A stretch of DNA of 64,000 bases, taken from a virus. Taxonomy: Duplodnaviria > Caudoviricetes. Positions 1-64,000 of this stretch are shown here, in pieces. The stretch is from IMG/VR virus record IMGVR_UViG_3300023048_000002, positions 64,001 through 128,000 of that record; one strand, written 5' to 3'. The notes under the pieces are model-generated. The model was given only the letters and a program-made list of their open reading frames with translations. It made no database searches and was not told the origin of the DNA. The position numbers were made by a program, and so were the translations under genes. Each line of letters opens with the position of its first letter. Within the stretch, counting starts at the first letter, position 1.

Positions 1-488
1 ATCTCAAGGAAATCAAACATGTCTCTGCTACTAAATTGGCCCATGACAGCCATTAATGGAAATAAGTCCAAGGCTCTGTCATCAAACTTGAAATGCAAGC
101 CAACAGAATGGAATACTTTATTTAAGAATGGGATATGGAATGAGTTTGCACGATAACCGAACACTGGAATAGAGTCCTTGACTCCGAAGTGCTTATAGAT
201 GAATTCACCTAGGATTGCGGCTGCATCCTCAAATGTCTCACCATCATCTCTCAAGTCTGATGTAATACCATGAATATCTTCTAGACGAGAATCCCAAGTA
301 TACTTCTTAGAATCAAATTTTATCTGTACTGATACAGTCTCTTCAAACTTCAATGTGGATGTGTTCAGTAGGCCTAGAGCCACTGTTAATGGTTGGTTGT
401 TTGCAGTGATGTCATCACCCTTACTGACACCTGTGGTGTGGCAGTGAATTGCTAATACTTTTTCAAACTTCTTACTTGCTGCTGTCAT
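1..488 (-). CDS. DnaQ/DEDDh exonuclease-fold protein with His-substituted active site (runs off window edge)
   Basis: Manually translated from ATG 488 (SD GAGGA): VLAIHCHTTG...IHGIT...GYRANSFHIPFL, matching ExoI (DxETTG) and ExoII (HNxxFD) spacing; not in ORF track. Confidence 0.7.
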   Translation of the reverse strand, partial: MTAASKKFEKVLAIHCHTTGVSKGDDITANNQPLTVALGLLNTSTLKFEETVSVQIKFDSKKYTWDSRLEDIHGITSDLRDDGETFEDAAAILGEFIYKHFGVKDSIPVFGYRANSFHIPFLNKVFHSVGLHFKFDDRALDLFPLMAVMGQFSSRDMFDFLE

Positions 489-756
489 CTGTTAATTCCT
501 CTTGAATATCTGACTTTTCTTCTGCGTTCATTTTTCTTGCCTTCCTGATAGCATCCTGAAACTGAAGCTGTGCTAGGAGTGCATATACTTTCTTATTAAC
601 CTTTGCTAATTTCTTTCTAAAATACTCCTTCTTTAAACTCGTCTTGGCTGTATCAATTTCGTATTTAAGCGCCACAGCCTCTTTACTTAGAGTCTGTACG
701 TTGATTGCATTCTTCCAGTCTGAGCGAGTAACAGGTGTGATCGGAGTGTCTTGCAT
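472..756 (-). CDS. hypothetical protein
   Basis: 94 aa ORF overlapping the start of the next gene. Confidence 0.6.
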   Translation of the reverse strand: MQDTPITPVTRSDWKNAINVQTLSKEAVALKYEIDTAKTSLKKEYFRKKLAKVNKKVYALLAQLQFQDAIRKARKMNAEEKSDIQEELTDDSSK

Positions 757-815
757 TAGGATATTCCTTTGGGTTATCCTAAAATTATATCATTCACCTC
801 TTATACAGTCAATCT

Positions 816-1565
816 TTACTGAACCATACCTGTAATGTTTAAATACTGGACATTACCGATTGTTATTGTTTTTGCTTTCTGCTCACCGTCATCTGACATA
901 TGCGTATTAGGATCGATGTCAGTACCAGCAAGAATTGCCTTTCTTACAGATGTTTCTTGTTTGATGTTGTCGCCAACGTTAAATACCCATAGTTCTTCAT
1001 AGGTTCCATTCTCAGTCTTTCTTTTATAGACTAAGCATGCTCCACGTACTGTGCGGATGGTGCCTTGGAAATCAGGATCACCTTCTTCACTTGTACCAAA
1101 GCCATCATCGTCGCCAAAGCTGAACTCATCATCCTGACCTTCGTCACCAAATCCCATATCGTCTTCAGCAGCAAAGCCATCATCATCCAAATCAAACTCT
1201 GTGGTTTGGTCATCTGGAATGTCAGGTGTGATTAAACGATTAACTGGTGCGTCAACGGTGGTTGGATCACTCCAAGATGCTTCTTCATCTTCTAAAGGAT
1301 AACGACTAGCATTAATGTAATGATCTTCGGCTTCATCATCAATCGAATCAAGGTCGAAAGCAGTGTCACCAGTTTTGTAGGCTCTACGGTTTTGTAAGCT
1401 TGAATTCTCATCTGGCGTCCCAGCAAATGGTTCATCATCAAACATCTTGAAATCATCATCAGAATCATCGAAAGAAGATACACCAGTCTTAAGATGATCA
1501 ATGTCATCTTGATTCTTGATGATGTAGGTTCTTCCTGTATTTTTATTAGTGATTCTAATGCTCAT
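816..1565 (-). CDS. very acidic hypothetical protein, probably virion-associated
   Basis: D/E-rich; TAAATA late motif upstream. Confidence 0.6.
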   Translation of the reverse strand: MSIRITNKNTGRTYIIKNQDDIDHLKTGVSSFDDSDDDFKMFDDEPFAGTPDENSSLQNRRAYKTGDTAFDLDSIDDEAEDHYINASRYPLEDEEASWSDPTTVDAPVNRLITPDIPDDQTTEFDLDDDGFAAEDDMGFGDEGQDDEFSFGDDDGFGTSEEGDPDFQGTIRTVRGACLVYKRKTENGTYEELWVFNVGDNIKQETSVRKAILAGTDIDPNTHMSDDGEQKAKTITIGNVQYLNITGMVQ

Positions 1566-1646
1566 TTAATGTTTCCGGCTTATTTTTATATTTATCAACC
1601 TAGGAGGCTCTAGGATAAATATTAAAGTTATGGAAACCGGCTGAGT

Positions 1647-4600
1647 ATGAGCGATAATTATAGTGTAATTTATTTAGATATGGATACTGGCAATAAGCTG
1701 TATCTTGAAAAAGCATTGGGTAGTGGCATCGCTCAGTTTAAATACATCCAGAATGTTCCTGCTGCAACATGGACTCTCTTCCATCAACAGTTTTCTGATA
1801 AGTTTGTTATTTCAATTACAGATGAGAATAATGAAGAGATTGTTCCTGACAGCATTGTTGTCTTCGATCTAGATACTATTGCCATTCATTTCTCGGAACC
1901 AGTAATGGGTAAGGCTATCCTTATCATATTTGATAAGAGTAATGCACTCCCAAGTCCAACACCAACAACCACTGCAAGTAACACGCTGACCCCAACTCCT
2001 TCAGTGAGCAAGAGTGTGTCTGCAACTCCAACGCCTACACCTACTAATACACGCACAATTAGTGTAACCCCATCAATCACAGCTTCTATGCATGCTAGTG
2101 CAACACCGTCACCAACCGTTACATTGACTGCCACACCAACTCCTACTCTTACTGTAACACCTAGCGCATCCTCAGCAGTTATCCTGCTTGATGGTCATGT
2201 TGCTGATGCACTAATTAATGATTCCGTTGCCGGTTCATACATGATTGTAAATGGTGATGTTTCTGGAACATTTAGCATATCGAATGATATGGGTGACGAT
2301 GCAACCTTCAGCATTAATTCCGGTACGTTCCCAGCAGGTCTATCTTTGAATAGTGATGGTACCTTTGCTGGTGCATACAATACCGCAGGTAGCTTTACAT
2401 GGGTTGTAAAAGCTGTGGATTCTGAAGGCCGTGTTGGTATGCTTGAAGATAGTAACCAAGTTGCTACCATTGCTGGCTACATTAATGCCACCGCCGTTCT
2501 TGGTGCACAGGTACAATCAAGTAATGCATTAACCCCTCGTGGCCTATGGGCTTTCGTAATGGGTGATTTTGACTTTGTTAATAGATTAATTACTCTATAT
2601 GTGGATGATGTTAATAGAGGAACGGCTCCTGCTGAAGTCGGCCCACAGACAAACATTGATATCACCATCGGTGGTATCAATTATTCATCCGAAGGAATCT
2701 CTGGATGGAGAGGTGATATTTGGGGTGCTGGTATTGCGAATGGTGGTTTGACGGCTGATGAAAGAAGTCTACTATGGAATTCTGGTAACGGTATTCGCTT
2801 TGATGATTTGTCAACTAGAACAGATTCAGTATCTCAGTCACTTTGGGCAAAGATGGCATATGCTTGGCAGTTAGATGACGATGCTACTGGTGATACTTAT
2901 ATCGATTTGACCGGACACAAGAACCTAAGCAAATCTTATACACTAACAAATCGTGATGATAGTAAGTTTGGTAGAGTAACTAATTTCCCTAAATCTGGTA
3001 AGCTAACTGCTATCAACTCAAGTTCAGACGGTTTTGAAAGTAATGATCATTCAACATACTTCGCTTGGGTATTTGCGGAAGTTGAACAGACTGATGACTT
3101 CCCATCTGTAATTTCAAGATATAATGGCGGTGGTAACTTCCAAGGTATCCGTTGCTTCTGGACATCTGATGTCACAGACCCAACTCCAACTCCATCACCA
3201 TCTGTTACACCTTCGCCAGTGACCCCAACTCCTACACCATCTATTAGTATGAGTGTATCTTTAACTCCTTTAGTCACCCCCACGCCAACACCGAGTGTAT
3301 CTACAGGACCAATAATACCATACGAATCAGCTATTTTAAATAGAGGTCCATTAGTATTCTTAAAACTCAATGAGACTTCTGGCTTAATTGCAAAAGATTC
3401 AAGTGGCAATGGCCGTGATGGTACCTATAATAATACAACCATCATCGGTGCTAATGGTCTATATGGGTCACCGTACTCGGCGCGTACCAACTTTGCAGGG
3501 TTTAATATTCCTTGGGATGCTGGCTTAGATGTTACCGGTGATTTCACTATTTTCATGACTGCAAAGATATCTTCTGCAAGCAATAGTAATCAATATCCAA
3601 AATTGGTAAGCAAATATGCTGGTGATGCATCTTCTGGATATGCTACCTATATGCTACAGATGACTGGTAGCAGTGGTGATATGACTAGTCGTGTGAGTAC
3701 AACAGATAACTCATATAATGATATTACTACTTCATATCCCGTAAATGATGACATCACACGTCTATATGCAGTAAGACGCTCTGGTAATGAAGTATCATAT
3801 TTCATTAATGATACCTTGATTGGTAGTATTACTGTCAGTGGTAATAACAGTATTTCAAATTCCCCAATACAAATTGGTGGTGATAATAATGCCCGTGATG
3901 GAATGGATGCAAATGTGCAATGGTTTAGTGTATTTGATTACGCTATAGCTGATAATGATATTACAAGCCTATATTATCTAGCATCGGGTATTACTCCTAC
4001 ACCTACGCCATCAGTAAGCCCTTCCAGTACTCCTAATTTGACTTCAATTGATCCATATTTTAATAATGTTGTATCTCTACTACACTTGGATGGCGATAAT
4101 GGTTCACAAACAATCACTGATCAGATTTCAAGTAATCAATGGACAGCACGTTTAGCCGCAGGGTTGAGTAATGAAAAAACATTAGTATCTGGTACATGTG
4201 CTAGCTTACCCGGAACCGCATATAGTTATCTATCAACCCCATATAACCCAATCTATGACTTCGGTACTGGTGATTTTACTATCGAAATTACAGTCATGTT
4301 CAGAGCATTCAATGGTGAATATCAAATATTTGCATCAAGACAATGTGATAGTCCAGTTTCTATAGCAGTCCAACTTAGGTTAAATCCATCGAATATTATT
4401 GAAACAACCCTCCGTTCAGGAGATGGTAGCCAAGTATTGAATGTGGCAGGCACATCAGTATTATCTGAAAATACCAAGTATTCTATTGGTGTTCGTAGAT
4501 TAAATGGTATTGTAGAACTTTATGTAAATAATATCATGGAAGGCACTATTGCATGTGCATATGATATGTATGATGCTGCTCAAACCCATGGTTGGGTGCT

Positions 4601-5378
4601 TGGTACTGGTGATGGTAATGATCCGGGGAGTGGTAATAACCTCAATGGATGGCTTGATGAATTCCGTGTCACCAAGGGTGTTGCACGAGATTTAACCATT
4701 CCACAAGTTGGACCCTTCCCTGATGTATCAGGGACAACTCCTATGCCTACACCATCTGTAACACCAAGCCCATCAGTAGGCCAAAGAACCTATTTTGACC
4801 CAAATAACTCTTCACCAAGTATAACGACTACATCAAGTAATTCATATCGTGTAGCTACACGATCAACTGATCCTGACAATTATGTAAGTATCAAATCATA
4901 TGGTCATTCAACCGGGAAATATTATCTAGAGATTGTAACGAATACGGTAGGAAGTTGGGATGGTGGTATATTAGCCGGTTTTGGTTTTTCTAATGCTTTA
5001 AATAATACCTATGCTGGTGCAGATGCTTCAACCTCGATAAGTCTACAGAGTAATACCAGTGGCGATAATGCTAATGGATATGGTTTTAAAAATTGTACCA
5101 ATTCATCAGTTGATCGTATAGATGGTGTCAATAGATACTTCCGTCTGGCAATTGATTTTGATGCTGGAAAATTATGGATAGGCTCTGAGACGATATGGGC
5201 ATGTGGTGGAAGTGATCCATCTATTGGCAGTTCACCATTTGGAAACTTCACACCAAATACCATGATGTATGTAATGGCTTCCATGTATGACTCAGGTAAC
5301 AGTGTAACTATGAATGCATACTCTGATGAAATGATCGGAGCCATACCTACTGGTTTCTTACCATGGGGTGGTTCATGA
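1647..5378 (+). CDS. modular fibre/adhesin: PT linkers, Ig-like, several ConA/LamG lectin domains, SPRY-like C-terminus
   Basis: TPTPS repeats; FPAGLSLNSDGTFAG (Ig-like); LKLNETSGLIAKDSSGNGRDG, SLLHLDGDNGS...NGWLDEFRVTKGVAR (LamG); HSTGKYYLEI...AIDFDAGKLW (SPRY). Confidence 0.75.
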   Translation: MSDNYSVIYLDMDTGNKLYLEKALGSGIAQFKYIQNVPAATWTLFHQQFSDKFVISITDENNEEIVPDSIVVFDLDTIAIHFSEPVMGKAILIIFDKSNALPSPTPTTTASNTLTPTPSVSKSVSATPTPTPTNTRTISVTPSITASMHASATPSPTVTLTATPTPTLTVTPSASSAVILLDGHVADALINDSVAGSYMIVNGDVSGTFSISNDMGDDATFSINSGTFPAGLSLNSDGTFAGAYNTAGSFTWVVKAVDSEGRVGMLEDSNQVATIAGYINATAVLGAQVQSSNALTPRGLWAFVMGDFDFVNRLITLYVDDVNRGTAPAEVGPQTNIDITIGGINYSSEGISGWRGDIWGAGIANGGLTADERSLLWNSGNGIRFDDLSTRTDSVSQSLWAKMAYAWQLDDDATGDTYIDLTGHKNLSKSYTLTNRDDSKFGRVTNFPKSGKLTAINSSSDGFESNDHSTYFAWVFAEVEQTDDFPSVISRYNGGGNFQGIRCFWTSDVTDPTPTPSPSVTPSPVTPTPTPSISMSVSLTPLVTPTPTPSVSTGPIIPYESAILNRGPLVFLKLNETSGLIAKDSSGNGRDGTYNNTTIIGANGLYGSPYSARTNFAGFNIPWDAGLDVTGDFTIFMTAKISSASNSNQYPKLVSKYAGDASSGYATYMLQMTGSSGDMTSRVSTTDNSYNDITTSYPVNDDITRLYAVRRSGNEVSYFINDTLIGSITVSGNNSISNSPIQIGGDNNARDGMDANVQWFSVFDYAIADNDITSLYYLASGITPTPTPSVSPSSTPNLTSIDPYFNNVVSLLHLDGDNGSQTITDQISSNQWTARLAAGLSNEKTLVSGTCASLPGTAYSYLSTPYNPIYDFGTGDFTIEITVMFRAFNGEYQIFASRQCDSPVSIAVQLRLNPSNIIETTLRSGDGSQVLNVAGTSVLSENTKYSIGVRRLNGIVELYVNNIMEGTIACAYDMYDAAQTHGWVLGTGDGNDPGSGNNLNGWLDEFRVTKGVARDLTIPQVGPFPDVSGTTPMPTPSVTPSPSVGQRTYFDPNNSSPSITTTSSNSYRVATRSTDPDNYVSIKSYGHSTGKYYLEIVTNTVGSWDGGILAGFGFSNALNNTYAGADASTSISLQSNTSGDNANGYGFKNCTNSSVDRIDGVNRYFRLAIDFDAGKLWIGSETIWACGGSDPSIGSSPFGNFTPNTMMYVMASMYDSGNSVTMNAYSDEMIGAIPTGFLPWGGS

Positions 5379-5427
5379 TTTACAACCTCATTTTCGAAAA
5401 CATAAATAACAATAAACCGGCTTACAC

Positions 5428-5862
5428 ATGAAGAAACAGTTAAATTTTCAACCGCTTATCGTAGAAGAACATCCTAAAGATTATAATGGTTACGAGTTCA
5501 TTACTCTAATCAAATATAACGATCAGAATTTCTTGACAATTGTTGACAATATCACGAATAACCAAATAGTAGCCTATGTTCTAGACTACTGTAATTTGAT
5601 TAAGATTGATGAAGAAGAGATTATTTCTATTGCAAATAATTGGTATGAGAATCACAGAGCCGAACATCCTATCTCTATCGAGTTCTTTAAACATGGAATT
5701 GCTCAAGACATGTCTAAATTAATCCGATGCTTCTCAACAGATTATGTAGTAAGAGTCATCGGACCTATCTATAAGTTCAATATGAAGGGTCCAACAAAGG
5801 TTAGACGTAGAAAGAAGAAATCCATCCCAGCAGCAATGGATTTCGTTGACAGAACAATTTAA
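5428..5862 (+). CDS. hypothetical protein
   Basis: 144 aa ORF, ATAAATA at 5402-5408, basic C-terminus. Confidence 0.7.
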   Translation: MKKQLNFQPLIVEEHPKDYNGYEFITLIKYNDQNFLTIVDNITNNQIVAYVLDYCNLIKIDEEEIISIANNWYENHRAEHPISIEFFKHGIAQDMSKLIRCFSTDYVVRVIGPIYKFNMKGPTKVRRRKKKSIPAAMDFVDRTI

Positions 5863-6218
5863 AGCATTGACTGAATTAGTTCATAGGATTCTAGATTAAC
5901 GTATTCCTGCTTGTTAGTCTCAAAATCCTTTAACTGAGTTTCACCTTCTGGTGTTAACTGTCCCATCTGATCTACCAGATTGTTATTATACAAAGCATCC
6001 TTTCCGCTAGGTGACAGAGCAAGCTGATTCGCGCTCTGTTGCACGAGTCCTAGTCTTACCAACTCATCCTTAGCCTGAATAGTGTTAGGAGAACCTGATG
6101 CCATATCAAAGGCCTGCTGTGGTGTTGCAGAAGCGAACACAGTTACTAGCATACCTTTCTGTGAATCGGTTAGATTCGTTGTTGGTGCTTCGCTTAGGAT
6201 ATCCCTAATCTTTTTCAT
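5859..6218 (-). CDS. hypothetical protein, possible head-internal protein
   Basis: N-terminus MKKIRDILSE resembles T4 capsid-targeting/prohead protease leader. Confidence 0.55.
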   Translation of the reverse strand: MKKIRDILSEAPTTNLTDSQKGMLVTVFASATPQQAFDMASGSPNTIQAKDELVRLGLVQQSANQLALSPSGKDALYNNNLVDQMGQLTPEGETQLKDFETNKQEYVNLESYELIQSML

Positions 6219-6784
6219 AGTCGTCCCATTTTGATTAAATGCAATTGAAGAACCACGAGAAGAGCGTATGCCAGAGCATGCGCTTTTTTCATATGCGACT
6301 TATCTCTGATCGTGTAAAGCTCTTTACGATGTTCTTTCTTATTCTTTAGATATTTATCCAATATCTTTTCTTTCATTGGTCTAATGAAAGCAATGGCATC
6401 AGCAATTTCTAGAACGGATGTTGGCTTGATGGCATAGACAATATCGAAGTGACCAGTTAGATGGAACAGTTTGTCCACATTAGATCGTTCAAGCAATAGC
6501 TTCCAGTCTGGTTCAATATCCAGAAGGTCATCCATTTCTTTCTTAGAACTGAACAGCTTCAATGTATTATTGTTAAGCATGTCAATCTTGAAATACCCTT
6601 CCTGCTCTGCATCCTCATAAGGAATAGCAGACAGCTTGGTCATCCGATCCTTCGGAATGTTTTGAAAATATATGCCCACAGGATGGGGCTTCAATTGTCC
6701 GTTCTGAACCATTGAAGCCTTTGTGGCTAAGTTGAAAAGTTTGAAGGGATTGACATCCGGTCGGATGTCGATGTCTATATCCAT
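6215..6784 (-). CDS. dnaE: DNA polymerase III alpha (DnaE)-like, catalytic palm/fingers fragment
   Basis: MDIDID (PDFDVD), HPVGIY (HAGG), GYFKIDML (KFDFL), FIRP, KKAHALAYA (NKSHSAAYA). Confidence 0.8.
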   Translation of the reverse strand: MDIDIDIRPDVNPFKLFNLATKASMVQNGQLKPHPVGIYFQNIPKDRMTKLSAIPYEDAEQEGYFKIDMLNNNTLKLFSSKKEMDDLLDIEPDWKLLLERSNVDKLFHLTGHFDIVYAIKPTSVLEIADAIAFIRPMKEKILDKYLKNKKEHRKELYTIRDKSHMKKAHALAYALLVVLQLHLIKMGRL

Positions 6785-7434
6785 TTTTTTGAGCCCAATA
6801 CTAGTAAGTCTCTTTTGAGTATATCACATTCTTCCAATGTTTCAATCTCATCAATTCTTTTCTTGTATTGGTTCTTGATCTGTTCGACGGATATGAGTCG
6901 CAACAAATAATTTTTTCTTGCCTTCACGAATATGTGAGCTACTGATTCATGTGAACGGCCACTATGCTTTGATTCTAATTCTATTAGAATATTATGTTCA
7001 GTCTTTCCATCAAAGAAACGAACCGCTTCTTCAAAACGCTCAAGCATCAAATCTCGGGAATCGAAATCATCTTGAATGCTACTGACAACATTACGAATGA
7101 TTTCACGAACCATTCGTCTTAGCTCTTCTTTATAATGTTCTATAGATTTGTAATCAGTACTCTTGTACTTGACCGGAGGAATATGTTTCTGTAAGTCAGC
7201 AAGAAACTCCATAGCTTTCCCAATATCATGGAAATCATCTACGGAGCGTACTTTGATTCTCCACTGTTTCCAGAGTTCCATGATGGATGGTTCAAGTTCA
7301 ACGTCTTTCACAAAAATCCAATCACTGTTGGATAACATGCGGTTACGTATTGACTTTACTTCATTCCAATCATTTTTTCTCTTTTCATCAGTGGTAGATA
7401 TCTTTAGACTTTTTATTCTTTTAATTTCAGTCAT
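6775..7434 (-). CDS. tail fibre assembly chaperone-like protein
   Basis: RNRMLSNSDW...WKQWRIKVRSV motif; directly downstream of the fibre genes. Confidence 0.6.
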   Translation of the reverse strand: MTEIKRIKSLKISTTDEKRKNDWNEVKSIRNRMLSNSDWIFVKDVELEPSIMELWKQWRIKVRSVDDFHDIGKAMEFLADLQKHIPPVKYKSTDYKSIEHYKEELRRMVREIIRNVVSSIQDDFDSRDLMLERFEEAVRFFDGKTEHNILIELESKHSGRSHESVAHIFVKARKNYLLRLISVEQIKNQYKKRIDEIETLEECDILKRDLLVLGSKKWI

Positions 7435-8618
7435 TAGTCGGTGTGGATATATCTGTACTGGACAGTTACGTTGTTAGTGTAAGCTACAACGCCACGAGCA
7501 TCCGTGACTTTGTAACGGAAGATTGTTGTGTAGCGTGGTGTACCAGTACCATCATCATCCGCACCAATGGTTGCCTTAGGACCAATCCATGAAATGGATA
7601 GCGCACCCGGTGTTGCTGTGTTGAATGAACCAAATGTATTCAAGCTATCACCACTGATCAAATCATAACCATAAGTGTATGGACCAACACCACCTACAGC
7701 AGTCAATGTCGATGATCTTGATGGAGTGCACTGGTCAGTTGATAGACCATTACATGAAGATACAAAGGATGATGCTGGAACGCCGATAACTAGCGGTGCT
7801 GCTGATGCTGATGGCGTGTTGGACGGTGTTGGAGTAGGTGATGGTGAAATCGTTGGTGAAGGTGTCAATGACGTTGCTGGTGTGGCTGAAATTGAGGCCT
7901 GTGGTGTTGGGGTAGGTGTTACGGTAGGTACTGGTGTGGCACTTCGTGTAACCGTTGGAGTAGGTGTTGCAGACTGACCAACAGAAGATGTTGGTGTTGG
8001 TGACGGTGTTGGTGTGATCTGTACTGTAGGCTGTGACTGATTTACGTTACCACCAATACCCACAATCATATAGTTAGCCAAACCACCAACCACGTTTGAT
8101 ACGCCAACGTATCTCATCTTCATAGACACCAAACCATTATTATCAGTTTGGCATTCTAAGTAATCAATCTTTTGTGGAATGTTGAATGGACTTACAATCC
8201 AAACACATTCCGAGTATTCAAATGTTCTACCAGAAGACTCACTGACAGGCTTAGGAATGTACTGACCGTCTGAAATGATGCCCCAATTGGCAGCAACGTC
8301 ATCTTCACGGGCAATAGGAATCCACTTTGAACCATCATAATAATTCAATAGCTTCTTTGTACTATTCCACCACCATTGACCTTCAATCTTATCCTGAAAC
8401 AAACTATCTACGGCACGATTTTGATCGGGATTGCCGGGATTATTTGCATCTTCTGGACATGCGAAGTTCTCAAGGATATGAATTAGATTATCCTGAAGTT
8501 CCTTACCATAGGCAAGACGCTTACGACCGAACAATGTAATGTCAGTCGAGTTATTAACCTCAGTCTCATCAATCATGATAGGAAGTTTGGTCTTGTCAGT
8601 AAAGTTAATAGTATACAT
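7434..8618 (-). CDS. fibre/baseplate-anchored protein paralog 3 (no Hint)
   Basis: Shared N-domain (LFGR..YG..L..NL.H.LENFACP...EGQ.WWNS...W), PT linker, unique C-domain. Confidence 0.7.
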
Positions 8619-8621
8619 TAA

Positions 8622-8792
8622 TTAATCCCAAGTCTCAAAGTCTTCAATTTTACTGCCAATCAAATCTGGTGTGAATTCCTCATCAGGCATTTCACAGACG
8701 ATATAGCCGTTCTTTGAAGCATCTTCAATATTTATTGGCTTGATAGCACTACCAATGATTACATTATCTGTTTGTCTTACAATTAAAAACAT
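8622..8792 (-). CDS. 56 aa acidic hypothetical protein (not in ORF track)
   Basis: MFLIVRQTDNVIIGSAIKPINIEDASKNGYIVCEMPDEEFTPDLIGSKIEDFETWD; SD AAGGA; fills the operon gap. Confidence 0.7.
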   Translation of the reverse strand: MFLIVRQTDNVIIGSAIKPINIEDASKNGYIVCEMPDEEFTPDLIGSKIEDFETWD

Positions 8793-8801
8793 AGTTAATC
8801 C

Positions 8802-8975
8802 TTAAATTAGGCACTCTTGATACGTACCATCATTACAGAAGCATCCATCCATGATAGATGAACCTCCGCCATGACCTAAACATTGCTTATCACAAGTAGT
8901 GCAGCGCTTGATATCAATAGTCAAGTCTTCACGTTTAGGATATTTATTTTTCTTTGGCTTCTCGTTATCAGTCAT
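8802..8975 (-). CDS. 57 aa Cys-rich protein (not in ORF track)
   Basis: MTDNEKPKKNKYPKREDLTIDIKRCTTCDKQCLGHGGGSSIMDGCFCNDGTYQECLI; SD AAGGT; fills the operon gap. Confidence 0.7.
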   Translation of the reverse strand: MTDNEKPKKNKYPKREDLTIDIKRCTTCDKQCLGHGGGSSIMDGCFCNDGTYQECLI

Positions 8976-8984
8976 ATTATTACC

Positions 8985-10376
8985 TTAAACGTCGGAACAG
9001 CAGTTTGGTGGAATCCAAGTACCTGTACCATCTGCACAATAGCAGCACTTAATGTTATGGTGAAGAATAAATGCATCTGACTGTTCACCAGCCCAAAAAC
9101 ACTTATCGCCAACAGTGATATGCTGAACCCAAATATCACCCTCATCAGTTACGCTAATAGCTTCTTCCCACTTTGATTCACCGTCAACCATGACAGCTAC
9201 ATGCTTACCTAAAACGAATGGTGCTTCAATGACACCTTCAGTTGTAGGAATTGGTGCAGTAGTTGAACATACTAGCGAGATACCAGTTCTGGTAACAATT
9301 CTTACTGACGGCTGCAAGCTTGGTTCAGAATAAGTGACAATACCTGTACCCGGAGTCAAATCATCTTGATCGGCTAAGATCATAGAATCGCCCGGTTTAA
9401 TTTCACCAGCAATTCTTCCATCAGGCAGGAATGAGTTAACTGCTACACAGCAGTGAGCCTGTATCGCTTCACAACGCTGACATGCATTCAAGAATGGTGA
9501 TGGCGATGGCGTGATAGTTGGAACTGGTGTATTTGAAGGTACTGGTGTGTTAGATGGTGCCGGAGTATTTGATGGTGCTGGTGTTGGCGAAGGAACAGGT
9601 GTAGGTGTTCTTGTGCTAGTTGGCACTGGTGTATTAGTTGGAGCCGCTGTTCTTGTTGGGGTAGGTGTAGGTGTTCTTGTTACAGTAGCCGTTACTGACG
9701 GTGTTGGTGTAGCTGATGCCGTTGGTGTAGGTGTAGGTGTTCTTGAAACGAAAGGAGTTTGAGGAATAACATTCATATTACCTGCATTAACGTTTCCACT
9801 AATAGCAATAATCATGTAGTTAGCAATGCCTTTCGATAAAGCATCATCACCATAGGCTCTGTACTTCATTGAAACTATACCAGAGTTATCCGTAGTGCAA
9901 AGCATGTAAGTGAAAGCCTGTGGAAGCTTTGCAGGAGATACAGCCCAAATGCATTCACTATAATCATAAACGTAACCATTATAACGATTAACTGGACGTG
10001 GAATTTGCTGGCCGTCCTGAATCTGGCCCCAATTAGCTGCAACATCACCCTGTGTTCTTAAAATTTCCCACTGTGCACTATTGAAAACATACATCTTCTT
10101 ATCAGTGCTGTTAAACCATAACTGACCTTCTGTAGGAGTATCCAATGCACCACCATTGATCGTGGCGTCTGGAAATACATTTGAGTCAGTTGAAGCTGCG
10201 TCTTGAGGGCATGCAAATCTTTCAAGAAGATGTAGCATGTTTTCATTTAGCTCTTCACCATATTCAAGATCAACTCTACCAAACAATGAAATTGCAGTAG
10301 AGGTGTCATCCTTAGTACCTTCTTTAAGGGTAATAGGAGTTTTGTTGATATCTGTAAATCTTACGTTGTAATCCAT
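8985..10376 (-). CDS. fibre paralog 2 with C-terminal Hint domain (aa 310-441)
   Basis: Shared N-domain, PT linker, CVAVNSFLPDG...IKPGD...VQHITVGDKCFWAG...ILHHN. Confidence 0.8.
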   Translation of the reverse strand: MDYNVRFTDINKTPITLKEGTKDDTSTAISLFGRVDLEYGEELNENMLHLLERFACPQDAASTDSNVFPDATINGGALDTPTEGQLWFNSTDKKMYVFNSAQWEILRTQGDVAANWGQIQDGQQIPRPVNRYNGYVYDYSECIWAVSPAKLPQAFTYMLCTTDNSGIVSMKYRAYGDDALSKGIANYMIIAISGNVNAGNMNVIPQTPFVSRTPTPTPTASATPTPSVTATVTRTPTPTPTRTAAPTNTPVPTSTRTPTPVPSPTPAPSNTPAPSNTPVPSNTPVPTITPSPSPFLNACQRCEAIQAHCCVAVNSFLPDGRIAGEIKPGDSMILADQDDLTPGTGIVTYSEPSLQPSVRIVTRTGISLVCSTTAPIPTTEGVIEAPFVLGKHVAVMVDGESKWEEAISVTDEGDIWVQHITVGDKCFWAGEQSDAFILHHNIKCCYCADGTGTWIPPNCCSDV

Positions 10377-10378
10377 TG

Positions 10379-12253
10379 TTAATCCGATGCTTGATTTAAT
10401 TTGTTATGGTGTAGGATAAATGCATCTGCTGTTTCACCAGCCCAAAAACATCTATCATCTACAGTAATGTGTTGAATTTCTTTATCCCCAACACTCTCAA
10501 CCATGATGACAACTTCCCAATTGGTTAGATTGTTTCTCATTACTGGAATATTTCTATTTAACAAATCAGGTGCCATCATGTAACCATTATCATAGGTAGG
10601 GATTGGTGCTGTGGTTGAGCATACCAATGATGCGCCAGATTCAGTTACGATTCTTACGCAAGGCTGTACCTTTGTTGTGGAGTATGAGACATCACTAAGA
10701 GTTGTATCAAAGTAGTTATATGGATCAGCAGTTACCAACTGATCACCAACATTGACTGCCTGTGCTACAGAACCATCAGGGAATACGGAATCAATTGCTA
10801 CGCAACCTCCACCACTTGTTGATGTGCAGTTAGCAGTTGAGAACCAAGAGTCTGTATAGGAGCCCTGTGGAGTTGTATAGGAAGTACCGTATACATTACC
10901 CTGTAGACCAGATGGGGTGTATAGAACAAGCTGTTTGCCAAGAGCATCAGTGATGACGACATAGCTAGCACTAGAAACAGACAATGACCACTGACCATTA
11001 TCACAGTTGTTAAAGATACCTGTAATGCCGATAACTGCGGTTGCAGATAGTGAGCTAGATGAATCTGCACCTGTTCTTAGCGTGCTGGTTGATGCACCAG
11101 ATGCACCAGCATAGCTTCGTGTGGTTGTGGTTGCGATAGTTGCACCAGTTGTGGTGTCAACCAATGAGGAACCAAAATTAACGTTACCAAACTCTACACT
11201 ATATGGCGCTGAACCACCTGAAATTTCCTGTACGATAACACTCATATTGTTCAAGCAACTTACGCGAGTGGAAGCTGTTGTTGTACATGGTGAAGGAATT
11301 TCTGTGTTACCAGCCTGTGGATATCCCTTAGATGGTGAGATATACATCGTAGCTCTCAATGGTGCAATCGTCTTAGATGGCGTAATTGAAGGCGTTGGGG
11401 ACGGTGTGGTAGATGCCGTAGGGGTTGGCGTAGTAGATACGGCCGGTGTCGCTGTACGGGACACTGAAGGCGTTGGAGACGGTGTAGGTGTACGCGTTGG
11501 CGTAGGAGTTACTGTAATACCCGTAGTTGCTGACGGAGTAATTGTTGGTGTTGGTGATGCACCCACCGAAGGCGATGGATTTGGCATATTTGTTGGGGTT
11601 GGTGTTGGTGAAGGAATAGGTGATGGCTGACCATCGTCTGTTCCTTCATTCTGGTTAAACTTAACACCAATGATCTGGTAAAAGGCATAGCCTTCTGAGA
11701 CAGTTGTGAACTGTCCCATTCTATATTGTGCTGTTACCTTGGCTTGACTATCTGTATAACAAATCATGTAATCAACTTCATCAGGGAAGTTGAACGGGCT
11801 AACAATCCAGCTACATTCATCGTAGCTGAATTCATAACCTGTAGATGCTGAAATTGGTCGAGGGAGGTTTGCACCATGAGCGATAATGCCGCTATTACCA
11901 GCAATGTCACTTAATGAACTGTTAGCAATCCATTGAGAGCCATCATAAACATACAATTTCTTTCTAGTGGAGTTCCACCATAGCTGACCTTCAGTTGGTT
12001 GCTTAAGCACACCACCGTAAGCCTGATTGTAGTCTGGATAGTTAGGGTTTGAGGCATCTTCAGGGCAAGCAAAGTTTTCCAGCATGTGCAACATATTCTC
12101 ATCGAATACCTCGCCATACTCTTTACGTGACTTGCCCAAAAGGGTTATATCCAATACATTTTGAATCAGCGTTTGTTTGTTTACAATGATAGGATTTTTA
12201 GTATTATCAGTATACTGTAAATTGTACACGCCGTCAGCGCAATTGTTAGCCAT
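10379..12253 (-). CDS. fibre paralog 1 with C-terminal Hint domain (aa 484-617)
   Basis: Shared N-domain, PT linker, SGGG|CVAIDSVFPDG...VGD...IQHITVDDRCFWAG...ILHHNK. Confidence 0.8.
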   Translation of the reverse strand: MANNCADGVYNLQYTDNTKNPIIVNKQTLIQNVLDITLLGKSRKEYGEVFDENMLHMLENFACPEDASNPNYPDYNQAYGGVLKQPTEGQLWWNSTRKKLYVYDGSQWIANSSLSDIAGNSGIIAHGANLPRPISASTGYEFSYDECSWIVSPFNFPDEVDYMICYTDSQAKVTAQYRMGQFTTVSEGYAFYQIIGVKFNQNEGTDDGQPSPIPSPTPTPTNMPNPSPSVGASPTPTITPSATTGITVTPTPTRTPTPSPTPSVSRTATPAVSTTPTPTASTTPSPTPSITPSKTIAPLRATMYISPSKGYPQAGNTEIPSPCTTTASTRVSCLNNMSVIVQEISGGSAPYSVEFGNVNFGSSLVDTTTGATIATTTTRSYAGASGASTSTLRTGADSSSSLSATAVIGITGIFNNCDNGQWSLSVSSASYVVITDALGKQLVLYTPSGLQGNVYGTSYTTPQGSYTDSWFSTANCTSTSGGGCVAIDSVFPDGSVAQAVNVGDQLVTADPYNYFDTTLSDVSYSTTKVQPCVRIVTESGASLVCSTTAPIPTYDNGYMMAPDLLNRNIPVMRNNLTNWEVVIMVESVGDKEIQHITVDDRCFWAGETADAFILHHNKLNQASD

Positions 12254-12282
12254 TAAACCCTCTAGGAACCTATTATCTTAAC

Positions 12283-12290
12283 TATTTATA
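12283..12290 (-). promoter_or_regulatory. T4-type late promoter TATAAATA
   Basis: Exact match 30 bp upstream of the fibre operon; TAAATA cores also precede 1565(-), 1647(+), 5428(+), 25112(-), 25266(+), 27783(-), 35117(-), 35504(-), 36016(-), 38478(-), 38682(+). Confidence 0.75.
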
Positions 12291-12300
12291 ACCAAGACAA

Positions 12301-12978
12301 TTAAATACCTAGCTCGCGATTAATACTTTTAATCTCATGAACCTTCTCAGGGTTATTGATCAAATGCTGTTTCCAGACACTTACGTCAATAATTTGACTG
12401 AACAAAACACGTTCTTCCTTGTTAGTCTTGAAGGTCATGAAGTCCATGAATTTCTTACTTGGGAGAAGTAGCCATGGCGATAACTTACGAGATGTAATGT
12501 AACGAATAATCTGAATTGGTGTCACCTTGTTAAAGACTTCACCCGTCTCACAGCCTTGCTCAATTGAAATATCACGAATGGTTTCAATCGATAGATCAAT
12601 CTTGGTGTCAATAGGATATTCTTTATCGAAATTTTCGATGTAATAATCATATACATCATAATCACACCAGTTAAAAGGTAGTAAATCCTTCTTAATCATT
12701 AATTCAATATATCCAATCCTGTCAGGGATGGACTGAGACTTACAGAACTTAGAGAACTCTACGAAAGCATTAAAGTAACGGGAACTGGTGAAATTCTCCA
12801 CGGTAACTGGTGGTCGATTTGAAATCTTGCGCCACTGGTTAAACGTAAGGTATGCGATATGACCAATCGGTTTAGCGAATAGATCATAACGCTTCATTTT
12901 CTCGCACTTGTGCTTTAGATAGTTAGCTTCTCTTTTGAAGTTCTTTCCACAAAAATCACAAACTAGGTTCTTTTCCAT
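12301..12978 (-). CDS. zinc-finger hypothetical protein
   Basis: CDFCGKNF...HKC. Confidence 0.65.
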   Translation of the reverse strand: MEKNLVCDFCGKNFKREANYLKHKCEKMKRYDLFAKPIGHIAYLTFNQWRKISNRPPVTVENFTSSRYFNAFVEFSKFCKSQSIPDRIGYIELMIKKDLLPFNWCDYDVYDYYIENFDKEYPIDTKIDLSIETIRDISIEQGCETGEVFNKVTPIQIIRYITSRKLSPWLLLPSKKFMDFMTFKTNKEERVLFSQIIDVSVWKQHLINNPEKVHEIKSINRELGI

Positions 12979-13438
12979 TTAATTCTTTCTTCAACTTGGT
13001 CATGGTTTCTTTATCAGTTCCGATATCTTCGGCCATCTGAATGATATCATCATTTGACAATATATTCAAATAGTCCAATGCAACGGAAGACGAACAGCCC
13101 GTGTTCTCTTTAATCACCCTGATAGTCTCTGAGTCTTTGTCCTTGGACTTTCTCTTGGTCCAGTAAGGTCGTTTACCCTTATCCACATGCGAGGCCATTA
13201 GAAGCTTATATAGAAGGTGAGGGTGCTTATACATCTGAAAGCAAACGGTGTTTACCAAGCCATTAATTAGCTTGATCTGATTTGCATTCTTTGTACCCGC
13301 TTCCCACTTCATCAAAACCAATGGTGCTAACTTGCGTGTCTGGTAATCCTCCAAACTATCGAAAAAGGCTACATTGCCTTTTTCGATGTGCTTGAGTACA
13401 TCAAAGATATCTGGTGTGTTCTCTGTCTTATCTGTCAT
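12956..13438 (-). CDS. 62: clamp loader small subunit (gp62-like)
   Basis: DIFDVL...LAPLVLMKW; near gp44; start MTDK chosen. Confidence 0.6.
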   Translation of the reverse strand: MTDKTENTPDIFDVLKHIEKGNVAFFDSLEDYQTRKLAPLVLMKWEAGTKNANQIKLINGLVNTVCFQMYKHPHLLYKLLMASHVDKGKRPYWTKRKSKDKDSETIRVIKENTGCSSSVALDYLNILSNDDIIQMAEDIGTDKETMTKLKKELNGKEPSL

Positions 13439-13751
13439 AATTTCTGGTATCCACCACACCAATCTTGGCTAAACAAAACTTGCACTCAACATGAGTTCCG
13501 TAGTGTACCAATTGATCACGAGGATGGATACATTCTTTAATCATGACTGCACGTAGCTCTTCGACCTCATCAAGAAGAGGCTTTCTCTTCTCAATGATAA
13601 GGGTACGAATTTCATCCTCAATTGGTTCTAACTCTCTAGCCAAGGCTTCAATCTTATCCTTCTTACGCTTCCATGACAGGCGTTCATTTTTATCACGATA
13701 TGTTGTGATCTTGTCGATGTCACTCTTAATCTTGTCTTCTGAAATATGCAT
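13428..13751 (-). CDS. coiled-coil/Zn-ribbon hypothetical protein
   Basis: CIHP...CKFC. Confidence 0.6.
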   Translation of the reverse strand: MHISEDKIKSDIDKITTYRDKNERLSWKRKKDKIEALARELEPIEDEIRTLIIEKRKPLLDEVEELRAVMIKECIHPRDQLVHYGTHVECKFCLAKIGVVDTRNYDR

Positions 13752-13754
13752 GGT

Positions 13755-14690
13755 TTAAATCTCTGATAGTTTAATTAGGCAAGATGCAAAGTTGATTTCA
13801 CGATCAGCTACAAATGCATGGCGATAAAGGTGATCGGCAATGACGACGATACCAGCTTTCCATTTCTTGGTTTCTGTGAATTTACCAATTTCATGTAGGT
13901 AATCGTAAAGGAACTTGTAGCAATCTTCCCACTTGTTGTCTGGAATATTTTCAGCTAGATAAGTGCGAGCCTTATCCCACTGGTCATTAGTAATGAATTC
14001 TACGATTCCTAGCATATGTTCCGATGCAGCAGTAAGGTTTGCAGAATCGAATGGCATCATCTTACCATTGCGAACTGCTGCCTGTGCTGTGGTCAACAAA
14101 CGGCGAAAGTCTGGATAACAGTTATTAACATAATCATCTAGAACTTCAATACCATCGAACTTCACCTTCTCTCTCTTAAGGATAGTAGCAAAGCGGATGG
14201 TCATCTCATCCTTATCTAGGCTATCGAATTTGATAGGAGTGAAACGCGAGCGTAGTTCAGGGGTGAGGTTGTTTGGATAATTACATGTAAAGATGAAACG
14301 TGCATTGTCCGAATACTCTTCAATCTTTGCACGAAGAATCTTCTGTGCACCAGCACTTAGACCATCAGCTTCATTGACGAATACAATCTTATAATCGAAT
14401 GACAGTGGCATGGCTGAAATGAAGTTGTGAACCTTATTACGCATGGTGTCCACATTGTTCTCATCAGAGCCATTGATGACTAAGAAGTCGGCATCATCCA
14501 TTTCAAAGATTTCCTTAATTAGGAAAGCTAGGCTGGTCTTACCTGTACCTGCTGATCCATGTAGTAATAAATGTGGGATGTCTTTATTTTCTAGATACGC
14601 AAGAATTTGTGCTTTGGTATCTTCGTTCTTGAAGATGTATTCTTCAATTGTCTTGGGGGTATGTTTTGTATACCAGAGTTGCTTTGACAT
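13755..14690 (-). CDS. 44: clamp loader large subunit (gp44/RFC)
   Basis: LWYTKHTPKT, GSAGTGKT, NEAD, ELRSRF, YPDFRR. Confidence 0.92.
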   Translation of the reverse strand: MSKQLWYTKHTPKTIEEYIFKNEDTKAQILAYLENKDIPHLLLHGSAGTGKTSLAFLIKEIFEMDDADFLVINGSDENNVDTMRNKVHNFISAMPLSFDYKIVFVNEADGLSAGAQKILRAKIEEYSDNARFIFTCNYPNNLTPELRSRFTPIKFDSLDKDEMTIRFATILKREKVKFDGIEVLDDYVNNCYPDFRRLLTTAQAAVRNGKMMPFDSANLTAASEHMLGIVEFITNDQWDKARTYLAENIPDNKWEDCYKFLYDYLHEIGKFTETKKWKAGIVVIADHLYRHAFVADREINFASCLIKLSEI

Positions 14691-14727
14691 GAAACAGTTG
14701 TCCTATGATTCATGCTATTATTTCACA

Positions 14728-14756
14728 TAAAAAAACGGGAGTCAATGACTCCCGTT
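14728..14756 (-). terminator. rho-independent terminator
   Basis: AACGGGAGTCA/TGACTCCCGTT stem followed by a U tract on the minus strand. Confidence 0.7.
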
Positions 14757-15929
14757 GATTATATGGTTTGCCTCTTCGGCAATTTCTCGTTTTATTCTAT
14801 CTATAACGTCTTGTCTAGTTGATGCTTCTTCCTCTGCTTTGAATTCCCGTACTGGTTCTTCGGGTTCATCTATAACAGGGATAGCAGCCTCAAGTTCATC
14901 ATGTAATTCTTCTAGGGATTGTGATTCCTCAGAGAAATCATTTGGGTACTCGGGTGGTAGTCTTTCACTAGGACCATCATAATCTTGAGGACTATAGTGA
15001 AATATATCTTCCTTTTCTTCTTTATCCTCAATAGGAGATAATTCTAAATGAACTGGTACTGGCTGTTCGACAACTTCTGGAACAATGTAAAGTTTAGGCT
15101 CTACGTAAGCTGCTTCAACTTGAATTGACTCTTCTGCAACTGGTTCCTCTACTTCAGGCTCAGACTCTTCTTCAAAGAGTTCAAGATCATCTAAATGTGC
15201 AACTGGTACAACCTTATCCTGCTTGGAAATTTTTGTCTCTTCTTTTAATCTCTTTCTTTCATCTATAGCAGTATTAATTGCTAGAGTGAATGAGACTGCT
15301 AAAGGATCGAATACAAAGATCAGGAGCATTGTTAGATAAGCAATGGAGTTGTTTGGGTCTTGGCGTAAAACCTTAGCAACATACATGATAGGACCAATTT
15401 TGGCTTCAACTGTCAACTGGTGGGATTGTAATTCACCAATCTCTTTGTTTAAGCGATCAATATTAGGACCAAGGGTCTTGTATTCCGTGTCGAAAGTCTT
15501 CATCAACTTTTGGCGTGCGGAAACCATGTTATTAGGAATCTTTTCAACCTGACTATCGATCTGAGCTTTACGGGTAGTTAGTCTCTCAACTTCGGCCTTG
15601 TCTGCTGTAATCTTCTGTGCGACTTCCGCCACTGGAATGTTTTCTTGTTGGTATGCAGCGGTTAGATAACCAAAGATACCAATCGATGTGATAAACATCA
15701 GAACACCTACAGCAAGTAACAAATAAGCTTTCAATGCAAATGAAATCTTATTCCAATACCTGTGTAGGAAAGATGCGGCAACAAGCTTAGCAAATTCTAA
15801 GCTTGCGCCCATTATAGTAACGGATATTGCGGAAGCAGAGTAGATCATAGCTAGACCGTAAACGCTGAAGAAACCAGCAGTACCAGATAGCGCTAATGCT
15901 GCAATGATTAATAACGCAATAAACATCAT
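14742..15929 (-). CDS. multi-pass membrane coiled-coil protein with acidic tail
   Basis: 3 N-terminal TM helices, coiled coil, LLIFVFDPLAV helix. Confidence 0.7.
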   Translation of the reverse strand: MMFIALLIIAALALSGTAGFFSVYGLAMIYSASAISVTIMGASLEFAKLVAASFLHRYWNKISFALKAYLLLAVGVLMFITSIGIFGYLTAAYQQENIPVAEVAQKITADKAEVERLTTRKAQIDSQVEKIPNNMVSARQKLMKTFDTEYKTLGPNIDRLNKEIGELQSHQLTVEAKIGPIMYVAKVLRQDPNNSIAYLTMLLIFVFDPLAVSFTLAINTAIDERKRLKEETKISKQDKVVPVAHLDDLELFEEESEPEVEEPVAEESIQVEAAYVEPKLYIVPEVVEQPVPVHLELSPIEDKEEKEDIFHYSPQDYDGPSERLPPEYPNDFSEESQSLEELHDELEAAIPVIDEPEEPVREFKAEEEASTRQDVIDRIKREIAEEANHIINGSH

Positions 15930-15935
15930 AACTCC

Positions 15936-16265
15936 TTAGAATAAACCGGTTGGTTTGTCTGTGGATGTAGCCATAACTTTTTCAAAGCTAGTTGACCACT
16001 TCTTTACTTCGCCTACCTTGAAGCCTTCTGTCCACATTAGCTGTTCGATAAGAATATATGAACCAACACTAACGCGTTCAGGAACATCAGGGCCAACTGC
16101 TTCAACAAGAGCCCAACGTGGCGTCTTAATATCTTCAACCTGATTTCTTACTGTCAATCCCCAATCAGTCTCATTACTAAATGTACCTGTAGAAATGGTC
16201 TGAATGAAGCTAAAGACAATGTTCTTTCTTAAGGGCTTATAACTTTCAATATTATCGTAACTCAT
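15936..16265 (-). CDS. groES: GroES-like co-chaperonin
   Basis: KPLRKNIV...VEAVGPDV...VSVGSYIL. Confidence 0.7.
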   Translation of the reverse strand: MSYDNIESYKPLRKNIVFSFIQTISTGTFSNETDWGLTVRNQVEDIKTPRWALVEAVGPDVPERVSVGSYILIEQLMWTEGFKVGEVKKWSTSFEKVMATSTDKPTGLF

Positions 16266-16280
16266 CTTATTCCTTACTGT

Positions 16281-16703
16281 TTACTTCTTGACTACGCGTG
16301 TCTTAGTAACTGTCTGTGACTTCTCAAGCTTAGGAGATACTAAAGGTGTAACTTCCTTTTCTGGTGCTGGATCGAATCCATCAGTATCAAATTCATCATC
16401 AACTGGTGTAGACATGAAGATTTCTTGTTCTGATTCTGACTCTGGCTCGTCACCATCATCCTGAGCCTTAGCCCTCTGTTCTGCAAGCTTCTGTCTTACA
16501 GCCTGTTCATTGGCAAGCATTTCACCAATACGCTTTGAGGATGCTCTACGGCGGCGGCTGTTTACATAGTTCTCACGCTGAATAGTTGGATCAGTCTTAT
16601 CTTTAGTGCCAGTCTCTAGCTGCCTTTTCATGCTGTTTAAATTTGCATGAAATTTATCTAGGTCTACAGTTTCGCCTCTCATGCTGACATATTTTTTACT
16701 CAT
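16281..16703 (-). CDS. hypothetical protein
   Basis: 140 aa, SMRGETVDL N-terminus. Confidence 0.65.
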   Translation of the reverse strand: MSKKYVSMRGETVDLDKFHANLNSMKRQLETGTKDKTDPTIQRENYVNSRRRRASSKRIGEMLANEQAVRQKLAEQRAKAQDDGDEPESESEQEIFMSTPVDDEFDTDGFDPAPEKEVTPLVSPKLEKSQTVTKTRVVKK

Positions 16704-16711
16704 AATTCACC

Positions 16712-17269
16712 TTATCTGAAAAATTCTTTTAAATCTAGCTCGTATTCAACACTGTCTACACTATGTAGTCCAATCAAATACAAAACATACGAATTACATG
16801 AACTCCCACGACCAGTGCCCCAAACAACTTCGTTCTGTCTGAAGATATCAAGAATATAGATGATAGCACGCAAGATGATTTCCATATCGAAAGTCTTAAA
16901 CAACTCTAGTTCTTTTGAAACTCTTTCGATACGTTGATCAATTTGGCCTTCTGTGAATCTATATCCACCACTGGTATCCGGCTTCTCTACAATTTCAAGA
17001 AGCTTTTTATGGACGTAACTTTTTATATTTATCTGTTTATAAAAGTCGGGAATTTGCCATGTATGATCCAAGTGATCAAGATCACGTTTCACATTTACAG
17101 ATAATGGCTGATTCATTTTATTGAATAATTCAATATCCTCATTAAGCGCATTCACATGAATGCCACCCGTAATGGACCCACCATTCAAGATGTATTCCAT
17201 TAATTGATCTGACGTAAACGTAATATCTCCATCAAACCATAAAACTCTATCAGCTAGGACGGTCTTCAT
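16712..17269 (-). CDS. dnaE: DNA polymerase III alpha (DnaE)-like, N-terminal palm fragment
   Basis: RVSKEL...WGTGRGSSCNSYVLYLIGLHSVDSVEYELDLKEFFR equivalent to DnaE GPGRGS...FERF; start MKTV assumed (track start 17332). Confidence 0.8.
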   Translation of the reverse strand: MKTVLADRVLWFDGDITFTSDQLMEYILNGGSITGGIHVNALNEDIELFNKMNQPLSVNVKRDLDHLDHTWQIPDFYKQINIKSYVHKKLLEIVEKPDTSGGYRFTEGQIDQRIERVSKELELFKTFDMEIILRAIIYILDIFRQNEVVWGTGRGSSCNSYVLYLIGLHSVDSVEYELDLKEFFR

Positions 17270-17276
17270 AACTTCT

Positions 17277-17660
17277 TTAAATGAATGGTGATGGTGCATC
17301 GGGGTCAATGATGCTTTGTCCAAATTCGTCACGGTCGATGGATCGTTGGACGGGCTGTGCTGGAAATCGCTGGACTGGTGCAGACGGTTGACTCACCGTT
17401 GGCACTGTCGTTACTCCATTCTGGTTTGGTAATGTTACTATGTGGGAACCTGAACTATACTGTGGAGCCTGATGATGTACAACTGTTTGTACAGATGTTT
17501 CTTCATCTAGCATATCAATACGATCACGAATTAGATTCCACTGATTTACATTTGGAACCCAATCATCATCTTGAAATTCTGATAGGCCTTGAATCCACAT
17601 CTTAAACTGAGAAACCGACATCTTTTGTGGCTTCTTATTCTTACTAACTTTCTTTGTCAT
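17277..17660 (-). CDS. hypothetical protein
   Basis: FKMWIQG...WVPNVNQW. Confidence 0.65.
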   Translation of the reverse strand: MTKKVSKNKKPQKMSVSQFKMWIQGLSEFQDDDWVPNVNQWNLIRDRIDMLDEETSVQTVVHHQAPQYSSGSHIVTLPNQNGVTTVPTVSQPSAPVQRFPAQPVQRSIDRDEFGQSIIDPDAPSPFI

Positions 17661-17674
17661 GTATTTGCCTTTAA

Positions 17675-18163
17675 TTATGGGAGAATGTCACCAATAGTGG
17701 CATCTTTTAAATACTTATTGTAATTATCAATTGGTGAAATCATGATCCACATATCTTGACCTAGATGGTGACACAACATTTGTGACTTGTTTAAGGATGG
17801 GGTATGGATTTTTCCGCGTGGCTGGTATTCGGTTACACTGATGTAACCCGGAAGATGATTCAGTTTCTTATGGTTAAGAACAAATGCATCAAAGTGTCCG
17901 CGAGACACTTCGGAGACTTCAGCAATATCTAACTGTGAAGTCTCCATGTCAAACACCAGAATATACCAGTTTGCAGGTATTTCCACAGCGTATCCTAAAA
18001 TCTTTATAACAAGGATTGGTGTTGAGTGTTCCTCAAGGACTTCGATCTTTTGAAATCGAAAGTCCCTGTCTTCTAGATCAAGAACCCAAAAATAATCCAT
18101 CTTCAATGGCGTTGTGATACTGTCAATCAAGATTGGGGTTGAATTCTCATCTGAGATTATCAT
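17675..18163 (-). CDS. hypothetical protein, possibly degenerate Hint fold
   Basis: beta-rich pattern; see findings. Confidence 0.6.
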   Translation of the reverse strand: MIISDENSTPILIDSITTPLKMDYFWVLDLEDRDFRFQKIEVLEEHSTPILVIKILGYAVEIPANWYILVFDMETSQLDIAEVSEVSRGHFDAFVLNHKKLNHLPGYISVTEYQPRGKIHTPSLNKSQMLCHHLGQDMWIMISPIDNYNKYLKDATIGDILP

Positions 18164-18178
18164 TTAATAACGTTTCCT

Positions 18179-19669
18179 TTAATTCTTAGTGTATTCAATC
18201 TTCTGCTTTGAGAAAGGATATTCGTGCTTCTTATAATGCTCAACACGCTTTCTCTGGTGAATTCTACTATACTTTAAATTACTAGAAATGTCAATTACTT
18301 CAATGAAGTCTTTATCTGGTGCTTTACGTAATCCACGCCCGATTGCCTGAATGGTTCGAATATAACTTTTACCTAAATCAAGGAAGAATAGATAGAAGAT
18401 TCGTGGAATGTTCAAACCGGTGGCTGCAAGCTGTGACGTAGCAATAGCTACAACATCGTCGTGATCCTTGAATAGCTTATATACGCTTCTACGGAATGCC
18501 TTCTTATCCTTTGAATATACGAAGTACGAACCTTCAATTAATTCTGCTAGCTTCTGACCAACTTCGACTGAGTTTACAAGGATCAAGGTATTACCCTTAT
18601 CTTTTGCTCTCTTCTCCATGACCAGCTTTTTAACATAATTCAATCTACGTTCGTTCTTATTCAGTCTTCTCTTTTCAATGTCATATTCAGGGAATAGCAC
18701 TTCAAGGAAGTCATTATAAGATTTACCCTTCGATTCTTCAGGGAACTCAATCTGCCATATGGCATACTCTGGCTTATAGTCTTCAACCAACTCAAGCATG
18801 TAGATCATCAACTGTGCAAGCCAGCCATTTTCGATCAACTGCTTAGAGGTTACCGTAAACTTGACATCACCCAATGTAACACGCACTGACATTCGATCAA
18901 CATCTGGCTCTGGAAGTGTTCCAGTTACACCGATTTTAACGTAAAGATGTGATCCGTAGTTATTGAGGATTTCCTTCAATATCTGTCCTGTAACACCATG
19001 ACATTCATCCACAATGGCTACTTGGAACATACCCATCATCTCAGGATTGTTTTGAAGTGCCTGCCACGTACTAATGATAATAGGATGATTAATATCCTTA
19101 ACATCACCACTGTATTCACCAACATCGATATCTAGGTCTTTAAAGTCTTCAACACCCTGACTAACAAGGTCGGATGTAGGAACGATCATGATAACCTTCA
19201 ATCCACATACGTCATTGTATAGCTTAGACAGTGCAGCACACATGATTGACTTACCAGCACCAGTACCAGCTAGGATGATTCCACCATTATCTTGTGTAAT
19301 GGCATTAACACCTTTGACCTGATGGTCACCCAATGTGATACCTACAGTTTCAAGATAATTCTCATCAATAACAGGGATGTCTAGAGTGAATGTTTCTCTA
19401 TTATCCATTAGAGAAATCTTGTATCCCCATCGTTTAATGATAGGTAGCATTTCTTCTAATAGATTATTGTAGGTCTTACCACCCTTGGAGTAGAACGATA
19501 TTCTACCGTCCCACTGACCAAGCTTGTACTTCTTACTGAAACGATAATTCTCCGCATAAGGAGAATACTTATCAACCATCCATTTGTTGTCTTTTGGGTC
19601 AAGACCAATGATAACGCAGTTGACTTCATCTAGAACTTTAATGATTACTTTCTTTTCAAGCGTCGTCAT
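18179..19669 (-). CDS. uvsW: UvsW SF2 DNA helicase
   Basis: AGTGAGKS, DECH, TGT, QAIGRGLR. Confidence 0.92.
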   Translation of the reverse strand: MTTLEKKVIIKVLDEVNCVIIGLDPKDNKWMVDKYSPYAENYRFSKKYKLGQWDGRISFYSKGGKTYNNLLEEMLPIIKRWGYKISLMDNRETFTLDIPVIDENYLETVGITLGDHQVKGVNAITQDNGGIILAGTGAGKSIMCAALSKLYNDVCGLKVIMIVPTSDLVSQGVEDFKDLDIDVGEYSGDVKDINHPIIISTWQALQNNPEMMGMFQVAIVDECHGVTGQILKEILNNYGSHLYVKIGVTGTLPEPDVDRMSVRVTLGDVKFTVTSKQLIENGWLAQLMIYMLELVEDYKPEYAIWQIEFPEESKGKSYNDFLEVLFPEYDIEKRRLNKNERRLNYVKKLVMEKRAKDKGNTLILVNSVEVGQKLAELIEGSYFVYSKDKKAFRRSVYKLFKDHDDVVAIATSQLAATGLNIPRIFYLFFLDLGKSYIRTIQAIGRGLRKAPDKDFIEVIDISSNLKYSRIHQRKRVEHYKKHEYPFSKQKIEYTKN

Positions 19670-20129
19670 ATAGAGTGATATCCTCCAATGCGGCAGTTCT
19701 GATCTTGATGATGTTGTTCAACATAAACGCTCTATTCTTGAACTGTTCTGATATAGATGAAAGCATGTTATACATTTCATAAACATCAAGATAGATTTGT
19801 TTATACTTCAAGAACGTTTTATCAGAGTCGATCATCTTATCCTTTTCCATGGAATTATGATCCTTTACAGAATACTTGTTTATGTTATGTAATGCTTCGC
19901 TGCGAACCTGCTTAACCTTCATCTCATAATATTCTAAGAGTGACTTGGTATCGACTCTTATTTCATCATAATAAGAAAGTAGTGATACTTGCTCAACGTT
20001 TGCCAACTGAATGTTCTTGGCATTGAGTGAAAGGTCTTTCTTCCAATCTTTTATTTTTTTATCTATTTCTTTGAGAACATCATCAACATAGTCATCGACG
20101 TTCTCCCCTCTTAGTTTTCTTAAAATCAT
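19656..20129 (-). CDS. uvsY: UvsY recombination mediator
   Basis: Helical, FKNRAFMLNNIIKIR C-terminus; between uvsX and uvsW. Confidence 0.75.
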   Translation of the reverse strand: MILRKLRGENVDDYVDDVLKEIDKKIKDWKKDLSLNAKNIQLANVEQVSLLSYYDEIRVDTKSLLEYYEMKVKQVRSEALHNINKYSVKDHNSMEKDKMIDSDKTFLKYKQIYLDVYEMYNMLSSISEQFKNRAFMLNNIIKIRTAALEDITLYDDA

Positions 20130-20695
20130 TAGTTCAATACCCTTGGTATATTCTTTGAGAATATCATATATTGAAACTTCTGTAAATCATCAAACTCATC
20201 AATGATAGCTGATATTGGATTATCAGTCACATCTAGGTCTTTGACTGCATCTGTCTTGTAAGTGATATTTTCAAGTTCTTCGATACCTGAAGCCAAATAC
20301 TTATGGTATGACTGGATTCCGTATTCTTTTATGAATGCATCTATCTTGTTGATATAATCGCAAAGTTCTATGGCATTCATAGTTTCGACTGCTTTAATAG
20401 ATAACACAATTTTAATTGGTTCTACCTGAAATGAATCAATGTTTTCTTCAGTTACCGTGTATGTAGTTCCATCGGATGTCTTAATGACATCACCGATAGT
20501 GAAGGTAGCAACGAAATCAATAACCACGAAGTTTTTATTGTTTGGATAATACTGGATTTCTGACAGACGAATATCTTTGTCTGTCTTGCTGTAATGCCTT
20601 AGAGCTTTAACAAGGTTCACTTGAAAAAGCTCTAAGATTTCCTTAGTGGTGGATTCATACTCAGAGGTTCTTTTTTCCAAAAGTTCTTTGAGCAT
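20129..20695 (-). CDS. hypothetical protein
   Basis: 188 aa coupled ORF. Confidence 0.65.
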   Translation of the reverse strand: MLKELLEKRTSEYESTTKEILELFQVNLVKALRHYSKTDKDIRLSEIQYYPNNKNFVVIDFVATFTIGDVIKTSDGTTYTVTEENIDSFQVEPIKIVLSIKAVETMNAIELCDYINKIDAFIKEYGIQSYHKYLASGIEELENITYKTDAVKDLDVTDNPISAIIDEFDDLQKFQYMIFSKNIPRVLN

Positions 20696-20701
20696 ATTTA
20701 A

Positions 20702-21793
20702 TTAATCCTCTGTGTCAGATGAAGCTTCATCCATCATCTCTAGAATCTTTGCCTTACGAGAGACTTTATCAGTACTTAGGTCAAGTTCTTTTGAATCAAT
20801 AACCACATCAATGACTTCATCTTCTTTAGCAATCAATGCTTCTAGAACTCTCTGCTGGAACTTATGGAAGTTGCCTTTCTGGAACTTCTCATCACCGTAC
20901 ATATACCAGCTACCATTACGTGTCACTACACCAAGAGACTCAGCAACCTCTAGCAAACCTGTGAATGGGTCCATACCAGTTTCATATGGAACTTCAATCT
21001 TTGCTGCTTGGAAGGGTTTGGTGAAACGAGTTTTGTAACCCAATACCTTCATTGTAATACCTTCATAGCGAGACTTATCTTCACTCTTAAGCATCAACTT
21101 CATTACCATCAGCATCTGTGAGAATGCAAACTTGGTAGCCTCAGTGACAACGAATGGCATAGACAATGCTGCGATAGGGTCTTGTTCTTTGTAAGCCTGC
21201 TTTGTGCATAGGCCAACGAATGGGAGATTCTTGATGTCCTGTACGAACGTCTGTAGAAGCTTCTTCAACTGCTTAGCCTGCTGGCCCTGATCACCCTTCT
21301 GATCACCCTTATCATAATTCTTTAATTCAGAATCAGTCATTAGCATGTCTAGGGAGTCGATGACAATTAGCATACGGTCAGTCATGCCATGCTTACGGTA
21401 CAAACGAGTGAACGTTGAAAACTGTTCAGATGCCTGTACGATGGTCTTAACACCTCTGTAGAAGAAGTTAGGTGCATTGATATCAATACCTAACTTAGCG
21501 AGGTAGCCTTCATCTAGTGCGTTCTCAGAGTCGATGACAAGAATACCACAACCCTGATCTTGTGCAGCCTTAATAACGTTGGCTACTACGAATGATTTAC
21601 CTGCACCAGATGGTCCGGTTACAGCACCCCAGCGACCCTGTGCAAATCCTTCTAGGTACTTACCTGATACGATCTTATTTAAAACGTAATTGCCTGTGGT
21701 AATAAAGAACTCAGGTGCATTATTCGTCATCGAAATGCCCTCAGCCTTTGAACCTTCTTTTTGGAACTCTTTTGAAAATGCTTCAAAACCCAT
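20702..21793 (-). CDS. uvsX: UvsX/RecA recombinase
   Basis: GPSGAGKS, IDSENA, IVIDSL, KTRFTKPF. Confidence 0.93.
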   Translation of the reverse strand: MGFEAFSKEFQKEGSKAEGISMTNNAPEFFITTGNYVLNKIVSGKYLEGFAQGRWGAVTGPSGAGKSFVVANVIKAAQDQGCGILVIDSENALDEGYLAKLGIDINAPNFFYRGVKTIVQASEQFSTFTRLYRKHGMTDRMLIVIDSLDMLMTDSELKNYDKGDQKGDQGQQAKQLKKLLQTFVQDIKNLPFVGLCTKQAYKEQDPIAALSMPFVVTEATKFAFSQMLMVMKLMLKSEDKSRYEGITMKVLGYKTRFTKPFQAAKIEVPYETGMDPFTGLLEVAESLGVVTRNGSWYMYGDEKFQKGNFHKFQQRVLEALIAKEDEVIDVVIDSKELDLSTDKVSRKAKILEMMDEASSDTED

Positions 21794-21840
21794 ATTAGTT
21801 ATCCTGTACTATTATTCTTAAAAATACTTCTTGCGGGAAC

Positions 21841-21872
21841 AAAAAAGGGGAGCTATAAAAGACTCCCCCTTT
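21841..21872 (-). terminator. rho-independent terminator after gp32
   Basis: GGGGAG/CTCCCC stem with U tract. Confidence 0.7.
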
Positions 21873-21890
21873 CTCGGGACCACTGTTACA

Positions 21891-22859
21891 TTAGTCTTTC
21901 TTTGAACGACGCTTTAGCAAAGCAATGTAGTCGTCTTCTTCATCTTCGTCTTCAGTAGGAGTTTCTTCCTTTACTGATTCACGAACCGGAGTTGACTCTT
22001 CTACTGGTGTGCTGACCTTTTCAGTCTTCTCCACCTTTGCTTCAACCTTCTTCTCTTCCTTAGCTGGCTCTGACTGTGCAGGAGTATCAGATGGCGTACC
22101 ATCTTCATCTTCTACGTAATCTTCACCAGTAAGGTGAGCTTCAAGCATACGCTGAACCTTCTCTGCACCTAAGTCCTTTGGAAGGTACTTAGACAAATCA
22201 ACTGGTTCAAAGTTTTCGATGAAATCTTCAGGTAAAGAAGTTGAACGTCTTGCGAAGTCACTTGCTGTACCATAGTTAGCATAATCACCCTGCTTTGATT
22301 TGACGATGATGAAGTTCAAACCATTACGCAAGTCCCATGGAAGGTCTTCTAGCTCACCCTTGGTTAGGAGTGCTTTTTGACGGCTTTCATACTTGCTACT
22401 GATCTGGTAACCAAGTTGTACAACCTTGATCTTACCTTCATCATTTTCTTTGGTTTCTTCGTTTAGTGGGAGCGGATCAGATACAATGAATACGCTAGCT
22501 AGAGCCTTGGAATCACGGTAGTAATACTTACCCTTTTCTGAGGTCTTGCCTTCGCTCTTGTAGTACTTTGCGGATATCGCACAGATTGGGCAATCAGCAC
22601 CATACATCTTGCGGCATGGGATTTTCTTATCTTCGCCGTTGATTGATAGAACATGTTCCAACTTAGCTACGAAGGGAACAGTATCTTCAGCGGTCATACC
22701 CTTGAATGGTAGCATTCTCATTTCTGATTCTGCACCGAATTCCATGTTCCAGAATGGGTATGTGTCACCAAAGGTTCTTGACTTGCCACCTTCGGTTTTC
22801 TTCTCGGACTTTTCGTTCATCTTTGCAAGCAATGCTGCTAGCTGTGGCTTATTTGACAT
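21891..22859 (-). CDS. 32: single-stranded DNA-binding protein (gp32-like)
   Basis: YPFW, H...CRKMYGADCPIC Zn site, GLNFIIVK...YANY, acidic tail. Confidence 0.88.
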   Translation of the reverse strand: MSNKPQLAALLAKMNEKSEKKTEGGKSRTFGDTYPFWNMEFGAESEMRMLPFKGMTAEDTVPFVAKLEHVLSINGEDKKIPCRKMYGADCPICAISAKYYKSEGKTSEKGKYYYRDSKALASVFIVSDPLPLNEETKENDEGKIKVVQLGYQISSKYESRQKALLTKGELEDLPWDLRNGLNFIIVKSKQGDYANYGTASDFARRSTSLPEDFIENFEPVDLSKYLPKDLGAEKVQRMLEAHLTGEDYVEDEDGTPSDTPAQSEPAKEEKKVEAKVEKTEKVSTPVEESTPVRESVKEETPTEDEDEEDDYIALLKRRSKKD

Positions 22860-22994
22860 TTATGGTCTCCTTAATTTCATCTATAAAGTCATCTTGTTTC
22901 ATCTTAGATAGAAGTGTTTCTATCTTTAACTATTTATTGTCTCTCTACGAAACTGAACCCATAATAAATGGTTTTAAATAATTAGTCAATCTCT

Positions 22995-23507
22995 TTAAGC
23001 AAAGAAGTTATTTGCTCTTAGATCATCCATCATTTTCATGATATGTTTGCACGCACCCGGAGACTGCATTGGGTTCACAGGTGGGCGGTTGCCTTTACTT
23101 ACGTATGGTGGCGGTGGGTTTCCGTCAAGAGATTTGAACTTGTTATTCCATACCGCGAAACGATAATGGAAGTCCAAACATGAGCAATTGACTTTTACCT
23201 GAGTATTGTGTGGTACACGCTGGATAAAATACTCGGTGTTATCTGAACCCGTAAAATTAAATGATTGAGGCTCTTCAGCTTCAAGATAATTTACGTTATC
23301 GAATACGAGAGTGGTCCAATAGTCATGACCATTATGTGATGTTGTGTTTGAGCCGATTTTCAGCTTGGCGTTATTCGCCATAGGTATATATGTTAAATTA
23401 TTTAACTGCACCTGTCTAGATTTTTCTGTGCGTTCTGGACCCATTGTACTCTTGGTACGTGATTCCAAATCATTTGCACTTAGTTCTAATAAAATCATTT
23501 CTTTCAA
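22995..23507 (-). CDS. SWIM zinc-finger protein
   Basis: VNCSCLDF...GACKH. Confidence 0.7.
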   Translation of the reverse strand: MKEMILLELSANDLESRTKSTMGPERTEKSRQVQLNNLTYIPMANNAKLKIGSNTTSHNGHDYWTTLVFDNVNYLEAEEPQSFNFTGSDNTEYFIQRVPHNTQVKVNCSCLDFHYRFAVWNNKFKSLDGNPPPPYVSKGNRPPVNPMQSPGACKHIMKMMDDLRANNFFA

Positions 23508-23537
23508 AACAGGTTCTCCAATTCCTAATATTTATCC

Positions 23538-25112
23538 TTAACCCATTAGGAAAGGCATGTATCCTTCATCTTCGTCATCTCCATCCTTCAAACGAACTTC
23601 CTCATTTTCATATGACCAGTTCTCAGCTTTAACATGCTGGAAGGAATACATCTTTGCATAAGCGTTAACGTCATGCTGTGCCATATCTTCCACAATTCTA
23701 ATACAGATTAGAGTTGCGAACACCGTGTCATCCGTTCCACCCGTCTTAGCTTCAAACGTATTACCTTTACGAACAAGGTTTTTCAACTCTGCGATTAACT
23801 GTTTAGAGTTGATCAGCAAGTGACCGCGTTCAAACATTTCCTTGAACGCGATTAGACCCAAGTTCTTAGTTTTAATGTTTGAGTTGTAGCCCAATGTATC
23901 CTTACCTTCTTCAGACATAAAGATACCCTTTTCAATAGGATCAACGTCAGCCTCATACAATGAAGTGATTGCCTGACCCAAGGCATTATTTTCAACAGAG
24001 AAATAAGTTCTTGCTGAGTTCCTTTCCAAGAATCTGATAAGAGTCTTTAAATAAGAATATAATTCAGTTGGGGATTCTTGGTTTGTACGGTATTCCATAA
24101 CCTGTTCCATACTAGGGAACTCAAATACCTGTACTACGCTGTAGTCATTACCTGTTCCCTGTGATGGGTCAACACCAACGATATATGTGTGATTGCGTGA
24201 AGGAATCTTCCAGAAGGTTTGATTGATAGAGTTACCAAAGATTTGAAATGTCTGGATACCATCAATACGATTCTCAGCAGCAGTAAGCTTGTCTGGATCG
24301 ATAAGCGTATGCTCGGAAGTAAGCATTTCGCATTCGTATTCCTGTCTCCAACGTCTTTCACCAATAAGCTCAATTGTCTTAACTCTAAACTCTTCATCAC
24401 GTCCGGGAATTTCATTCCATCTTACGCTTACTGGAAACCATTCCTTGCCTGATTCAGCTTTACGCCAGAAATCTGCAAAGAGGTCACTATCACCATTTGG
24501 CGTAGACGATACTATACAGGAACCACCTGTTGATAATACGGGCTGTAGGGATGTCCACATTTCTTTTTGAATATGTGGTGGTACGAATGCTAATTCGTCC
24601 ATGTATAGAAGTGAAATGGCAAGACCACGACCCGTGTTTTGGCTAGTAGCCTGCGCAGTGATTTTGGTCTTGTTTTCAAATGCTAATGTAGTCTTGTTGA
24701 ATTCCTTTTCGTCAATACCCGGCTTCAACCAGTTTGGCAATTCTTCATAGATACCTTGAATACGATTGACGATTTCCTTTGCACCAGCAAGTTTGTTAGC
24801 TGCTACAAGGATGTTCTTTTCCTCATGGAAAATAGCAAACCATGTCAAGTATGCACAAGTCGTTTCTGTCTTACCTGACTGACGTGCGATCTTGGAGATA
24901 CACCAACGGTTAGACTGATATGCGCGAATCAATTTTATCTGATATGGTCTAAGTTTAAAGGGAATTCTTCCCAGCGTAGGATGTCGGATATGCACGTAGT
25001 TGTTGATAAAATATACAGGATCAAGCACACATTTGCGCATTTCATCCAACATTTGTTGTGTATATTCAGTTGTTGTATTTGGTTTCTTTAATCGTGGGTT
25101 CTTAATAGCCAT
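23538..25112 (-). CDS. terL: terminase large subunit (gp17-like)
   Basis: ARQSGKT, LYMDELAF, SSTPNG, GVDPSQG, DDTV. Confidence 0.95.
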   Translation of the reverse strand: MAIKNPRLKKPNTTTEYTQQMLDEMRKCVLDPVYFINNYVHIRHPTLGRIPFKLRPYQIKLIRAYQSNRWCISKIARQSGKTETTCAYLTWFAIFHEEKNILVAANKLAGAKEIVNRIQGIYEELPNWLKPGIDEKEFNKTTLAFENKTKITAQATSQNTGRGLAISLLYMDELAFVPPHIQKEMWTSLQPVLSTGGSCIVSSTPNGDSDLFADFWRKAESGKEWFPVSVRWNEIPGRDEEFRVKTIELIGERRWRQEYECEMLTSEHTLIDPDKLTAAENRIDGIQTFQIFGNSINQTFWKIPSRNHTYIVGVDPSQGTGNDYSVVQVFEFPSMEQVMEYRTNQESPTELYSYLKTLIRFLERNSARTYFSVENNALGQAITSLYEADVDPIEKGIFMSEEGKDTLGYNSNIKTKNLGLIAFKEMFERGHLLINSKQLIAELKNLVRKGNTFEAKTGGTDDTVFATLICIRIVEDMAQHDVNAYAKMYSFQHVKAENWSYENEEVRLKDGDDEDEGYMPFLMG

Positions 25113-25265
25113 AAAATAAATCCGTTTGAATTTATTTATGTAGCCTAAAAAACAGTGAATTCAACCACTTGAGACCTATAGGTATATTTCTAGATTATTC
25201 AAAAAAGATATCGGTCTCGTGTTTCTACAATAAATATACGTTATAATTAAGGAAATAGTACTCCC

Positions 25266-25523
25266 ATGAAATCCCTGCTAGCTCAGTCTGTAAATGCACT
25301 AATCAACAAGGATATGGCTTCTGCCAAGACTTTGTATAAAGAATACATCACTCAGAAGAGTCGTGCAGTTCTTGAAGAAGTTGAAAAGGAGAAGCTTGAA
25401 AAAGATATGGTTCATGGTCACTGCGATGGGTGCGGTGAATCATCTACAACATCTGAATCCGTTCTCACTTCTAAGAAGTGGGTGTGTGGTCATTGTGACG
25501 CCAAAAAGTTCGTAAGAGCCTAA
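25266..25523 (+). CDS. small prohead-core-like protein with Zn ribbon
   Basis: LINKD...AKTLYKEYITQKSR; CDGC...CGHC; late promoter. Confidence 0.55.
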   Translation: MKSLLAQSVNALINKDMASAKTLYKEYITQKSRAVLEEVEKEKLEKDMVHGHCDGCGESSTTSESVLTSKKWVCGHCDAKKFVRA

Positions 25524-25525
25524 TT

Positions 25526-25552
25526 AAAAAAGCCCGCGAAAGCGGGCTTTTT
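25526..25552. terminator. bidirectional terminator
   Basis: AAAAA GCCCGC GAAA GCGGGC TTTTT between convergent genes. Confidence 0.85.
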
Positions 25553-25553
25553 C

Positions 25554-27248
25554 TTATGCTCTCCATTGTCCTTCAATTACCGTTATCAATGTAACGTTAC
25601 CATCAGGATAAACTAGTGCTGCTGTATTCAACCATGAACTTGGACCCTTGTTGTAGTCGAGTCTTAGTTTAGATGTTGTACCAACCTGATAAGACCCATT
25701 TGAAATACCCGGCGTGTGGGAGTGACCAATAATCAATCTCTGGCCCATCTTTGCAAGGCTCTTCAAACTTCCTCTTGATCCATTCGGACCAACATCACCA
25801 TGTAGTGACAATTCAAGGCCACCAATCTCCAAACTTTCGCTTCTTGTTAAGAAGTGCGTTCTATTGAAAACCAATGGGTCCATACCACGATATTCATCAG
25901 GGTTAACACACCAGAACTCAATCGCATCAAAGCGCTTGTTTTCATACACTGCCCTATACTGATGATACTTCAGATAGTGATAGAACTTAGCATTCTCTGG
26001 ATCAATTGCTGGGTCAGCTTCCTTTAACCAACGGTCAATATGTTCATCATGGTTTGACTTAACAATATGATTCTCTGTATCTGCTCTGCTTACCGACTCA
26101 ACAAAGTCAGCAACGATCTGCATTGATTGTTCAACATTATTATTATCATTATAAAGATGTTTTCTATAACGCCCTAGAGCATCACGGATGTTGTGATGTG
26201 ATCTTGCAGAACCATCAATTAAATCATGAAACACAAAGTGTTTAGGATTACAGATTTCAGCTACAGAATCGATACCAGTAAATAGAGCCTTTACCGCAGA
26301 CTTACTCACAACTTCAGCATGAATGTCACCCGCTACAAGAGCTAGGGCACGCTGTGAGGATGTGATTGTATTGTGCGTATAATGAGTATCCAAATCATAG
26401 AATGCACCCTTCTCATTAGCAGTGATATGACGAATGTGGAAACGCTCTTCATCATCAATTTCTAGAATGACAGCAGAATATGTATGATGATACGCACCCT
26501 TGTGACCAGCCTTGGAATCCGTATAGTTAGGGACAGTTACTGCACCTGTTGTGGTTAAAATCTTTGGTGACTTATCTGCTGCTGATGAAATTGTTTTCCA
26601 CTCAACATTAGGATGCCCAAAGATTGCAGAGTCCAATCCTGATACAGTATCAAAACCAGATAGTGGGCTTACTGCTGTTGGTTGAATCTTGATGTTTCCC
26701 ATGATTCGAATGTACTTACCAACCTTAAGTTCATCAAAGGTTAGATATTCTACAATCGATGGGTGCCAATAATCGATTTCCTTTTCAGTCCATACCGAAG
26801 TAGGGTTCTTATAACGATAAGGGATGACTACTAGCTCAGCATCATTATGTTTAGAGTAGCTTTCCAAAGCTTTTAGGAATGGTAGGAATACTGGTGTTGC
26901 ATTCTGTGCTGAGGTGATTACATAAGTCTTGTTCTTCTCAATTCTTACTTTTGTCTTCTCTGCAACATTGTTTACCTTCTCTGATTTTCTTGTGACTTCT
27001 GCCATAGCATCTAGAATATTTTCAAAATGTATTAGTGTCTGTCTGTCTAATGCAAGATTTGCATTGCTTTCTAAGAAGGGAAGAGAAAGGCCATTGAATT
27101 GCTCAACAGCCTGTTTACGTCTTAGAACCGACTTTGGCTTGATATCAAGGTATTCAGCTAACTGTTCTCTTGATAACTTGGCCTTGACTGCCGCCTTATA
27201 CTTTAAAATAAAGTCTTCAGTAGCATTCGAAAGTAATTGTTTATTCAT
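25554..27248 (-). CDS. HTH + metallophosphoesterase, T5 A1-like
   Basis: HTH (SREQLAEYLDIK), YVITSAQNATPV, GDIH, HDLID, SNHD, HGD, GHSH. Confidence 0.7.
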   Translation of the reverse strand: MNKQLLSNATEDFILKYKAAVKAKLSREQLAEYLDIKPKSVLRRKQAVEQFNGLSLPFLESNANLALDRQTLIHFENILDAMAEVTRKSEKVNNVAEKTKVRIEKNKTYVITSAQNATPVFLPFLKALESYSKHNDAELVVIPYRYKNPTSVWTEKEIDYWHPSIVEYLTFDELKVGKYIRIMGNIKIQPTAVSPLSGFDTVSGLDSAIFGHPNVEWKTISSAADKSPKILTTTGAVTVPNYTDSKAGHKGAYHHTYSAVILEIDDEERFHIRHITANEKGAFYDLDTHYTHNTITSSQRALALVAGDIHAEVVSKSAVKALFTGIDSVAEICNPKHFVFHDLIDGSARSHHNIRDALGRYRKHLYNDNNNVEQSMQIVADFVESVSRADTENHIVKSNHDEHIDRWLKEADPAIDPENAKFYHYLKYHQYRAVYENKRFDAIEFWCVNPDEYRGMDPLVFNRTHFLTRSESLEIGGLELSLHGDVGPNGSRGSLKSLAKMGQRLIIGHSHTPGISNGSYQVGTTSKLRLDYNKGPSSWLNTAALVYPDGNVTLITVIEGQWRA

Positions 27249-27783
27249 CTACTATTTTTCCTGATTCATCGGTTATCTCGATGACTTCTCCATCTACAAC
27301 ATTATTTGATTTTAGAATGTCTTTGATGGCATCCCTTGTATTCATAATAAGTGTCTGGTTTAAGGTTTTAGTTATATTACCGTTTCCAGAAGTGGTTTTA
27401 GCCGTCAATTTATCCTTATGTTCTTTCATCTTAGCACGTTCGTGGATTGCACTCAAGCCAATGTTTAAATAATTTGCAGCAACTTCATACATTCTTGCTC
27501 GTTTGCTTCCCTCTATATCTTCAATATCATCAATGATGGTTTGATGGACCACAATGGCGTCATTGTGAATCTTTGAATATGCGGCTTCAATGTCATCGTC
27601 TTTTTCATCATAAGCGTCAATGGGATTTACATTTACGCTAGGCTGAACTGGTTTTAATACTTGTTCTTCTTTTTCTTCTTTTTCATCTTCCACAACATCT
27701 GGAAGGTTGAAGAAATTTTCTAAGGGCCTTCTCTTAGTGGTAGTGGTAAGACCCTTCGATTCTTTAGATTTTTTGGCTGGCAT
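27241..27783 (-). CDS. terS: terminase small subunit (gp16-like)
   Basis: ARMYEVAA...NQTLIMNTRDAIK pattern; near terL. Confidence 0.65.
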   Translation of the reverse strand: MPAKKSKESKGLTTTTKRRPLENFFNLPDVVEDEKEEKEEQVLKPVQPSVNVNPIDAYDEKDDDIEAAYSKIHNDAIVVHQTIIDDIEDIEGSKRARMYEVAANYLNIGLSAIHERAKMKEHKDKLTAKTTSGNGNITKTLNQTLIMNTRDAIKDILKSNNVVDGEVIEITDESGKIVDE

Positions 27784-27816
27784 TGTTGGTATTCCTAGGT
27801 TTTCTAAGGATATTTA

Positions 27817-28041
27817 TTATCCTTTAGAACCTCTGACTGCCGAGTACCACTCCCTAGGGAATTCCTTGTTAGTGGTCATTTCGTACCAAGCATCTAAATC
27901 TAAAATCTTCTTAAGATGAAGATCAATATATTTGTTATATTCACTAATGTAGTTGGTGAGGTCTGCTTGGCTTTTATCAGTTATCATGGATTCAACTTTA
28001 TGTGCTACTAGTTTCATTGGTCTGGCTGTCCGGCTCTTCAT
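27817..28041 (-). CDS. hypothetical protein
   Basis: Small ORF, start uncertain. Confidence 0.45.
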   Translation of the reverse strand: MKSRTARPMKLVAHKVESMITDKSQADLTNYISEYNKYIDLHLKKILDLDAWYEMTTNKEFPREWYSAVRGSKG

Positions 28042-28267
28042 TTTTCTGAGGGAATAGTCCCTTTAGGATATCGTTAATCTGGCTACGCTTAGCTAGTATA
28101 GCTAACTCAATTATTTCCATTTCACCAAAAAGGTCTAATTTCTTTTGAGTATAGCGTTGAAGTGTTTCAACTTCAAAACGAACGTCTTTTGGAAGACTCT
28201 CAACTTCGATCTTCTGATCATTAATTTGCAAGAAAATAATTTTCTCGGCTATAGGTGATTGATTCAT
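27998..28267 (-). CDS. hypothetical protein
   Basis: 89 aa. Confidence 0.6.
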   Translation of the reverse strand: MNQSPIAEKIIFLQINDQKIEVESLPKDVRFEVETLQRYTQKKLDLFGEMEIIELAILAKRSQINDILKGLFPQKNEEPDSQTNETSST

Positions 28268-28275
28268 ATTTTTCC

Positions 28276-29715
28276 TTATGAGTTTGCAAATGCCATTAAA
28301 TCTAACAAATCGTTAGAGTTTGATTCTTCTTGGGGTATATCTGAGTCATCTATCGGTAACCCTTCAATATTCCTATCAATTACACTAAACGATGCTCTTG
28401 GTGGAGCTTCATCAGCTTCAGGTTTTACCTTCTTACCATACTGATTATTTGATTGCTGTACTTCTTTCTGCAACCTAGTCAGTGCGGCTCTAACCTTACC
28501 TTCATCTTCAATGTCAGTAATCTGTAGATTGTCCCTATTGAATTTGACTGGAACGTTCTCGCCTACGGCTGAAGAGGATCGAGTCTTTAGGAAGTACAAT
28601 AACATAATACCTTCTATTCTCATCTTAGGTGTCATATACAATGAAATGTAGTTGTCAACGATATTAATCTTTGAAAAACCACCGGCGATGACTGCTTGGT
28701 TAGGTGATGCTTCGGTAATGCCTGCACGATTCTGCTGTGAAGCAGACACCATTACAGCATTATAATCAACACCAATTTCATACAACTGCTCGGACTTGGC
28801 CTTATCTTGTTCTGAAATAGATATATTATTTGTTCCACCAATAGGTGACATAAGATCAAGGTAGTCAACAAGCATTACATCAGGCTTGACACCATACTCC
28901 ATTTCATACTGTTTTAAGTATCCACGAATATCATTAGCATTTGAACCATTAGGTAAACGCACCATGCGGTACGACCCACCACCCTTCTCTTTAATTTGAT
29001 TTAGCTTGCTTGCTATGGTTGGGATGTTTTCTTTCCAACCACTGATAGGCACACCAGTTGCAATAGATGCAAGACGGGTGTAAATCATATTTTCTGGAAG
29101 TTCTAACGAAATGTAGAGTACGTTATAACCCTGTGCGGCATAGTTGTCACCAATGTTCGACATGACCACTGATTTACCAACACCGGAGTTGGCAGAGAAT
29201 AGGGTTAGCTGTTTGCGTACAAGACCACCACCAAGCTTATCATCAATAATTCTGATACCAGTTGGCATGAATTCCAAACTATCGATACATTCCTGTAAGC
29301 GTGCTTCAGGATTATCATATAGATCGATACCTAGATTTCTGTTAAGCGAAATCTTAGCAGCTTCAAGAATGGCTTGGGTTACTTTATCAAAGTTACCTTC
29401 GGCCATGTCTTTCATGGAACCCTGCATAGCTTCCTTGATGGCAGATTCCTTGGCAAACTTCTCACATTCATCTGAGATGTAAGGAACATCATCATACTTG
29501 ACTTCGCGGTGGCTCAATTTAACATCACACTCCACTTCGATTTTATTAAAATCGGGGAGTGCGGAATACTTTTCATAATAGTTTTGAAAGAACAGAACTG
29601 CCTTTCTTAACTCAGGATCAAAAAAACTTGGCTTGATGATCGACGCACATCTAGCATACAAGTCCTTCGATGATAACAGATATTCAATTACCATCTTTTG
29701 TTTAGCAAAATTCAT
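28276..29715 (-). CDS. 41: replicative DnaB-like helicase (gp41)
   Basis: ANSGVGKS, YISLEL, VDYLDLM, SASQQNR, KTR. Confidence 0.92.
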   Translation of the reverse strand: MNFAKQKMVIEYLLSSKDLYARCASIIKPSFFDPELRKAVLFFQNYYEKYSALPDFNKIEVECDVKLSHREVKYDDVPYISDECEKFAKESAIKEAMQGSMKDMAEGNFDKVTQAILEAAKISLNRNLGIDLYDNPEARLQECIDSLEFMPTGIRIIDDKLGGGLVRKQLTLFSANSGVGKSVVMSNIGDNYAAQGYNVLYISLELPENMIYTRLASIATGVPISGWKENIPTIASKLNQIKEKGGGSYRMVRLPNGSNANDIRGYLKQYEMEYGVKPDVMLVDYLDLMSPIGGTNNISISEQDKAKSEQLYEIGVDYNAVMVSASQQNRAGITEASPNQAVIAGGFSKINIVDNYISLYMTPKMRIEGIMLLYFLKTRSSSAVGENVPVKFNRDNLQITDIEDEGKVRAALTRLQKEVQQSNNQYGKKVKPEADEAPPRASFSVIDRNIEGLPIDDSDIPQEESNSNDLLDLMAFANS

Positions 29716-29761
29716 AGATACTCCAACTTAGGGTGGATTCTCCTACGAATGACCGTTTAAG

Positions 29762-31489
29762 TCAATTCTTGTTCAGAATTGTATCTTCACGTCTCGGATC
29801 AGTTACAGTCGATGTATCAGGATCAGTAAAATCTTGAAGGAATGGCATAGTCTTTCTGAAAGCATAACGTTTGTCATCTTCAATAAAGAACCAAATACCT
29901 TTACGCTTTGAGAAACGATATAGCTTAGGTGCGATATCTTTACCGTTACCAAGTTTGACGTAAGTCAATCTATGGTAATCACCATTTTTAGGTTTGGCTG
30001 GGAAATCATCACCTTCCGTGAATGGGAGGCCGTTCGGAGGAAGTCCGTCCTTACTATATATGTTCTTGCTCACATTGAGCTTGTTCATGTTTAGATTAGG
30101 ATGTTTCTTACCGAATTCGATAGCTTCCGGGGAAAGTGTTCCAATATCAGCATGATCTTCACCGCGCTCTGGAACATTATCATTAGCTTTAGCTTTGATC
30201 GTATCATTGATCGGCATAATGTCCTGATACTTCTTAGATGACCCATCATTGATATCCACAAGACCACTGGAATCAATATCTTCAGTTAGCTTACCAAAGA
30301 TTTGCTGAGTTTCCTGAGACGCAATCGCTGGAACTGCTAAAAGACGAAGCATCGTTGGAATCCAATTTGCAGTGTAACTTGTAACAGCCCACGATACATC
30401 GATAATTTCCAAATATTTCTTAGCCATCGATAGTGTAGGAGTCAACTGTGCTAGTGCTGGAATTTCAACGATATCACCAATGACGAAAGGACGACCCAAG
30501 AAGGCCACCGATTGGTGGGTTGAAACTTCAATCGTATAAGTTTCAGTCTGATAAAAACCATACTTGGATGCAGCAGACTGTACATCGATTGGTGTGAAAT
30601 ATGATTTCATTTTAAGAGGCACAGTCAAATAGTCTCTGTCTCTATTTTCTAACAGAATTTTATCTTGGATGTTGTTGATGGCAGTCTTTTCATATTCCAT
30701 CATCTGGATAGCTTGGATGGTCCAATAGTCATCTGGTCCACCGTTAAATGCAACCGGACGAACTCTCCAAAATCTTGAAGGGACCGTTCTAGGAAATGAT
30801 AACGTTACAAGGCCATCACAATCCTGTGATGAGACTGCACCAGCACCATACCATTTAACTCCGTCTTCAGAATGCTCAAGACGAACCTTTGTTGCACGGT
30901 TCTGAGCATCACAACCCTGTTTAATTTTAATTAGAGAAATATCACGCTTGACTGATGTTTCAATGCCATAACGATCACGACCATTACTCAATTTAATTGG
31001 GCCAAAGTCAAAACCAATAAAAGCTTTACCAACAACAGCAGTACCGGTCTGAGCGGAACGCCACTCAGTTTTATATTTTGTGAAAGCATTAGATGCTGGG
31101 AAATTTGAAAGATTACCAGATGAGATAGCAGTGCCTGATGTGGTCAAGTCCGTTAGGGAACCTTGCTCATGAATACCAAGAAGCTTGTATACGTTTAAAA
31201 CCGCACCAGCGATGTTAAGCTGCTCATCTACATAATTATCGACCAGACATGTATCAGTGTTCTCCGTCAAGTCCCACGGGCTGCACACGTCGTTCTGTGG
31301 GCAAACGATGCCGTACTCAGTCTGCACACATCCACCACCGATATCTTCGGTTGGTGGAGTTACAGGAGTACCATCATCATTAAGATCACAATCACCGGCA
31401 GTGCTATTGTCTATTCCACAATCCTTACCGGTTTTGATTTCAGCCTCAGTATTTACTTTATTAATTTCGCACGGAATACAAGTTGCCAT
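29762..31489 (-). CDS. neck/head-closure protein (gp14-like) with discoidin insert
   Basis: EQLNIAGAVLNVYK, IQDKILLENRDRDY, GRPFVIGDIVEIP; FA58C-like ASNAF...SRFWRV. Confidence 0.6.
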   Translation of the reverse strand: MATCIPCEINKVNTEAEIKTGKDCGIDNSTAGDCDLNDDGTPVTPPTEDIGGGCVQTEYGIVCPQNDVCSPWDLTENTDTCLVDNYVDEQLNIAGAVLNVYKLLGIHEQGSLTDLTTSGTAISSGNLSNFPASNAFTKYKTEWRSAQTGTAVVGKAFIGFDFGPIKLSNGRDRYGIETSVKRDISLIKIKQGCDAQNRATKVRLEHSEDGVKWYGAGAVSSQDCDGLVTLSFPRTVPSRFWRVRPVAFNGGPDDYWTIQAIQMMEYEKTAINNIQDKILLENRDRDYLTVPLKMKSYFTPIDVQSAASKYGFYQTETYTIEVSTHQSVAFLGRPFVIGDIVEIPALAQLTPTLSMAKKYLEIIDVSWAVTSYTANWIPTMLRLLAVPAIASQETQQIFGKLTEDIDSSGLVDINDGSSKKYQDIMPINDTIKAKANDNVPERGEDHADIGTLSPEAIEFGKKHPNLNMNKLNVSKNIYSKDGLPPNGLPFTEGDDFPAKPKNGDYHRLTYVKLGNGKDIAPKLYRFSKRKGIWFFIEDDKRYAFRKTMPFLQDFTDPDTSTVTDPRREDTILNKN

Positions 31490-31492
31490 TTA

Positions 31493-34444
31493 TTATCCTA
31501 TTACAAAGTGACCACCAAGACCAACGTCCTGATAGTTCGCCATTGCTGGGTCGTTCAATTCTTCCATCAATGCCTGTCTTTCTGTGTCAGCCTGAGAAGA
31601 CAATTCTTGTGAGTTAAGTGTTGTACTACCATTTGGTCCCGGTAGAGTCTGATACTTACCTCTAACGTGTGATAGCATCATCTTGGCTTCAGCTAATGCA
31701 TATTTCTTAATCCATAGTGCAGATTCACGGCTAGTGAACAAGTCCTGTTCTGTCTTCTCAATGGTCACATCAAGAAGCATTCTTTCATGCATTGTAATTC
31801 TGCTAAACAATCTCAACTCACGGCTCTCTTCTACCCATTGGTGCATGATACGAGTAGCAAATAACTGTTCCAATTCCTTCATGTAAGAAGACATTAAGTG
31901 ATAGCTCAACATGTCAAATGTGCCAACAGTGTACAACTGCTGAAGTGCAGCTACACCAAACAAACCGTTGCCTGCAAGTCCAGCGGTGATCCAACCCGCT
32001 TTCATTCTGTGAATAACTCTTACATCTGAAATCTTGTTGAAACCAACACATTTATTGGAAAGAATATATGTCTGCTGATTTGGCTTAGCATCTAGGAAGA
32101 ACATATTTCTAGATGAACCATAACCCGAATATTTTCTAAACATTAGTAGAGCATTATCGATAGCTTCATTAATTTGTTCTTTTGTCAATTCAACCGTGAC
32201 GCTGACACTACCTAGCATATTTCTAATAGAATTATGTAAGGCTCTTCTTTCATCTGGTGAACCATCAGTACCAACGCCAAGCTGTTTGTACATTGGGCCT
32301 GCATCGATGCCATTGTTGCCTTCTACAGGATCAGCATAAAGAACTGACTGTGTTAGTTTTGCAAAGATACCATCTGCGTCTGGAACAACATAAATGCTAT
32401 GCCCACATCCATTAGCATTTGATTCGAAATGTAGGTATGGTGTGTTGTTCCAGCGTGGGTCTTTGCTTACCTGATATTTAAAACTTACAGTAGCAATAGG
32501 CTGAGAAACAATCCAGTTCGTGCCTGTCCACTGGAATAATTCATCGTTAACGGTGTCATACCATAGAGTACCGATTTGTGGCATCAATGGGTGTAGAGAG
32601 AATGGTGTTACAACCCAAGCTGTACCGTTCCATTCTTTCAACTGATTGTTCACAGTATCGAACCACATGTAGCCTACGTATACGTCGAATGGATCAGTAT
32701 CGGAAATGATTGGATGAATGATATCCCAATCCAAACCATCCCATGTGTAATATGTCTTATTTGTTTCATTATACCAAACCGTACCAACTGGTGGGCGTGT
32801 TGGATCATAAGGGAATGAAATGAATTCTCTTTCTACACAGCTATTCTTTAGGATGTATTTCAAAGTACCATCTTTAGGATTATACCAAACAACACATGGT
32901 GGTAGATTTGGTGGCTGTGAAGGATCAGCAGTTTGCTGTAGAAAATTAGCTACAATCTTCCATTCAGTGTTCACGATATCCCATACAAACAATGAATCAA
33001 CAGAAGGAGACTGATTCCACCATAGGTCATTACTACTTCTATTGATTGGATCAGTTGGGTACATAGTGTACTCAACTTCAACCCAAGCAGTGTTTAAATC
33101 ATCTCTCTTATAGAATTTCTGTGTTTCTGGATTCAACCAGTATGTGCCTGTTGCTGGGTAATTAACAGTACCGTCAGCATTAGGTTCATCATAGCGAACA
33201 TTAGTCGTTAGATTCCATTGGCCTGCTGAGAATTTATACATCTTGCCATCAGTTTCATTTAACCAGAAATCACCCACACCTAGAGTGTTAGGGTCTTTCT
33301 TTGAAATGATAGCTAAAATATCGTCAAACTTTTCAGCATCAGCATTCCACTTAGCAAGCGTACCATTAACAGTATCATACCAGTAGGTATTGCAATCAAG
33401 AATTGGAGCAAGAGAAGGGTTACGAGTCTGTATGTATAAGCATAGCTTAATCCAATGATCACCATCCCATTCGTAAACTTCAGAGCCAGTAAACCATAAT
33501 TGTCCACAAATAGGCTTAGTTGGATCATTTGCTAGCTTGACGAAAGGCTGTGGACTCCAACCACCGGTCTCATACATGTACATGATGTCATGCAATGTAT
33601 CGTACCAGTATGTTCCCTGTGGGTGTGTTGTAGGGTCAACACCAATGAATGTAACAGGCTTTGCAATATTCTTGAAACCATCATAGAAATAAAGCTTTTG
33701 ATTTACTAGGTCAACATAGTACTGGTTTGCATTCGGTGGTAGCGGTGCTGCATAAGCACCACTGATTAGTTTAAACTCTTTATTGATAGCATCAACTAAA
33801 TCACTGTAGGTCTGCGCATCCATGCCTTTAATCTTCAGGAAGTAATCCTTTGAATCAATCTGCATATGTAATGTATATGTTGTTGAAGGATCAAGTCCTG
33901 TCATGGTGTTTAATGTGATGCTTGCGATTGAATCCTGATTTGGGAACAGTAGGATGTTCTGGTAAGCATTAAAGTATTCTGTATCCTTTTCCTCAGAGCC
34001 AGTGCTGATAGAATATGCGTGGACGCCTTCACGGTGATATCTGCCTACATTATCAATAGCGTAAGCAGAGATGTAATAGAACTTGTTTGGATCGACATCC
34101 GTAACAGTTAAAGATGTAGTCTTCTTATCATGATAAAAAGTACCGACAACAAGGGCTGTACCCAATTTCGATCCAGTATGCATATCTGGATCGACAGTTG
34201 GATCATCTTCATAAATGTTGGCATTCTTTGGTGATGTTGTAATGTAGTCTGCTGGTTTAGATGAAGCAGTAATCAAGATACCATCGTATGCCTGATTATC
34301 AACCGAACAACCATTTGATGGCGATGGTATGTTCCATGATACAGTACCAGTACCATCGCCATTGCGAACGAACTTTACAGTGATTTCCTCACCTTCTTTT
34401 ACGATCTGATTTGGTGTGTCTGCGTAGTTACCGTAAATTGCCAT
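31493..34444 (-). CDS. neck protein (gp13-like) with long Trp-rich repeat extension
   Basis: C-terminal LGSVSVTVELTKEQINEAID...WIKKYALAEAK...RGKYQTLPGPNG; about 9 W(Y/F)(D/N)...W(D/N)G repeats. Confidence 0.75.
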   Translation of the reverse strand: MAIYGNYADTPNQIVKEGEEITVKFVRNGDGTGTVSWNIPSPSNGCSVDNQAYDGILITASSKPADYITTSPKNANIYEDDPTVDPDMHTGSKLGTALVVGTFYHDKKTTSLTVTDVDPNKFYYISAYAIDNVGRYHREGVHAYSISTGSEEKDTEYFNAYQNILLFPNQDSIASITLNTMTGLDPSTTYTLHMQIDSKDYFLKIKGMDAQTYSDLVDAINKEFKLISGAYAAPLPPNANQYYVDLVNQKLYFYDGFKNIAKPVTFIGVDPTTHPQGTYWYDTLHDIMYMYETGGWSPQPFVKLANDPTKPICGQLWFTGSEVYEWDGDHWIKLCLYIQTRNPSLAPILDCNTYWYDTVNGTLAKWNADAEKFDDILAIISKKDPNTLGVGDFWLNETDGKMYKFSAGQWNLTTNVRYDEPNADGTVNYPATGTYWLNPETQKFYKRDDLNTAWVEVEYTMYPTDPINRSSNDLWWNQSPSVDSLFVWDIVNTEWKIVANFLQQTADPSQPPNLPPCVVWYNPKDGTLKYILKNSCVEREFISFPYDPTRPPVGTVWYNETNKTYYTWDGLDWDIIHPIISDTDPFDVYVGYMWFDTVNNQLKEWNGTAWVVTPFSLHPLMPQIGTLWYDTVNDELFQWTGTNWIVSQPIATVSFKYQVSKDPRWNNTPYLHFESNANGCGHSIYVVPDADGIFAKLTQSVLYADPVEGNNGIDAGPMYKQLGVGTDGSPDERRALHNSIRNMLGSVSVTVELTKEQINEAIDNALLMFRKYSGYGSSRNMFFLDAKPNQQTYILSNKCVGFNKISDVRVIHRMKAGWITAGLAGNGLFGVAALQQLYTVGTFDMLSYHLMSSYMKELEQLFATRIMHQWVEESRELRLFSRITMHERMLLDVTIEKTEQDLFTSRESALWIKKYALAEAKMMLSHVRGKYQTLPGPNGSTTLNSQELSSQADTERQALMEELNDPAMANYQDVGLGGHFVIG

Positions 34445-34445
34445 A

Positions 34446-35117
34446 TTATTCCTCGATTACATTACCGTTGTAAATCTTACCTGAAACTTCACCATTCAAT
34501 TCTTTAATAGTTTTCTCAGCATCAGAGATGGTGATAACTAATAGTAGATTCAAAACGTGAAACAAGGTGTTTGTTCTTTCTGTGTTTGAACTGAACATGG
34601 CAGAGTTGCCGATGGACATGATATTCTCGTACAAGAATTCAAGAGTAGACTGATGCCACTTAGAAAACTTGACAATAACAATATCAGGAACACCATTAGC
34701 CTTACAGATAGTGTTGAATGAAAAGATGATTTCGTTAAACTTCTTCACCATTTCCGCACACCATCTTTCAGAACTCCATGCATCCACATCAATTTCAGAG
34801 ATATCCTGACAACCGACAACGATTGTCTTAATATAATTATTTAGGATGTCACGATACATCTGCTGTTTTACAGGCTTGTTAGGTAGGATTTCCAAGTTAG
34901 GGATTTCGATACTTAATCTGTAATTAGCATTCGCAAAGAAGGAATGATAAGCCAACTTTTTCTTCCCATCGGAAGATACGTTGGAATGTGTTGCTGTTTC
35001 TTCTTTCTTTTCACCAAACAAGTTATGCTTGAAGTAGTAAAAAAGACCGACAGCAATAATTGTGGCAAGACCAGCTACTGCGCCGTAGTCTGATATTAGC
35101 CTAATGATTAAGTCCAT
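34446..35117 (-). CDS. single-TM protein, possible T4 T-type holin
   Basis: One N-terminal TM plus soluble domain, 223 aa, near the lysozyme gene. Confidence 0.4.
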   Translation of the reverse strand: MDLIIRLISDYGAVAGLATIIAVGLFYYFKHNLFGEKKEETATHSNVSSDGKKKLAYHSFFANANYRLSIEIPNLEILPNKPVKQQMYRDILNNYIKTIVVGCQDISEIDVDAWSSERWCAEMVKKFNEIIFSFNTICKANGVPDIVIVKFSKWHQSTLEFLYENIMSIGNSAMFSSNTERTNTLFHVLNLLLVITISDAEKTIKELNGEVSGKIYNGNVIEE

Positions 35118-35177
35118 TGTTTCCTATAGTCCTGAAATTATCTTAATATTTATTTAAAAAGCCCTAGAAAGGGCTTT

Positions 35178-35504
35178 TTAAATTATTGATATTGAGGACT
35201 CGACCCATTTCTTAACTTTCGCATCATTCCAAGAAAAGTACATTACTTGATCATCATCGAAAGTAAGTATAACTTGAATGGGGGTGGGGTCGTCTTTGAT
35301 GGCATATTCCCAAAGGATTTCTAACCTATCCCTTGGTTTTAAATTGATATACTGCTTATCTTCATTATCTCTATCTTCTAATAGAGGAACCTTGCAATAC
35401 TTTGTAGCTTCATACATCTTCTTAGCTCGGGGTGCACCCTCACCAGCAAGCTTAAGTCTATTCTTAGTTTGTAAATAGTCTCTAAAAGACAAATTAACTT
35501 TCAT
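35178..35504 (-). CDS. hypothetical protein
   Basis: MKVNLSFRDYL leader; late promoter. Confidence 0.6.
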   Translation of the reverse strand: MKVNLSFRDYLQTKNRLKLAGEGAPRAKKMYEATKYCKVPLLEDRDNEDKQYINLKPRDRLEILWEYAIKDDPTPIQVILTFDDDQVMYFSWNDAKVKKWVESSISII

Positions 35505-35566
35505 GTTTAGTTCTGTTTAATTACAAATATTTATGACTTATGTTAGACCAGTGATTCAAATAGGAC

Positions 35567-36016
35567 TTAGCCCTTTCTGATCATATCGGTAATGCGTTTA
35601 GCTCTAGCAGGAGTCTGTGTAGCCCATTTACTTTTCAACATATTATCAGCAGCAGCATTCCACTGTTTAGCTTTAATTAGTTTGATTGAATTTACAAATG
35701 TTAAGTAGCTACCAATGCCCATCTGGTATACATTATCCACGATTGCCAGTTTAACATTGTCAGAATATGAATCAAAATCTGGATAAACAGACTTGGCATC
35801 ATTAACCGCAGAATTGAATCGCTTAGCAAACTCATCCATTACCTGTGCATCAGTCCAGCAAAGATTCTTATACTTATTCCAATCTTCAGGCTTTGTACTC
35901 TTGATTAGCAAACAACCAATACCAATGGTCGGATAACCAAGATGATCTTTGTAAGCACACTTATCATAACCTTCTTCAGATTTAAAGTGATCGATTATTT
36001 GTTGAGTTAGTTGCAT
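35567..36016 (-). CDS. T4-type lysozyme (GH24)
   Basis: EEGY..AYKDHLGYPTIGIG...KWATQTPARAKR. Confidence 0.9.
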   Translation of the reverse strand: MQLTQQIIDHFKSEEGYDKCAYKDHLGYPTIGIGCLLIKSTKPEDWNKYKNLCWTDAQVMDEFAKRFNSAVNDAKSVYPDFDSYSDNVKLAIVDNVYQMGIGSYLTFVNSIKLIKAKQWNAAADNMLKSKWATQTPARAKRITDMIRKG

Positions 36017-36055
36017 GATAGTTTTCTCATTTCGTAATTATTTATCACATAAAGA

Positions 36056-36085
36056 AAAACCCCTAGATTTCTCTAGGGGTTTTTT
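36056..36085 (-). terminator. terminator after the major capsid gene
   Basis: AAAACCCCTAGA/TCTAGGGGTTTT stem. Confidence 0.85.
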
Positions 36086-36107
36086 ATGTTGCTCTAAAAC
36101 TTGTCTA

Positions 36108-37517
36108 TTAAACGAAGTCTAGGTTTACTACGTTGATCTTACCGTAGTAGTCAGCGCTGTTACCCAAGGATGTACGAGTGTCGGTTAGGACAGTCTTAGC
36201 ATAACGGGTCATCAAGCTTACTACTGGCTGCATTGTAACAGGGTTGATGATCGTACCTGTTGACATCAATGGGATGTATGGGCAGTAGAAGTAACCTGCG
36301 TCAGTTTCACCATTGCCACCCTTGTAACCGACAAGAATCTTGTCGCTACCGGCTGGTGCGGATGTACCCGGCTGAGCCTGATTCCATAGGTAGCTATAGA
36401 CCTTGATTGTACCGTTCAATGTACCTGCCAACATTGTGTTGGTTGGTGACTTGAATGAACCTTCAACTGCTGGTGCGAATACTGACTTTGCAGCGCTCTG
36501 TAGAGCAGAAACGATCATTGGAGAAACAACAATGAAGTTACCTGCGCCACGACGTGTCTTACGTGCAATTTCATTTGCTACAGCGTTAATGGTTGGACCT
36601 AGGTTTGCTAGACGATCACCAATGAATGCTGGTGCATATGTGGTACCGGAAGTTGCAGCCAAGTCAAACACGCGAACTGTACCAGCTAGTGCTAGCAAGT
36701 CGTTGATGATTTCAGCATCGATTTCCTGAACAATTTCTGCTGAAAGACCCTTGGTGATTTCAGTTTCAATGTCAAGACCGTGCTGGCTGTTCAAGTCCTG
36801 CATAGCTTCGATGGTCCATGAAGCCTGTAGCTTACGTGAAGCAGCTTCAACAGCCTGTGATACGACTTCTAGAGTCATCTTACGACCGCCAGTGCCTTCT
36901 GCGAATGATGAGTTACCACCACGTAGAGAACCACCAACTGGATTACCGTAAAGAGTTGTACCGGTTTCATAAGTTGTTACGTTTGGATCAGAAGCCCAAC
37001 CTTCACCAGTTGCAGGGGAACCAGTGATACCAGCAGGTGCGGATGTACCGTCCTGACCAGCCCAACCGAAACCGCTTGCGCCCGGAGCCTGTGCTACACC
37101 AGTGTTACCTGAGTAGAACTGACGGATTGGCTTAGCATTACCAAAAGCTTCGTCACCAGAAACGATGTCATAACCACCGAACTGTGAACGGGTTGGATCA
37201 TGCTGCATGCTTTCTTCGTACTTATAACGTAGGGTGAAAATCTGTGATACTGGACCTGACATTGGCTGAACACCAACGATTTCGGTAGCAATTGTACCCG
37301 GAATTACACGGCGGATAAGTGGTAGAAGAGTCTTACGGAAGTTCGCAATATCACCAGCGGCAATTGAACCACCTGATGCAGTTTCGCGAAGCATGTGAGT
37401 CTTCTGGTTTTCTAGAACAGCTTCGACAATGCCGACCTTGTTCTTTGGTAGACCTTCAAGCAAAGCTGACTTTGTTTGGGTCCAATTTTCGTTTAACATT
37501 TTTAGATCTTCGGCCAT
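36108..37517 (-). CDS. 23: major capsid protein (gp23-like)
   Basis: GVQPMSGP, SRKLQASWTIEAMQDL, EIDAEII, YCPYIPL, MTRY. Confidence 0.97.
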   Translation of the reverse strand: MAEDLKMLNENWTQTKSALLEGLPKNKVGIVEAVLENQKTHMLRETASGGSIAAGDIANFRKTLLPLIRRVIPGTIATEIVGVQPMSGPVSQIFTLRYKYEESMQHDPTRSQFGGYDIVSGDEAFGNAKPIRQFYSGNTGVAQAPGASGFGWAGQDGTSAPAGITGSPATGEGWASDPNVTTYETGTTLYGNPVGGSLRGGNSSFAEGTGGRKMTLEVVSQAVEAASRKLQASWTIEAMQDLNSQHGLDIETEITKGLSAEIVQEIDAEIINDLLALAGTVRVFDLAATSGTTYAPAFIGDRLANLGPTINAVANEIARKTRRGAGNFIVVSPMIVSALQSAAKSVFAPAVEGSFKSPTNTMLAGTLNGTIKVYSYLWNQAQPGTSAPAGSDKILVGYKGGNGETDAGYFYCPYIPLMSTGTIINPVTMQPVVSLMTRYAKTVLTDTRTSLGNSADYYGKINVVNLDFV

Positions 37518-37548
37518 GAGTTATCTCCTATAGTTGCCAAATTTAAAA

Positions 37549-38478
37549 TTAATCATTAACGCCTGAAAGTACTTTCAAACGGTCAATTGCTGATGCAGGG
37601 ATGCCGGTTGGAGCTACTTCCTTAATAGATTCTGTAATTCCGGTGTCACCAGTCTTAATTACAGTTTCTTCGACAATAACGTCTTCTTTCTTGCCTTCGG
37701 CTAGTACAGGTGTTGGAACACTTTCCTTCTCCGACTTTTCACTTACTTTATGTAGAACTGTACCAATCATACGTTCATACTGTTCTTCCAACTTTTCCAC
37801 TGGAACAGTCTTTAGAATGGTTTCCATGATTTCGCGTGAACGACCCTGAAGTGGTTCTAGGACTTCGCTCAACTTCTTATCACGGGCAACTGTTGATAGA
37901 GCTACAGTTGTTTCGTTTAGTTTCTTTTCTGCATCAGCTAACTTAGCTTCTGCTTCCTTCAACTGATTCAATGTTTCATTGCTATCAGCGAAGTTTGATT
38001 CGAATGCAGTGCGGAATGATTCAAAAAGGTCCATGCCGTACTTGATCTTCTTTACTTCAACGATATCGGCTTCTAGCTCAGCGAACTCTTCCTGTAAGCA
38101 CTTGGTGTTGAATGCGTCTAGCTGATCAATTAGTTCAGCCATGTCACTCTTAAGTGTTTCAGCAAGTTCAGCCTTGGCTTCAACTAGCTTGAATGCATAT
38201 TCTGCTTCAGTGTCACGGAATGCTGCGATATCATCATGTAGAGTTTCTAGACCTTCCTGAAGAAATGCTTCAGCCTTTGAATCTAGAGCGTCGATTAGGT
38301 TTTCTTTCTCTGTCTGGAACTGTTCTGTTAATTCAGCACGAACCTTAAGAGTAGTTTCTGCTGTAGCTACAGTAATGGCTTCTTCAAGTTTGGCCTGAAG
38401 AGCTTCGGTCAATTGCTGCTTAGCTTCTTCGTTCAGAACGTCTGTCTGTTCTAGTAGCTGTTTGAATAAGTCTTCCAT
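37549..38478 (-). CDS. 22: prohead core scaffold (gp22-like)
   Basis: Acidic coiled coil upstream of the capsid gene; start MEDLF has SD AGGAG. Confidence 0.85.
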   Translation of the reverse strand: MEDLFKQLLEQTDVLNEEAKQQLTEALQAKLEEAITVATAETTLKVRAELTEQFQTEKENLIDALDSKAEAFLQEGLETLHDDIAAFRDTEAEYAFKLVEAKAELAETLKSDMAELIDQLDAFNTKCLQEEFAELEADIVEVKKIKYGMDLFESFRTAFESNFADSNETLNQLKEAEAKLADAEKKLNETTVALSTVARDKKLSEVLEPLQGRSREIMETILKTVPVEKLEEQYERMIGTVLHKVSEKSEKESVPTPVLAEGKKEDVIVEETVIKTGDTGITESIKEVAPTGIPASAIDRLKVLSGVND

Positions 38479-38576
38479 TAAGGTGCTCCTGTAAAATGAA
38501 AAATTAATTGTGTAAAATTGCAATTATTATTTATTAAGGTGCTGATAATTATTGATAAATATTTTTAGGCATTATG

Positions 38577-38589
38577 TAAGTTATTGATT
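38577..38589 (-). promoter_or_regulatory. IHF consensus site in an AT-rich divergent intergenic region
   Basis: AATCAATAACTTA matches WATCAANNNNTTR; could be chance in AT-rich DNA. Confidence 0.35.
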
Positions 38590-38681
38590 TTATTGATATT
38601 TAATTTTTAGAAATTGAATGTAAATTTTGAAAATGATTTCTAAGTTTATGATTAAATAAATAAAAAGACCAAGGAACTACT

Positions 38682-39350
38682 ATGAAAGAATTATCATTTA
38701 AAAATTATTTGATCGAAATGCCTGTCCCGGCTGATTGGGATAAAAAGAAATTAGGAGGAAGGAATTCTTTTGCCAGCCAAATTAAATATGCTAAAGAAAG
38801 AGCGCAGCAAATTGGTGCTGGTAGTTCCAGAGTTGCGTTCGTCGTTCCTTATGAAGGAAGACAGACAGTTTTAAAGATAGCTAAGAATAAAAAGGGATTG
38901 GCTCAGAACGAGCATGAGGCCGGAATGTTTTCCGACTGGTTTTTGAAGGGATTAGGAATTACTATTCCTATGATCGACTATGACGAGGACTCAATCACTC
39001 CATCATGGATTCATACGGAATTTGCGACCAAAGCGAAACCAACTGATTTCGTGAGAGCAACAGGTTTGACTATCGATAAACTTATTAAATATGCGCAGCT
39101 AGGATGTGGTAAGGTAAGACCTGCTGGCGATCAAGAAAAAGCTTGGTATCAAGAATGGCAGGAAAAGCTAGAAGAGAATGAACTAGCTAGTGGCCTAATT
39201 GATTTAATTGGTAATTATGATTTACCAGTAGGTGATTTTACACGAGTTGCTAATTGGGGGATTTATGATGGTAGTCCTGTGATTATCGACTTGGGTCTAT
39301 CACAAGACATCATGACTTCTCTGTATTCTAGAAAGCCACAAAATAGATGA
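38682..39350 (+). CDS. protein kinase-like protein
   Basis: IGAGSSRVAF, VLKIA, NEHE, GDFTRVANWG, IIDLGL. Confidence 0.75.
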   Translation: MKELSFKNYLIEMPVPADWDKKKLGGRNSFASQIKYAKERAQQIGAGSSRVAFVVPYEGRQTVLKIAKNKKGLAQNEHEAGMFSDWFLKGLGITIPMIDYDEDSITPSWIHTEFATKAKPTDFVRATGLTIDKLIKYAQLGCGKVRPAGDQEKAWYQEWQEKLEENELASGLIDLIGNYDLPVGDFTRVANWGIYDGSPVIIDLGLSQDIMTSLYSRKPQNR

Positions 39351-39354
39351 TAAT

Positions 39355-39380
39355 AAAAAAGCCCGCTTTCGCGGGCTTTT
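39355..39380. terminator. bidirectional terminator
   Basis: AAAAAA GCCCGC TTTC GCGGGC TTTT. Confidence 0.85.
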
Positions 39381-39381
39381 C

Positions 39382-39609
39382 TTAGAACGTTGTTGGTTTT
39401 GCCACTGATCTTACAAGAGCCATTAGGCCAGTTTGTAAATCTGTCTTACCGATTGACACCCAACGCTTGTCAGTATGGTCAAGAGCTAGAAGCTCATTTA
39501 CTAATTCATCCAACACTGTACCTACAGTATTCTTAATTTTATTCATGAGGTCAATGTCTTCCTGTGTAAGTTCACGGTAGCCAGTGATCTGTCTATGTTG
39601 ATTATCCAT
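39382..39609 (-). CDS. acb2: Acb2 anti-CBASS cyclic-oligonucleotide sponge
   Basis: MDNQHRQITGYRELTQEDIDLMNKIK...RWVSIGKTDLQTGLMALVRSVAKPTTF closely follows Acb2. Confidence 0.9.
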   Translation of the reverse strand: MDNQHRQITGYRELTQEDIDLMNKIKNTVGTVLDELVNELLALDHTDKRWVSIGKTDLQTGLMALVRSVAKPTTF

Positions 39610-39648
39610 AACTATTCCAATTATGGATTAAGTTTAACATGAACAAAA

Positions 39649-40395
39649 TTAATATGCAATCAACCCTTCAGGATTATTAATTTCAAGAAGAGATAACTTC
39701 TTTGACATTGCGCCCGTATCCAGATAGATGACATTCTCGATCTGTGTTGGATACATGACAGATACATGACCATGGACTACGTAGTCAATATTTTTTATCG
39801 GAAGAGCTTCAACATTAGCTTTAAGAATTCCATGCACCAATCCCTGCGTCACTTCCTGTACTCTAATCTCTTTATGGAAATCATTAAAGATATCGGATGA
39901 CCAGAGTGAACTTTCACCGAACTTGTCATAGTAAATCTTAAACATTTCCCAATCACTGGTAGGGACTTCAGCATGGACTAGTCCGAACTTGCCATTGCAT
40001 GTATCAATTTCTATAATATGAGGCAGCTTATCCAGAGCATCTACGAAGGATTGCTTCTCTGACTCATGAAGGTCTATGAACCACTGACCACCATGTTTAG
40101 CATAAGAATTTTGCCAACTCTTTTGCTCATGGTATTCCTTGACCATTTCCTCATGATTTCCCTGTGTAGAGAAGAACCAAGGCTGGCTCAAATACCATAA
40201 AACTTTGTGTGACTGTGGTCCGCGATCAATGAGGTCACCTACCGCGAACAACCTGTCTTTACTTTTATCAAAACCGACTTCTTTTAATAATTCCTCTAGA
40301 AGGTCAAAGAATCCGTGGATGTCACCAACTACGAAGTCTCTGCCTCCATTAGGGTTTAAAGAGAAGCGGCTTAGTCTCAAGTCGTATCTTCCCAT
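39649..40395 (-). CDS. Ser/Thr protein phosphatase (lambda PP/PPP family)
   Basis: GDIHG, GDLIDRG, GNHE, VHA, HGH, DTGA. Confidence 0.9.
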   Translation of the reverse strand: MGRYDLRLSRFSLNPNGGRDFVVGDIHGFFDLLEELLKEVGFDKSKDRLFAVGDLIDRGPQSHKVLWYLSQPWFFSTQGNHEEMVKEYHEQKSWQNSYAKHGGQWFIDLHESEKQSFVDALDKLPHIIEIDTCNGKFGLVHAEVPTSDWEMFKIYYDKFGESSLWSSDIFNDFHKEIRVQEVTQGLVHGILKANVEALPIKNIDYVVHGHVSVMYPTQIENVIYLDTGAMSKKLSLLEINNPEGLIAY

Positions 40396-40459
40396 AATGT
40401 ACTCCTTAGGTATCTAGTCTACCACAGCACAAAGACTAATGGAAGTATTAGATTTTATT

Positions 40460-40849
40460 TTAAATAATAGCCTTCGCATATCTAATAACTTTATAAGGTG
40501 TTTCATCCGGCTTGCTCACGTCTACATTATCGTAAAATGAATAGGAGTATTTTGTGTACGCAGCGTAATCCATCTTCAGTGCCATCACGCTTACATCAGA
40601 GATTATCTCAGCAGCAATGACTTCTTCTATGCTAAATGAATGATCATAGCTTCTTCCACTGCACTCAGTGTGTTTCTTGGTGTGTTTATCTTCAAAAGCT
40701 ATCTGATCTGTATTCTGAACGAATACTTCCATACCTCTGCTATCGAAAGCGAACTTAGCTTCAGCAGACATCTTGGTAGATACAAGCTCAAGAATCTGGT
40801 TTATTGATTCCTGTGATAACTGTACAAGTTCTTTTGTTTTCTTTGCCAT
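40460..40849 (-). CDS. hypothetical protein
   Basis: 129 aa, SD AAGGA. Confidence 0.65.
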   Translation of the reverse strand: MAKKTKELVQLSQESINQILELVSTKMSAEAKFAFDSRGMEVFVQNTDQIAFEDKHTKKHTECSGRSYDHSFSIEEVIAAEIISDVSVMALKMDYAAYTKYSYSFYDNVDVSKPDETPYKVIRYAKAII

Positions 40850-40915
40850 GGTGATTCCTTACTATGTATAATATTTAGGCAAATAAAAAAGCCTAGCGAA
40901 AGCTAGGCTTCTTAT

Positions 40916-40991
40916 TGGCAGGTACCGTCAGATTTGAACTGACACTAAATGGGTTGGAACCATTTGTGCTGCCGGGTTACACTAGGTACCT
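40916..40991 (-). tRNA. tRNA-Trp(CCA)
   Basis: Cloverleaf, AATGG TTCCAAC CCATT, 3' CCA. Confidence 0.9.
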
Positions 40992-40997
40992 ATAATT

Positions 40998-41072
40998 TGG
41001 AGCGCAATGTGGGAATCGAACCCACTTAATTCTGCATGGCAAGCAGATAATCAACCAATGACTCAATCGCGC
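40998..41072 (-). tRNA. tRNA-Gly(GCC)
   Basis: TCTGC TTGCCAT GCAGA, U73, CCA. Confidence 0.9.
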
Positions 41073-41073
41073 A

Positions 41074-41271
41074 TTAATCAGTTTGAACAATATTAATTTT
41101 TACTTTAGACATTGAAGCTAATATCAAAATCTTATTTTTCGGAAATGCTTCTTGCATTCTGTCTTTTGTTGACTTTATATACCCTTCTCTAAATGGTTGT
41201 GGCATACGATCAACATCAATTTCAACAACTAAAACATCTTTTTCTTTTACTGCAAAAACTTCCATTTTCAT
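41074..41271 (-). CDS. hypothetical protein
   Basis: 65 aa between tRNAs, SD AGGA. Confidence 0.55.
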   Translation of the reverse strand: MKMEVFAVKEKDVLVVEIDVDRMPQPFREGYIKSTKDRMQEAFPKNKILILASMSKVKINIVQTD

Positions 41272-41313
41272 ATCCTATTTATTAATATTTAGGACTGAAA
41301 ATAAATCATGAAT

Positions 41314-41389
41314 TGGTGGAGCCTATCGGGTTCGAACCGATGACCTACACGGTGCAAGCGTGTCGCTCTCCCAACTGAGCTAAGGCCCC
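41314..41389 (-). tRNA. tRNA-Ala(TGC)
   Basis: G3-U70, ACACG CTTGCAC CGTGT. Confidence 0.93.
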
Positions 41390-41515
41390 ATATTATCCTA
41401 CATTCAAGTTCTCAGGTCGTAGGCACCCTCTCCAAGTCAACACTTATAGTATTCAATTGGTGGTTGGTCACCATCTTACTTCTCTCTTTCAGTTTCAAGT
41501 AGAGAGATACTTAAT

Positions 41516-41589
41516 TGGAGTCCGGTAGGTGAATCGAACACCTCTACGAAGCTTTGCAGGCTCCTACATAACCAATCTGTCAACCGGAC
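41516..41589 (-). tRNA. tRNA-Cys(GCA)
   Basis: GGAGC CTGCAAA GCTTC, U73. Confidence 0.9.
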
Positions 41590-41637
41590 ATTTGTTCTTG
41601 TTTCGATGTATTTATAGTAGCATCAAAAATTTTGATG

Positions 41638-42498
41638 TCAACACTTAATCTGCCAATAAGCATGTAGACGTTCAATAATTCTCTGTGATACTTGATCAGG
41701 AAATAATTCATCCTGTGTATTATCATGAGTCACATATGGGTTGTTCTGGTCCCACATCTTGTACGTATTTCTAATCCATTTACCAGTTGTATGGTGAAGT
41801 GTGATTAAATTTTCTTTTTTGACATGGGAAATATCGCTGGTGTCAGCTTTAATCAAGTCCTTAAAGATTTCATCTTCTGACAAAAATTCTGAATCTTTAT
41901 CATTTGAATCTTCGGTGATTACCTTCTCTTCTTCAAAGATAGGATCGCTAGGTATTCTTATTACCTTTCTACCAAACGCAGCAATATCATGCACTGTATG
42001 CGTATGTGGCTTATCAAGGCCACAATGAGGACATGCAAATGTTCCCCCAACTTCTACAATGAAATCCTTACTATATGATCTTTTTTCTTTAAGAGGAACA
42101 TCAGTATAAGGATTGATTGGATAATTTGGAAACTTGTATGCAGGCTCAGGTGTCTTGTCATAAGCAACATACGTAAACAATCGGTCATCCTGTGCAGGCT
42201 TGTTCATTATAATATGATAAGCCATCATAGTATTTGCTATTGCATGAGCTAGGTGATGCTGGCCTGAATCTTCAGCAAATTCTTCACCAGCCTTGAATGC
42301 ATTGATATGACGCTCAAGGGCATCAAGCACACGAGAAATTTCTAGGTTTACCCAATTATTTGCTGAATACTTCTTGGCACCTGAAGTCATTACCTCAGCT
42401 ACAGCACGCAATGAGTCTGGTGGAAGCAAACCATACTGTGGCTTGTCACCATCCATCTTTGTACCACCATTCTTTCCAACTACTTTTACTTCTACCAT
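41638..42498 (-). CDS. dATP/dGTP diphosphohydrolase-like (DUF5664) domain fused to a C-terminal domain
   Basis: GTKMDGDKPQYGLLP...GAKKYSANNW...ALERH...DSGQHHLAHA. Confidence 0.75.
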   Translation of the reverse strand: MVEVKVVGKNGGTKMDGDKPQYGLLPPDSLRAVAEVMTSGAKKYSANNWVNLEISRVLDALERHINAFKAGEEFAEDSGQHHLAHAIANTMMAYHIIMNKPAQDDRLFTYVAYDKTPEPAYKFPNYPINPYTDVPLKEKRSYSKDFIVEVGGTFACPHCGLDKPHTHTVHDIAAFGRKVIRIPSDPIFEEEKVITEDSNDKDSEFLSEDEIFKDLIKADTSDISHVKKENLITLHHTTGKWIRNTYKMWDQNNPYVTHDNTQDELFPDQVSQRIIERLHAYWQIKC

Positions 42499-42499
42499 A

Positions 42500-43342
42500 T
42501 TAAATTAACCCTTCATCTTTGTGCTTAGTATACAATGTTTCTACGTAATCTGAAACACCTTTAATGACCTTTTCAGGATCACATGCATACCATCCAGCAC
42601 AATTAAATGAATTCAATTCAACAATTCTTACTGAACCATCACCCATCTTGGCAATATCACAAGTATAGACTTCCGTTGGACTTCTATGGCTCTTGACGAC
42701 CTTCTCTGCAAGATTGAATGCCTCTATAGTGTAGAAATGGCGTTCATTGTGATCGCCCATTAGACTGTACTGAGAGCCGTCTATGATCTTATCGCCAGCC
42801 ACAATGAATCTATATTCTTCTTTAATCTGCTTGCTTGAGGATACCATGATCAAGCTATTATCAACGACACCAGACAATTGTCTAAGTGCATTCGATTGAT
42901 ATAATAAATCATCAATTCCATGAATCGGTAAACCAGTGAATAGTTTACTTCCAGAATTTGGACGAATGAATAATTTATTGGTTTGAAATAAATCTTCGTA
43001 CTTACCAAAGTTAGTTTCAAAATCGTAGAAGGTGGTAATGATGAAATCACCGTTTACCCATAGATCATTTGATAATTGTAATTTGGAATGATAGTTGTGG
43101 AACTTCAATGCTTCCTCATCGAGGAATGATCCGAAGTAAGGCTTAAGGTGTTTGCCTAGGTTGATTGTACTATAGGGTATTACACAATCATTGAAGTCAT
43201 ATGGATATTGGATGTCTTCTTTTCTTGAAAAGGGAATGTACTGCATAAGAGTACATTCATATCCCATATCTTCAATAAGACTAACAAGTTCTATTTTACG
43301 AAACTCGTTAGACATACTGTTATCTACAATCCACTTAACCAT
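42500..43342 (-). CDS. ATP-grasp protein (DUF4343/R2K-like)
   Basis: FIRPNSGSKLFTG, EYRF, CDIA, IVELNSFNCAGWY; start MVKW assumed. Confidence 0.75.
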   Translation of the reverse strand: MVKWIVDNSMSNEFRKIELVSLIEDMGYECTLMQYIPFSRKEDIQYPYDFNDCVIPYSTINLGKHLKPYFGSFLDEEALKFHNYHSKLQLSNDLWVNGDFIITTFYDFETNFGKYEDLFQTNKLFIRPNSGSKLFTGLPIHGIDDLLYQSNALRQLSGVVDNSLIMVSSSKQIKEEYRFIVAGDKIIDGSQYSLMGDHNERHFYTIEAFNLAEKVVKSHRSPTEVYTCDIAKMGDGSVRIVELNSFNCAGWYACDPEKVIKGVSDYVETLYTKHKDEGLI

Positions 43343-43781
43343 GAAAGAACTGCTTTGTTTCAAATGCATGCTGATGCCAGTCAACACCTAGAGCGTATAG
43401 CTTCTCTGTGATGTAGTCACGAAGATCACCATAGTCAAAGTTGTCATCCCATGCTACAGCTAACGCCTTATTGTTACCTACTTCAGTCATGACAATAACA
43501 TATGTGTATGGCTTATACTGTGAACCGGGTACAGCATTTAGTTTGATTAAGGATTTATCGATTTCATATGACTGGATATTCAAACCATCTAGTATCAAGT
43601 CTGCAATCCTAAATTCCAAATCCTCATATACTAATCTATTGATGCTGTCAATATCATCTTCAGTTAGAACTGAATATCCCACATAGGTTGGGGTTACACT
43701 GAGAGTTACCACTACAGCATTCACACTACCATTCTCGTAATCACCCAACACAATATCAAAGCTGCTCATCATTATCTCCAA
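43335..43781 (-). CDS. hypothetical protein
   Basis: 148 aa. Confidence 0.55.
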   Translation of the reverse strand: MEIMMSSFDIVLGDYENGSVNAVVVTLSVTPTYVGYSVLTEDDIDSINRLVYEDLEFRIADLILDGLNIQSYEIDKSLIKLNAVPGSQYKPYTYVIVMTEVGNNKALAVAWDDNFDYGDLRDYITEKLYALGVDWHQHAFETKQFFHG

Positions 43782-44010
43782 GTATTTCGCGTTCTAATCT
43801 ATTGATCTGATAGCGTATGTCATTTAAATCTTTTAGTGTACTTATTTTATCATGGCACTCGTTATACTTCATATTATCCAACAATTGAATAATACGGCTC
43901 AATCTTTTTGCATGTTTGTTTAGTTTGGCTGCGGATTGTAAATGACTATAGCATTCATCAAAGGGCTTAAGTTCAGCCTCTGAATCATAATGTTCAATAT
44001 CATTTGTCAT
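43756..44010 (-). CDS. hypothetical protein
   Basis: 84 aa. Confidence 0.55.
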   Translation of the reverse strand: MTNDIEHYDSEAELKPFDECYSHLQSAAKLNKHAKRLSRIIQLLDNMKYNECHDKISTLKDLNDIRYQINRLEREILGDNDEQL

Positions 44011-44073
44011 GGGGAGATGTCCTGTTTAATCGGATAATACACGATATAGGACATGATGTAAAGTTTAAGAAGA

Positions 44074-44149
44074 TGGTGGTGATGGTCGGACTTGAACCGA
44101 CATTATCGTCTTTATGAGAGACGCGCTCTACCAATTAAGCTACATCACC
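44074..44149 (-). tRNA. tRNA-Met or Ile2 (CAT)
   Basis: CGTCT CTCATAA AGACG; paired 1:72, so not an initiator. Confidence 0.85.
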
Positions 44150-44193
44150 AAAGAACCCTTTATTTAACGACGCGGGTAAGTCACGTCATCATC

Positions 44194-44284
44194 TGGCGGA
44201 AGGTGAGGGATTCGAACCCACAAACCCCTTTCGGGGTCAAACACTTTAGCAAAGTGTGCTGTTCACCTATACAGTAGACCTTCC
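44194..44284 (-). tRNA. tRNA-Ser(GCT)
   Basis: Long variable arm GACCCC GAAA GGGGTT, G73. Confidence 0.9.
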
Positions 44285-44295
44285 AATATAACTAT

Positions 44296-44757
44296 TTATT
44301 GCTTTGTTTTAAACTTTGCAAAGGCTTCACTTAACTTACCGGGAATGATGTCTTCCAACGTATACATGGTGACATTACCATCAGGCCATAGTGAAGTTTT
44401 TCCACTCTTTACTGATCCTCCTGCCTGCGTTCTAATCTTTTCGATTAAATCATTAAGACTTTTATTATTATCTTTACGAGTCTCAGTTTCTTTCTTAACT
44501 GCTTCGCGTTCTAGTTCTGGACCATCTTCTTCAGGAGTTAGATCATTAAGCTGCTTTAGCTTAGCTTTCAGCGTTTCAAGCTCTGCATTAAACTTAGCAA
44601 TGACTGCTTTCTTATTTTCAATCTGCCTATTAATATCCTGAACAGCTACGATTTTTTCATTTCTTAAAAGCTGCTTAAGCTGCGCGGCACGATTTTCTGC
44701 TTCGTTAATCTGAGAGATGATATTATCTATAGAAACAGTTCCACTAAATTCGTTCAT
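44296..44757 (-). CDS. coiled-coil hypothetical protein
   Basis: 153 aa. Confidence 0.6.
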   Translation of the reverse strand: MNEFSGTVSIDNIISQINEAENRAAQLKQLLRNEKIVAVQDINRQIENKKAVIAKFNAELETLKAKLKQLNDLTPEEDGPELEREAVKKETETRKDNNKSLNDLIEKIRTQAGGSVKSGKTSLWPDGNVTMYTLEDIIPGKLSEAFAKFKTKQ

Positions 44758-44775
44758 TTTTTATCCTTGATATTA

Positions 44776-44867
44776 TGGAGGAAGGCATCAGAATCGAACT
44801 GAAACCGGATTTTATCCCGGTCCAACGCATTTCCAGTGCGTGACCACTCCTAGTGATATTACCTTCC
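44776..44867 (-). tRNA. tRNA-Ser(GGA)
   Basis: ACGCA CTGGAAA TGCGT, long V arm; atypical U73. Confidence 0.82.
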
Positions 44868-44880
44868 TTAATTAAAATAA

Positions 44881-45660
44881 TCAAGCCCTATTATTTATAG
44901 GGTTTGACTTGTCTTTCCACTGCTTTCTACGTTTGCAATTGTGCTTCCAAGACTTTTGCATTTTCCATCTGCCACAAAAAACATCATCCCAAGTGTTTGG
45001 GGTGTTTGCAATCTTCGCACGGAAGGTTGGTTCACTATCATCTTTGATTACAGCAGCCACCTTTCTGTGCAAGTAGTAAGTATGGATACGGCGATAGCGA
45101 CGATAGAACCTGAACTTATACTCAGTATAATCCTCTCTGTAACGAGGCTGGATGTTGGTAGATTCTACATGTGCGTAGATTTCCTTGATCTTATCTGGAT
45201 TACTAGACTTGACCACCAATGTAGCTCGGATCATTTCACGTAGTGCTTGTTCATGCTTATAAGAAGCAGTCCCGTACTTGTATACGTGAGTCTTTTTAAC
45301 CATCTCAGATACATCGACAATATCACCTAGGCTATCAGTGACGTAAAACCCCCACAGATAATCAGAAGTAGTATTGTCTCTATATTTTGGGACAGCAACA
45401 TTATCACCATGCTCATCCACCACAACATCAAAATAATATTCACGAATCGTAGTCTTGTTGATCTTGAAAAGTGAATTTGTATCTTTTGTTTTCTTGGTGG
45501 ACAATAGACTACTGAAACGGACGCCACTCTGTTTTAAAGAATACGCATTCATTTCTCTGTAGAGTTCTTCGATATCATCGAAAGTCCCAATAGCACAATC
45601 TATCATTTTATCGTAGACGGTGTATGTCTCTTTCTTAACTTCAGTTGTTACTAGTTTCAT
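44881..45660 (-). CDS. hypothetical protein with basic PNTWDD...KSWK...KRRKQW tail
   Basis: 259 aa; SD sequestered by a hairpin. Confidence 0.7.
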   Translation of the reverse strand: MKLVTTEVKKETYTVYDKMIDCAIGTFDDIEELYREMNAYSLKQSGVRFSSLLSTKKTKDTNSLFKINKTTIREYYFDVVVDEHGDNVAVPKYRDNTTSDYLWGFYVTDSLGDIVDVSEMVKKTHVYKYGTASYKHEQALREMIRATLVVKSSNPDKIKEIYAHVESTNIQPRYREDYTEYKFRFYRRYRRIHTYYLHRKVAAVIKDDSEPTFRAKIANTPNTWDDVFCGRWKMQKSWKHNCKRRKQWKDKSNPINNRA

Positions 45661-45725
45661 TACTCTCTCCTAAATGTGTAAATTCACATTCGAAAGAGTA
45701 AGAACCTCATGATGCTGTATTTCAT
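45661..45725 (-). promoter_or_regulatory. leader peptide (45684-45725, MKYSIMRFLLFRM) with SD-sequestering hairpin
   Basis: TACTCTTTCGAATGTG-AATTTA-CACATTT(AG)GAGAGAGTA directly before ATG. Confidence 0.65.
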
Positions 45726-45739
45726 TTAGTTATCTCCTA

Positions 45740-46039
45740 TTAACGTCTTACCCAATCATACCCACAGAAGTAGGTATTACCATAACGGTCTTCACAGTAC
45801 CTCTCAACACGAACCCACTCAGGAGAACGATAGTAAGATGGCTGATAAACAACATGTGGAACAACGACAACATTTGGACGATAGTAGCCACCACGATATC
45901 CACCATGATATCCATTACTATAACCGACACCACCATAACCATGATATCCACCACCGACCACAACAGTAACATGTCCTGCGATTGCTGAAGATGATACCAA
46001 GGTTAAAGCTGCGATTGCAAGAAATTTAAATAGTTTCAT
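45740..46039 (-). CDS. secreted Gly/Tyr-rich small protein
   Basis: Signal peptide ending AIA; GYHGG repeats. Confidence 0.7.
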   Translation of the reverse strand: MKLFKFLAIAALTLVSSSAIAGHVTVVVGGGYHGYGGVGYSNGYHGGYRGGYYRPNVVVVPHVVYQPSYYRSPEWVRVERYCEDRYGNTYFCGYDWVRR

Positions 46040-46130
46040 AACTAGCCTTTAATTTTATTTAGTGTAAATGAAAAATCCCTAGAAGTCAACTTCTAGGGAT
46101 TTCTTATTCATAGAGTATTTACTCAAATTA

Positions 46131-46826
46131 TTAGAAGCTGTAGCTGACGCCAACAATTCCATAATTGGCTAGGGCTACATTTGAGTCAGCCTTTCCACCG
46201 AATGAGTACTTACCATAAGCCTTTAGCTTGCTGGTTACATCGAACGAAGCAAAGACTTCGCTGTTATTGTAACTATTCTGAGCAGTTTCCTTATAATGAT
46301 AACCACTGACAGCAGCGCCGACAGTTAGGGTTGTAGTTACTGGAACAGCAACACCGACCTTAGCATAGGTATTCTGGACTGGACCCCAACCCTGACCTAC
46401 TTCAGCGAATAGAACATCGTATGATGCCTTTACACGGAATTCTGAATATTCACCATCACGGAGCTTGCCGTTGCGAACAGTCTGGAATTCTGGTGCATTG
46501 TAAACATGATTTGCACTTACATCAAGCTTTAGCTTGTCAGTAACATCAAATGCATAACCAACACCAACATCACTGCGTAGCTGTGTATGTGCATTGACAG
46601 GAGCCGTATCGCCAGTCTTGTTGAAAGTACCAGCAACATATAGACCCTTTACGCCCACATCACTTACCTTTACACCGAAACCTACGGTCGGATCATTTGA
46701 ATATTCCTGACCACGATAATCATAACGGGAAGCCGCTGAAACATCAGCAGATACAGACTGTGCCTGAGCTACAGTACCAGTGACCGCTAGAACTACACCA
46801 CCGATTAGAGTTACGAACTTATTCAT
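46131..46826 (-). CDS. outer-membrane beta-barrel (TorF-like porin)
   Basis: Signal peptide (AQA), SRYDYRG, alternating beta strands, terminal VGVSYSF. Confidence 0.8.
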   Translation of the reverse strand: MNKFVTLIGGVVLAVTGTVAQAQSVSADVSAASRYDYRGQEYSNDPTVGFGVKVSDVGVKGLYVAGTFNKTGDTAPVNAHTQLRSDVGVGYAFDVTDKLKLDVSANHVYNAPEFQTVRNGKLRDGEYSEFRVKASYDVLFAEVGQGWGPVQNTYAKVGVAVPVTTTLTVGAAVSGYHYKETAQNSYNNSEVFASFDVTSKLKAYGKYSFGGKADSNVALANYGIVGVSYSF

Positions 46827-46853
46827 ATTTTTTCCTATTTAAGTTATTCATAT

Positions 46854-46882
46854 ATTATAGACTCGACAGTTTAATATGTCAA
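46854..46882 (-). promoter_or_regulatory. perfect sigma70 promoter
   Basis: TTGACA-17 bp-TATAAT upstream of the porin gene. Confidence 0.85.
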
Positions 46883-46896
46883 GAGTTAAGTATTAG

Positions 46897-48045
46897 TTAA
46901 CCCTTGATTACATGTGGTACAAACTTGCTGGTATTCTTTGTTACAACTGTTGAGTCTTCACGAATGCCAACGCCACATGGTTCAGCACCAACAATCCAAG
47001 AACCAATCACTGCATAGTTATCACCGAACTTAGGCACTACACAGGTTTCCTGAATGATCATGGTTTCAGAACCATATACGCCTTCAGACGTATATTCACC
47101 ATCTTCGCTGTTTACCGTAACGTTATTACCTTCACGAGCAAGGATCGGCTTCTTAACATAATACTGAAGTGTTCCCTCAACATACTCATCACTAAAATAA
47201 GCAGGTAGAAGGTTCGGATGGTTCGGAAACAGCTTCCAGAGAATAGGAAGGATAGCCTTGTTTGAGAGAAGCATTTTCCATACTGGTTCAATCCATGTCT
47301 TCATGGAATCAAATGCATGTTCACCAAAATCTTCTTCAACCAGCCATTCCCATGGATAAAGCTTAAATAAAGCATTCATAGGACGATCATTCATATCAAG
47401 AAACTGCCCATCAGCATAGCCAATGTCATCAATCTTAATATATCCTGTGGGAAGTCCTGCACGCTCAGCTACCGACTTCAGGTAAAGTGTTGTGATCAAA
47501 TCTTCAACAGGTTCAGTGACACTGGTGAAATACAGACGAGTACCCAATGGTAGACGCGTCTGAATATATTCAAACTGTGATTCCATCGTCTCCTGAATTG
47601 AATTGTACTGGTCACGAGAATCACCAAAAACTTCTTCCTTCCAAAACCACTGGACAATGCTGGCTTCAAAAACTGATGTCGGTGTATCGGCATTGAATTC
47701 CAACATCTTGTAGTTACCATCCTTACCAATGGTAAAGTCATAGCGACCATAAAGGGTTGGATCATTGCGATACCAAGACTTCTTGATTTCTTCAGCAAGA
47801 GATGGAGCAATATTAACATAATGCCATAGGTCGTCATTTTCAACAATGTAGTCTACGGCCTTCTCACAAAGCTTGAATAGCTCACGAGTAGCATCATAGA
47901 TGGCATCAGTTTCACTTGTGGTGAATTCATAATAAGCATCTTCACGCCAATAGATACCATCAGCAGAATCATTGAAATATTCAAAACCAAGCTTACGGAC
48001 TTTATTCTGCCAATCATGGCGTGGATCAATAACAATGCGTTTCAT
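46897..48045 (-). CDS. ygiC: glutathionylspermidine synthase-like ATP-grasp protein (YgiC-like)
   Basis: YGRYDF, EFNADTPTS, FKLYPWEW, EPVWK, REGNNV, GIRED; start MKRI. Confidence 0.9.
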   Translation of the reverse strand: MKRIVIDPRHDWQNKVRKLGFEYFNDSADGIYWREDAYYEFTTSETDAIYDATRELFKLCEKAVDYIVENDDLWHYVNIAPSLAEEIKKSWYRNDPTLYGRYDFTIGKDGNYKMLEFNADTPTSVFEASIVQWFWKEEVFGDSRDQYNSIQETMESQFEYIQTRLPLGTRLYFTSVTEPVEDLITTLYLKSVAERAGLPTGYIKIDDIGYADGQFLDMNDRPMNALFKLYPWEWLVEEDFGEHAFDSMKTWIEPVWKMLLSNKAILPILWKLFPNHPNLLPAYFSDEYVEGTLQYYVKKPILAREGNNVTVNSEDGEYTSEGVYGSETMIIQETCVVPKFGDNYAVIGSWIVGAEPCGVGIREDSTVVTKNTSKFVPHVIKG

Positions 48046-48049
48046 TAGA

Positions 48050-48490
48050 TTAACCGCCAGCCGAGCCGAACGAGGCACGGGAAGCTGAGGAACCAAAGCC
48101 ACCACGCGAAACCGAAGATGAGGAATATGCAGAGCGTGAAACGCTTGCACGAGAAGCAACATAAGAACGCGAATTGTTGAAATTAACTGATGGTGCACGC
48201 GTGTTCATTACTGAACGTCCACCAGCCATTGGAACAGTGTTGTTATATGTTACACTGTTATCACGGTGCATGACAGCACCCCACGGATAATAGATTGGAC
48301 TATAGAAGAAACCTGATGTTCCGCGATAGCAATCATTAGGGTGGGAGAAGTAACGCTGGCATTCAGACAATGAACTGTACTGTGACTGTAGGGAACGCTG
48401 TGAATCGCGCTGTGCAGCACGGTCAAACTCATCAGAGCCACATGCCGTGAGAGTTAAAAGCATTGCTGCGAGTAGAGATTTGTTAAGCAT
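48050..48490 (-). CDS. ygiB: lipoprotein, YgiB/DUF1190-like
   Basis: Lipobox LTAC; SRGGFGSS C-terminus; upstream of ygiC. Confidence 0.75.
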   Translation of the reverse strand: MLNKSLLAAMLLTLTACGSDEFDRAAQRDSQRSLQSQYSSLSECQRYFSHPNDCYRGTSGFFYSPIYYPWGAVMHRDNSVTYNNTVPMAGGRSVMNTRAPSVNFNNSRSYVASRASVSRSAYSSSSVSRGGFGSSASRASFGSAGG

Positions 48491-48586
48491 GAGAATATCC
48501 TCAAAATTGTGTTCGTATTATATTACATACGCCTGAATTAATCCTGAATGGATTAAAATAAAGCCCTCACTAGGAGGGCTTTATTT

Positions 48587-49321
48587 TTAAGAGTTTTGAT
48601 CTTGATCTGGTCTTACTGAACTTCGATAATTTCTGGTTACTGCGGAGATATCCGCGTAAGCTGTTGCGGTACCTGCTGCATTCGCCATGAAGTTAGACGT
48701 GAAACCTTTGGTAATACCCAAGCTAGATGATACCTCAAATGAATCCTGATTTGCACCTAGATAAATGAACTTCCAACCCTTAGCTTCAGCCTTGGTGATA
48801 AGTTCCTTAACCTTGGCATTGTCAAATTCTCTTGAAGAGTTCTCACCACCATCAGTTAGAATAGCGATTACATTATTCTTCTTGTTCTTGGCTTCAAGTT
48901 CAACAAGGGTAGTGCCAATAGCATCATACAATGCAGTCATGCCGCGTGGAACATACTGGTCAGCAGTGATTTCCTTGACATCAGCTAGGGCTACTGAATT
49001 GAATAGTTCTTCATGCTTGTCATCGAAAATCTTAACAGTTACGAATGCATCACCTAGATCGGCAAGCTTCTTCTGTTCGTTGATGAAAGAATTGATACCA
49101 CCAATTGAATCCTTGATGATTGAATTCATTGAACCAGAGCGATCTAAGATAGCAGTGATATAAACTGCATTATCTGATAATAATTCATTCATCTTATCGT
49201 TAAAGCTTTTCGTAGCTTCATCAATAATTTTCTTCCTTTCATCAACTGAAAGGTGATCCGGTAATTCTAGGGTAAATACTTTATTACCATTAGGTAATGT
49301 TTCTACTTTAACTTCAGACAT
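48587..49321 (-). CDS. vWA domain protein
   Basis: LDRSGSM, TALYDAIG, LTDGGENSS, FIYLGAN. Confidence 0.88.
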   Translation of the reverse strand: MSEVKVETLPNGNKVFTLELPDHLSVDERKKIIDEATKSFNDKMNELLSDNAVYITAILDRSGSMNSIIKDSIGGINSFINEQKKLADLGDAFVTVKIFDDKHEELFNSVALADVKEITADQYVPRGMTALYDAIGTTLVELEAKNKKNNVIAILTDGGENSSREFDNAKVKELITKAEAKGWKFIYLGANQDSFEVSSSLGITKGFTSNFMANAAGTATAYADISAVTRNYRSSVRPDQDQNS

Positions 49322-49382
49322 AAAAAAGACTCCATTAGGAGTCTGAATATATCATGTTTTAATAATATGTCAATTTTTTAAA

Positions 49383-49458
49383 TGGTGCCCTCAGACGGAA
49401 TTGCACCGCCGACCTTCTGATTACGAAACAGACATTCTACTGACTGAACTATAAGGGC
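49383..49458 (-). tRNA. tRNA-Thr(CGT)
   Basis: TCTGT TTCGTAA TCAGA. Confidence 0.85.
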
Positions 49459-49459
49459 T

Positions 49460-49542
49460 TAATCGATTTGTACAAAATGTTTGATTTCTAATCGTTACTA
49501 TACAATCGTAATCGATTTTGCGCAAAATGTTTGATTTATAAT
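49460..49542. repeat. two ~33 bp direct repeats with palindromic cores
   Basis: TAATCGATTTGTACAAAATGTTTGATTTCTAAT and TAATCGATTTTGCGCAAAATGTTTGATTTATAAT. Confidence 0.8.
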
Positions 49543-49545
49543 TAT

Positions 49546-50223
49546 TTAATAACTCTTGCCGTCCTGATAACGTTGGCGTCTTGAATGCCTTCCATTACCT
49601 TTGTTTTTATTTTTATATGTTGGTGTTAGAGTGTGGCAGTTGGGACATAACAATCTAATATTATTTATACTACTATCTTCATGATTACCATTAATATGGT
49701 CAACTTCCAAAGTTATTTTTTGGCTATGCCAATCAGATAACCCACAAAATGTATTTGAGCATTTGTATCCAAACAACAGGGAAAGCATTTTTCTTAATAG
49801 GCGATTAGATGCTGATGTTTTACCATCTATGAGCCATCCATCTATCTTAACCCACAAATGATGTTGATCATCACATTCACGCGAACAATATTTTTTAGCA
49901 ACGCTATGGTTTAGAGTTTTACAACAAAATAAGCATTTTCTTTTATTTCTTTTTAGATTATTGAAAATTGCAGCACATGAGTGACTACAAAATGTGTTTT
50001 CTTTATGATCAAATAAATTTTGACAATTTATACATGTCTTCTTCAACTTTTCAGTTAATGGAACAGCTATCCCAAAGTTGATCCAATTCTCATGCCTACC
50101 AAAAAGCTTTAAACATTTATTTTGATATGGTAATGCTGAATCTTTATTTAATTCTATCTTAGAAGGATATCTATTGTTCTCCAATATGAAATCATTCAAT
50201 TGTTTTATTTCTTTATCAAACAT
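49546..50223 (-). CDS. HNH homing endonuclease-like protein
   Basis: LEVDHINGNHEDSSINNIRLLCPNCH; Cys-rich fingers; inserted between tRNA-Thr genes. Confidence 0.88.
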   Translation of the reverse strand: MFDKEIKQLNDFILENNRYPSKIELNKDSALPYQNKCLKLFGRHENWINFGIAVPLTEKLKKTCINCQNLFDHKENTFCSHSCAAIFNNLKRNKRKCLFCCKTLNHSVAKKYCSRECDDQHHLWVKIDGWLIDGKTSASNRLLRKMLSLLFGYKCSNTFCGLSDWHSQKITLEVDHINGNHEDSSINNIRLLCPNCHTLTPTYKNKNKGNGRHSRRQRYQDGKSY

Positions 50224-50274
50224 AAAAGGGTTTATCTATATCTTGATAATATAGATAAACCCTTTTTAAGTCAA
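50224..50274 (-). promoter_or_regulatory. 18 bp perfect hairpin abutting the HNH ATG, overlapped by a sigma70 promoter
   Basis: Arms 50224-41 and 50249-66; TTGACT-17-TATTAT. Confidence 0.75.
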
Positions 50275-50280
50275 TAAACT

Positions 50281-50370
50281 TGGAGCCGCCCACAGGATTC
50301 GAACCTGCGATGTAGGTATTACCATTCTTGCTTACAAGGCAAGCCCTTTCGACCACTCAGGCAAGACGGC
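50281..50370 (-). tRNA. tRNA-Thr(TGT) with long variable arm
   Basis: CTTGC CTTGTAA GCAAG; V region AATGGTAATACCTACATC. Confidence 0.8.
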
Positions 50371-50379
50371 TCATTAAAT

Positions 50380-50462
50380 TGGTGCTGGACACAGGATTCG
50401 AACCTGCAACGTGGAATACCTGATTACAAAACAGGTGCCTTCAACCATTCAGCCAATCCAGC
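50380..50462 (-). tRNA. tRNA-Thr(TGT), expanded variable region
   Basis: CCTGT TTTGTAA TCAGG; 11-nt V region. Confidence 0.8.
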
Positions 50463-50575
50463 ATTCTTAAATACGAATGTATTTATAAACTTGTGATGAG
50501 ATTTTAATCTTATCATTTAATTTAGTATCGGTCAAGTGATCAATATCATCTTGACCATTCAAGAAGAAATCCTTA

Positions 50576-50950
50576 TTAACCCTTGGTGTCAAGATAGATT
50601 GCGCGTTTGACTTCAGGAGTTTCTTCGTGGGTTAGCTGGGTTAATTCTAATTTGATTGTTTTATCTGGATGTTCTGATGGAACCATAGTGACCAAGAGAG
50701 TATTAAACAATCCCGCTTCTTTACTTTCAAAATTTAGATCATACTTCTTACCATACTTTCTAAAGATAGGAAGCATAGCACGCATGAGATAGAGTGGAAG
50801 ATTCTTCTGTGGGAGAGCCTGTACATCTAGAACCTTCATTCCATCTGTTGGTGCAGCATTAGAAGAAACCAAGACAGCCTTAAACATAGGCTGTCTTGTA
50901 TCAATAGCTTCTTCTAGCTTTTCATTTAGGTTGAAAATTAAATCAAACAT
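50576..50950 (-). CDS. hypothetical protein
   Basis: 124 aa. Confidence 0.6.
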   Translation of the reverse strand: MFDLIFNLNEKLEEAIDTRQPMFKAVLVSSNAAPTDGMKVLDVQALPQKNLPLYLMRAMLPIFRKYGKKYDLNFESKEAGLFNTLLVTMVPSEHPDKTIKLELTQLTHEETPEVKRAIYLDTKG

Positions 50951-50972
50951 AGATTACTCAATAATCTATTAT

Positions 50973-51953
50973 TTATGACTTAATGCCCATCCAAGTGTCA
51001 TCCAGCGATTTCTTGGTATCCATCAAGGCAAATTCTGAAACGGTCTTGGCAATTTCAAATCCATTTCTCTTAAGTTCACTTGCCCATGCAATAACCCAAT
51101 AATCATGATCATTACGGTTATTATCGGTTCGAATTGTCCCCATGATCTTAACCATTCCTTCTACATCACTACGCAATGCATTCTTAGAAATATGCAAGCG
51201 TGTTCCTCCAAAATGATTATTTGAAATCTCTCGCAATTTTGATAAATCATTTAGTTCAACAAAGATGGTGAAATGGCTCTCATAATATCCATCAGGATTT
51301 CCATCAAGGATAGGATGCCAAGGTACTGTTTCAATCTTTGTACGAATGACATCAAATCCATCAACATATAGCGTATTAATTAGATTATCAGCAAACATTT
51401 TAGCATCATCGTATGTACCGATGATTACGGATGCCGTTGTTAGTTGCTGCGGAGCATCACCTAAATCGAGGACAATAGCTTTTAAATTATTTAATGTCTT
51501 ACAGTATTTTTCAAACACTGCAATATCAATTGGCTTTTTGTTCCAACGATCTTCGCTTAAAGTCAAGTGAATCTCAAATGGATACTTACCATCTGACTTA
51601 TCTTGATCATTTCTCTTAGACCAATGAATAGCCTTATCTGACAGCATAGAGGTAATATCACTATCTTCATACCCCAATGAATATGCAATTGATAATGCAA
51701 CAAGCATCACATCAGCAACTTCGTCCAAAATTTTATCTTTAGATGCTATCTTGTGTCTAGCACCCTGAGCATTCTCGTGTGTGAGAACAGCATCAGCAAG
51801 CTCTCCACCTTCAATGAATAGCTTTGAGGATTTCTGGCTAAGGGTCTTCGTATCCTTTAGGGATAGTTGCTTAACAAGCGCTAAAATATCGTCTCTCATT
51901 CTGTTGGTCCTGATGTGTCCATGTTTTTGTAATGCTTTCTCTGTGCTAGGCAA
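50973..51953 (-). CDS. MazG-like nucleotide pyrophosphohydrolase fused to an unknown domain
   Basis: KLFIEGGELA...DEVADV; true start may be MRDD. Confidence 0.7.
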   Translation of the reverse strand: MPSTEKALQKHGHIRTNRMRDDILALVKQLSLKDTKTLSQKSSKLFIEGGELADAVLTHENAQGARHKIASKDKILDEVADVMLVALSIAYSLGYEDSDITSMLSDKAIHWSKRNDQDKSDGKYPFEIHLTLSEDRWNKKPIDIAVFEKYCKTLNNLKAIVLDLGDAPQQLTTASVIIGTYDDAKMFADNLINTLYVDGFDVIRTKIETVPWHPILDGNPDGYYESHFTIFVELNDLSKLREISNNHFGGTRLHISKNALRSDVEGMVKIMGTIRTDNNRNDHDYWVIAWASELKRNGFEIAKTVSEFALMDTKKSLDDTWMGIKS

Positions 51954-52243
51954 GAATCATGGAACTCTTTCGTAATCTTGATTTCACCATAGGTATTACC
52001 GGGAACCATATTACAAAATGCTTCATTCATTGATTTAAGTTGATCCCTTACCTTACAACACTTCATATGTCCACTGGAACTAGTGCCATTACTGTTAACT
52101 GTAATAGTGTATGGACAGTCTTTTTCTGGTTGCTTTATGCATTTCTGTGTAATCGCTGATGGCTTACGATCAACAATGAATAGCCATACTATCAGAAGCA
52201 GAAAAATTAAAAATAATACAATTGATTCCATAATTATCTCCAA
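51896..52243 (-). CDS. small membrane protein
   Basis: N-terminal TM, Cys-rich. Confidence 0.55.
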   Translation of the reverse strand: MEIIMESIVLFLIFLLLIVWLFIVDRKPSAITQKCIKQPEKDCPYTITVNSNGTSSSGHMKCCKVRDQLKSMNEAFCNMVPGNTYGEIKITKEFHDSCLAQRKHYKNMDTSGPTE

Positions 52244-52275
52244 AGAAAAAGGCTGGGTTCACCAGCCTTTTTAAC

Positions 52276-53226
52276 TTAGTCGTTGTATGAGTCAGAAGAT
52301 TCTTCATAACTTGACTCTTCTTCATCTTCCACTTCTTCATATTTGTCCTGAATATGAAGAAGTCGATCTAGTGCCGTAGTATCTTCAAAATGAAGCGTAG
52401 CCCAATTCTTGTTATAGACAACAGTCGTACCAATGCCGATAACATTATGCGCTAGGAACAGTGGACGAAGACCACGAGTCTGAGGAACCATGCTTTCCAT
52501 CATGCTCATGATGTCCTTATTGAAGTAACGCGGATCATCAAGAACTTCCTGTGGAAAGCTATCAGTGTTGATAACATTAACAAAGAATTCTGAATGCTGG
52601 AAATCTGGACCAGTAGGCTTGAATTCCTTAGTCTTACGCTTCTTTGTAGCTTTAACTGCATAGTCGTTCATGTGTTCAATAGCTTCAGCCATTGTGACAC
52701 CTTCAATCTTAAACAGGCGACCATGCCACTCTAGTGAAGGCATCCAGAGAATACCGACTGCATCGTTAGCTGTTGGGGTTGATGTTAGCTTTGAATTCTT
52801 TTGTGTCAAACTATCTGCTGTAATGGTTACTGGACCACTACTTGATACATTGAGGCTACCATCATTACTGATGTCAACTGTTGTTCCACCATTTGAAATC
52901 TTAATTCCAAATTTTGCAGCAGGAGCTACCTTTAGCGGCTCTACGATCTTAACAAACTCTAACAGATAGTCGATTAGCTGGCTGACGGTCTTATTGTTGA
53001 ATGATTCTACCACATCAAGTTCAGGGATTTCAATTTCTAGCTCATCTTCAATAAGCATGATGAGTTCAATGATGTCAATAGAATCGGCTCCATAAAGCTC
53101 GCTTACATCTTCTATGGTATCAGAGAAATTTATATGCTCAATGACACCAAAGGTCTCATTGGCAACATTGGTGATAATAGCCAATAGATCAACTACTGCA
53201 TCAGGCTTTGATTTGTATGTCTTCAT
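52276..53226 (-). CDS. acyl-carrier-protein domain fusion protein
   Basis: YGADSIDIIELIMLIEDELEIEIP; start MKTY with promoter TTGACA-17-TACAAT at 53249-53277. Confidence 0.7.
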   Translation of the reverse strand: MKTYKSKPDAVVDLLAIITNVANETFGVIEHINFSDTIEDVSELYGADSIDIIELIMLIEDELEIEIPELDVVESFNNKTVSQLIDYLLEFVKIVEPLKVAPAAKFGIKISNGGTTVDISNDGSLNVSSSGPVTITADSLTQKNSKLTSTPTANDAVGILWMPSLEWHGRLFKIEGVTMAEAIEHMNDYAVKATKKRKTKEFKPTGPDFQHSEFFVNVINTDSFPQEVLDDPRYFNKDIMSMMESMVPQTRGLRPLFLAHNVIGIGTTVVYNKNWATLHFEDTTALDRLLHIQDKYEEVEDEEESSYEESSDSYND

Positions 53227-53266
53227 GGAAAATTCCGTTATTTGGGTTATTGTACTGTGTATAATA

Positions 53267-54550
53267 TTACTTGTCAAATTCGCACAAGTAACGAAGGTTT
53301 GCCTGATCAAGGCTATAAACAATCATTTCATTATTAGCAACGCCACTCTTACCACCAAGAGCTAGACAAGAGTCATATCCTGCTGGAATACGGCTGAGAG
53401 GTGCCGAAGGTGTATATGATCTTCCAAGGCTAACATCTACTAAGAACATGAAACAATTATCATCATAACCACCGCCGCCCCAATAACCATGTGCATAGTT
53501 GAGTGACTTAGTACTCTGATCACTAAAATATAGACCATCACCAAACATACGTCCGGTGATATGGTAGCCACCTGCTGAGGTTGGGATGATTAGTCCACCC
53601 TTAAGAATAGAGAGAACATTGAATGCACGGGTACCATGCCAAAGTTGCATTTCGTTCCCAATAACATCAAACTTCTTCTTATATGATGCTGTGCTGTTAT
53701 CATTCTGAACTTCATACACATTCTTCAAACGAAGGTGTGCACATGCGTGACGTGAGTTCATGTTTGAGGCATAGAACGTCTTTACCCTATCAATCACTGT
53801 CTGGTCTGAAACTAATTTCAAACTGTTATTGAATAGGCGTTCTGGTTCCTTCTTAGCATCATCAACACTTACAACAGGTGGAGTATAGTTCTGAATTGAG
53901 GTTTCAATCTGATCAAGAAGTGAGTTCTGATTCTGGAATGAGGAAATATCCGTAAAAAATGTTTCACCCCAACCGCGAGCGCGAGGAACCTTCTGTGGAA
54001 TGATAGAAAGATAATCATTTAGTGTTTGGCTATATGAATTACCAAAGTCCTGAGTATCAATGAAGTCCTTTAGGGAAATCAATACATCACGAGCCTTACT
54101 AACTGCTGGTAGCGTGATAGGACCAAGAACAGTCTTAACGATACCATCAACGATATCGATCTGATCACCTGTAGCCTTTAGAAGCTGATATTTATTGATA
54201 GCTGATAGTCGATCTAGAAGCTTAGCCATTTCTGGATTATTGTCAGCGATATCACGCTTTGCGATTATTGCAAGTGATTCAGTTGCAAGGGAAACCGTAC
54301 CGCTTGCGGCAGGAGTTCCATTGTTTGTCATAACATCAACTTCTCTGTACCCCTTTGATGCAGCAGTCTTTGACTTATAAACCTTGTTGAATGCAGCTTC
54401 GCCATAACCCTTCTGTTCGGTTACGCCGTTATCACCATTACGACCATAACGCGCAGTTACAGAATCGTCATCGTTCCAGATAATTTCATAGAACTTGTTA
54501 TTGTTATTACCGCTGTCAACTTTGACAAGCATTGCGTACTTTTTTGCCAT
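53267..54550 (-). CDS. WGR-regulatory-catalytic PARP-like ADP-ribosyltransferase
   Basis: NNNKFYEI...YGR (WGR), YLSIIP, WHGT, GRMFGDGLYF, KSLNY, NEMIVY (H-Y-E). Confidence 0.9.
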   Translation of the reverse strand: MAKKYAMLVKVDSGNNNNKFYEIIWNDDDSVTARYGRNGDNGVTEQKGYGEAAFNKVYKSKTAASKGYREVDVMTNNGTPAASGTVSLATESLAIIAKRDIADNNPEMAKLLDRLSAINKYQLLKATGDQIDIVDGIVKTVLGPITLPAVSKARDVLISLKDFIDTQDFGNSYSQTLNDYLSIIPQKVPRARGWGETFFTDISSFQNQNSLLDQIETSIQNYTPPVVSVDDAKKEPERLFNNSLKLVSDQTVIDRVKTFYASNMNSRHACAHLRLKNVYEVQNDNSTASYKKKFDVIGNEMQLWHGTRAFNVLSILKGGLIIPTSAGGYHITGRMFGDGLYFSDQSTKSLNYAHGYWGGGGYDDNCFMFLVDVSLGRSYTPSAPLSRIPAGYDSCLALGGKSGVANNEMIVYSLDQANLRYLCEFDK

Positions 54551-54622
54551 TAGAGGTATCCCTTAGCTCAGATAAAGAATGATACAGAAAAGCCCTTGTT
54601 GTTAACAAGGGCTTGAATGGAA

Positions 54623-55471
54623 TTAACGTGTAGCATTTATTTTAGTTTCATATTGTATCAAAGCATCTACTACTTTGAACATATCAGAATAATAGAATCC
54701 CGAAACACCGAATGTATTGATTTCAACAACCCTTAAACCATTGGGTGTATCTGCAATATCAATTACAAATGCATCGGCTGGTTGCCATCGATCAGCCATC
54801 GATTGTGCAAAATCCACAATCTTCTGATCAATGATTGAATCATACTTTACCGTGTCACCAAGCTTGTAGGTTGATCCTGTGACTACCTTACCATCCACTA
54901 CAAAGAAGCGATGTTCTGAGTAGATATCCTTTACAGATGAAACCGTGACTGGTGTATAAGCATTGAGTGATTTAGGATCAAAGCCATCTTCAGGTTTAAA
55001 ATGAGTTAGATGACGCTTCCAGTCTGCGTAATATTCCTTAATCATTGTCATACCGGTGAAGATCTTATCATCTTTAAATGGTCGAATGAAAACATCATAA
55101 TCAAGGTCGGGGAGTTCACCAGCTAATGATACGAATGAATCACCATTTAAAATATTGTCTAGTCCAAATCCCTTTGACCAATGATCAAAGTCAAAGTTTT
55201 GAGAATCAAAAGCACCCGGTGAGATGCCACGTTCCTTGATTAATCTGGAAAATTTATGAGAGCCGAAGATGTATGTTGGAACACTGGAACTTAAGCATAG
55301 TTCCTCAGCCGTTTCAATCTGTAATGATGTTACATGATTTGGAAAAATCACATCTACAAACTCAAACAGATTACACAAAGTGTAATCTGTTTGAAAGAAG
55401 TCTAATGCCTTCAATAATTGTTCGTAGTGTGGTTCCCTCTTGAGAATATTCTCTTGAATAAGGAATTTCAC
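54623..55471 (-). CDS. ATP-grasp protein (DUF4343/R2K-like)
   Basis: FIRP..DKIFTG, EHRFFVV, VIDIA, VEIN. Confidence 0.78.
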   Translation of the reverse strand: MKFLIQENILKREPHYEQLLKALDFFQTDYTLCNLFEFVDVIFPNHVTSLQIETAEELCLSSSVPTYIFGSHKFSRLIKERGISPGAFDSQNFDFDHWSKGFGLDNILNGDSFVSLAGELPDLDYDVFIRPFKDDKIFTGMTMIKEYYADWKRHLTHFKPEDGFDPKSLNAYTPVTVSSVKDIYSEHRFFVVDGKVVTGSTYKLGDTVKYDSIIDQKIVDFAQSMADRWQPADAFVIDIADTPNGLRVVEINTFGVSGFYYSDMFKVVDALIQYETKINATR

Positions 55472-56151
55472 TTTCGCACTCCAAATAGATTTAGTGACGG
55501 GATGATAACATGGTTAATGTGTTCAATCTCATTCTGCATCTTTAGAATCATATTTTCAACGTAACGAAGTTGCTGTTTCGTTGCCTCTAGATTCTGTAGT
55601 GCCTGAAGCATCAATAGTCTACGATTGTAGAGTGTGTCATACATCAGGTTCTCTTTCTTTGTAGCGGATTCTGATGCTGCTGCCAATGTGGCAACCCAAT
55701 CGACAATGTTAAGTGCTGCTACATTGTCAAGTAAATCAGATACCACACGATGAATATTCTCCAAACGTAAGGATAACGACTTTACCTGAATCACATAATA
55801 CTGTTTGTTTGGACGCTTAATGAATGAAGAAAAGAATGACTTTGCTTTAGCTGCATCAACGACTTCACCCAAAAGCTTAGATGCATCAAGGCCATTGTAA
55901 ACTCCAATAGCATCACTAGCTTGATTAACAAAATAGCTTTGTGCATGGAGGACTGACTTGCCCCAATTCAAAATCTTTATATTATCACCAGTAGCAAGAT
56001 CACGTACCATCTGTGTAAGCTTAAGGGAATCCTTCCCATAAGCTTCTGCATAGTTTTCCTTCATAAACTTTACGGCTGATTCTAGTGAAACTCCTAGATC
56101 GCCGTAAACGGTTGCTGGTGGTTTTGAGTATTCACTATCATCTGACATCAT
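55468..56151 (-). CDS. TelA-related helical protein
   Basis: Helical, coupled to the telA gene. Confidence 0.45.
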   Translation of the reverse strand: MMSDDSEYSKPPATVYGDLGVSLESAVKFMKENYAEAYGKDSLKLTQMVRDLATGDNIKILNWGKSVLHAQSYFVNQASDAIGVYNGLDASKLLGEVVDAAKAKSFFSSFIKRPNKQYYVIQVKSLSLRLENIHRVVSDLLDNVAALNIVDWVATLAAASESATKKENLMYDTLYNRRLLMLQALQNLEATKQQLRYVENMILKMQNEIEHINHVIIPSLNLFGVRK

Positions 56152-56154
56152 AAA

Positions 56155-57249
56155 TTACTTCTTTGAGTATGCTGCGATTGTTTCCTGCTCAAGACGGGCA
56201 AGTTCTACCATGGTGATCTTGCGGGTTTCACGGGCTTCCTGTTCGATTTCACGAACCTTCTGTAGTGAACCAACAGTATCTTCATGTAGCTGCTTAATGG
56301 TGTCGAGATTGACTGCCTGACGCTGATTCAAACGTGCCATGGCTTCAACATTCTTAGCATTAGCACTGCTTGCAGACTTAACTGTTTCATTGAATAGGTC
56401 GAATGTCTTGTTCTGTAGTGCAATAGCACCAGTCTGGCTCTGACTGATCAAGTCACCAGCAAAATACTGCTGATACATGGGGATGATCTTGGTTGTTACA
56501 TCATCAAACGTACCAACAAGACTTGATGCCGTGCGCTTCATCTGTGCAAGCTTTGGATCATATTCCATGGAAAGAATCTTGAATGACTCTAGGTCAACAA
56601 TCTTCTTGTCGAGTTTATCAGAAAGATTCTGTAGATCATTTCGCTTATGGGCTTCATCAAGTGAAGCTGCTTCTGTGGGAAGCTGTTCTAGCTCAGCATT
56701 GACCTGTTCAAGAGCATCCTTGGCGATTTCAATATCCTGAAATAGGCTCTTGCAATAGTTATAGTTTCCTTCGATAAGGATATCGACATTACGAGCCTGC
56801 CTTACCTGAAGGTCACGTTCCTTTCCAATCTGTTTAACAAGAACATCAACACGGTCCTTTGCGCTATCAAATCGTGCTACAGCACGGTCCTTGATGCGAA
56901 GAGCCTTGTTTACAATCTTCTGAATCTTTCCAGTTTTATACTTGTCTGCTGACAAATCCTTGGATACATCAATGAGTTCGTTTAGCTTTTCACCCATTGC
57001 TCCACCTTCAGAATTCTTCTGCTGGTCAAGAACCTTGGCTGCAAACGTGGCAAGATTCTTGCCAGATTCATTACCAATACTAGATACGAATTCTTCAGTG
57101 ATAGGACGACCGATCTGCTTGCCCGGTGTAACCTGTGAGGTTGTCGAGACAGAAATAGCAGTGTTATAGAGTGGTACGTATGGATCGGATTTCATCGAAG
57201 GTTCCGTTGTTTCGTTGTTGGAGGGTCTATCCCAAATCTGGTCAGTCAT
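56155..57249 (-). CDS. telA: toxic anion resistance protein TelA/KlaB-like
   Basis: IGNE...KVLD...LNEL...RFDSAKDRVD...L..NY.Y...IP. Confidence 0.78.
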   Translation of the reverse strand: MTDQIWDRPSNNETTEPSMKSDPYVPLYNTAISVSTTSQVTPGKQIGRPITEEFVSSIGNESGKNLATFAAKVLDQQKNSEGGAMGEKLNELIDVSKDLSADKYKTGKIQKIVNKALRIKDRAVARFDSAKDRVDVLVKQIGKERDLQVRQARNVDILIEGNYNYCKSLFQDIEIAKDALEQVNAELEQLPTEAASLDEAHKRNDLQNLSDKLDKKIVDLESFKILSMEYDPKLAQMKRTASSLVGTFDDVTTKIIPMYQQYFAGDLISQSQTGAIALQNKTFDLFNETVKSASSANAKNVEAMARLNQRQAVNLDTIKQLHEDTVGSLQKVREIEQEARETRKITMVELARLEQETIAAYSKK

Positions 57250-57375
57250 GATGTGTCATCCTTATTAGGTGGGAGAATTGTAGAGTTTAATTACATAACA
57301 ATCAAGAACCAAATTCAGAATATTCAATTATAATTCAGGAAAAGAAAAAGCCGTAGATTTCTCTACGGCTTTATA

Positions 57376-57450
57376 TGGTTCCCACAGTAGGAATCGGACC
57401 TACGACTATTCATTACCAATGAATTATGTTACCATTATCACTATGCGGGA
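57376..57450 (-). tRNA. tRNA-Thr(GGT)
   Basis: ATTCA TTGGTAA TGAAT. Confidence 0.8.
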
Positions 57451-57457
57451 TTAATTT

Positions 57458-57532
57458 TGGCTGGCCTAGATGGATTCGAACCACCATCAAATCTTTCAGA
57501 GAGACTTATCCTAACCGTTGGACGATAGGCCA
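57458..57532 (-). tRNA. tRNA-Gln(CTG)
   Basis: U1-A72, G73, CTCTGAA loop. Confidence 0.9.
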
Positions 57533-57540
57533 TTATAAAC

Positions 57541-58203
57541 TTATTTATCTGTTTCTTCTTTAACTGCAACTAAAGGATATTTATATGGTGAGACTATACC
57601 ATCAACAAAATGTTTCGTCAAGGCTTCATCAGATAAAATCCAATATTCATTGGCTTCTCTTTGTAGTAATTCTTGTACTGGCATTCCGGTGCGCTTAGAT
57701 GCATTAACATTTAAATCAAAGATTAACATCTTTAACATAGTCAATCTGTTCTCGGCATGCTCTAACTGATCTGAAGAGATAGTTGTTCTTGCCTGATGAA
57801 ACATAATGATGGCATGTGGAAGCATGTAACGTTTAAATCCATACTGGTGAATATATGCTGCCATGCTTGCAGCAGTACCAACCACGACAGTATAGACTGG
57901 CCTCTTTGATGCCTGCATAGCATCGATAATTCTCAAGCCAGACATAACATTACCACCCGGTGAGTCAATAAACAAGATAATAGGCTTGTCTGTACTTACA
58001 TCTTGAAGATCATGAATCTTCTTGATTACCTGATAAGCAGTAAAATCATTTACTTCACCATAAAGTGTTACAGTATTCTGGTCATTCAATTCATCCTTAG
58101 ATGATGGTGACGCTGAACAGCTAACTGTAGTAGTTAGTACAAACCCTAGAACAACGAACAAGGACAAACTTTTAAACCATTGCATACTGTTTTTACTCCC
58201 CAT
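57541..58203 (-). CDS. clpP: ClpP-like protease with N-terminal signal/lipobox
   Basis: IDSPGG, AASMA, IMFHQ; hydrophobic leader ending TVSC. Confidence 0.82.
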   Translation of the reverse strand: MGSKNSMQWFKSLSLFVVLGFVLTTTVSCSASPSSKDELNDQNTVTLYGEVNDFTAYQVIKKIHDLQDVSTDKPIILFIDSPGGNVMSGLRIIDAMQASKRPVYTVVVGTAASMAAYIHQYGFKRYMLPHAIIMFHQARTTISSDQLEHAENRLTMLKMLIFDLNVNASKRTGMPVQELLQREANEYWILSDEALTKHFVDGIVSPYKYPLVAVKEETDK

Positions 58204-58306
58204 GTTTAAAACTATTTATGGAAGAGCCTACACATTATTTTCATGTAAATCAAACCTTTAATTCACATACGTGAAAACAAAAAAAGACGCCTAAGCGTCT
58301 TTGAAA

Positions 58307-58380
58307 TGGCAGCGGATGCAGGATTCGAACCTGCGATGGAGCATTCAAAGTGCCCTGCCGTACCACTTGGCTAATCCGCT
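58307..58380 (-). tRNA. tRNA-Gln(TTG)
   Basis: GGGCA CTTTGAA TGCTC. Confidence 0.88.
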
Positions 58381-58390
58381 ATATTTTTAA

Positions 58391-58471
58391 TGCCTCGTGA
58401 TGGGATCGAACCATCGACCTTTTCCTTATCTATCCTAGTAAGGAACACTACTTCCTCTGAGTTAACGAGAC
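58391..58471 (-). ncRNA. tRNA-like RNA with expanded anticodon arm, no encoded CCA
   Basis: Acceptor and T arm intact; TTCCTTA-CTAGGATAGA-TAAGGAA. Confidence 0.65.
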
Positions 58472-58477
58472 ATATTT

Positions 58478-58551
58478 TGGTAGTTCCTAACAGAATTGAA
58501 CTGTTGTCATTGCCATGTAAAAGCAAGGTTTTTCCATTAAACTAAGGAACC
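58478..58551 (-). tRNA. tRNA-Val(TAC)
   Basis: TTGCT TTTACAT GGCAA. Confidence 0.85.
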
Positions 58552-58557
58552 ATAATC

Positions 58558-58632
58558 TGGTACATCGTGAGGGATTCGAACCCCCGACAATTTGCGAGTC
58601 ATGCAAACACTCTACCGCTGAGCTAACGATGC
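58558..58632 (-). tRNA. tRNA-Val(GAC)
   Basis: TTTGC ATGACTC GCAAA. Confidence 0.85.
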
Positions 58633-58640
58633 ATAATCTT

Positions 58641-58862
58641 CTATTTATTGTCAGTGGGGGAAATTCCCATAGACTTTATTAATCGTCTAGCCCATTTAAT
58701 TGGTGATGTTACACTATTTTGACGATTTAATTTTTCTTGAGATTCTTGAGATTCTTGAACCATCAAAGCAAGACCTAATAGTTCAGCACGCCTTGGATGA
58801 AGTTTCTCACCCTTAATGTTGTCTATTACTTCTTCTATAGTAAGAAGTGAGTTCGTTTTCAT
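58641..58862 (-). CDS. hypothetical protein
   Basis: 73 aa. Confidence 0.5.
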   Translation of the reverse strand: MKTNSLLTIEEVIDNIKGEKLHPRRAELLGLALMVQESQESQEKLNRQNSVTSPIKWARRLIKSMGISPTDNK

Positions 58863-59113
58863 AGTAATTGGTTCTTAGCTGTGTTGTAAGTTAGTTCTTG
58901 AACAACTAATCCACCATCTTCATCATCATGGGCTAGAACCTTAATACCAAATTCTTCAAACCCTGCTCTTACACCATTTGTGATTTGTTTTTCAATTCCA
59001 TCAAAATCATGGAAGTTACCAAATGGAGTATACTCTTTAACAGACTTGTGTACAAACTTTTCCTTGCCGCACCAAAGTTTCTTAATCTTATTTTTATCTT
59101 TAGTCTTTAGCAT
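58859..59113 (-). CDS. hypothetical protein
   Basis: 84 aa. Confidence 0.55.
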   Translation of the reverse strand: MLKTKDKNKIKKLWCGKEKFVHKSVKEYTPFGNFHDFDGIEKQITNGVRAGFEEFGIKVLAHDDEDGGLVVQELTYNTAKNQLL

Positions 59114-59279
59114 AATTTTCTTCCATGGTCTTGAGTTCTTCTTTCAAAGTTTCCCAATACCTTTTACTCTGACTGTACCAACGGCTAGTACCATTTTCTC
59201 TCAGAATTCTTTCATGGTTATCTATCTGATCTTTCTTTTTGGCAATCAATAATGCCAATTCTTCTTTGTCATTTATCAT
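59100..59279 (-). CDS. 59 aa hypothetical protein (not in ORF track)
   Basis: MINDKEELALL...EENYAKD; overlaps next start; TTGACA promoter upstream. Confidence 0.55.
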   Translation of the reverse strand: MINDKEELALLIAKKKDQIDNHERILRENGTSRWYSQSKRYWETLKEELKTMEENYAKD

Positions 59280-59319
59280 GCCAATAAATTAACATCTTAT
59301 TTTATATCTGTCAATAGGT

Positions 59320-60258
59320 TTATTTTGGTGCTGGCTCATCTTCATCGCGTGATCTAAAGTAATCTTTCAGTTCATCTCGGAGACTGATATATCTATCTGA
59401 ACCATCATCAACAAGATAATTTAATCCCTGCCAATCTTTTCTAAGGTCAGTATAAGGATTGTACTGGTTATCTACCAATATCTTCCATCTTGTTCCGTAT
59501 GAGCGGTTGCTCTTCTTTCCATGATAGTTATGAATAAGAAGACCATGAACATATCCAATATTTCTACGAAGCTTCTTGGCTTTCTCACCCCATTCAACGA
59601 GAGCATTAATATATTCAGGAGAGCAAGGATAACTAACAGAACGACGAATGTCATCCATAAATCCACATGCCATCTGAAAATCACCTGATCCAACAATTGA
59701 GAAGTCGATCAATCCATCAATCACTTCCATAGCATGGCGAGTTGCTGCCCATGCATAACCACAATGACCTGAATGCTTGTTGTAGTCGTTAAGGATAACA
59801 CCGGTCTTATGATACTGGTAAACCATTCCCTTCATAGGAATAGAACCATTAGATGTAATGCGGTTAAAGTTATCATCAATATCAATTGTCTCGCTGAACA
59901 ACTGCACGACTTGGTAATGATGAAGTTGATGAATTGTTTCCTTCACCCAATCTGGACGAGCGAATAATACATCAGCATCAATCCATGCAACATATTCCCA
60001 ATCTTCAGGAAGATGCTGTAAGCCAATGTTAATGAGATTTTCTTTGTTCCAAAGTTCATTCTTTGTTCTTACCTGAACATGATGTGGATTATCTTTATGT
60101 GTAACCTCATAAGGCCTGTCAGCAAATGCTGCTTCTACGGTAATGAGTGTTGCACCAGCAGCATGAATTCTTTCAGCGAATTCACGATAAAGTTTGTATC
60201 TGCTACGGTATCTAAGGGGATTTGAAACAACAGTTATTACGTATAGTGTATTTTTCAT
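59320..60258 (-). CDS. GT-A fold glycosyltransferase-like protein
   Basis: WNKENLIN, WIDADV (DxD), GYAWA, GSGD, HNYHG. Confidence 0.75.
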   Translation of the reverse strand: MKNTLYVITVVSNPLRYRSRYKLYREFAERIHAAGATLITVEAAFADRPYEVTHKDNPHHVQVRTKNELWNKENLINIGLQHLPEDWEYVAWIDADVLFARPDWVKETIHQLHHYQVVQLFSETIDIDDNFNRITSNGSIPMKGMVYQYHKTGVILNDYNKHSGHCGYAWAATRHAMEVIDGLIDFSIVGSGDFQMACGFMDDIRRSVSYPCSPEYINALVEWGEKAKKLRRNIGYVHGLLIHNYHGKKSNRSYGTRWKILVDNQYNPYTDLRKDWQGLNYLVDDGSDRYISLRDELKDYFRSRDEDEPAPK

Positions 60259-60451
60259 TTTATAATCAGAAGGCTATTAATATTTTACGAAATTCCTTTA
60301 TGGCACCCAAAAAATACGTAAGAAATAGCGTATTTTCGTGAGATTCTACTCCACCAAACAGAAAAGCCAGACAAAAGTCTGGCCGATTATGTACTTAATT
60401 ATTTATGTATAGTGTCAATTTTCTGACTGTAGATTTTTGAGAAATTTCGTA

Positions 60452-60733
60452 TTATTGCCTGTTAAACATGATGACTTCTTTGCCGCCATATTCCTTTCTG
60501 ATCCTAGTTATTCCAAGATCATCAAAGCTACATATCCAGTCTGAATCTTTGGATGGTGTACTACCAATCTGATGCTGATGAAACCTATACTCACCATTGG
60601 TCAATTTAGATTCAACATAATCCCTATCCTTTGGTTCCTTATAGAGGCCACCACTTCTAGCCATGTCAAGAAGATAGTCAAAGAATTTTTGACGTAGTTC
60701 ATAATTTTCAGTGATTATATTCTTGAGTCTCAT
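60452..60733 (-). CDS. hypothetical protein, possible head-internal protein
   Basis: MRLKNIITE leader. Confidence 0.55.
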   Translation of the reverse strand: MRLKNIITENYELRQKFFDYLLDMARSGGLYKEPKDRDYVESKLTNGEYRFHQHQIGSTPSKDSDWICSFDDLGITRIRKEYGGKEVIMFNRQ

Positions 60734-60749
60734 ATGAATCCATTTTAGA

Positions 60750-61256
60750 TTATTTATTTAATAGATTGCTAATCTCATCAAACCTATCATCAACACCAAG
60801 CCTCTTTAGCCAATTATTAAAATATTCATTAAGCTCATCTGATCGAGGATGTGTTCCATCATGATAGATTAAGAAATCTTTATAATTTTGAATCTTATCT
60901 GCAATCAACATGTTATTGACTTCATCCATAGGACTCAAGGCAATCTCTTCAATACTTTCTATCTTTCTATGACTAAGATATTGATTTGCAATGTTTCGAT
61001 ATTCCATGGTTAACATAGCGACATATGGGTCAACCTTATTAATGAATCCATAGTTCTTTGAGAAGTCTTCGTCAGCCTGAAATAATGGATGGAGGCAGAA
61101 TGCTCTCTTTGCATCTGATCCCGCATGAATCATCTCTAAAACAGAAATGCCTTCATCAATATGATTCATTAAAGCTACACCACTACGTTTAGCAGTACGA
61201 TCACCATAGAACTGTTTAATCCATTGGTACTCATTTGTATACTTAGTATATTCCAT
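60750..61256 (-). CDS. HD-fold (SpoT/MESH1-like) protein, degenerate
   Basis: KRSGVALMNHI...CLHPLFQ...LIADKIQN. Confidence 0.55.
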   Translation of the reverse strand: MEYTKYTNEYQWIKQFYGDRTAKRSGVALMNHIDEGISVLEMIHAGSDAKRAFCLHPLFQADEDFSKNYGFINKVDPYVAMLTMEYRNIANQYLSHRKIESIEEIALSPMDEVNNMLIADKIQNYKDFLIYHDGTHPRSDELNEYFNNWLKRLGVDDRFDEISNLLNK

Positions 61257-61734
61257 TTAAAAATTCCGTAGGGTCAATAAGTGATTCTGGCATGGGATCG
61301 TTATGATACCACCATACTGTCTTAGTTGTGCCAGCTTTATGTATTTCAAAATGTAACATACACGTAGGTGTAACACCTTTATCCTTTTTCAGGACTTGCT
61401 TAATGTTTCCTATATGATCACCAACCTTAACTGGATGACCAACAGTTACGCCATCAAGTATGTCTATTTCACCGTAAACGAGGACACCAGACGATCCCTC
61501 TACAAGGAGTGCCCAAGTATCGTTCCACCATGGGGAATCCGCGTGTGAGCCTGTGAAGGCTTCTATGGCTACAACAATTCCATCTTCGATAGCCATAACT
61601 AGGTCACCATCATTACAATAAATGTCGATACCAGTGTGTGTATCAAATCTGCGAATGGAGCCGAATGCACCGGGATCACCTACAGTAGGGATTGGGTGTG
61701 TGTTAGTTACTGGTTTCATGATTATCGTATTCAA
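61243..61734 (-). CDS. M23 peptidase-like protein
   Basis: HTGID, AIEDGIV, VKVGDHIG, MLHFE. Confidence 0.8.
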   Translation of the reverse strand: MNTIIMKPVTNTHPIPTVGDPGAFGSIRRFDTHTGIDIYCNDGDLVMAIEDGIVVAIEAFTGSHADSPWWNDTWALLVEGSSGVLVYGEIDILDGVTVGHPVKVGDHIGNIKQVLKKDKGVTPTCMLHFEIHKAGTTKTVWWYHNDPMPESLIDPTEFLNGIY

Positions 61735-62041
61735 AGATTCTTACTTCGTAAGATTGGTTACTAACATCACGGCGAAGAAGTGCAAGACTGATCGAAAAAT
61801 TACCAAGATTGAATTCATGGATTTCAGTGAAGTGGGTGTCCATCATACCTGCTGGTTCACCACCGTGCTTTCTGGCGGCTGCGATTCTCTGGTAAGTGCT
61901 TCTACCAATCGATCCTTTCATGATCACAACATCGATTCCCATTTCATCGAAAATCTTATTGATGATTTTCATATGGACATCTGGAATCTCCATTGGGATT
62001 CGTGGATCACTGTAACCTTGATTCCAATCTGGCTTGTTCAT
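61703..62041 (-). CDS. hypothetical protein
   Basis: 112 aa. Confidence 0.55.
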   Translation of the reverse strand: MNKPDWNQGYSDPRIPMEIPDVHMKIINKIFDEMGIDVVIMKGSIGRSTYQRIAAARKHGGEPAGMMDTHFTEIHEFNLGNFSISLALLRRDVSNQSYEVRIFEYDNHETSN

Positions 62042-62097
62042 CTTTAAAATTCTCTTAAATGAAAAAAACTCTTAGGATATCCTAAGAGTTTTAGTGT

Positions 62098-62172
62098 TGG
62101 GGACCACGGAGAGGATCGAACTCTCTTATTCTGATTCACAGTCAGATACATTACCATTATGATACGTGGAAC
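62098..62172 (-). tRNA. tRNA-His(GTG)
   Basis: G-1:C73, TCTGA CTGTGAA TCAGA; mismatches at the top of the acceptor stem. Confidence 0.8.
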
Positions 62173-62180
62173 ATATAACT

Positions 62181-62272
62181 TGGTGGTTCCTGTAGGATTC
62201 GGACCTACATCGTTCGGTTATCTGCCGATCATGTCTTATAAGGACACCGCACTACCATTGTGCTAAGGAACC
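62181..62272 (-). tRNA. tRNA-Ile(TAT) with extra GAT anticodon-like arm
   Basis: GTGTC CTTATAA GACAT then TCGG CAGATAA CCGA. Confidence 0.8.
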
Positions 62273-62277
62273 GTAAT

Positions 62278-62354
62278 TGGGAGTCGGTAGTAGGTAACGA
62301 ACCTACATCTGCAACTACTACCGCTGCATGTTCTACAATTGAACTACACCTATC
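62278..62354 (-). ncRNA. degenerate tRNA-like RNA
   Basis: D and T arms and CCA present; mismatched acceptor; loop GGTAGTA. Confidence 0.55.
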
Positions 62355-62361
62355 ATAAAAA

Positions 62362-62438
62362 TGGCTCTTCGGGTGAGATTCGAACTCACGATCCTCTGAT
62401 TAACAGTCAGATGCATTAGGCCGCTATGCTACCGAAGA
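62362..62438 (-). tRNA. tRNA-Asn(GTT)
   Basis: TCTGA CTGTTAA TCAGA, G73. Confidence 0.92.
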
Positions 62439-62444
62439 ATAAAC

Positions 62445-62520
62445 TGGCGATCCGGGTGGGGCACGATCCCACGACCCCAAAATTAACAATTTTGTGCTCT
62501 ACCAACTGAGCTACCGAATC
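62445..62520 (-). tRNA. tRNA-Asn(GTT), second copy
   Basis: CAAAA TTGTTAA TTTTG; atypical T loop ATCGTGC. Confidence 0.8.
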
Positions 62521-62527
62521 ATAAAAC

Positions 62528-62619
62528 TGGTGGATGTGACAGGATTTTCGCCTGTACTACTGCGGCAGGTTGCGTCATCGGCTTCCTGACGTAGTGTCTT
62601 AAACTTAACTTACACACCC
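62528..62619 (-). ncRNA. tRNA-like RNA with Ala acceptor identity and no anticodon loop
   Basis: GGGTGTG/CACATCC-A-CCA (G3-U70); ~35 nt irregular helix. Confidence 0.65.
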
Positions 62620-62635
62620 ATAACTATTTGTGGAA

Positions 62636-62768
62636 TGGTTGGAATGGTTGGAATTGAACCAACATCACTGGCCTATAAGATCGAATCGTTGTCATTTGAC
62701 CGCCTAAGCGTCTACCTAAGTAGAAACGATCTTTTGCCTAGCGCTCTACCTATTGAGCTACTATTCCA
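62636..62768 (-). ncRNA. tRNA scaffold carrying a four-way junction in place of the anticodon loop
   Basis: D arm GCTC AATAGGTA GAGC, T arm GTTGG TTCAATT CCAAC, ACCA end. Confidence 0.75.
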
Positions 62769-62780
62769 TAAAACTAAATC

Positions 62781-62855
62781 TGGCAGAGCTAACGGGAATC
62801 GGACCCGTTTCTTATCCGTGACAGGGATAAATAATAACCAATATACCATAGCTCT
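62781..62855 (-). tRNA. tRNA-Asp(GTC)
   Basis: TATCC CTGTCAC GGATA, G73. Confidence 0.85.
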
Positions 62856-62864
62856 GTAAAACTT

Positions 62865-63080
62865 TTAATCTTTCTTAATCCAAGCTAACTTAAGATGTGA
62901 AACTGGCTTATAGCCTGCATCAATTAACTCTTGTTCAGTTGGCCCATTCTTTGCAGCTTCAATATAGTCTTGCAAAGGTTTAGGGTCCATAGACTGAACA
63001 CTTAGTAATTCTTCAGCAAACTTTCGTGGAATATCTATACGAAGCTGTTTGATCAATTCTTTACGTTCTTCTTTTGTCAT
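62865..63080 (-). CDS. hypothetical protein
   Basis: 71 aa between tRNAs. Confidence 0.55.
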   Translation of the reverse strand: MTKEERKELIKQLRIDIPRKFAEELLSVQSMDPKPLQDYIEAAKNGPTEQELIDAGYKPVSHLKLAWIKKD

Positions 63081-63094
63081 ATTTTTCTCTAAAT

Positions 63095-63179
63095 TGGTGG
63101 GACGCGCAGGAGTCGAACCTGCCTAGAACTTTCGTTCGCTGATTAAGAGTCAGATGCACAACCGCTATGCCAGCGTCCC
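63095..63179 (-). tRNA. tRNA-Lys(CTT) with long variable arm
   Basis: CTCTTAA loop; V arm GAAC GAAA GTTC. Confidence 0.82.
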
Positions 63180-63184
63180 AAATT

Positions 63185-63259
63185 TGGCGGAACATACGGG
63201 GATCGAACCCGTCTCAGCGCATAGACAGTGCGCCAGCCTCACCAGATGCTTCATGCTCC
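63185..63259 (-). tRNA. tRNA-Asp(GTC), second copy
   Basis: GCGCA CTGTCTA TGCGC. Confidence 0.88.
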
Positions 63260-63260
63260 A

Positions 63261-63452
63261 TTAAAAATTTTTCTTCTTAAGTTGATCTAACTTTCGCTGA
63301 CCAACATTACTTAATGAATTAAGAATTTCTTTATCAATTTCATGTAAAACAGCATCTACGATATGTCGAGTGCCTTTCTTTAATTGTTCTTCGGTGAACA
63401 TTGGATACTTTTTTGCCAATTGATCTATTTCTTCAAATGTTATTTCAAACAT
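63261..63452 (-). CDS. hypothetical protein
   Basis: 63 aa, SD AAGGA. Confidence 0.55.
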   Translation of the reverse strand: MFEITFEEIDQLAKKYPMFTEEQLKKGTRHIVDAVLHEIDKEILNSLSNVGQRKLDQLKKKNF

Positions 63453-63468
63453 TTTTTATCCTTTAATG

Positions 63469-63545
63469 TGGTGGTTCCTATAGGTTTCGCACCTATGACC
63501 TCACGGTTATCAGCCATGCGCTCTAACTATCTGAGCTAAGGAACC
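63469..63545 (-). tRNA. tRNA-Ile(GAT)
   Basis: CATGG CTGATAA CCGTG. Confidence 0.88.
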
Positions 63546-63554
63546 ATTTAAAAC

Positions 63555-63640
63555 TGGTGTAAGCGGTTGGATTCGAACCAACGTTTCCGCTAGGAGGCAG
63601 ATTTACAGTCTGCTGGCATAAACCACTCGCCCACGCTTAC
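63555..63640 (-). tRNA. tRNA-Tyr(GTA)
   Basis: GCAGA CTGTAAA TCTGC, long V arm. Confidence 0.92.
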
Positions 63641-63648
63641 ATAATTAT

Positions 63649-63873
63649 TTAATCTAAATCACAGTCGCTAATTTTATTATCTTTCATTAGATTCTTCAAA
63701 GCTTCAATCATCGGTTTATCGATATCTGCCTGAGTTACACCAATCTTGGCGAACTCTATCATGATTTCTTCTTTTAAGATTCTAGCTAATTCATCTTCTA
63801 CATCAATTCCTAATTCAGTTAAACGTTGAATATCTTCATCTGAAATTTTCTTATCTGACATAGTACTTTCCAT
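63649..63873 (-). CDS. hypothetical protein
   Basis: 74 aa. Confidence 0.5.
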   Translation of the reverse strand: MESTMSDKKISDEDIQRLTELGIDVEDELARILKEEIMIEFAKIGVTQADIDKPMIEALKNLMKDNKISDCDLD

Positions 63874-63923
63874 TTTTTATCATGATATCGAGCTATAAGC
63901 TGGTTGTCAATGATAATTTGAAT

Positions 63924-63999
63924 TGGTGAAGTCGATTGGAATCGAACCAACGACGCGAACCTTTTCAGGGTTCCGCTCTACCAACTGAGCTACGACTTC
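63924..63999 (-). tRNA. tRNA-Phe(GAA)
   Basis: GAACC CTGAAAA GGTTC. Confidence 0.92.
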
Positions 64000-64000
64000 A

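Follow-up and report, generated by a model that had tools for sequence, protein, structure and literature searches.

The window, by which we mean the whole 64,000-nucleotide stretch of giant-phage DNA analyzed here (IMGVR_UViG_3300023048_000002:64001-128000), encodes 26 tRNAs on its minus strand, as determined by ARAGORN. Three additional tRNA-like genes, matched by the Rfam tRNA model below its threshold of 29 bits at 62282-62353 (26.8 bits), 62531-62619 (25.6 bits), and 62646-62761 (28.3 bits), raise the total to 29 tRNA-type genes. Eight of these are atypical, each lying 6-12 nt from an ordinary tRNA: four long tRNAs outside the Leu, Ser, and Tyr isotypes (Thr(UGU) twice, Ile(UAU), and Lys(CUU)), all above the Rfam threshold, and four tRNA look-alikes, termed genes A-D. 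The genes and surrounding signals are as follows.

50224..50266, minus strand: long hairpin directly 3' of both long Thr tRNAs.
50281..50370, minus strand: tRNA-Thr(UGU) of 90 nt, termed Thr-90 (ARAGORN; Rfam tRNA, 52.1 bits).
50380..50462, minus strand: tRNA-Thr(UGU) of 83 nt, termed Thr-83 (ARAGORN; Rfam, 51.9 bits).
58283..58302, minus strand: terminator-like hairpin with a UUAG loop, after Val, Val, gene A, and Gln.
58391..58472, minus strand: tRNA-like gene A (Rfam tRNA, 30.8 bits).
62065..62092, minus strand: terminator-like hairpin with a T run, 3' of tRNA-His, closing the unit headed by the site at 63882..63910.
62181..62272, minus strand: tRNA-Ile(UAU) of 92 nt, termed Ile-92 (ARAGORN; Rfam, 59.4 bits).
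62279..62353, minus strand: tRNA-like gene B (Rfam tRNA, 26.8 bits, under threshold).
62528..62619, minus strand: tRNA-like gene C (Rfam tRNA, 25.6 bits).
62636..62768, minus strand: tRNA-like gene D (Rfam tRNA, 28.3 bits).
63095..63179, minus strand: tRNA-Lys(CUU) of 85 nt, termed Lys-85 (ARAGORN; Rfam, 48.9 bits).
63882..63910, minus strand: promoter-like site, TTGACA, 17 nt, TATCAT (11 of 12 matches in a consensus scan; consensus match only).

The units containing the eight atypical genes are edged by promoter-like and terminator-like sites. Downstream of the site at 63882..63910, the gene order is Tyr, Ile, Asp, Lys-85, Asp, D, C, Asn, Asn, B, Ile-92, His, and genes A-D share operons and spacing with ordinary tRNAs. 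All eight genes would be co-transcribed with ordinary tRNAs and presumably excised by host tRNA-processing enzymes. What the analysis shows are structures, conservation, covariation, and genomic context; charging, decoding, and stability of the RNAs, as well as any counter-defence role, are inferred.

Both Thr genes carry a class-II-like D arm with a 3-bp stem and an enlarged loop (11 nt in Thr-90), and both encode CCA. The variable region of Thr-90 spans 18 nt and holds a short hairpin, followed by discriminator U, while Thr-83 has an unpaired variable loop of 11 nt and discriminator A. In Lys-85, the variable arm forms the hairpin GAAC-GAAA-GUUC; its discriminator is A, CCA is encoded, and at minimum energy the tRNA folds into a cloverleaf of five arms (z = -2.6). 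Phage XacN1 has a 91-nt tRNA-Thr(UGU) with 81% identity to Thr-90, and the stems of the acceptor, anticodon, and variable arms show compensatory changes between the two. Thr-83 shares 87-89% identity with the 87-nt tRNA-Thr of T5-like phages and with two 83-nt genes of the relative G001. The T5-like homologues have a 3-bp hairpin in the variable region, which has collapsed to an unpaired loop here and in G001. This family ranges over about 100 T5-like records plus G001; in its alignment 98.3% of cells are paired, double changes occur at five pairs, and 0/500 shuffles reach the score. XacN1 Lys(CUU) is 89 nt long with the arm AGC-GAAA-GCU, and Lys(CUU) of Xoo-sp13 and RAS14 are 76-nt forms. For the two Thr genes and Lys-85 together, homologues whose variable region is likewise enlarged occur in XacN1, in one uncultured relative, and in some 100 T5-like phages. 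Across nine phages, we count 23 long tRNAs outside Leu, Ser, and Tyr, whose arm stems vary in sequence but keep their pairing (Cys AGC/GCU vs GGA/UCC; Arg AUC/GAU vs UCA/UGA).

The long Thr and Lys genes are the only UGU and CUU tRNAs of the phage, and they match its preferred codons: ACA is the commonest Thr codon (35%), and AAG makes up 62% of Lys codons. Moreover, they retain the anticodon, G1-C72 and C2-G71 (Thr), and A73 (Lys) as identity marks, according to published synthetase rules (PMC9976931). Their homologues, their compensatory changes, and their position as sole genes for the commonest codons indicate that the two Thr(UGU) tRNAs and Lys(CUU) are probably working tRNAs. Their extra arm might allow nuclease evasion; our best guess, tentatively held and less likely than not, is that host enzymes which cut or disable tRNAs bind the altered body less well. 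No published description of Thr or Lys tRNAs with such long variable regions was found.

Ile-92 represents a different design. Its anticodon arm displays the loop CUUAUAA, and a second arm at 62214-62228 combines a 4-bp stem with the loop CAGAUAA, i.e., the loop of tRNA-Ile(GAU) with A at position 33. Decoding needs U33 in the anticodon loop. Unconstrained folding yields a five-arm cloverleaf (z = -2.7). The family has members in at least 120 viral contigs; their second-arm stem covaries and GAU is conserved, and the specific pattern matches in 27 contigs. In a scan that left the second loop unspecified, 68 of 81 unique viral genes display Y-A-G-A-U-N-A on 40 distinct stems, while hairpins of this type arise in 1.2% of shuffles. 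The second-arm strands pair at 4.28 of 5 positions with their own partners vs 2.51 for mismatched strands, and RNAalifold detects compensatory changes at 17 of the 19 pairs. This conservation clearly points to selection on the sequence of the second loop, and the arm would seem to mimic an anticodon rather than to shield the tRNA. We found no published description of this two-loop family.

Since tRNAIle(UAU) is charged poorly by E. coli IleRS (PMC3575796), and charging can be helped by a variable arm engineered as a pseudo-anticodon (PMC7590224), the second arm may plausibly give host IleRS, poor with UAU, a recognizable feature. IleRS has a single anticodon-binding site, and the GAU sits on a side arm, which speaks against such an aid. 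In the engineered tRNAs of Mukai 2020 (PMC7590224), an anticodon-type hairpin placed as variable arm recruits the anticodon-binding domain of a synthetase, while the other arm decodes. That system is synthetic, uses an allo-tRNA chassis, and depends on a HisRS to which a binding domain was added, whereas the natural Ile family would rely on unmodified monomeric IleRS. The TilS-independent tRNA-Ile(UAU) of Mycoplasma mobile (PMC3575796) likewise has an unmodified-type UAU and reads AUA without lysidine; there, however, IleRS is altered (Arg865) and the tRNA is class I, while in the phage family a GAU arm has been added to the tRNA.

Bacterial class II tRNAs (Leu, Ser, Tyr) place their variable-arm hairpin at the same site, between the anticodon and T arms, and the arms of the long tRNAs are capped by GAAA or UAAU-type loops, which the Ser tRNAs of this phage also have. 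Unlike class II tRNAs, the long tRNAs bear Thr, Lys, or Ile anticodons and shorter arms (0-4 bp; 3-4 bp in Thr-90 and Lys-85 vs 6 bp in the phage's own Ser tRNAs), and they lack the acceptor and discriminator marks of Ser. In addition, Lys-85 and Ile-92 have class I D arms.

Genes A-D are unable to read codons. Gene A keeps acceptor stem and T arm but encodes no CCA; a roughly 10-bp rod with a 3-nt loop takes the place of its anticodon arm, the Val(UAC) reading by ARAGORN is forced and its stem weak, and the fold of the gene is not significant (z = -1.2). Gene B has intact D and T arms, five of seven acceptor pairs with two non-standard pairs flagged by Rfam, an ambiguous CCA, an anticodon arm of 5 bp with a 9-nt loop, and a fold at z = -1.4; it is probably a degenerating tRNA. 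Gene C combines a 7-bp acceptor (G3-U70), A73, and CCA with a non-canonical T loop (CGAAAAU) and a D loop lacking GG, and its anticodon arm is replaced by a helix, long and irregular, with a loop of 15 nt (z = -1.35). Genes A-C fold no more stably than shuffled sequence (19/200 shuffles equal). In contrast, none of 200 shuffles is as stable as gene D (z = -3.1). Its body is of the tRNA-Ile(UAU) type: acceptor, D, and T arms are all canonical, and both A73 and CCA are present. An insert of 56 nt at the 5' edge of the anticodon loop CUUAUAG folds into four helices, two with UUAG caps. ARAGORN with introns allowed reads it as Ile(UAU) plus a 56-nt insert. No homologues of genes A-D were detected in five relatives or two collections, and an IMG/VR search returned no copy of gene C or gene D. 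Judged by these searches, genes A-D are lineage-specific. Insert-bearing tRNAs appear repeatedly among relatives; one such insert, that of Asn(GUU) in G001 and G002, bears compensatory changes.

The closest counterparts are the tRNA-like stable RNAs of phage T5 (GenBank AY543070), RNA1 (144 nt), RNA2 (125 nt), and RNA3 (73 nt), whose functions are annotated as unknown. Like genes A-D, they lie between ordinary tRNAs of the array and keep acceptor and T arms. RNA1 reads as a tRNA-Leu(UAA) body with a folded insert of about 40 nt (Rfam 24 bits), and RNA3 has a plain hairpin in the place of the anticodon arm; genes A, C, and D share these designs. In sequence, the T5 RNAs and the look-alikes of the window are dissimilar, and the body of gene D is Ile(UAU), not Leu. 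The likeness names a kind, not a mechanism, and stability is annotated for the T5 RNAs only.

Taken together, the eight atypical genes are three separate, recurrent kinds of phage RNA, and we consider this reading of them fairly probable. An earlier note on this DNA had proposed one RNA-based system. Its inventory is borne out: ARAGORN and Rfam give the same 29 genes with eight altered members interleaved with normal tRNAs, and the four look-alikes have abnormal anticodon arms. Of four added variable arms, those of Thr-90, Ile-92, and Lys-85 are hairpins, and that of Thr-83 is not. As to stems and CCA, described as mostly kept, CCA is encoded in C, D, both Thr genes, and Lys, absent from A, and ambiguous in B, whose acceptor has five of seven pairs. 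The argument against random decay holds for the long tRNAs, three of which have homologues of the same architecture with compensatory changes and one of which belongs to a large covarying family; they also serve the Thr and Lys codons that the phage uses most. It is not supported for the look-alikes, which lack detectable homologues and three of which fold like shuffled sequence. Standard annotation, expected to drop the altered genes, often calls the long tRNAs (tRNA-Thr in slur09, tRNA-Lys and tRNA-Thr in XacN1, tRNA-Ile in PhiM1), although, in isolates, roughly one in two copies of the Ile family lacks annotation. The single system itself is without support, with the genes falling into unrelated kinds and the Ile arm resembling an anticodon instead of armour. 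Nothing was found that ties the eight genes to the supposed stalling sensor at 45.7 kb, whose ORF has no Pfam match.

Alternatively, the altered genes could be neutral by-products, with arms left over from remodelled Ser, Leu, or Tyr bodies or from recombination and duplication in the array, and look-alikes that are young pseudogenes or tRNAs with hairpin insertions. We regard this as unlikely, although the resemblance of the long Thr D arms and of the GAAA- and UAAU-capped arms to Ser tRNAs would fit: the D arm of Thr-83 is 85% identical to that of the phage's Ser(UGA), a single anticodon change separates many long tRNAs from a class II tRNA (UGA to UGU, GUA to GUU, GCU to GCA), and XacN1 Lys and Cys share V-arm and T-arm modules. 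The collapsed arm of Thr-83, the unremarkable stability and missing homologues of genes A-C, and 13 nt common to the gene D insert and a nearby terminator hairpin point the same way. Yet arms with compensatory changes persist between phages that share just 67% identity in their capsid proteins, and also between siphoviruses and jumbo myoviruses. Comparison of D arms gives no clear preference for class II ancestry, Lys-85 and Ile-92 have class I D arms, and the sequence of the second Ile loop is plainly selected. Finally, decay disrupts helices, whereas genes A and D hold new perfect helices of 7-10 bp.

A single counter-defence layer, in which arms armour tRNAs against host tRNA-cutting enzymes and look-alikes act as enzyme-soaking decoys, appears rather unlikely. 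It has a precedent in T5, whose tRNA-Lys(UUU), Thr(UGU), and Asn(GUU) neutralize PARIS AriB and whose tRNA-Tyr neutralizes retron Eco7 (PMC12409363, PMC11464382, PMC11555353). As in T5, the phage isoacceptors differ from host tRNAs, and long arms recur on the AriB target isotypes Thr, Lys, and Asn. The AriB model contacts the D loop and anticodon stem, both altered in the long tRNAs, and UAAGCA at positions 36-41 of Thr-90 matches the resistant Thr of T5. Sets of long tRNAs vary among related phages, as an arms race predicts, and tRNA-Leu(UAG) of the same genome lacks its long arm, indicating body swaps in both directions. However, the T5 tRNAs shown to be effective are class I and escape by substitutions in the anticodon stem near the cut site; T5's own tRNA-Thr(UGU) is a 75-nt class I tRNA and not the 87-nt form, making the anti-PARIS link to the window indirect. 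Thr-83 and Lys-85 retain UAAUCA, the sequence cut by AriB in E. coli tRNAs. Arms also occur on Cys, Gly, Met, Arg, and a suppressor, leaving no clear target pattern, the Ile arm seems to mimic rather than shield, and the putative decoys are lineage-specific and show no evidence of selection.

It is quite improbable that gene D and other inserts are small introns, removed by a nuclease-plus-ligase route that would restore a working tRNA-Ile(UAU) in gene D. With the inserts removed, the loops are indeed canonical, 7 nt long, and carry U33 and a purine at position 37 (gene D CUUAUAG; G001 and G002 Asn CUGUUAA; G001 Lys CUUUUAA; also Leu(CAA) of the same genome), and XacN1-type phages encode a polynucleotide kinase-phosphatase along with several RNA ligases (PMC7824862, PMC5852040). 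But the inserts are far below group I intron length and match no ribozyme family, the available half genome yielded no RtcB/TROVE gene and only a weak ligase-family match, T5 RNA1 of equal design is annotated as a 144-nt stable RNA, i.e., unspliced, and the phage already has an intact Ile(UAU).

Nematode nev-tRNAs and bacterial allo-tRNAs are also long-armed with anticodons beyond Leu, Ser, and Tyr, but they keep Leu or Ser identity and mistranslate, whereas identity marks in the window fit the amino acid of the anticodon and the codons served are the phage's commonest. Recoding, i.e., charging by SerRS, LeuRS, or TyrRS for deliberate mistranslation of Thr, Lys, and Ile codons, is extremely unlikely: SerRS identity is mainly the long arm, E. 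coli LeuRS needs A73 and core structure but not the anticodon (PMC9976931), A73 is present in Thr-83, Lys-85, and Ile-92, and nev-tRNAs are a precedent (PMC3333845), yet mischarging of sole cognate tRNAs for ACA and AAG would hit the whole proteome, the Thr genes have C2-G71 and A or U at 73 where bacterial tRNA-Ser has G2-C71 and G73, the arms fall short of the 6 bp of the phage's Ser tRNAs, and the intact anticodon is read by ThrRS and LysRS.

We favour three different recurrent RNA kinds within phage tRNA arrays. The two Thr(UGU) tRNAs and Lys(CUU) would be working elongator tRNAs with an enlarged variable region (two short hairpins, one 11-nt loop), reading the phage's commonest Thr and Lys codons. 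Ile-92 would read AUA, its second arm presenting GAU, the ordinary isoleucine anticodon, with A in place of U33 and plausibly offering host IleRS, weak on UAU, something it recognizes. Among the look-alikes, gene D would be a tRNA-Ile(UAU) body with a stable four-helix insert, A and C would carry rods for an anticodon arm, and B would be a decaying tRNA, a set that parallels the annotated tRNA-like stable RNAs of T5.

The window covers bases 64001-128000 of an IMG/VR record that measures 171 kb and is about 49% complete (CheckV); the G+C content of the DNA is 39%. In its major capsid protein the phage shares 67% identity with the Xanthomonas jumbo phage XacN1 and 84-87% with four uncultured contigs, two of which (G001 and G002) represent complete genomes (340 and 350 kb); relatives were also sought via the ClpP-like protein, but only the capsid protein search succeeded. 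The window holds 29 tRNA-type genes, 26 called by ARAGORN and three recovered, at the positions given in the earlier note, as sub-threshold Rfam tRNA matches. Eight of these had been singled out in the earlier note as atypical, and ARAGORN together with the Rfam tRNA model confirms that all eight are real. Four are tRNAs of 83-92 nt (48.9-59.4 bits) outside Leu, Ser and Tyr, and the four others lack a normal anticodon arm. Each is separated from an ordinary tRNA by 6-12 nt; automated annotation catches some of these genes and misses or misnames others. The neighbours of the minus-strand tRNA genes are small ORFs and accessory genes.

Atypical tRNA-type genes and associated features of the window
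50281-50370, minus strand: Thr-90, tRNA-Thr(UGU)
50380-50462, minus strand: Thr-83, tRNA-Thr(UGU)
62181-62272, minus strand: Ile-92, tRNA-Ile(UAU)
63095-63179, minus strand: Lys-85, tRNA-Lys(CUU)
58391-58472, minus strand: gene A, tRNA look-alike
62279-62353, minus strand: gene B, tRNA look-alike
62528-62619, minus strand: gene C, tRNA look-alike
62636-62768, minus strand: gene D, tRNA look-alike
63910-63882, minus strand: promoter-like site heading the unit with genes B, C, D, Ile-92 and Lys-85
62092-62065, minus strand: terminator-like hairpin closing the same unit
58302-58283, minus strand: terminator-like hairpin, with gene A upstream
50266-50224, minus strand: hairpin, with Thr-90 and Thr-83 upstream
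49546-50223, minus strand: HNH endonuclease-like ORF (225 aa), directly downstream of Thr-90 and Thr-83, resembling homing endonucleases of many phages
53267-54550, 46897-48198, 56155-57249 and 57541-58203, minus strand: positions listed for a WGR/PARP-type ADP-ribosyltransferase, glutathionylspermidine synthase, TelA-like protein, ClpP-like protease and two R2K ATP-grasp proteins, interleaved with the tRNA array

The T5 tRNA region likewise contains several HNH genes. A further gene of the array, tRNA-Asp(GUC) at 63185-63259 (minus strand), reaches only 37 bits with the Rfam tRNA model, and its D arm is unusual; it is conserved nonetheless, being 94% identical to a G002 gene.

Textbooks reserve the long extra arm in bacteria for tRNAs of Leu, Ser and Tyr. 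In this phage, as in many others, it is found on tRNAs for Thr, Lys, Ile and Arg. On the full cloverleaf model RF00005 (gathering threshold 29 bits), Thr-90, Thr-83, Ile-92 and Lys-85 score 52.1, 51.9, 59.4 and 48.9 bits, gene A lies marginally above the threshold (30.8 bits), and genes B, C and D fall below it (26.8, 25.6 and 28.3 bits); these last three are tRNA-like, not tRNAs. An anticodon arm fit for decoding, taken as a 5-bp stem and 7-nt loop with U33 and a purine at position 37, is present in Thr-90, Thr-83 (one U-U at the loop-closing pair), Ile-92 and Lys-85, absent from genes A, B and C, and obtained in gene D only without its 56-nt insert. Judged as class II by a variable region of at least 10 nt forming a stem-loop, Thr-90 (18 nt), Ile-92 (22 nt; 4 bp and a 7-nt loop) and Lys-85 (15 nt; 4 bp and GAAA) qualify. 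The added variable arms ascribed to four genes are present in these three, while Thr-83 has an 11-nt unpaired variable loop. By isotype (Leu, Ser, Tyr or Sec in bacteria) none of the four belongs to class II, the anticodons being UGU, UGU, UAU and CUU. The set apparently comprises two kinds of working, non-textbook tRNA plus anticodon-less tRNA look-alikes; its description in the earlier note as one counter-defence or regulatory layer of armoured tRNAs and decoys is not borne out. Nor was a connection found between these genes and the element at 45.7 kb to which they had been tentatively linked, where a 99-aa ORF has no Pfam match.

The first kind is a two-armed tRNA-Ile(UAU), defined by the anticodon loop CUUAUAN, a following 3-6-bp hairpin with the 7-nt loop Y-A-G-A-U-N-A, and then the T arm. 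Ile-92 has this layout (CUUAUAA, then UCGG-CAGAUAA-CCGA), as does an unannotated 102-nt gene of the comparison phage Xoo-sp13 on another stem (AUCUC/GAGAU), and a pattern built from these two genes matched 27 viral contigs. A second scan, which specified no more than the UAU loop, the T loop and a gap of 24-45 nt between them and so left the second loop open, returned at least 119 validated tRNA-like matches (81 unique). Among the matches listed, a second hairpin with the Y-A-G-A-U-N-A loop occurs in 68 of the 81 unique genes on 40 distinct stems, A occupies the second loop position in 62 of these 68, and the second arm pairs at 4.28 of 5 positions between its own strands versus 2.51 between mismatched strands. 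Shuffled spacers yield such a hairpin 1.2% of the time, and RNAalifold detects compensatory changes at 17 of 19 pairs of the family. These comparisons clearly point to selection on the second arm. The design is annotated as tRNA-Ile in the isolates Pectobacterium phage PhiM1 and Vibrio phage WD615, and is present but unannotated in coliphages ESCO41 and ETEP102, Klebsiella phage KP13-26, Vibrio phages River4 and Pylo, and Lactobacillus phage Lpa804; some prokaryote contigs carry it too, including a 3.57-Mb Pyrinomonadaceae contig.

tRNA-Ile(UAU) is charged poorly by E. coli IleRS (PMC3575796), and charging can be aided by an engineered pseudo-anticodon in the variable arm (PMC7590224). We tentatively consider it possible, though less likely than not, that the second arm is a natural pseudo-anticodon, presenting GAU, which the host IleRS recognises, while the UAU arm reads AUA on the ribosome. 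A33 would stop the second arm from decoding, so that identity and decoding would reside on two separate arms of one tRNA. Our literature search found no paper describing a natural example of a pseudo-anticodon. A 90-nt tRNA-Ile in the genome G003 (L106:64-153, minus strand) has the reversed layout: its GAU anticodon arm is normal, and the 5-bp arm after it has UAU within a 6-nt loop, AUAUAA.

The second kind comprises the long tRNAs for Thr and Lys. About 100 T5-like phages have an annotated 87-nt tRNA-Thr(UGU) to which Thr-83 is 87% identical; with two 83-nt genes of G001 (UGU, CGU) it shares 83-89% identity. In an eight-sequence alignment of this family the cloverleaf is 98.3% paired, five pairs are changed on both sides, and none of 500 shuffles reaches the covariation score; on these grounds we regard the family as kept as tRNA. 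Thr-90 shares 81% identity with a 91-nt Thr(UGU) gene of XacN1, and the acceptor, anticodon and variable-arm stems of the two differ by compensatory changes. The minimum-energy folds of Thr-83 and Thr-90 are not cloverleaves (z about -0.8), which is uninformative, as usual for tRNAs. The Lys-85 arm reads GAAC-GAAA-GUUC and that of XacN1 Lys(CUU) AGC-GAAA-GCU; the syntenic Lys gene in Xoo-sp13 and in the comparison phage RAS14 is an ordinary one of 76 nt.

Across nine phages, 23 long tRNAs lie outside Leu, Ser and Tyr (Thr, Lys, Asn, Cys, Gly, Met, Arg, Ile and a CUA suppressor), and the set varies from genome to genome. Orthologous arms can be unlike in sequence and still paired, as in Cys (AGC/GCU versus GGA/UCC) and Arg(ACG) (AUC/GAU versus UCA/UGA). 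The enlarged variable region of tRNA-Arg(ACG) takes the forms AUC-UUAG-GAU, UCA-GAAA-UGA and a 10-nt unpaired loop in three related phages.

Copies of tRNA-Arg(ACG)
G000:C1:4582-4666, minus strand: copy in the same genome, outside the window
L091:828-907: copy in a related phage
L099:929-1016: copy in a related phage

The same genome also encodes, outside the window, two tRNA-Leu(UAG) on the minus strand, a normal 86-nt class II form (G000:C1:4492-4577) and a 78-nt form (G000:C1:4673-4750). The latter has A73 and a D arm of Leu type but no long arm, its variable loop being only 5 nt; short Leu(UAG) genes recur in the T5-like phage slur09 (77 nt) and in G001 (78 nt). Body swaps go in both directions, Arg(ACG) being long and one Leu(UAG) armless in the same genome. 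CUA (amber suppressor) tRNAs are found in XacN1 (L006:7048-7206), G002 (L102) and G001 (L096); the G001 gene, at 90 nt, is Ser-like because it has a long arm and G73.

As a job for the extra arm, evasion of tRNA-cutting nucleases strikes us as somewhat doubtful. Phage tRNAs can defeat tRNA-cutting defences, and PARIS AriB, which in a model also touches the D loop, cleaves between positions 40 and 41 of Lys(UUU), Thr(UGU) and Asn(GUU) (PMC12409363). These findings lend the armour idea appeal, but their connection to the long tRNAs is indirect. At the AriB site Thr-83, Lys-85 and Asn-77 keep UAAUCA; Thr-90 has UAAGCA, its G39 matching the resistant Thr of T5. However, the Thr(UGU) of T5 itself is a 75-nt class I tRNA with G39, the 87-nt form being a different allele of other T5-like phages, and long arms also occur on isotypes for which no nuclease is known. 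The published anti-defence phage tRNAs are class I T5 tRNAs, unlike the long-armed ones of the window, and we have withdrawn a direct tie between the long Thr genes and the T5 anti-PARIS tRNA-Thr. At the same place, T5 and slur09 hold two unrelated tRNA-Thr(UGU) alleles, a 75-nt class I form (L109:2668-2742) and an 87-nt long-armed form (L001:3010-3096), respectively; the long-armed allele is present in about 100 T5-like records other than T5. A neutral origin of the long arms is, in our estimate, unlikely; a comparison of D-arm similarity for class II ancestry showed no clear favouring.

The long genes are the only UGU and CUU tRNAs of the phage, whose commonest Thr codon is ACA (35%) and commonest Lys codon AAG (62%). 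ThrRS and LysRS read the anticodon plus acceptor pairs or A73, while bacterial tRNA-Ser keeps G2-C71 and rests its identity on the long arm and G73 (PMC9976931). In Thr-90 and Thr-83 the first acceptor pairs are G1-C72 and C2-G71 and position 73 is A or U; the arms of the Thr genes measure 0-4 bp, whereas the Ser tRNAs of the phage itself have arms of 6 bp. From codon use, the sole UGU and CUU genes, these identity marks and the short arms, we read the long Thr and Lys tRNAs as cognately charged; recoding through their mischarging would be highly improbable.

The look-alikes A to D differ in build. In gene D the acceptor, D and T arms are all canonical and both A73 and CCA are present; ARAGORN with introns allowed reports it as tRNA-Ile(UAU) with the 56-nt insert just 5' of the loop CUUAUAG. 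This insert folds into three hairpins, of which two are UUAG-capped, closed off by a 7-bp helix, and the whole RNA folds with z = -3.1. Gene A carries a rod of about 10 bp in place of the anticodon arm and lacks CCA. Gene C, with non-canonical D and T loops and a long irregular helix for an anticodon arm, retains G3-U70, A73 and CCA, the marks read by AlaRS. Gene B combines a weak acceptor with a loop of 9 nt. The folds of genes A, B and C are no more stable than those of shuffled sequence. BLAST against the genomes of five relatives and every locus retrieved for comparison found no homologues of the four genes, exact patterns of genes C and D had no match in IMG/VR, metagenome scans around Asn-76 and for Ile-92 likewise gave nothing, and Rfam matched no known ribozyme or other family in the inserts. 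The UUAG tetraloop recurs on short G+C-rich stems, twice in the gene D insert (62685-62730), in the terminator at 58283-58302 and in the Arg(ACG) arm at G000:C1:4582-4666. A mobile hairpin element as the source of the gene D insert is not supported, the only match being the 13 nt that it has in common with this terminator, which follows tRNA-Gln. A Y RNA/Ro partnership was likewise rejected: the YrlA match reaches 21.7 bits (Rfam cut-off 69) and spans two genes, and no TROVE match occurs in the 171-kb record, about half the genome. A decoy role of the look-alikes is no more than a speculative possibility.

The closest known counterparts of the look-alikes are T5 RNA1-3, annotated as tRNA-like stable RNAs, of which RNA1 can be read as a tRNA-Leu(UAA) interrupted by about 40 inserted nt, and RNA3 bears a simple hairpin as its anticodon arm. 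The predicted RNAs of genes A, C and D resemble RNA1 and RNA3 in lying inside a tRNA array and in joining tRNA-like acceptor and T arms to a non-decoding middle. The design of RNA1 is repeated in a class II tRNA-Leu of the same genome outside the window (G000:C1:2609-2738, minus strand), where removal of a 43-nt hairpin from the anticodon loop would leave a CAA loop. In tRNA-Asn(GUU) of G001 (L089:1036-1158) and G002 (L097:3985-4110), a homologous insert of about 51 nt splits the loop CUGU^UAA and forms a three-way junction with two compensated helices (GAUC/GAUC versus GGAA/UUCC and GACG/CGUC versus GAUG/CAUC), and G001 has a Lys(UUU) with a 30-nt insert. Insert-bearing tRNAs thus recur in the clade. 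Ten further matches to the Asn three-way-junction pattern lie in coding DNA and are due to chance. Splicing of the inserts is very unlikely in our view; RtcB was not found in the 171-kb record, and a ligase-family match was weak and below the cut-off. Since T5 RNA1 is annotated at full length, we favour the analogous reading of the insert-bearing genes as unspliced tRNA-shaped RNAs.

The anticodon-less look-alikes bring jumbo phages into the 40-year-old puzzle posed by the stable RNAs of T5 and T4, and the two tRNA-Thr(UGU) alleles at one place in T5-like phages bear on how the published PARIS rescue experiments are read. Any function that the extra arms may have, for instance synthetase recruitment or escape from tRNA-cutting immunity, would offer new rules of tRNA recognition and parts for orthogonal tRNA engineering. 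Should the second arm of tRNA-Ile(UAU) indeed be a pseudo-anticodon, it would enable phages to decode AUA in any host with no need for lysidine.

Follow-up and report, generated by a model that had tools for sequence, protein, structure and literature searches.

An isoleucine tRNA gene with a second hairpin in a jumbo phage

The DNA studied here (the window, 64,000 nucleotides in full) covers bases 64001-128000 of a 171-kb IMG/VR virus record that is about 49% complete, has a GC content of 39.4% and is a jumbo phage. A 983-aa protein encoded in the window shows 45-47% identity to hypothetical proteins of the Xanthomonas phages XacN1 and Xoo-sp13 and of the Stenotrophomonas phages CM1 and RAS14. 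Over the whole 171-kb record ARAGORN detected 32 tRNAs and a tmRNA, and 26 of the 32 tRNAs are located between 40.9 and 64 kb of the window, all on the minus strand. These include the gene that is the subject of this study, a 92-nt tRNA-Ile(tat), and a companion tRNA-Ile(GAU) of 77 nt (Table 1); degenerate tRNA-like elements adjoin the former. Neither a TilS-type gene (PF01171) nor a class I aminoacyl-tRNA synthetase gene (PF00133, IleRS included) was found in the 171 kb searched, that is, in about 49% of the phage genome.

Table 1. Features of the window discussed in the text, with positions counted from its first base.
Feature	Position	Strand	Sequence, basis or remark
983-aa protein	31493-34444	-	similarity to Xanthomonas and Stenotrophomonas phage proteins
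tRNA-Ile(UAU), whole gene (92 nt)	62181-62272	-	ARAGORN, Rfam tRNA, family covariance model R1, cloverleaf MFE fold
Acceptor, 5' strand	62266-62272	-	GGUUCCU; pairs with AGGAACC at 62185-62191
D arm	62249-62263	-	GCAC-AAUGGUA-GUGC; ordinary class I type, 4-bp stem, 7-nt loop
Anticodon arm	62231-62247	-	GUGUC-CUUAUAA-GACAU; anticodon UAU at 62238-62240 (tRNA position 33 in ARAGORN)
Purine linker between the two arms (2 nt)	62229-62230	-	GA
Extra arm (4 bp)	62214-62228	-	UCGG-CAGAUAA-CCGA; 7-nt loop at 62218-62224, GAU at 62220-62222
Connector in the place of the class I variable loop (5 nt)	62209-62213	-	ACGAU; G46- and U48-like positions
T arm	62192-62208	-	GUAGG-UCCGAAU-CCUAC; sequence, helix covaries in the family
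Discriminator	62184	-	A
Encoded CCA	62181-62183	-	CCA
Degenerate tRNA-like element	62282-62353		adjoins the two-arm gene
Degenerate tRNA-like element	62531-62619		adjoins the two-arm gene
Degenerate tRNA-like element	62636-62768		adjoins the two-arm gene
Companion tRNA-Ile(GAU) (77 nt)	63469-63545	-	anticodon arm CAUGG-CUGAUAA-CCGUG; acceptor GGUUCCU/AGGAACC-A

Read from window position 62272 downward, the tRNA consists of the acceptor 5' strand, UA, the D arm, a single G, the anticodon arm, the linker, the extra arm, the connector, the T arm, the acceptor 3' strand, the discriminator and the CCA that ends at 62181. It has the features of an elongator tRNA-Ile (7-bp acceptor, 5-bp T stem, D arm, 7-nt anticodon loop CUUAUAA, U33, A37 and A73), scores 59.4 bits with the Rfam tRNA model (RF00005; gathering score, 29) and at minimum free energy (MFE) folds into the cloverleaf with the extra hairpin added (-28.7 kcal/mol, z = -2.7, with 1 of 200 shuffles equally good). 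Its product is a tRNA of the elongator type, structurally sound and with the anticodon UAU. The variable region is 22 nt long and includes the 4-bp stem; an alternative pairing within it (AUCG with CGAU) was rejected, as relatives lack it. The original prediction, made from the sequence alone, was that a genuine tRNA-Ile(UAU) carries a UAU anticodon arm followed by a second anticodon-arm-like hairpin, and ARAGORN, the Rfam score and the MFE fold bear this out, with the hairpin lying, to the base, where it had been placed.

A family of two-arm tRNAs in phages and plasmids

The gene belongs to a family that we define by an extra hairpin with a loop of the form NN-GA-Y-NN, placed between the UAU arm and a connector of about 5 nt (RNGAU). 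A covariance search in phage genomes had been proposed as a check of the original prediction; the family as collected here has 36 members, found in uncultured viral contigs, metagenomes, Lactobacillaceae phages, an Aeromonas phage, and Xanthomonas and Limosilactobacillus plasmids, among which the extra arm is conserved with compensatory changes and its loop is conserved as well (below). A megablast search of the phage collection returned no close relative, its sole match being a tRNA-Tyr shared with Xanthomonas phages, and the exact 29-mer of both arms was absent from the viral contigs searched. Sensitive blastn with the 92 nt found an unannotated 91-nt tRNA-Ile(tat) in the Lactobacillus phage Lpa804 (Herelleviridae), with the extra arm UCAG-CAGAUUA-CUGA, while the pattern CAGAT-N5-AACGATGTAGGT recovered two true members along with five chance matches in non-tRNA DNA. 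In IMG/VR we searched with a pattern of the D arm and the UAU loop only (TAGCACAAYGGTAGTGC-N6-YTTATA), which leaves the extra arm free; all of the 20 loci that it returned have the hairpin, in a variable region of 20-24 nt. Three by-catch members (L078, L121 and L128) have unrelated D arms and the same CAGAUUA loop.

The members in named phages are those of Lpa804, LpeD, ENFP1, the Latilactobacillus sakei prophage TMW 1.1393 P1 and Aeromonas phage 1233. Among plasmids, members are carried by pXCV183, a conjugative plasmid of Xanthomonas, by four of its relatives and by a 132-kb plasmid of Limosilactobacillus reuteri; further ones come from metagenomes and from Acidobacteriota-binned contigs in which tRNA genes form dense arrays. 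Annotation often misses the genes of this family or lays "hypothetical protein" coding sequences over them, and one such coding sequence overlaps the two-arm tRNA of TMW 1.1393 P1. The covariance model R1 scored members at 80-103 bits (101.2 for this gene) and ordinary tRNAs, all others in the window included, at no more than 53 bits. XacN1 and Xoo-sp13, the nearest cultured relatives of this phage by protein (45-47%), have no family member, their best R1 matches being ordinary Lys and Val tRNAs at 51-53 bits. The absence of the gene from these two phages makes its distribution patchy, as would be expected for a mobile tRNA gene.

Homologues of the small terminase encoded beside one family member pointed to Latilactobacillus, Leuconostoc and Lactococcus and not to L. 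plantarum, and a BLAST search with the LpeD tRNA gave no match among 401 genomes of the phylum of L038, a Bacillota metagenome-assembled genome (MAG). The protein clusters of loci L012 and L016 led only to "Caudoviricetes sp." and L. acetotolerans.

Conservation and covariation of the extra arm

When 19 distinct members are aligned, 98.7% of the cells of the extra helix are paired and three of its four pairs have changed on both sides, and the acceptor helix is 98.5% paired, with 7/7 pairs covarying. Indeed, all helices covary in the family, including those of the anticodon and T arms, and the five-helix structure as a whole is 97% paired, compared to 69% in shuffles (0 of 500 as high) and 37-43% when the partner strands are slid. 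The UAU anticodon loop is kept as YUUAUAM, the discriminator A73 is invariant (19/19) and CCA is often encoded. The 36 members provide 29 distinct extra arms, built on 12 distinct inner 3-bp stems. Among 30 parsed rows, the extra stem has 4 bp in 25, the linker that precedes it spans 2-5 nt (2 nt in 18), and the connector that follows measures 5 nt in 23, with GAU as its last three bases in 24. The bases flanking the extra stem are purine against purine in 26 of 28 arms, as read by eye from the arm table, a mismatch at the base of the arm that resembles the 26.44 hinge pair of ordinary tRNAs.

The loop is conserved in a different manner, by its sequence. All 36 members have NN-GA-Y-NN, with the consensus CAGAUWA; CAGAUUA occurs 15 times, CAGAUAA four times and CGGACUG twice, and UAGAUGG, UAGAUCGA, CAGAUCG, CGGAUUA, CAGAUCA, CAGAUGG, UAGAUUG and CUGAUUA are single cases. 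When the 28 correctly parsed distinct arms are numbered as an anticodon loop, position 32 is C in most; position 33 is A in 24, G in 3 and U in 1; positions 34 and 35 are G and A in 28/28; position 36 is U except for two C; and position 38 is A or G. The two exceptions are distinct arms with the loop CGGACUG and hence GAC in place of GAU (L018 and L142). The equivalent of position 37 is mostly U (19 of the 30 parsed rows), that is, A37 is not kept, and five of the seven positions (C32, G34, A35, U36 and A38) match the loop of tRNA-Ile(GAU). The GAU loop with A in place of U33, as anticipated, is under selection. A pairing of the loop GAUU with AAUC of the T loop was considered and rejected, there being no covariation on inspection of the alignment.

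The compensatory changes and the conservation across 36 members make the hairpin more than a chance structure, and a stem that is kept by compensatory change combined with a loop that is kept by sequence indicates that the loop has a sequence-specific partner. By these comparisons, the second hairpin on a class I tRNA-Ile body is the mark of a conserved family carried by phages and plasmids. Alternatively, the hairpin might be a relic, neutral in effect, of a duplicated anticodon arm, or the gene a decaying pseudo-tRNA, for which the degenerate tRNA-like elements next to it (Table 1) could be cited. However, the comparative data contradict this view: members in unrelated phages and plasmids keep the helix by compensatory changes and the loop by sequence, and this gene itself reaches 101 bits with R1, which leaves such a relic barely credible.

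Association with the UAU anticodon and with mobile elements

The long arm goes with the UAU anticodon. Among metagenome tRNAs selected on the same D arm, with any base allowed at position 34, the arm was present in 8 of 33 UAU tRNAs and in none of 84 GAU or CAU tRNAs (Fisher p = 2e-5); short tRNAs with GAU, CAU and UAU anticodons share this D arm. The long-arm UAU genes of the metagenomes are mostly in multi-tRNA loci (7 of 8, vs. 10 of 25 for short-arm UAU genes; p = 0.04), and short-arm UAU tRNAs with this D arm are mostly singletons in cellular-looking contigs, such as a Lloydbacteria MAG. Short tRNA-Ile(UAU) genes are also found in some phage-like tRNA arrays (L074 and L086), so the extra arm is frequent on mobile elements without being a requirement.

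Other class I tRNAs of these arrays have extra hairpins as well (Lys CUU, Thr UGU and Gln UUG, and several more in L078), mostly with loops of 3-5 nt that show no anticodon-like sequence. A tRNA-Glu(UUC) in L078, adjoining the Ile(UAU) gene, has AGAUUAGCGC in its variable arm in common with that neighbour, which is probably due to local recombination.

Likeness to tRNA-Ile(GAU) and origin of the extra arm

The core of the extra arm had been noted to differ by a single base from the GAU anticodon arm of the phage's own tRNA-Ile(GAU), the two tRNAs sharing the same acceptor. This is true in this phage and is not general in others: among phages that have both UAU and GAU genes, acceptors and stems are alike in L032 and L039 and unlike in L013, L014 and L026. 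A covariation between the extra stem and the anticodon stem of the phage's own tRNA-Ile(GAU) is seen in the window and L039 only and not in L013, L026 or L032, and was rejected as a general rule. Across the genes compared, likeness of the loop to tRNA-Ile(GAU) is general, while likeness of the stem is local to this phage and a few others.

From the extra arm to its 3' end, the tRNA resembles the last two-thirds of a tRNA-Ile(GAU) of class I; in this phage, the 3' half of the UAU tRNA (positions 47-92, extra arm included) is colinear with the companion and 79% identical to it. Both this colinearity and the 5-nt RNGAU connector, which is like the variable loop of a class I tRNA, are consistent with an anticodon arm having been duplicated or inserted. 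The more specific scenario of the original prediction, in which a new UAU arm was inserted and the old GAU arm was kept with U33 changed to A, fares well for the A at the equivalent of position 33, which is conserved; as to which of the two arms is the older, the sequences do not tell.

AUA is read as isoleucine in this phage

In ORFs of 120 aa or more, AUA accounts for 11.4% of the phage's Ile codons and for 7.9 of every 1000 codons. In 24 conserved proteins aligned to XacN1 and Xoo-sp13, the 85 AUA positions available (a small sample) face Ile in 32%, Val in 18%, Phe in 9% and Leu in 8%, a profile that is close to that of AUU (I 43, V 19, L 14), similar to that of AUC, and unlike those of Leu, Ser or Tyr codons. 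As judged indirectly, from these alignments, AUA is read as isoleucine in this phage, with no recoding. Reading of AUA independent of TilS, as foreseen in the original prediction, would follow from the UAU anticodon itself.

These data bear directly on whether the tRNA has switched identity, with LeuRS, SerRS or TyrRS (for the GAC variants, ValRS) as the charging enzyme and AUA recoded. The variable region has the length of a class II tRNA (22 nt), A73 and a possible A15-U48-type pair are as in tRNA-Leu, and the nematode nev-tRNAIle(UAU), which likewise combines a UAU anticodon with a variable arm, is leucylated (PMC3333845). Yet AUA is aligned with Ile and Val, with Leu at only 8% and no signal for Ser or Tyr, making a switch of the nev-tRNA or allo-tRNA kind unlikely; the D arm is of class I and common to ordinary GAU and CAU tRNAs, and the conserved 7-nt loop and the 5-nt 3' connector are unlike class II. 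We therefore consider an identity switch very improbable and, even when it is taken together with the neutral relic discussed above, the pair of them highly improbable.

Comparison with known tRNAs points in the same direction. Class II tRNAs (Leu, Ser, Tyr and Sec) have a variable-region stem-loop and a length of about 90 nt in common with the tRNA described here, which does have a long variable arm; it differs by its class I D arm, its conserved 7-nt loop, the five unpaired bases 3' of the arm and its Ile anticodon, and shows neither the D-arm architecture of class II nor a Leu, Ser or Tyr anticodon and identity, nor is the loop of its variable arm short. Nev-tRNAs (PMC3333845, PMC4300185) are eukaryotic, with a tRNA-Leu-like body, and are charged with Leu, whereas this is a phage gene with an Ile-like body and does not qualify as a nev-tRNA. 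The allo-tRNA(UAU) species of Acidobacteria and others (PMC5389517) also combine a long variable arm with UAU, and some members of our family come from Acidobacteriota-binned contigs; however, allo-tRNAs branch as 8/4 or 9/3 (acceptor/T), their long D stem is capped by a tetraloop and their base 73 is G or U (serine identity), whereas this tRNA, with its 7/5 branch, a D arm of 4 bp and a 7-nt loop, and A73, is not one of them. Also close is the tRNAIle(UAU) ("tRNAIle3") of Mycoplasma mobile, Bifidobacterium and Neorickettsia, in which UAU reads AUA without lysidine (PMC3575796; PMC8450103) and which shares A37, an Ile-type body and A73 with the family. That tRNA is of the ordinary class I kind, its variable loop is short and it depends on a UAU-adapted IleRS (Arg865 in M. 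mobile), unlike the phage family with its second hairpin displaying GAU and its carriage by mobile elements; this gene is thus not of the M. mobile type. Full-text searches and targeted reading turned up no published account of a tRNA-Ile(UAU) that has a further anticodon-like arm, and for a 2026 paper on IleRS (PMC13752280) tRNAIle(UAU) is still no more than a rare isoacceptor of the ordinary kind.

A tRNA or a tRNA-like RNA

The species that may be most closely comparable is the tRNAIle2(UAU), or "tRNAIle(UAU)-like RNA", of Lactiplantibacillus plantarum, which is possibly of the same design: the L. plantarum phages Lpa804 and LpeD and the Latilactobacillus prophage carry family members. Tomikawa et al. 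in 2018 and Uesugi et al. in 2022 are reported to have found this RNA to be expressed, with an unmodified anticodon, and not to be charged by the IleRS of L. plantarum. This would count in favor of a non-translational role, in which a tRNA-like RNA would stay uncharged and serve as a decoy, a sponge or a regulator, for instance by sequestering IleRS or some other protein that binds tRNA, and allo-tRNA(UAU) species are likewise thought to be mostly non-translational (PMC5389517). Several observations speak against such a role: covariation maintains all tRNA helices, those of the acceptor and T arms included, along with an invariant A73, an often encoded CCA and the YUUAUAM loop; the gene lies inside arrays of ordinary tRNAs; and AUA accounts for more than a tenth of the phage's Ile codons (above). 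On balance we hold a purely non-translational RNA to be improbable.

For the more specific role of a nuclease decoy, which the original prediction had also raised, we found no evidence. Schlafen-type and other anticodon nucleases were considered as partners, and the source consulted names no specificity for tRNA-Ile(GAU) or for a variable arm. Mimicry of a T-box (ileS leader) was rejected, given that the family also occurs in elements of Gammaproteobacteria, in which T-boxes are rare.

What may read the GAU-displaying loop

If the tRNA is a working AUA decoder, its UAU anticodon poses a problem of charging. The IleRS of E. coli uses tRNAIle2(UAU) with a kcat/Km that is 1.1% of that for the LAU form, i.e., it is about 100-fold worse (PMC3575796), and IleRS has base-specific pockets for G34 (in ARD3) and for A35 and U36 (in ARD1) (PMC13752280). 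We propose that the extra loop, in copying the anticodon loop of tRNA-Ile(GAU), could act as a portable identity element for the host IleRS. Hosts with a UAU-adapted IleRS are not assured for a mobile element, and carrying the GAU determinant on the tRNA would be a response to this; such a handle would also fit the occurrence of the arm with UAU and on mobile elements. U33 makes the U-turn needed for decoding, and its replacement should stop the GAU loop from acting as a decoding anticodon. Charging would take place via the GAU arm, probably in a conformer that has this arm in the anticodon-arm position on the D stem; AUA would then be decoded via the UAU arm, with no need for TilS, supplying the phage with a codon that it uses regularly. 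This is the reading we favor, in line with the synthetase handle of the original prediction, and we consider it quite possible, if somewhat short of probable, that the conserved arm is such a handle.

A fuller version of this proposal, which we put forward tentatively and regard as rather unlikely to hold in all its parts, is that of a two-headed tRNA, in which the GAU arm (kept from decoding by A33) serves as the IleRS identity handle and the UAU arm decodes. The two functions would probably be achieved through two alternative stackings of the five-way junction.

There are, however, several observations that count against the handle. The first is geometry: a 4-bp variable arm reaches the anticodon cleft only by replacing the anticodon arm on the D stem. 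Further, bacterial-type IleRS relies strongly on t6A37 (PMC9976931), whereas the 37-equivalent of the extra loop is mostly U, and the GAC variants and the short-arm UAU tRNAs of some arrays weigh in the same direction. The AGAUUAGCGC shared by the tRNA-Glu(UUC) arm of L078 may be listed here too. Finally, the uncharged L. plantarum RNA would count against the handle if it has the two-arm design.

Alternatively, the tRNA may be an Ile-charged AUA decoder whose GAU-type loop is read by something other than IleRS. Candidate readers include a modification enzyme or phage factor acting on U34, a tuner of AUA vs. AUG reading on a foreign ribosome, a tertiary contact that stabilizes the five-way junction, or a function in sparing the tRNA from, or marking it for, a host or phage nuclease. 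The conservation of the loop and the covariation of the stem speak for a sequence-specific partner and not for its identity, and the loop departs from a true Ile loop at positions 33 (A) and 37 (mostly U), closing as C.A, C-G or U.G around a pentaloop R-G-A-Y-N; the GAC variants are also in line with another reader. A fidelity device would be useful, as UAU tRNAs misread AUG on E. coli ribosomes (PMC3575796), and the extra arms on other phage tRNAs hint at a general use of variable-arm hairpins in arrays. The short and unconserved loops of those arms speak against a reader other than IleRS, as does the confinement of this arm to UAU among tRNAs with the same D arm. Moreover, no candidate partner is known, and G-A-U is exactly the triplet, G34-A35-U36, for which IleRS is, to our knowledge, the one known reader and the one GAU-specific protein. 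Overall, a reader other than IleRS strikes us as possible but doubtful.

Implications for decoding by mobile elements

Aminoacylation identity and decoding normally reside on one anticodon, which for isoleucine creates a problem at AUA, given that UAU is poorly accepted by bacterial IleRS. Cells solve this problem by lysidine (TilS) or by an adapted IleRS; our results suggest that a mobile tRNA with UAU and a GAU-displaying arm represents a third, RNA-borne solution. The two-arm tRNAs described here, on conjugative plasmids of Xanthomonas and in phages of lactic acid bacteria, are also of practical relevance: they offer a clean and cheap experimental system for charging assays, and genetic code engineering at AUA could use the design as a scaffold of orthogonal identity. 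If the GAU handle proves true, it would be the first natural case in which aminoacylation identity and codon reading are split between two anticodon-type arms of one tRNA, and mobile elements would carry with them the means to read AUA independently of their host and of TilS.

Diversity and annotation of the two-arm family

Two members of the two-arm tRNA-Ile(UAU) family (L121 and L128) have the CAGAUUA loop on a divergent body, in which a tetraloop closes the 4-bp stem of the D arm (GACU-UGGA-AGUC and GUGU-UGGU-ACAC) and the 3' connector reads UUCUUGA or UUCUCGA. In the public records of the five members checked, the tRNA annotation is usually missing, only ENFP1 having the gene annotated (as tRNA-Ile); the record of the Latilactobacillus phage has a CDS for a 'hypothetical protein' that overlaps the two-arm tRNA. 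Within the data of this analysis, a GAU-like arm occurred only once outside tRNA-Ile(UAU), namely as the variable arm of the L078 tRNA-Glu(UUC), which has AGAUUAGCGC in common with the arm of the adjacent two-arm tRNA-Ile(UAU). The same contig also carries long-armed tRNAs for Met, Asn, Trp, Thr and Ile(GAU).

Phage RNA genes and tRNA-like elements (L-numbers, loci from other phages, plasmids and metagenome contigs; G000:C1, source record; R1, covariance model of the two-arm family)
Feature	Location	Strand	Remarks
tRNA-Glu(UUC)	L078:110-201	-	92 nt
Two-arm tRNA-Ile(UAU)	L078:253-346		neighbour of tRNA-Glu(UUC)
Two-arm tRNA-Ile(UAU), divergent body	L121:1810-1901; L128:51-142		
Two-arm members checked for annotation	L042:1493-1583; L003:294-384; L041:199-290; L044:1498-1590; L173:1499-1591		
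tRNA-like element	window 62282-62353	-	sub-threshold; Rfam tRNA 26.8 bits (gathering score 29); R1 28.6 bits
tRNA-like element	window 62531-62619	-	Rfam 25.6 bits
tRNA-like element	window 62636-62768	-	133 nt; R1 32.8 bits
tRNA-Ile(GAU)	L032:7668-7744; L078:2433-2520		anticodon loop CCGAUAA
tRNA-Thr(UGU) pair	window 50281-50370; 50380-50462	-	
tRNA-Thr(UGU), same type	L013:2608-2692; L022:1018-1102; L078:2338-2424		
'tRNA-Val(tac)'	window 58390-58472	-	83 nt; ARAGORN
tmRNA	G000:C1:29494-29911		jumbo phage record, outside window; tag ANTNAFYGDYALAA
tmRNA	L007:6578-6966		167-kb phage
tRNA-Lys(CUU)	window 63095-63179	-	variable-arm hairpin GAAC-GAAA-GUUC
tRNA-Lys(CUU) with extra hairpin	L169:1372-1460 (XacN1); L039:6980-7066; L122:1203-1288		

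Other unusual tRNAs and tRNA-like elements

Three tRNA-like elements lie near the tRNA-Ile(UAU) gene. In the one immediately upstream of it the D and T arms are good, but the acceptor stem is weak and the anticodon region departs from the standard. The element at 62531-62619 has the acceptor GGGUGUG/CACAUCC-A-CCA and an insert of ~24 nt in the anticodon loop region that gives a branched arm; ARAGORN called a tRNA at neither. The 133-nt element combines normal D and T arms with an anticodon-arm insert of ~60 nt, closed by the long stem AAGAUCG/CGAUCUU, and has a short duplication, CCAUUCCAACCAUUCCA, at its 3' end.

In two tRNA-Ile(GAU) genes from phage-like tRNA arrays, the universal U33 is replaced by C. 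The tRNA-Thr(UGU) type, found repeatedly in several phage arrays, is 83-90 nt in length; its D arm resembles that of tRNA-Ser, its variable arm forms a short hairpin, and the discriminator is mostly U. In the window's 83-nt copy there is either a U.U mismatch or an anticodon loop of 9 nt. The 'tRNA-Val(tac)', which adjoins two normal Val tRNAs, makes a poor cloverleaf and has no CCA context on its 3' side; the gene is probably either degenerate or of an unusual kind. Finally, tRNA-Lys(CUU) with an extra hairpin (85-89 nt across the window, L169, L039 and L122 copies) recurs in unrelated phage tRNA arrays and may represent another class I tRNA family, beside the two-arm one, in which an arm has been added.
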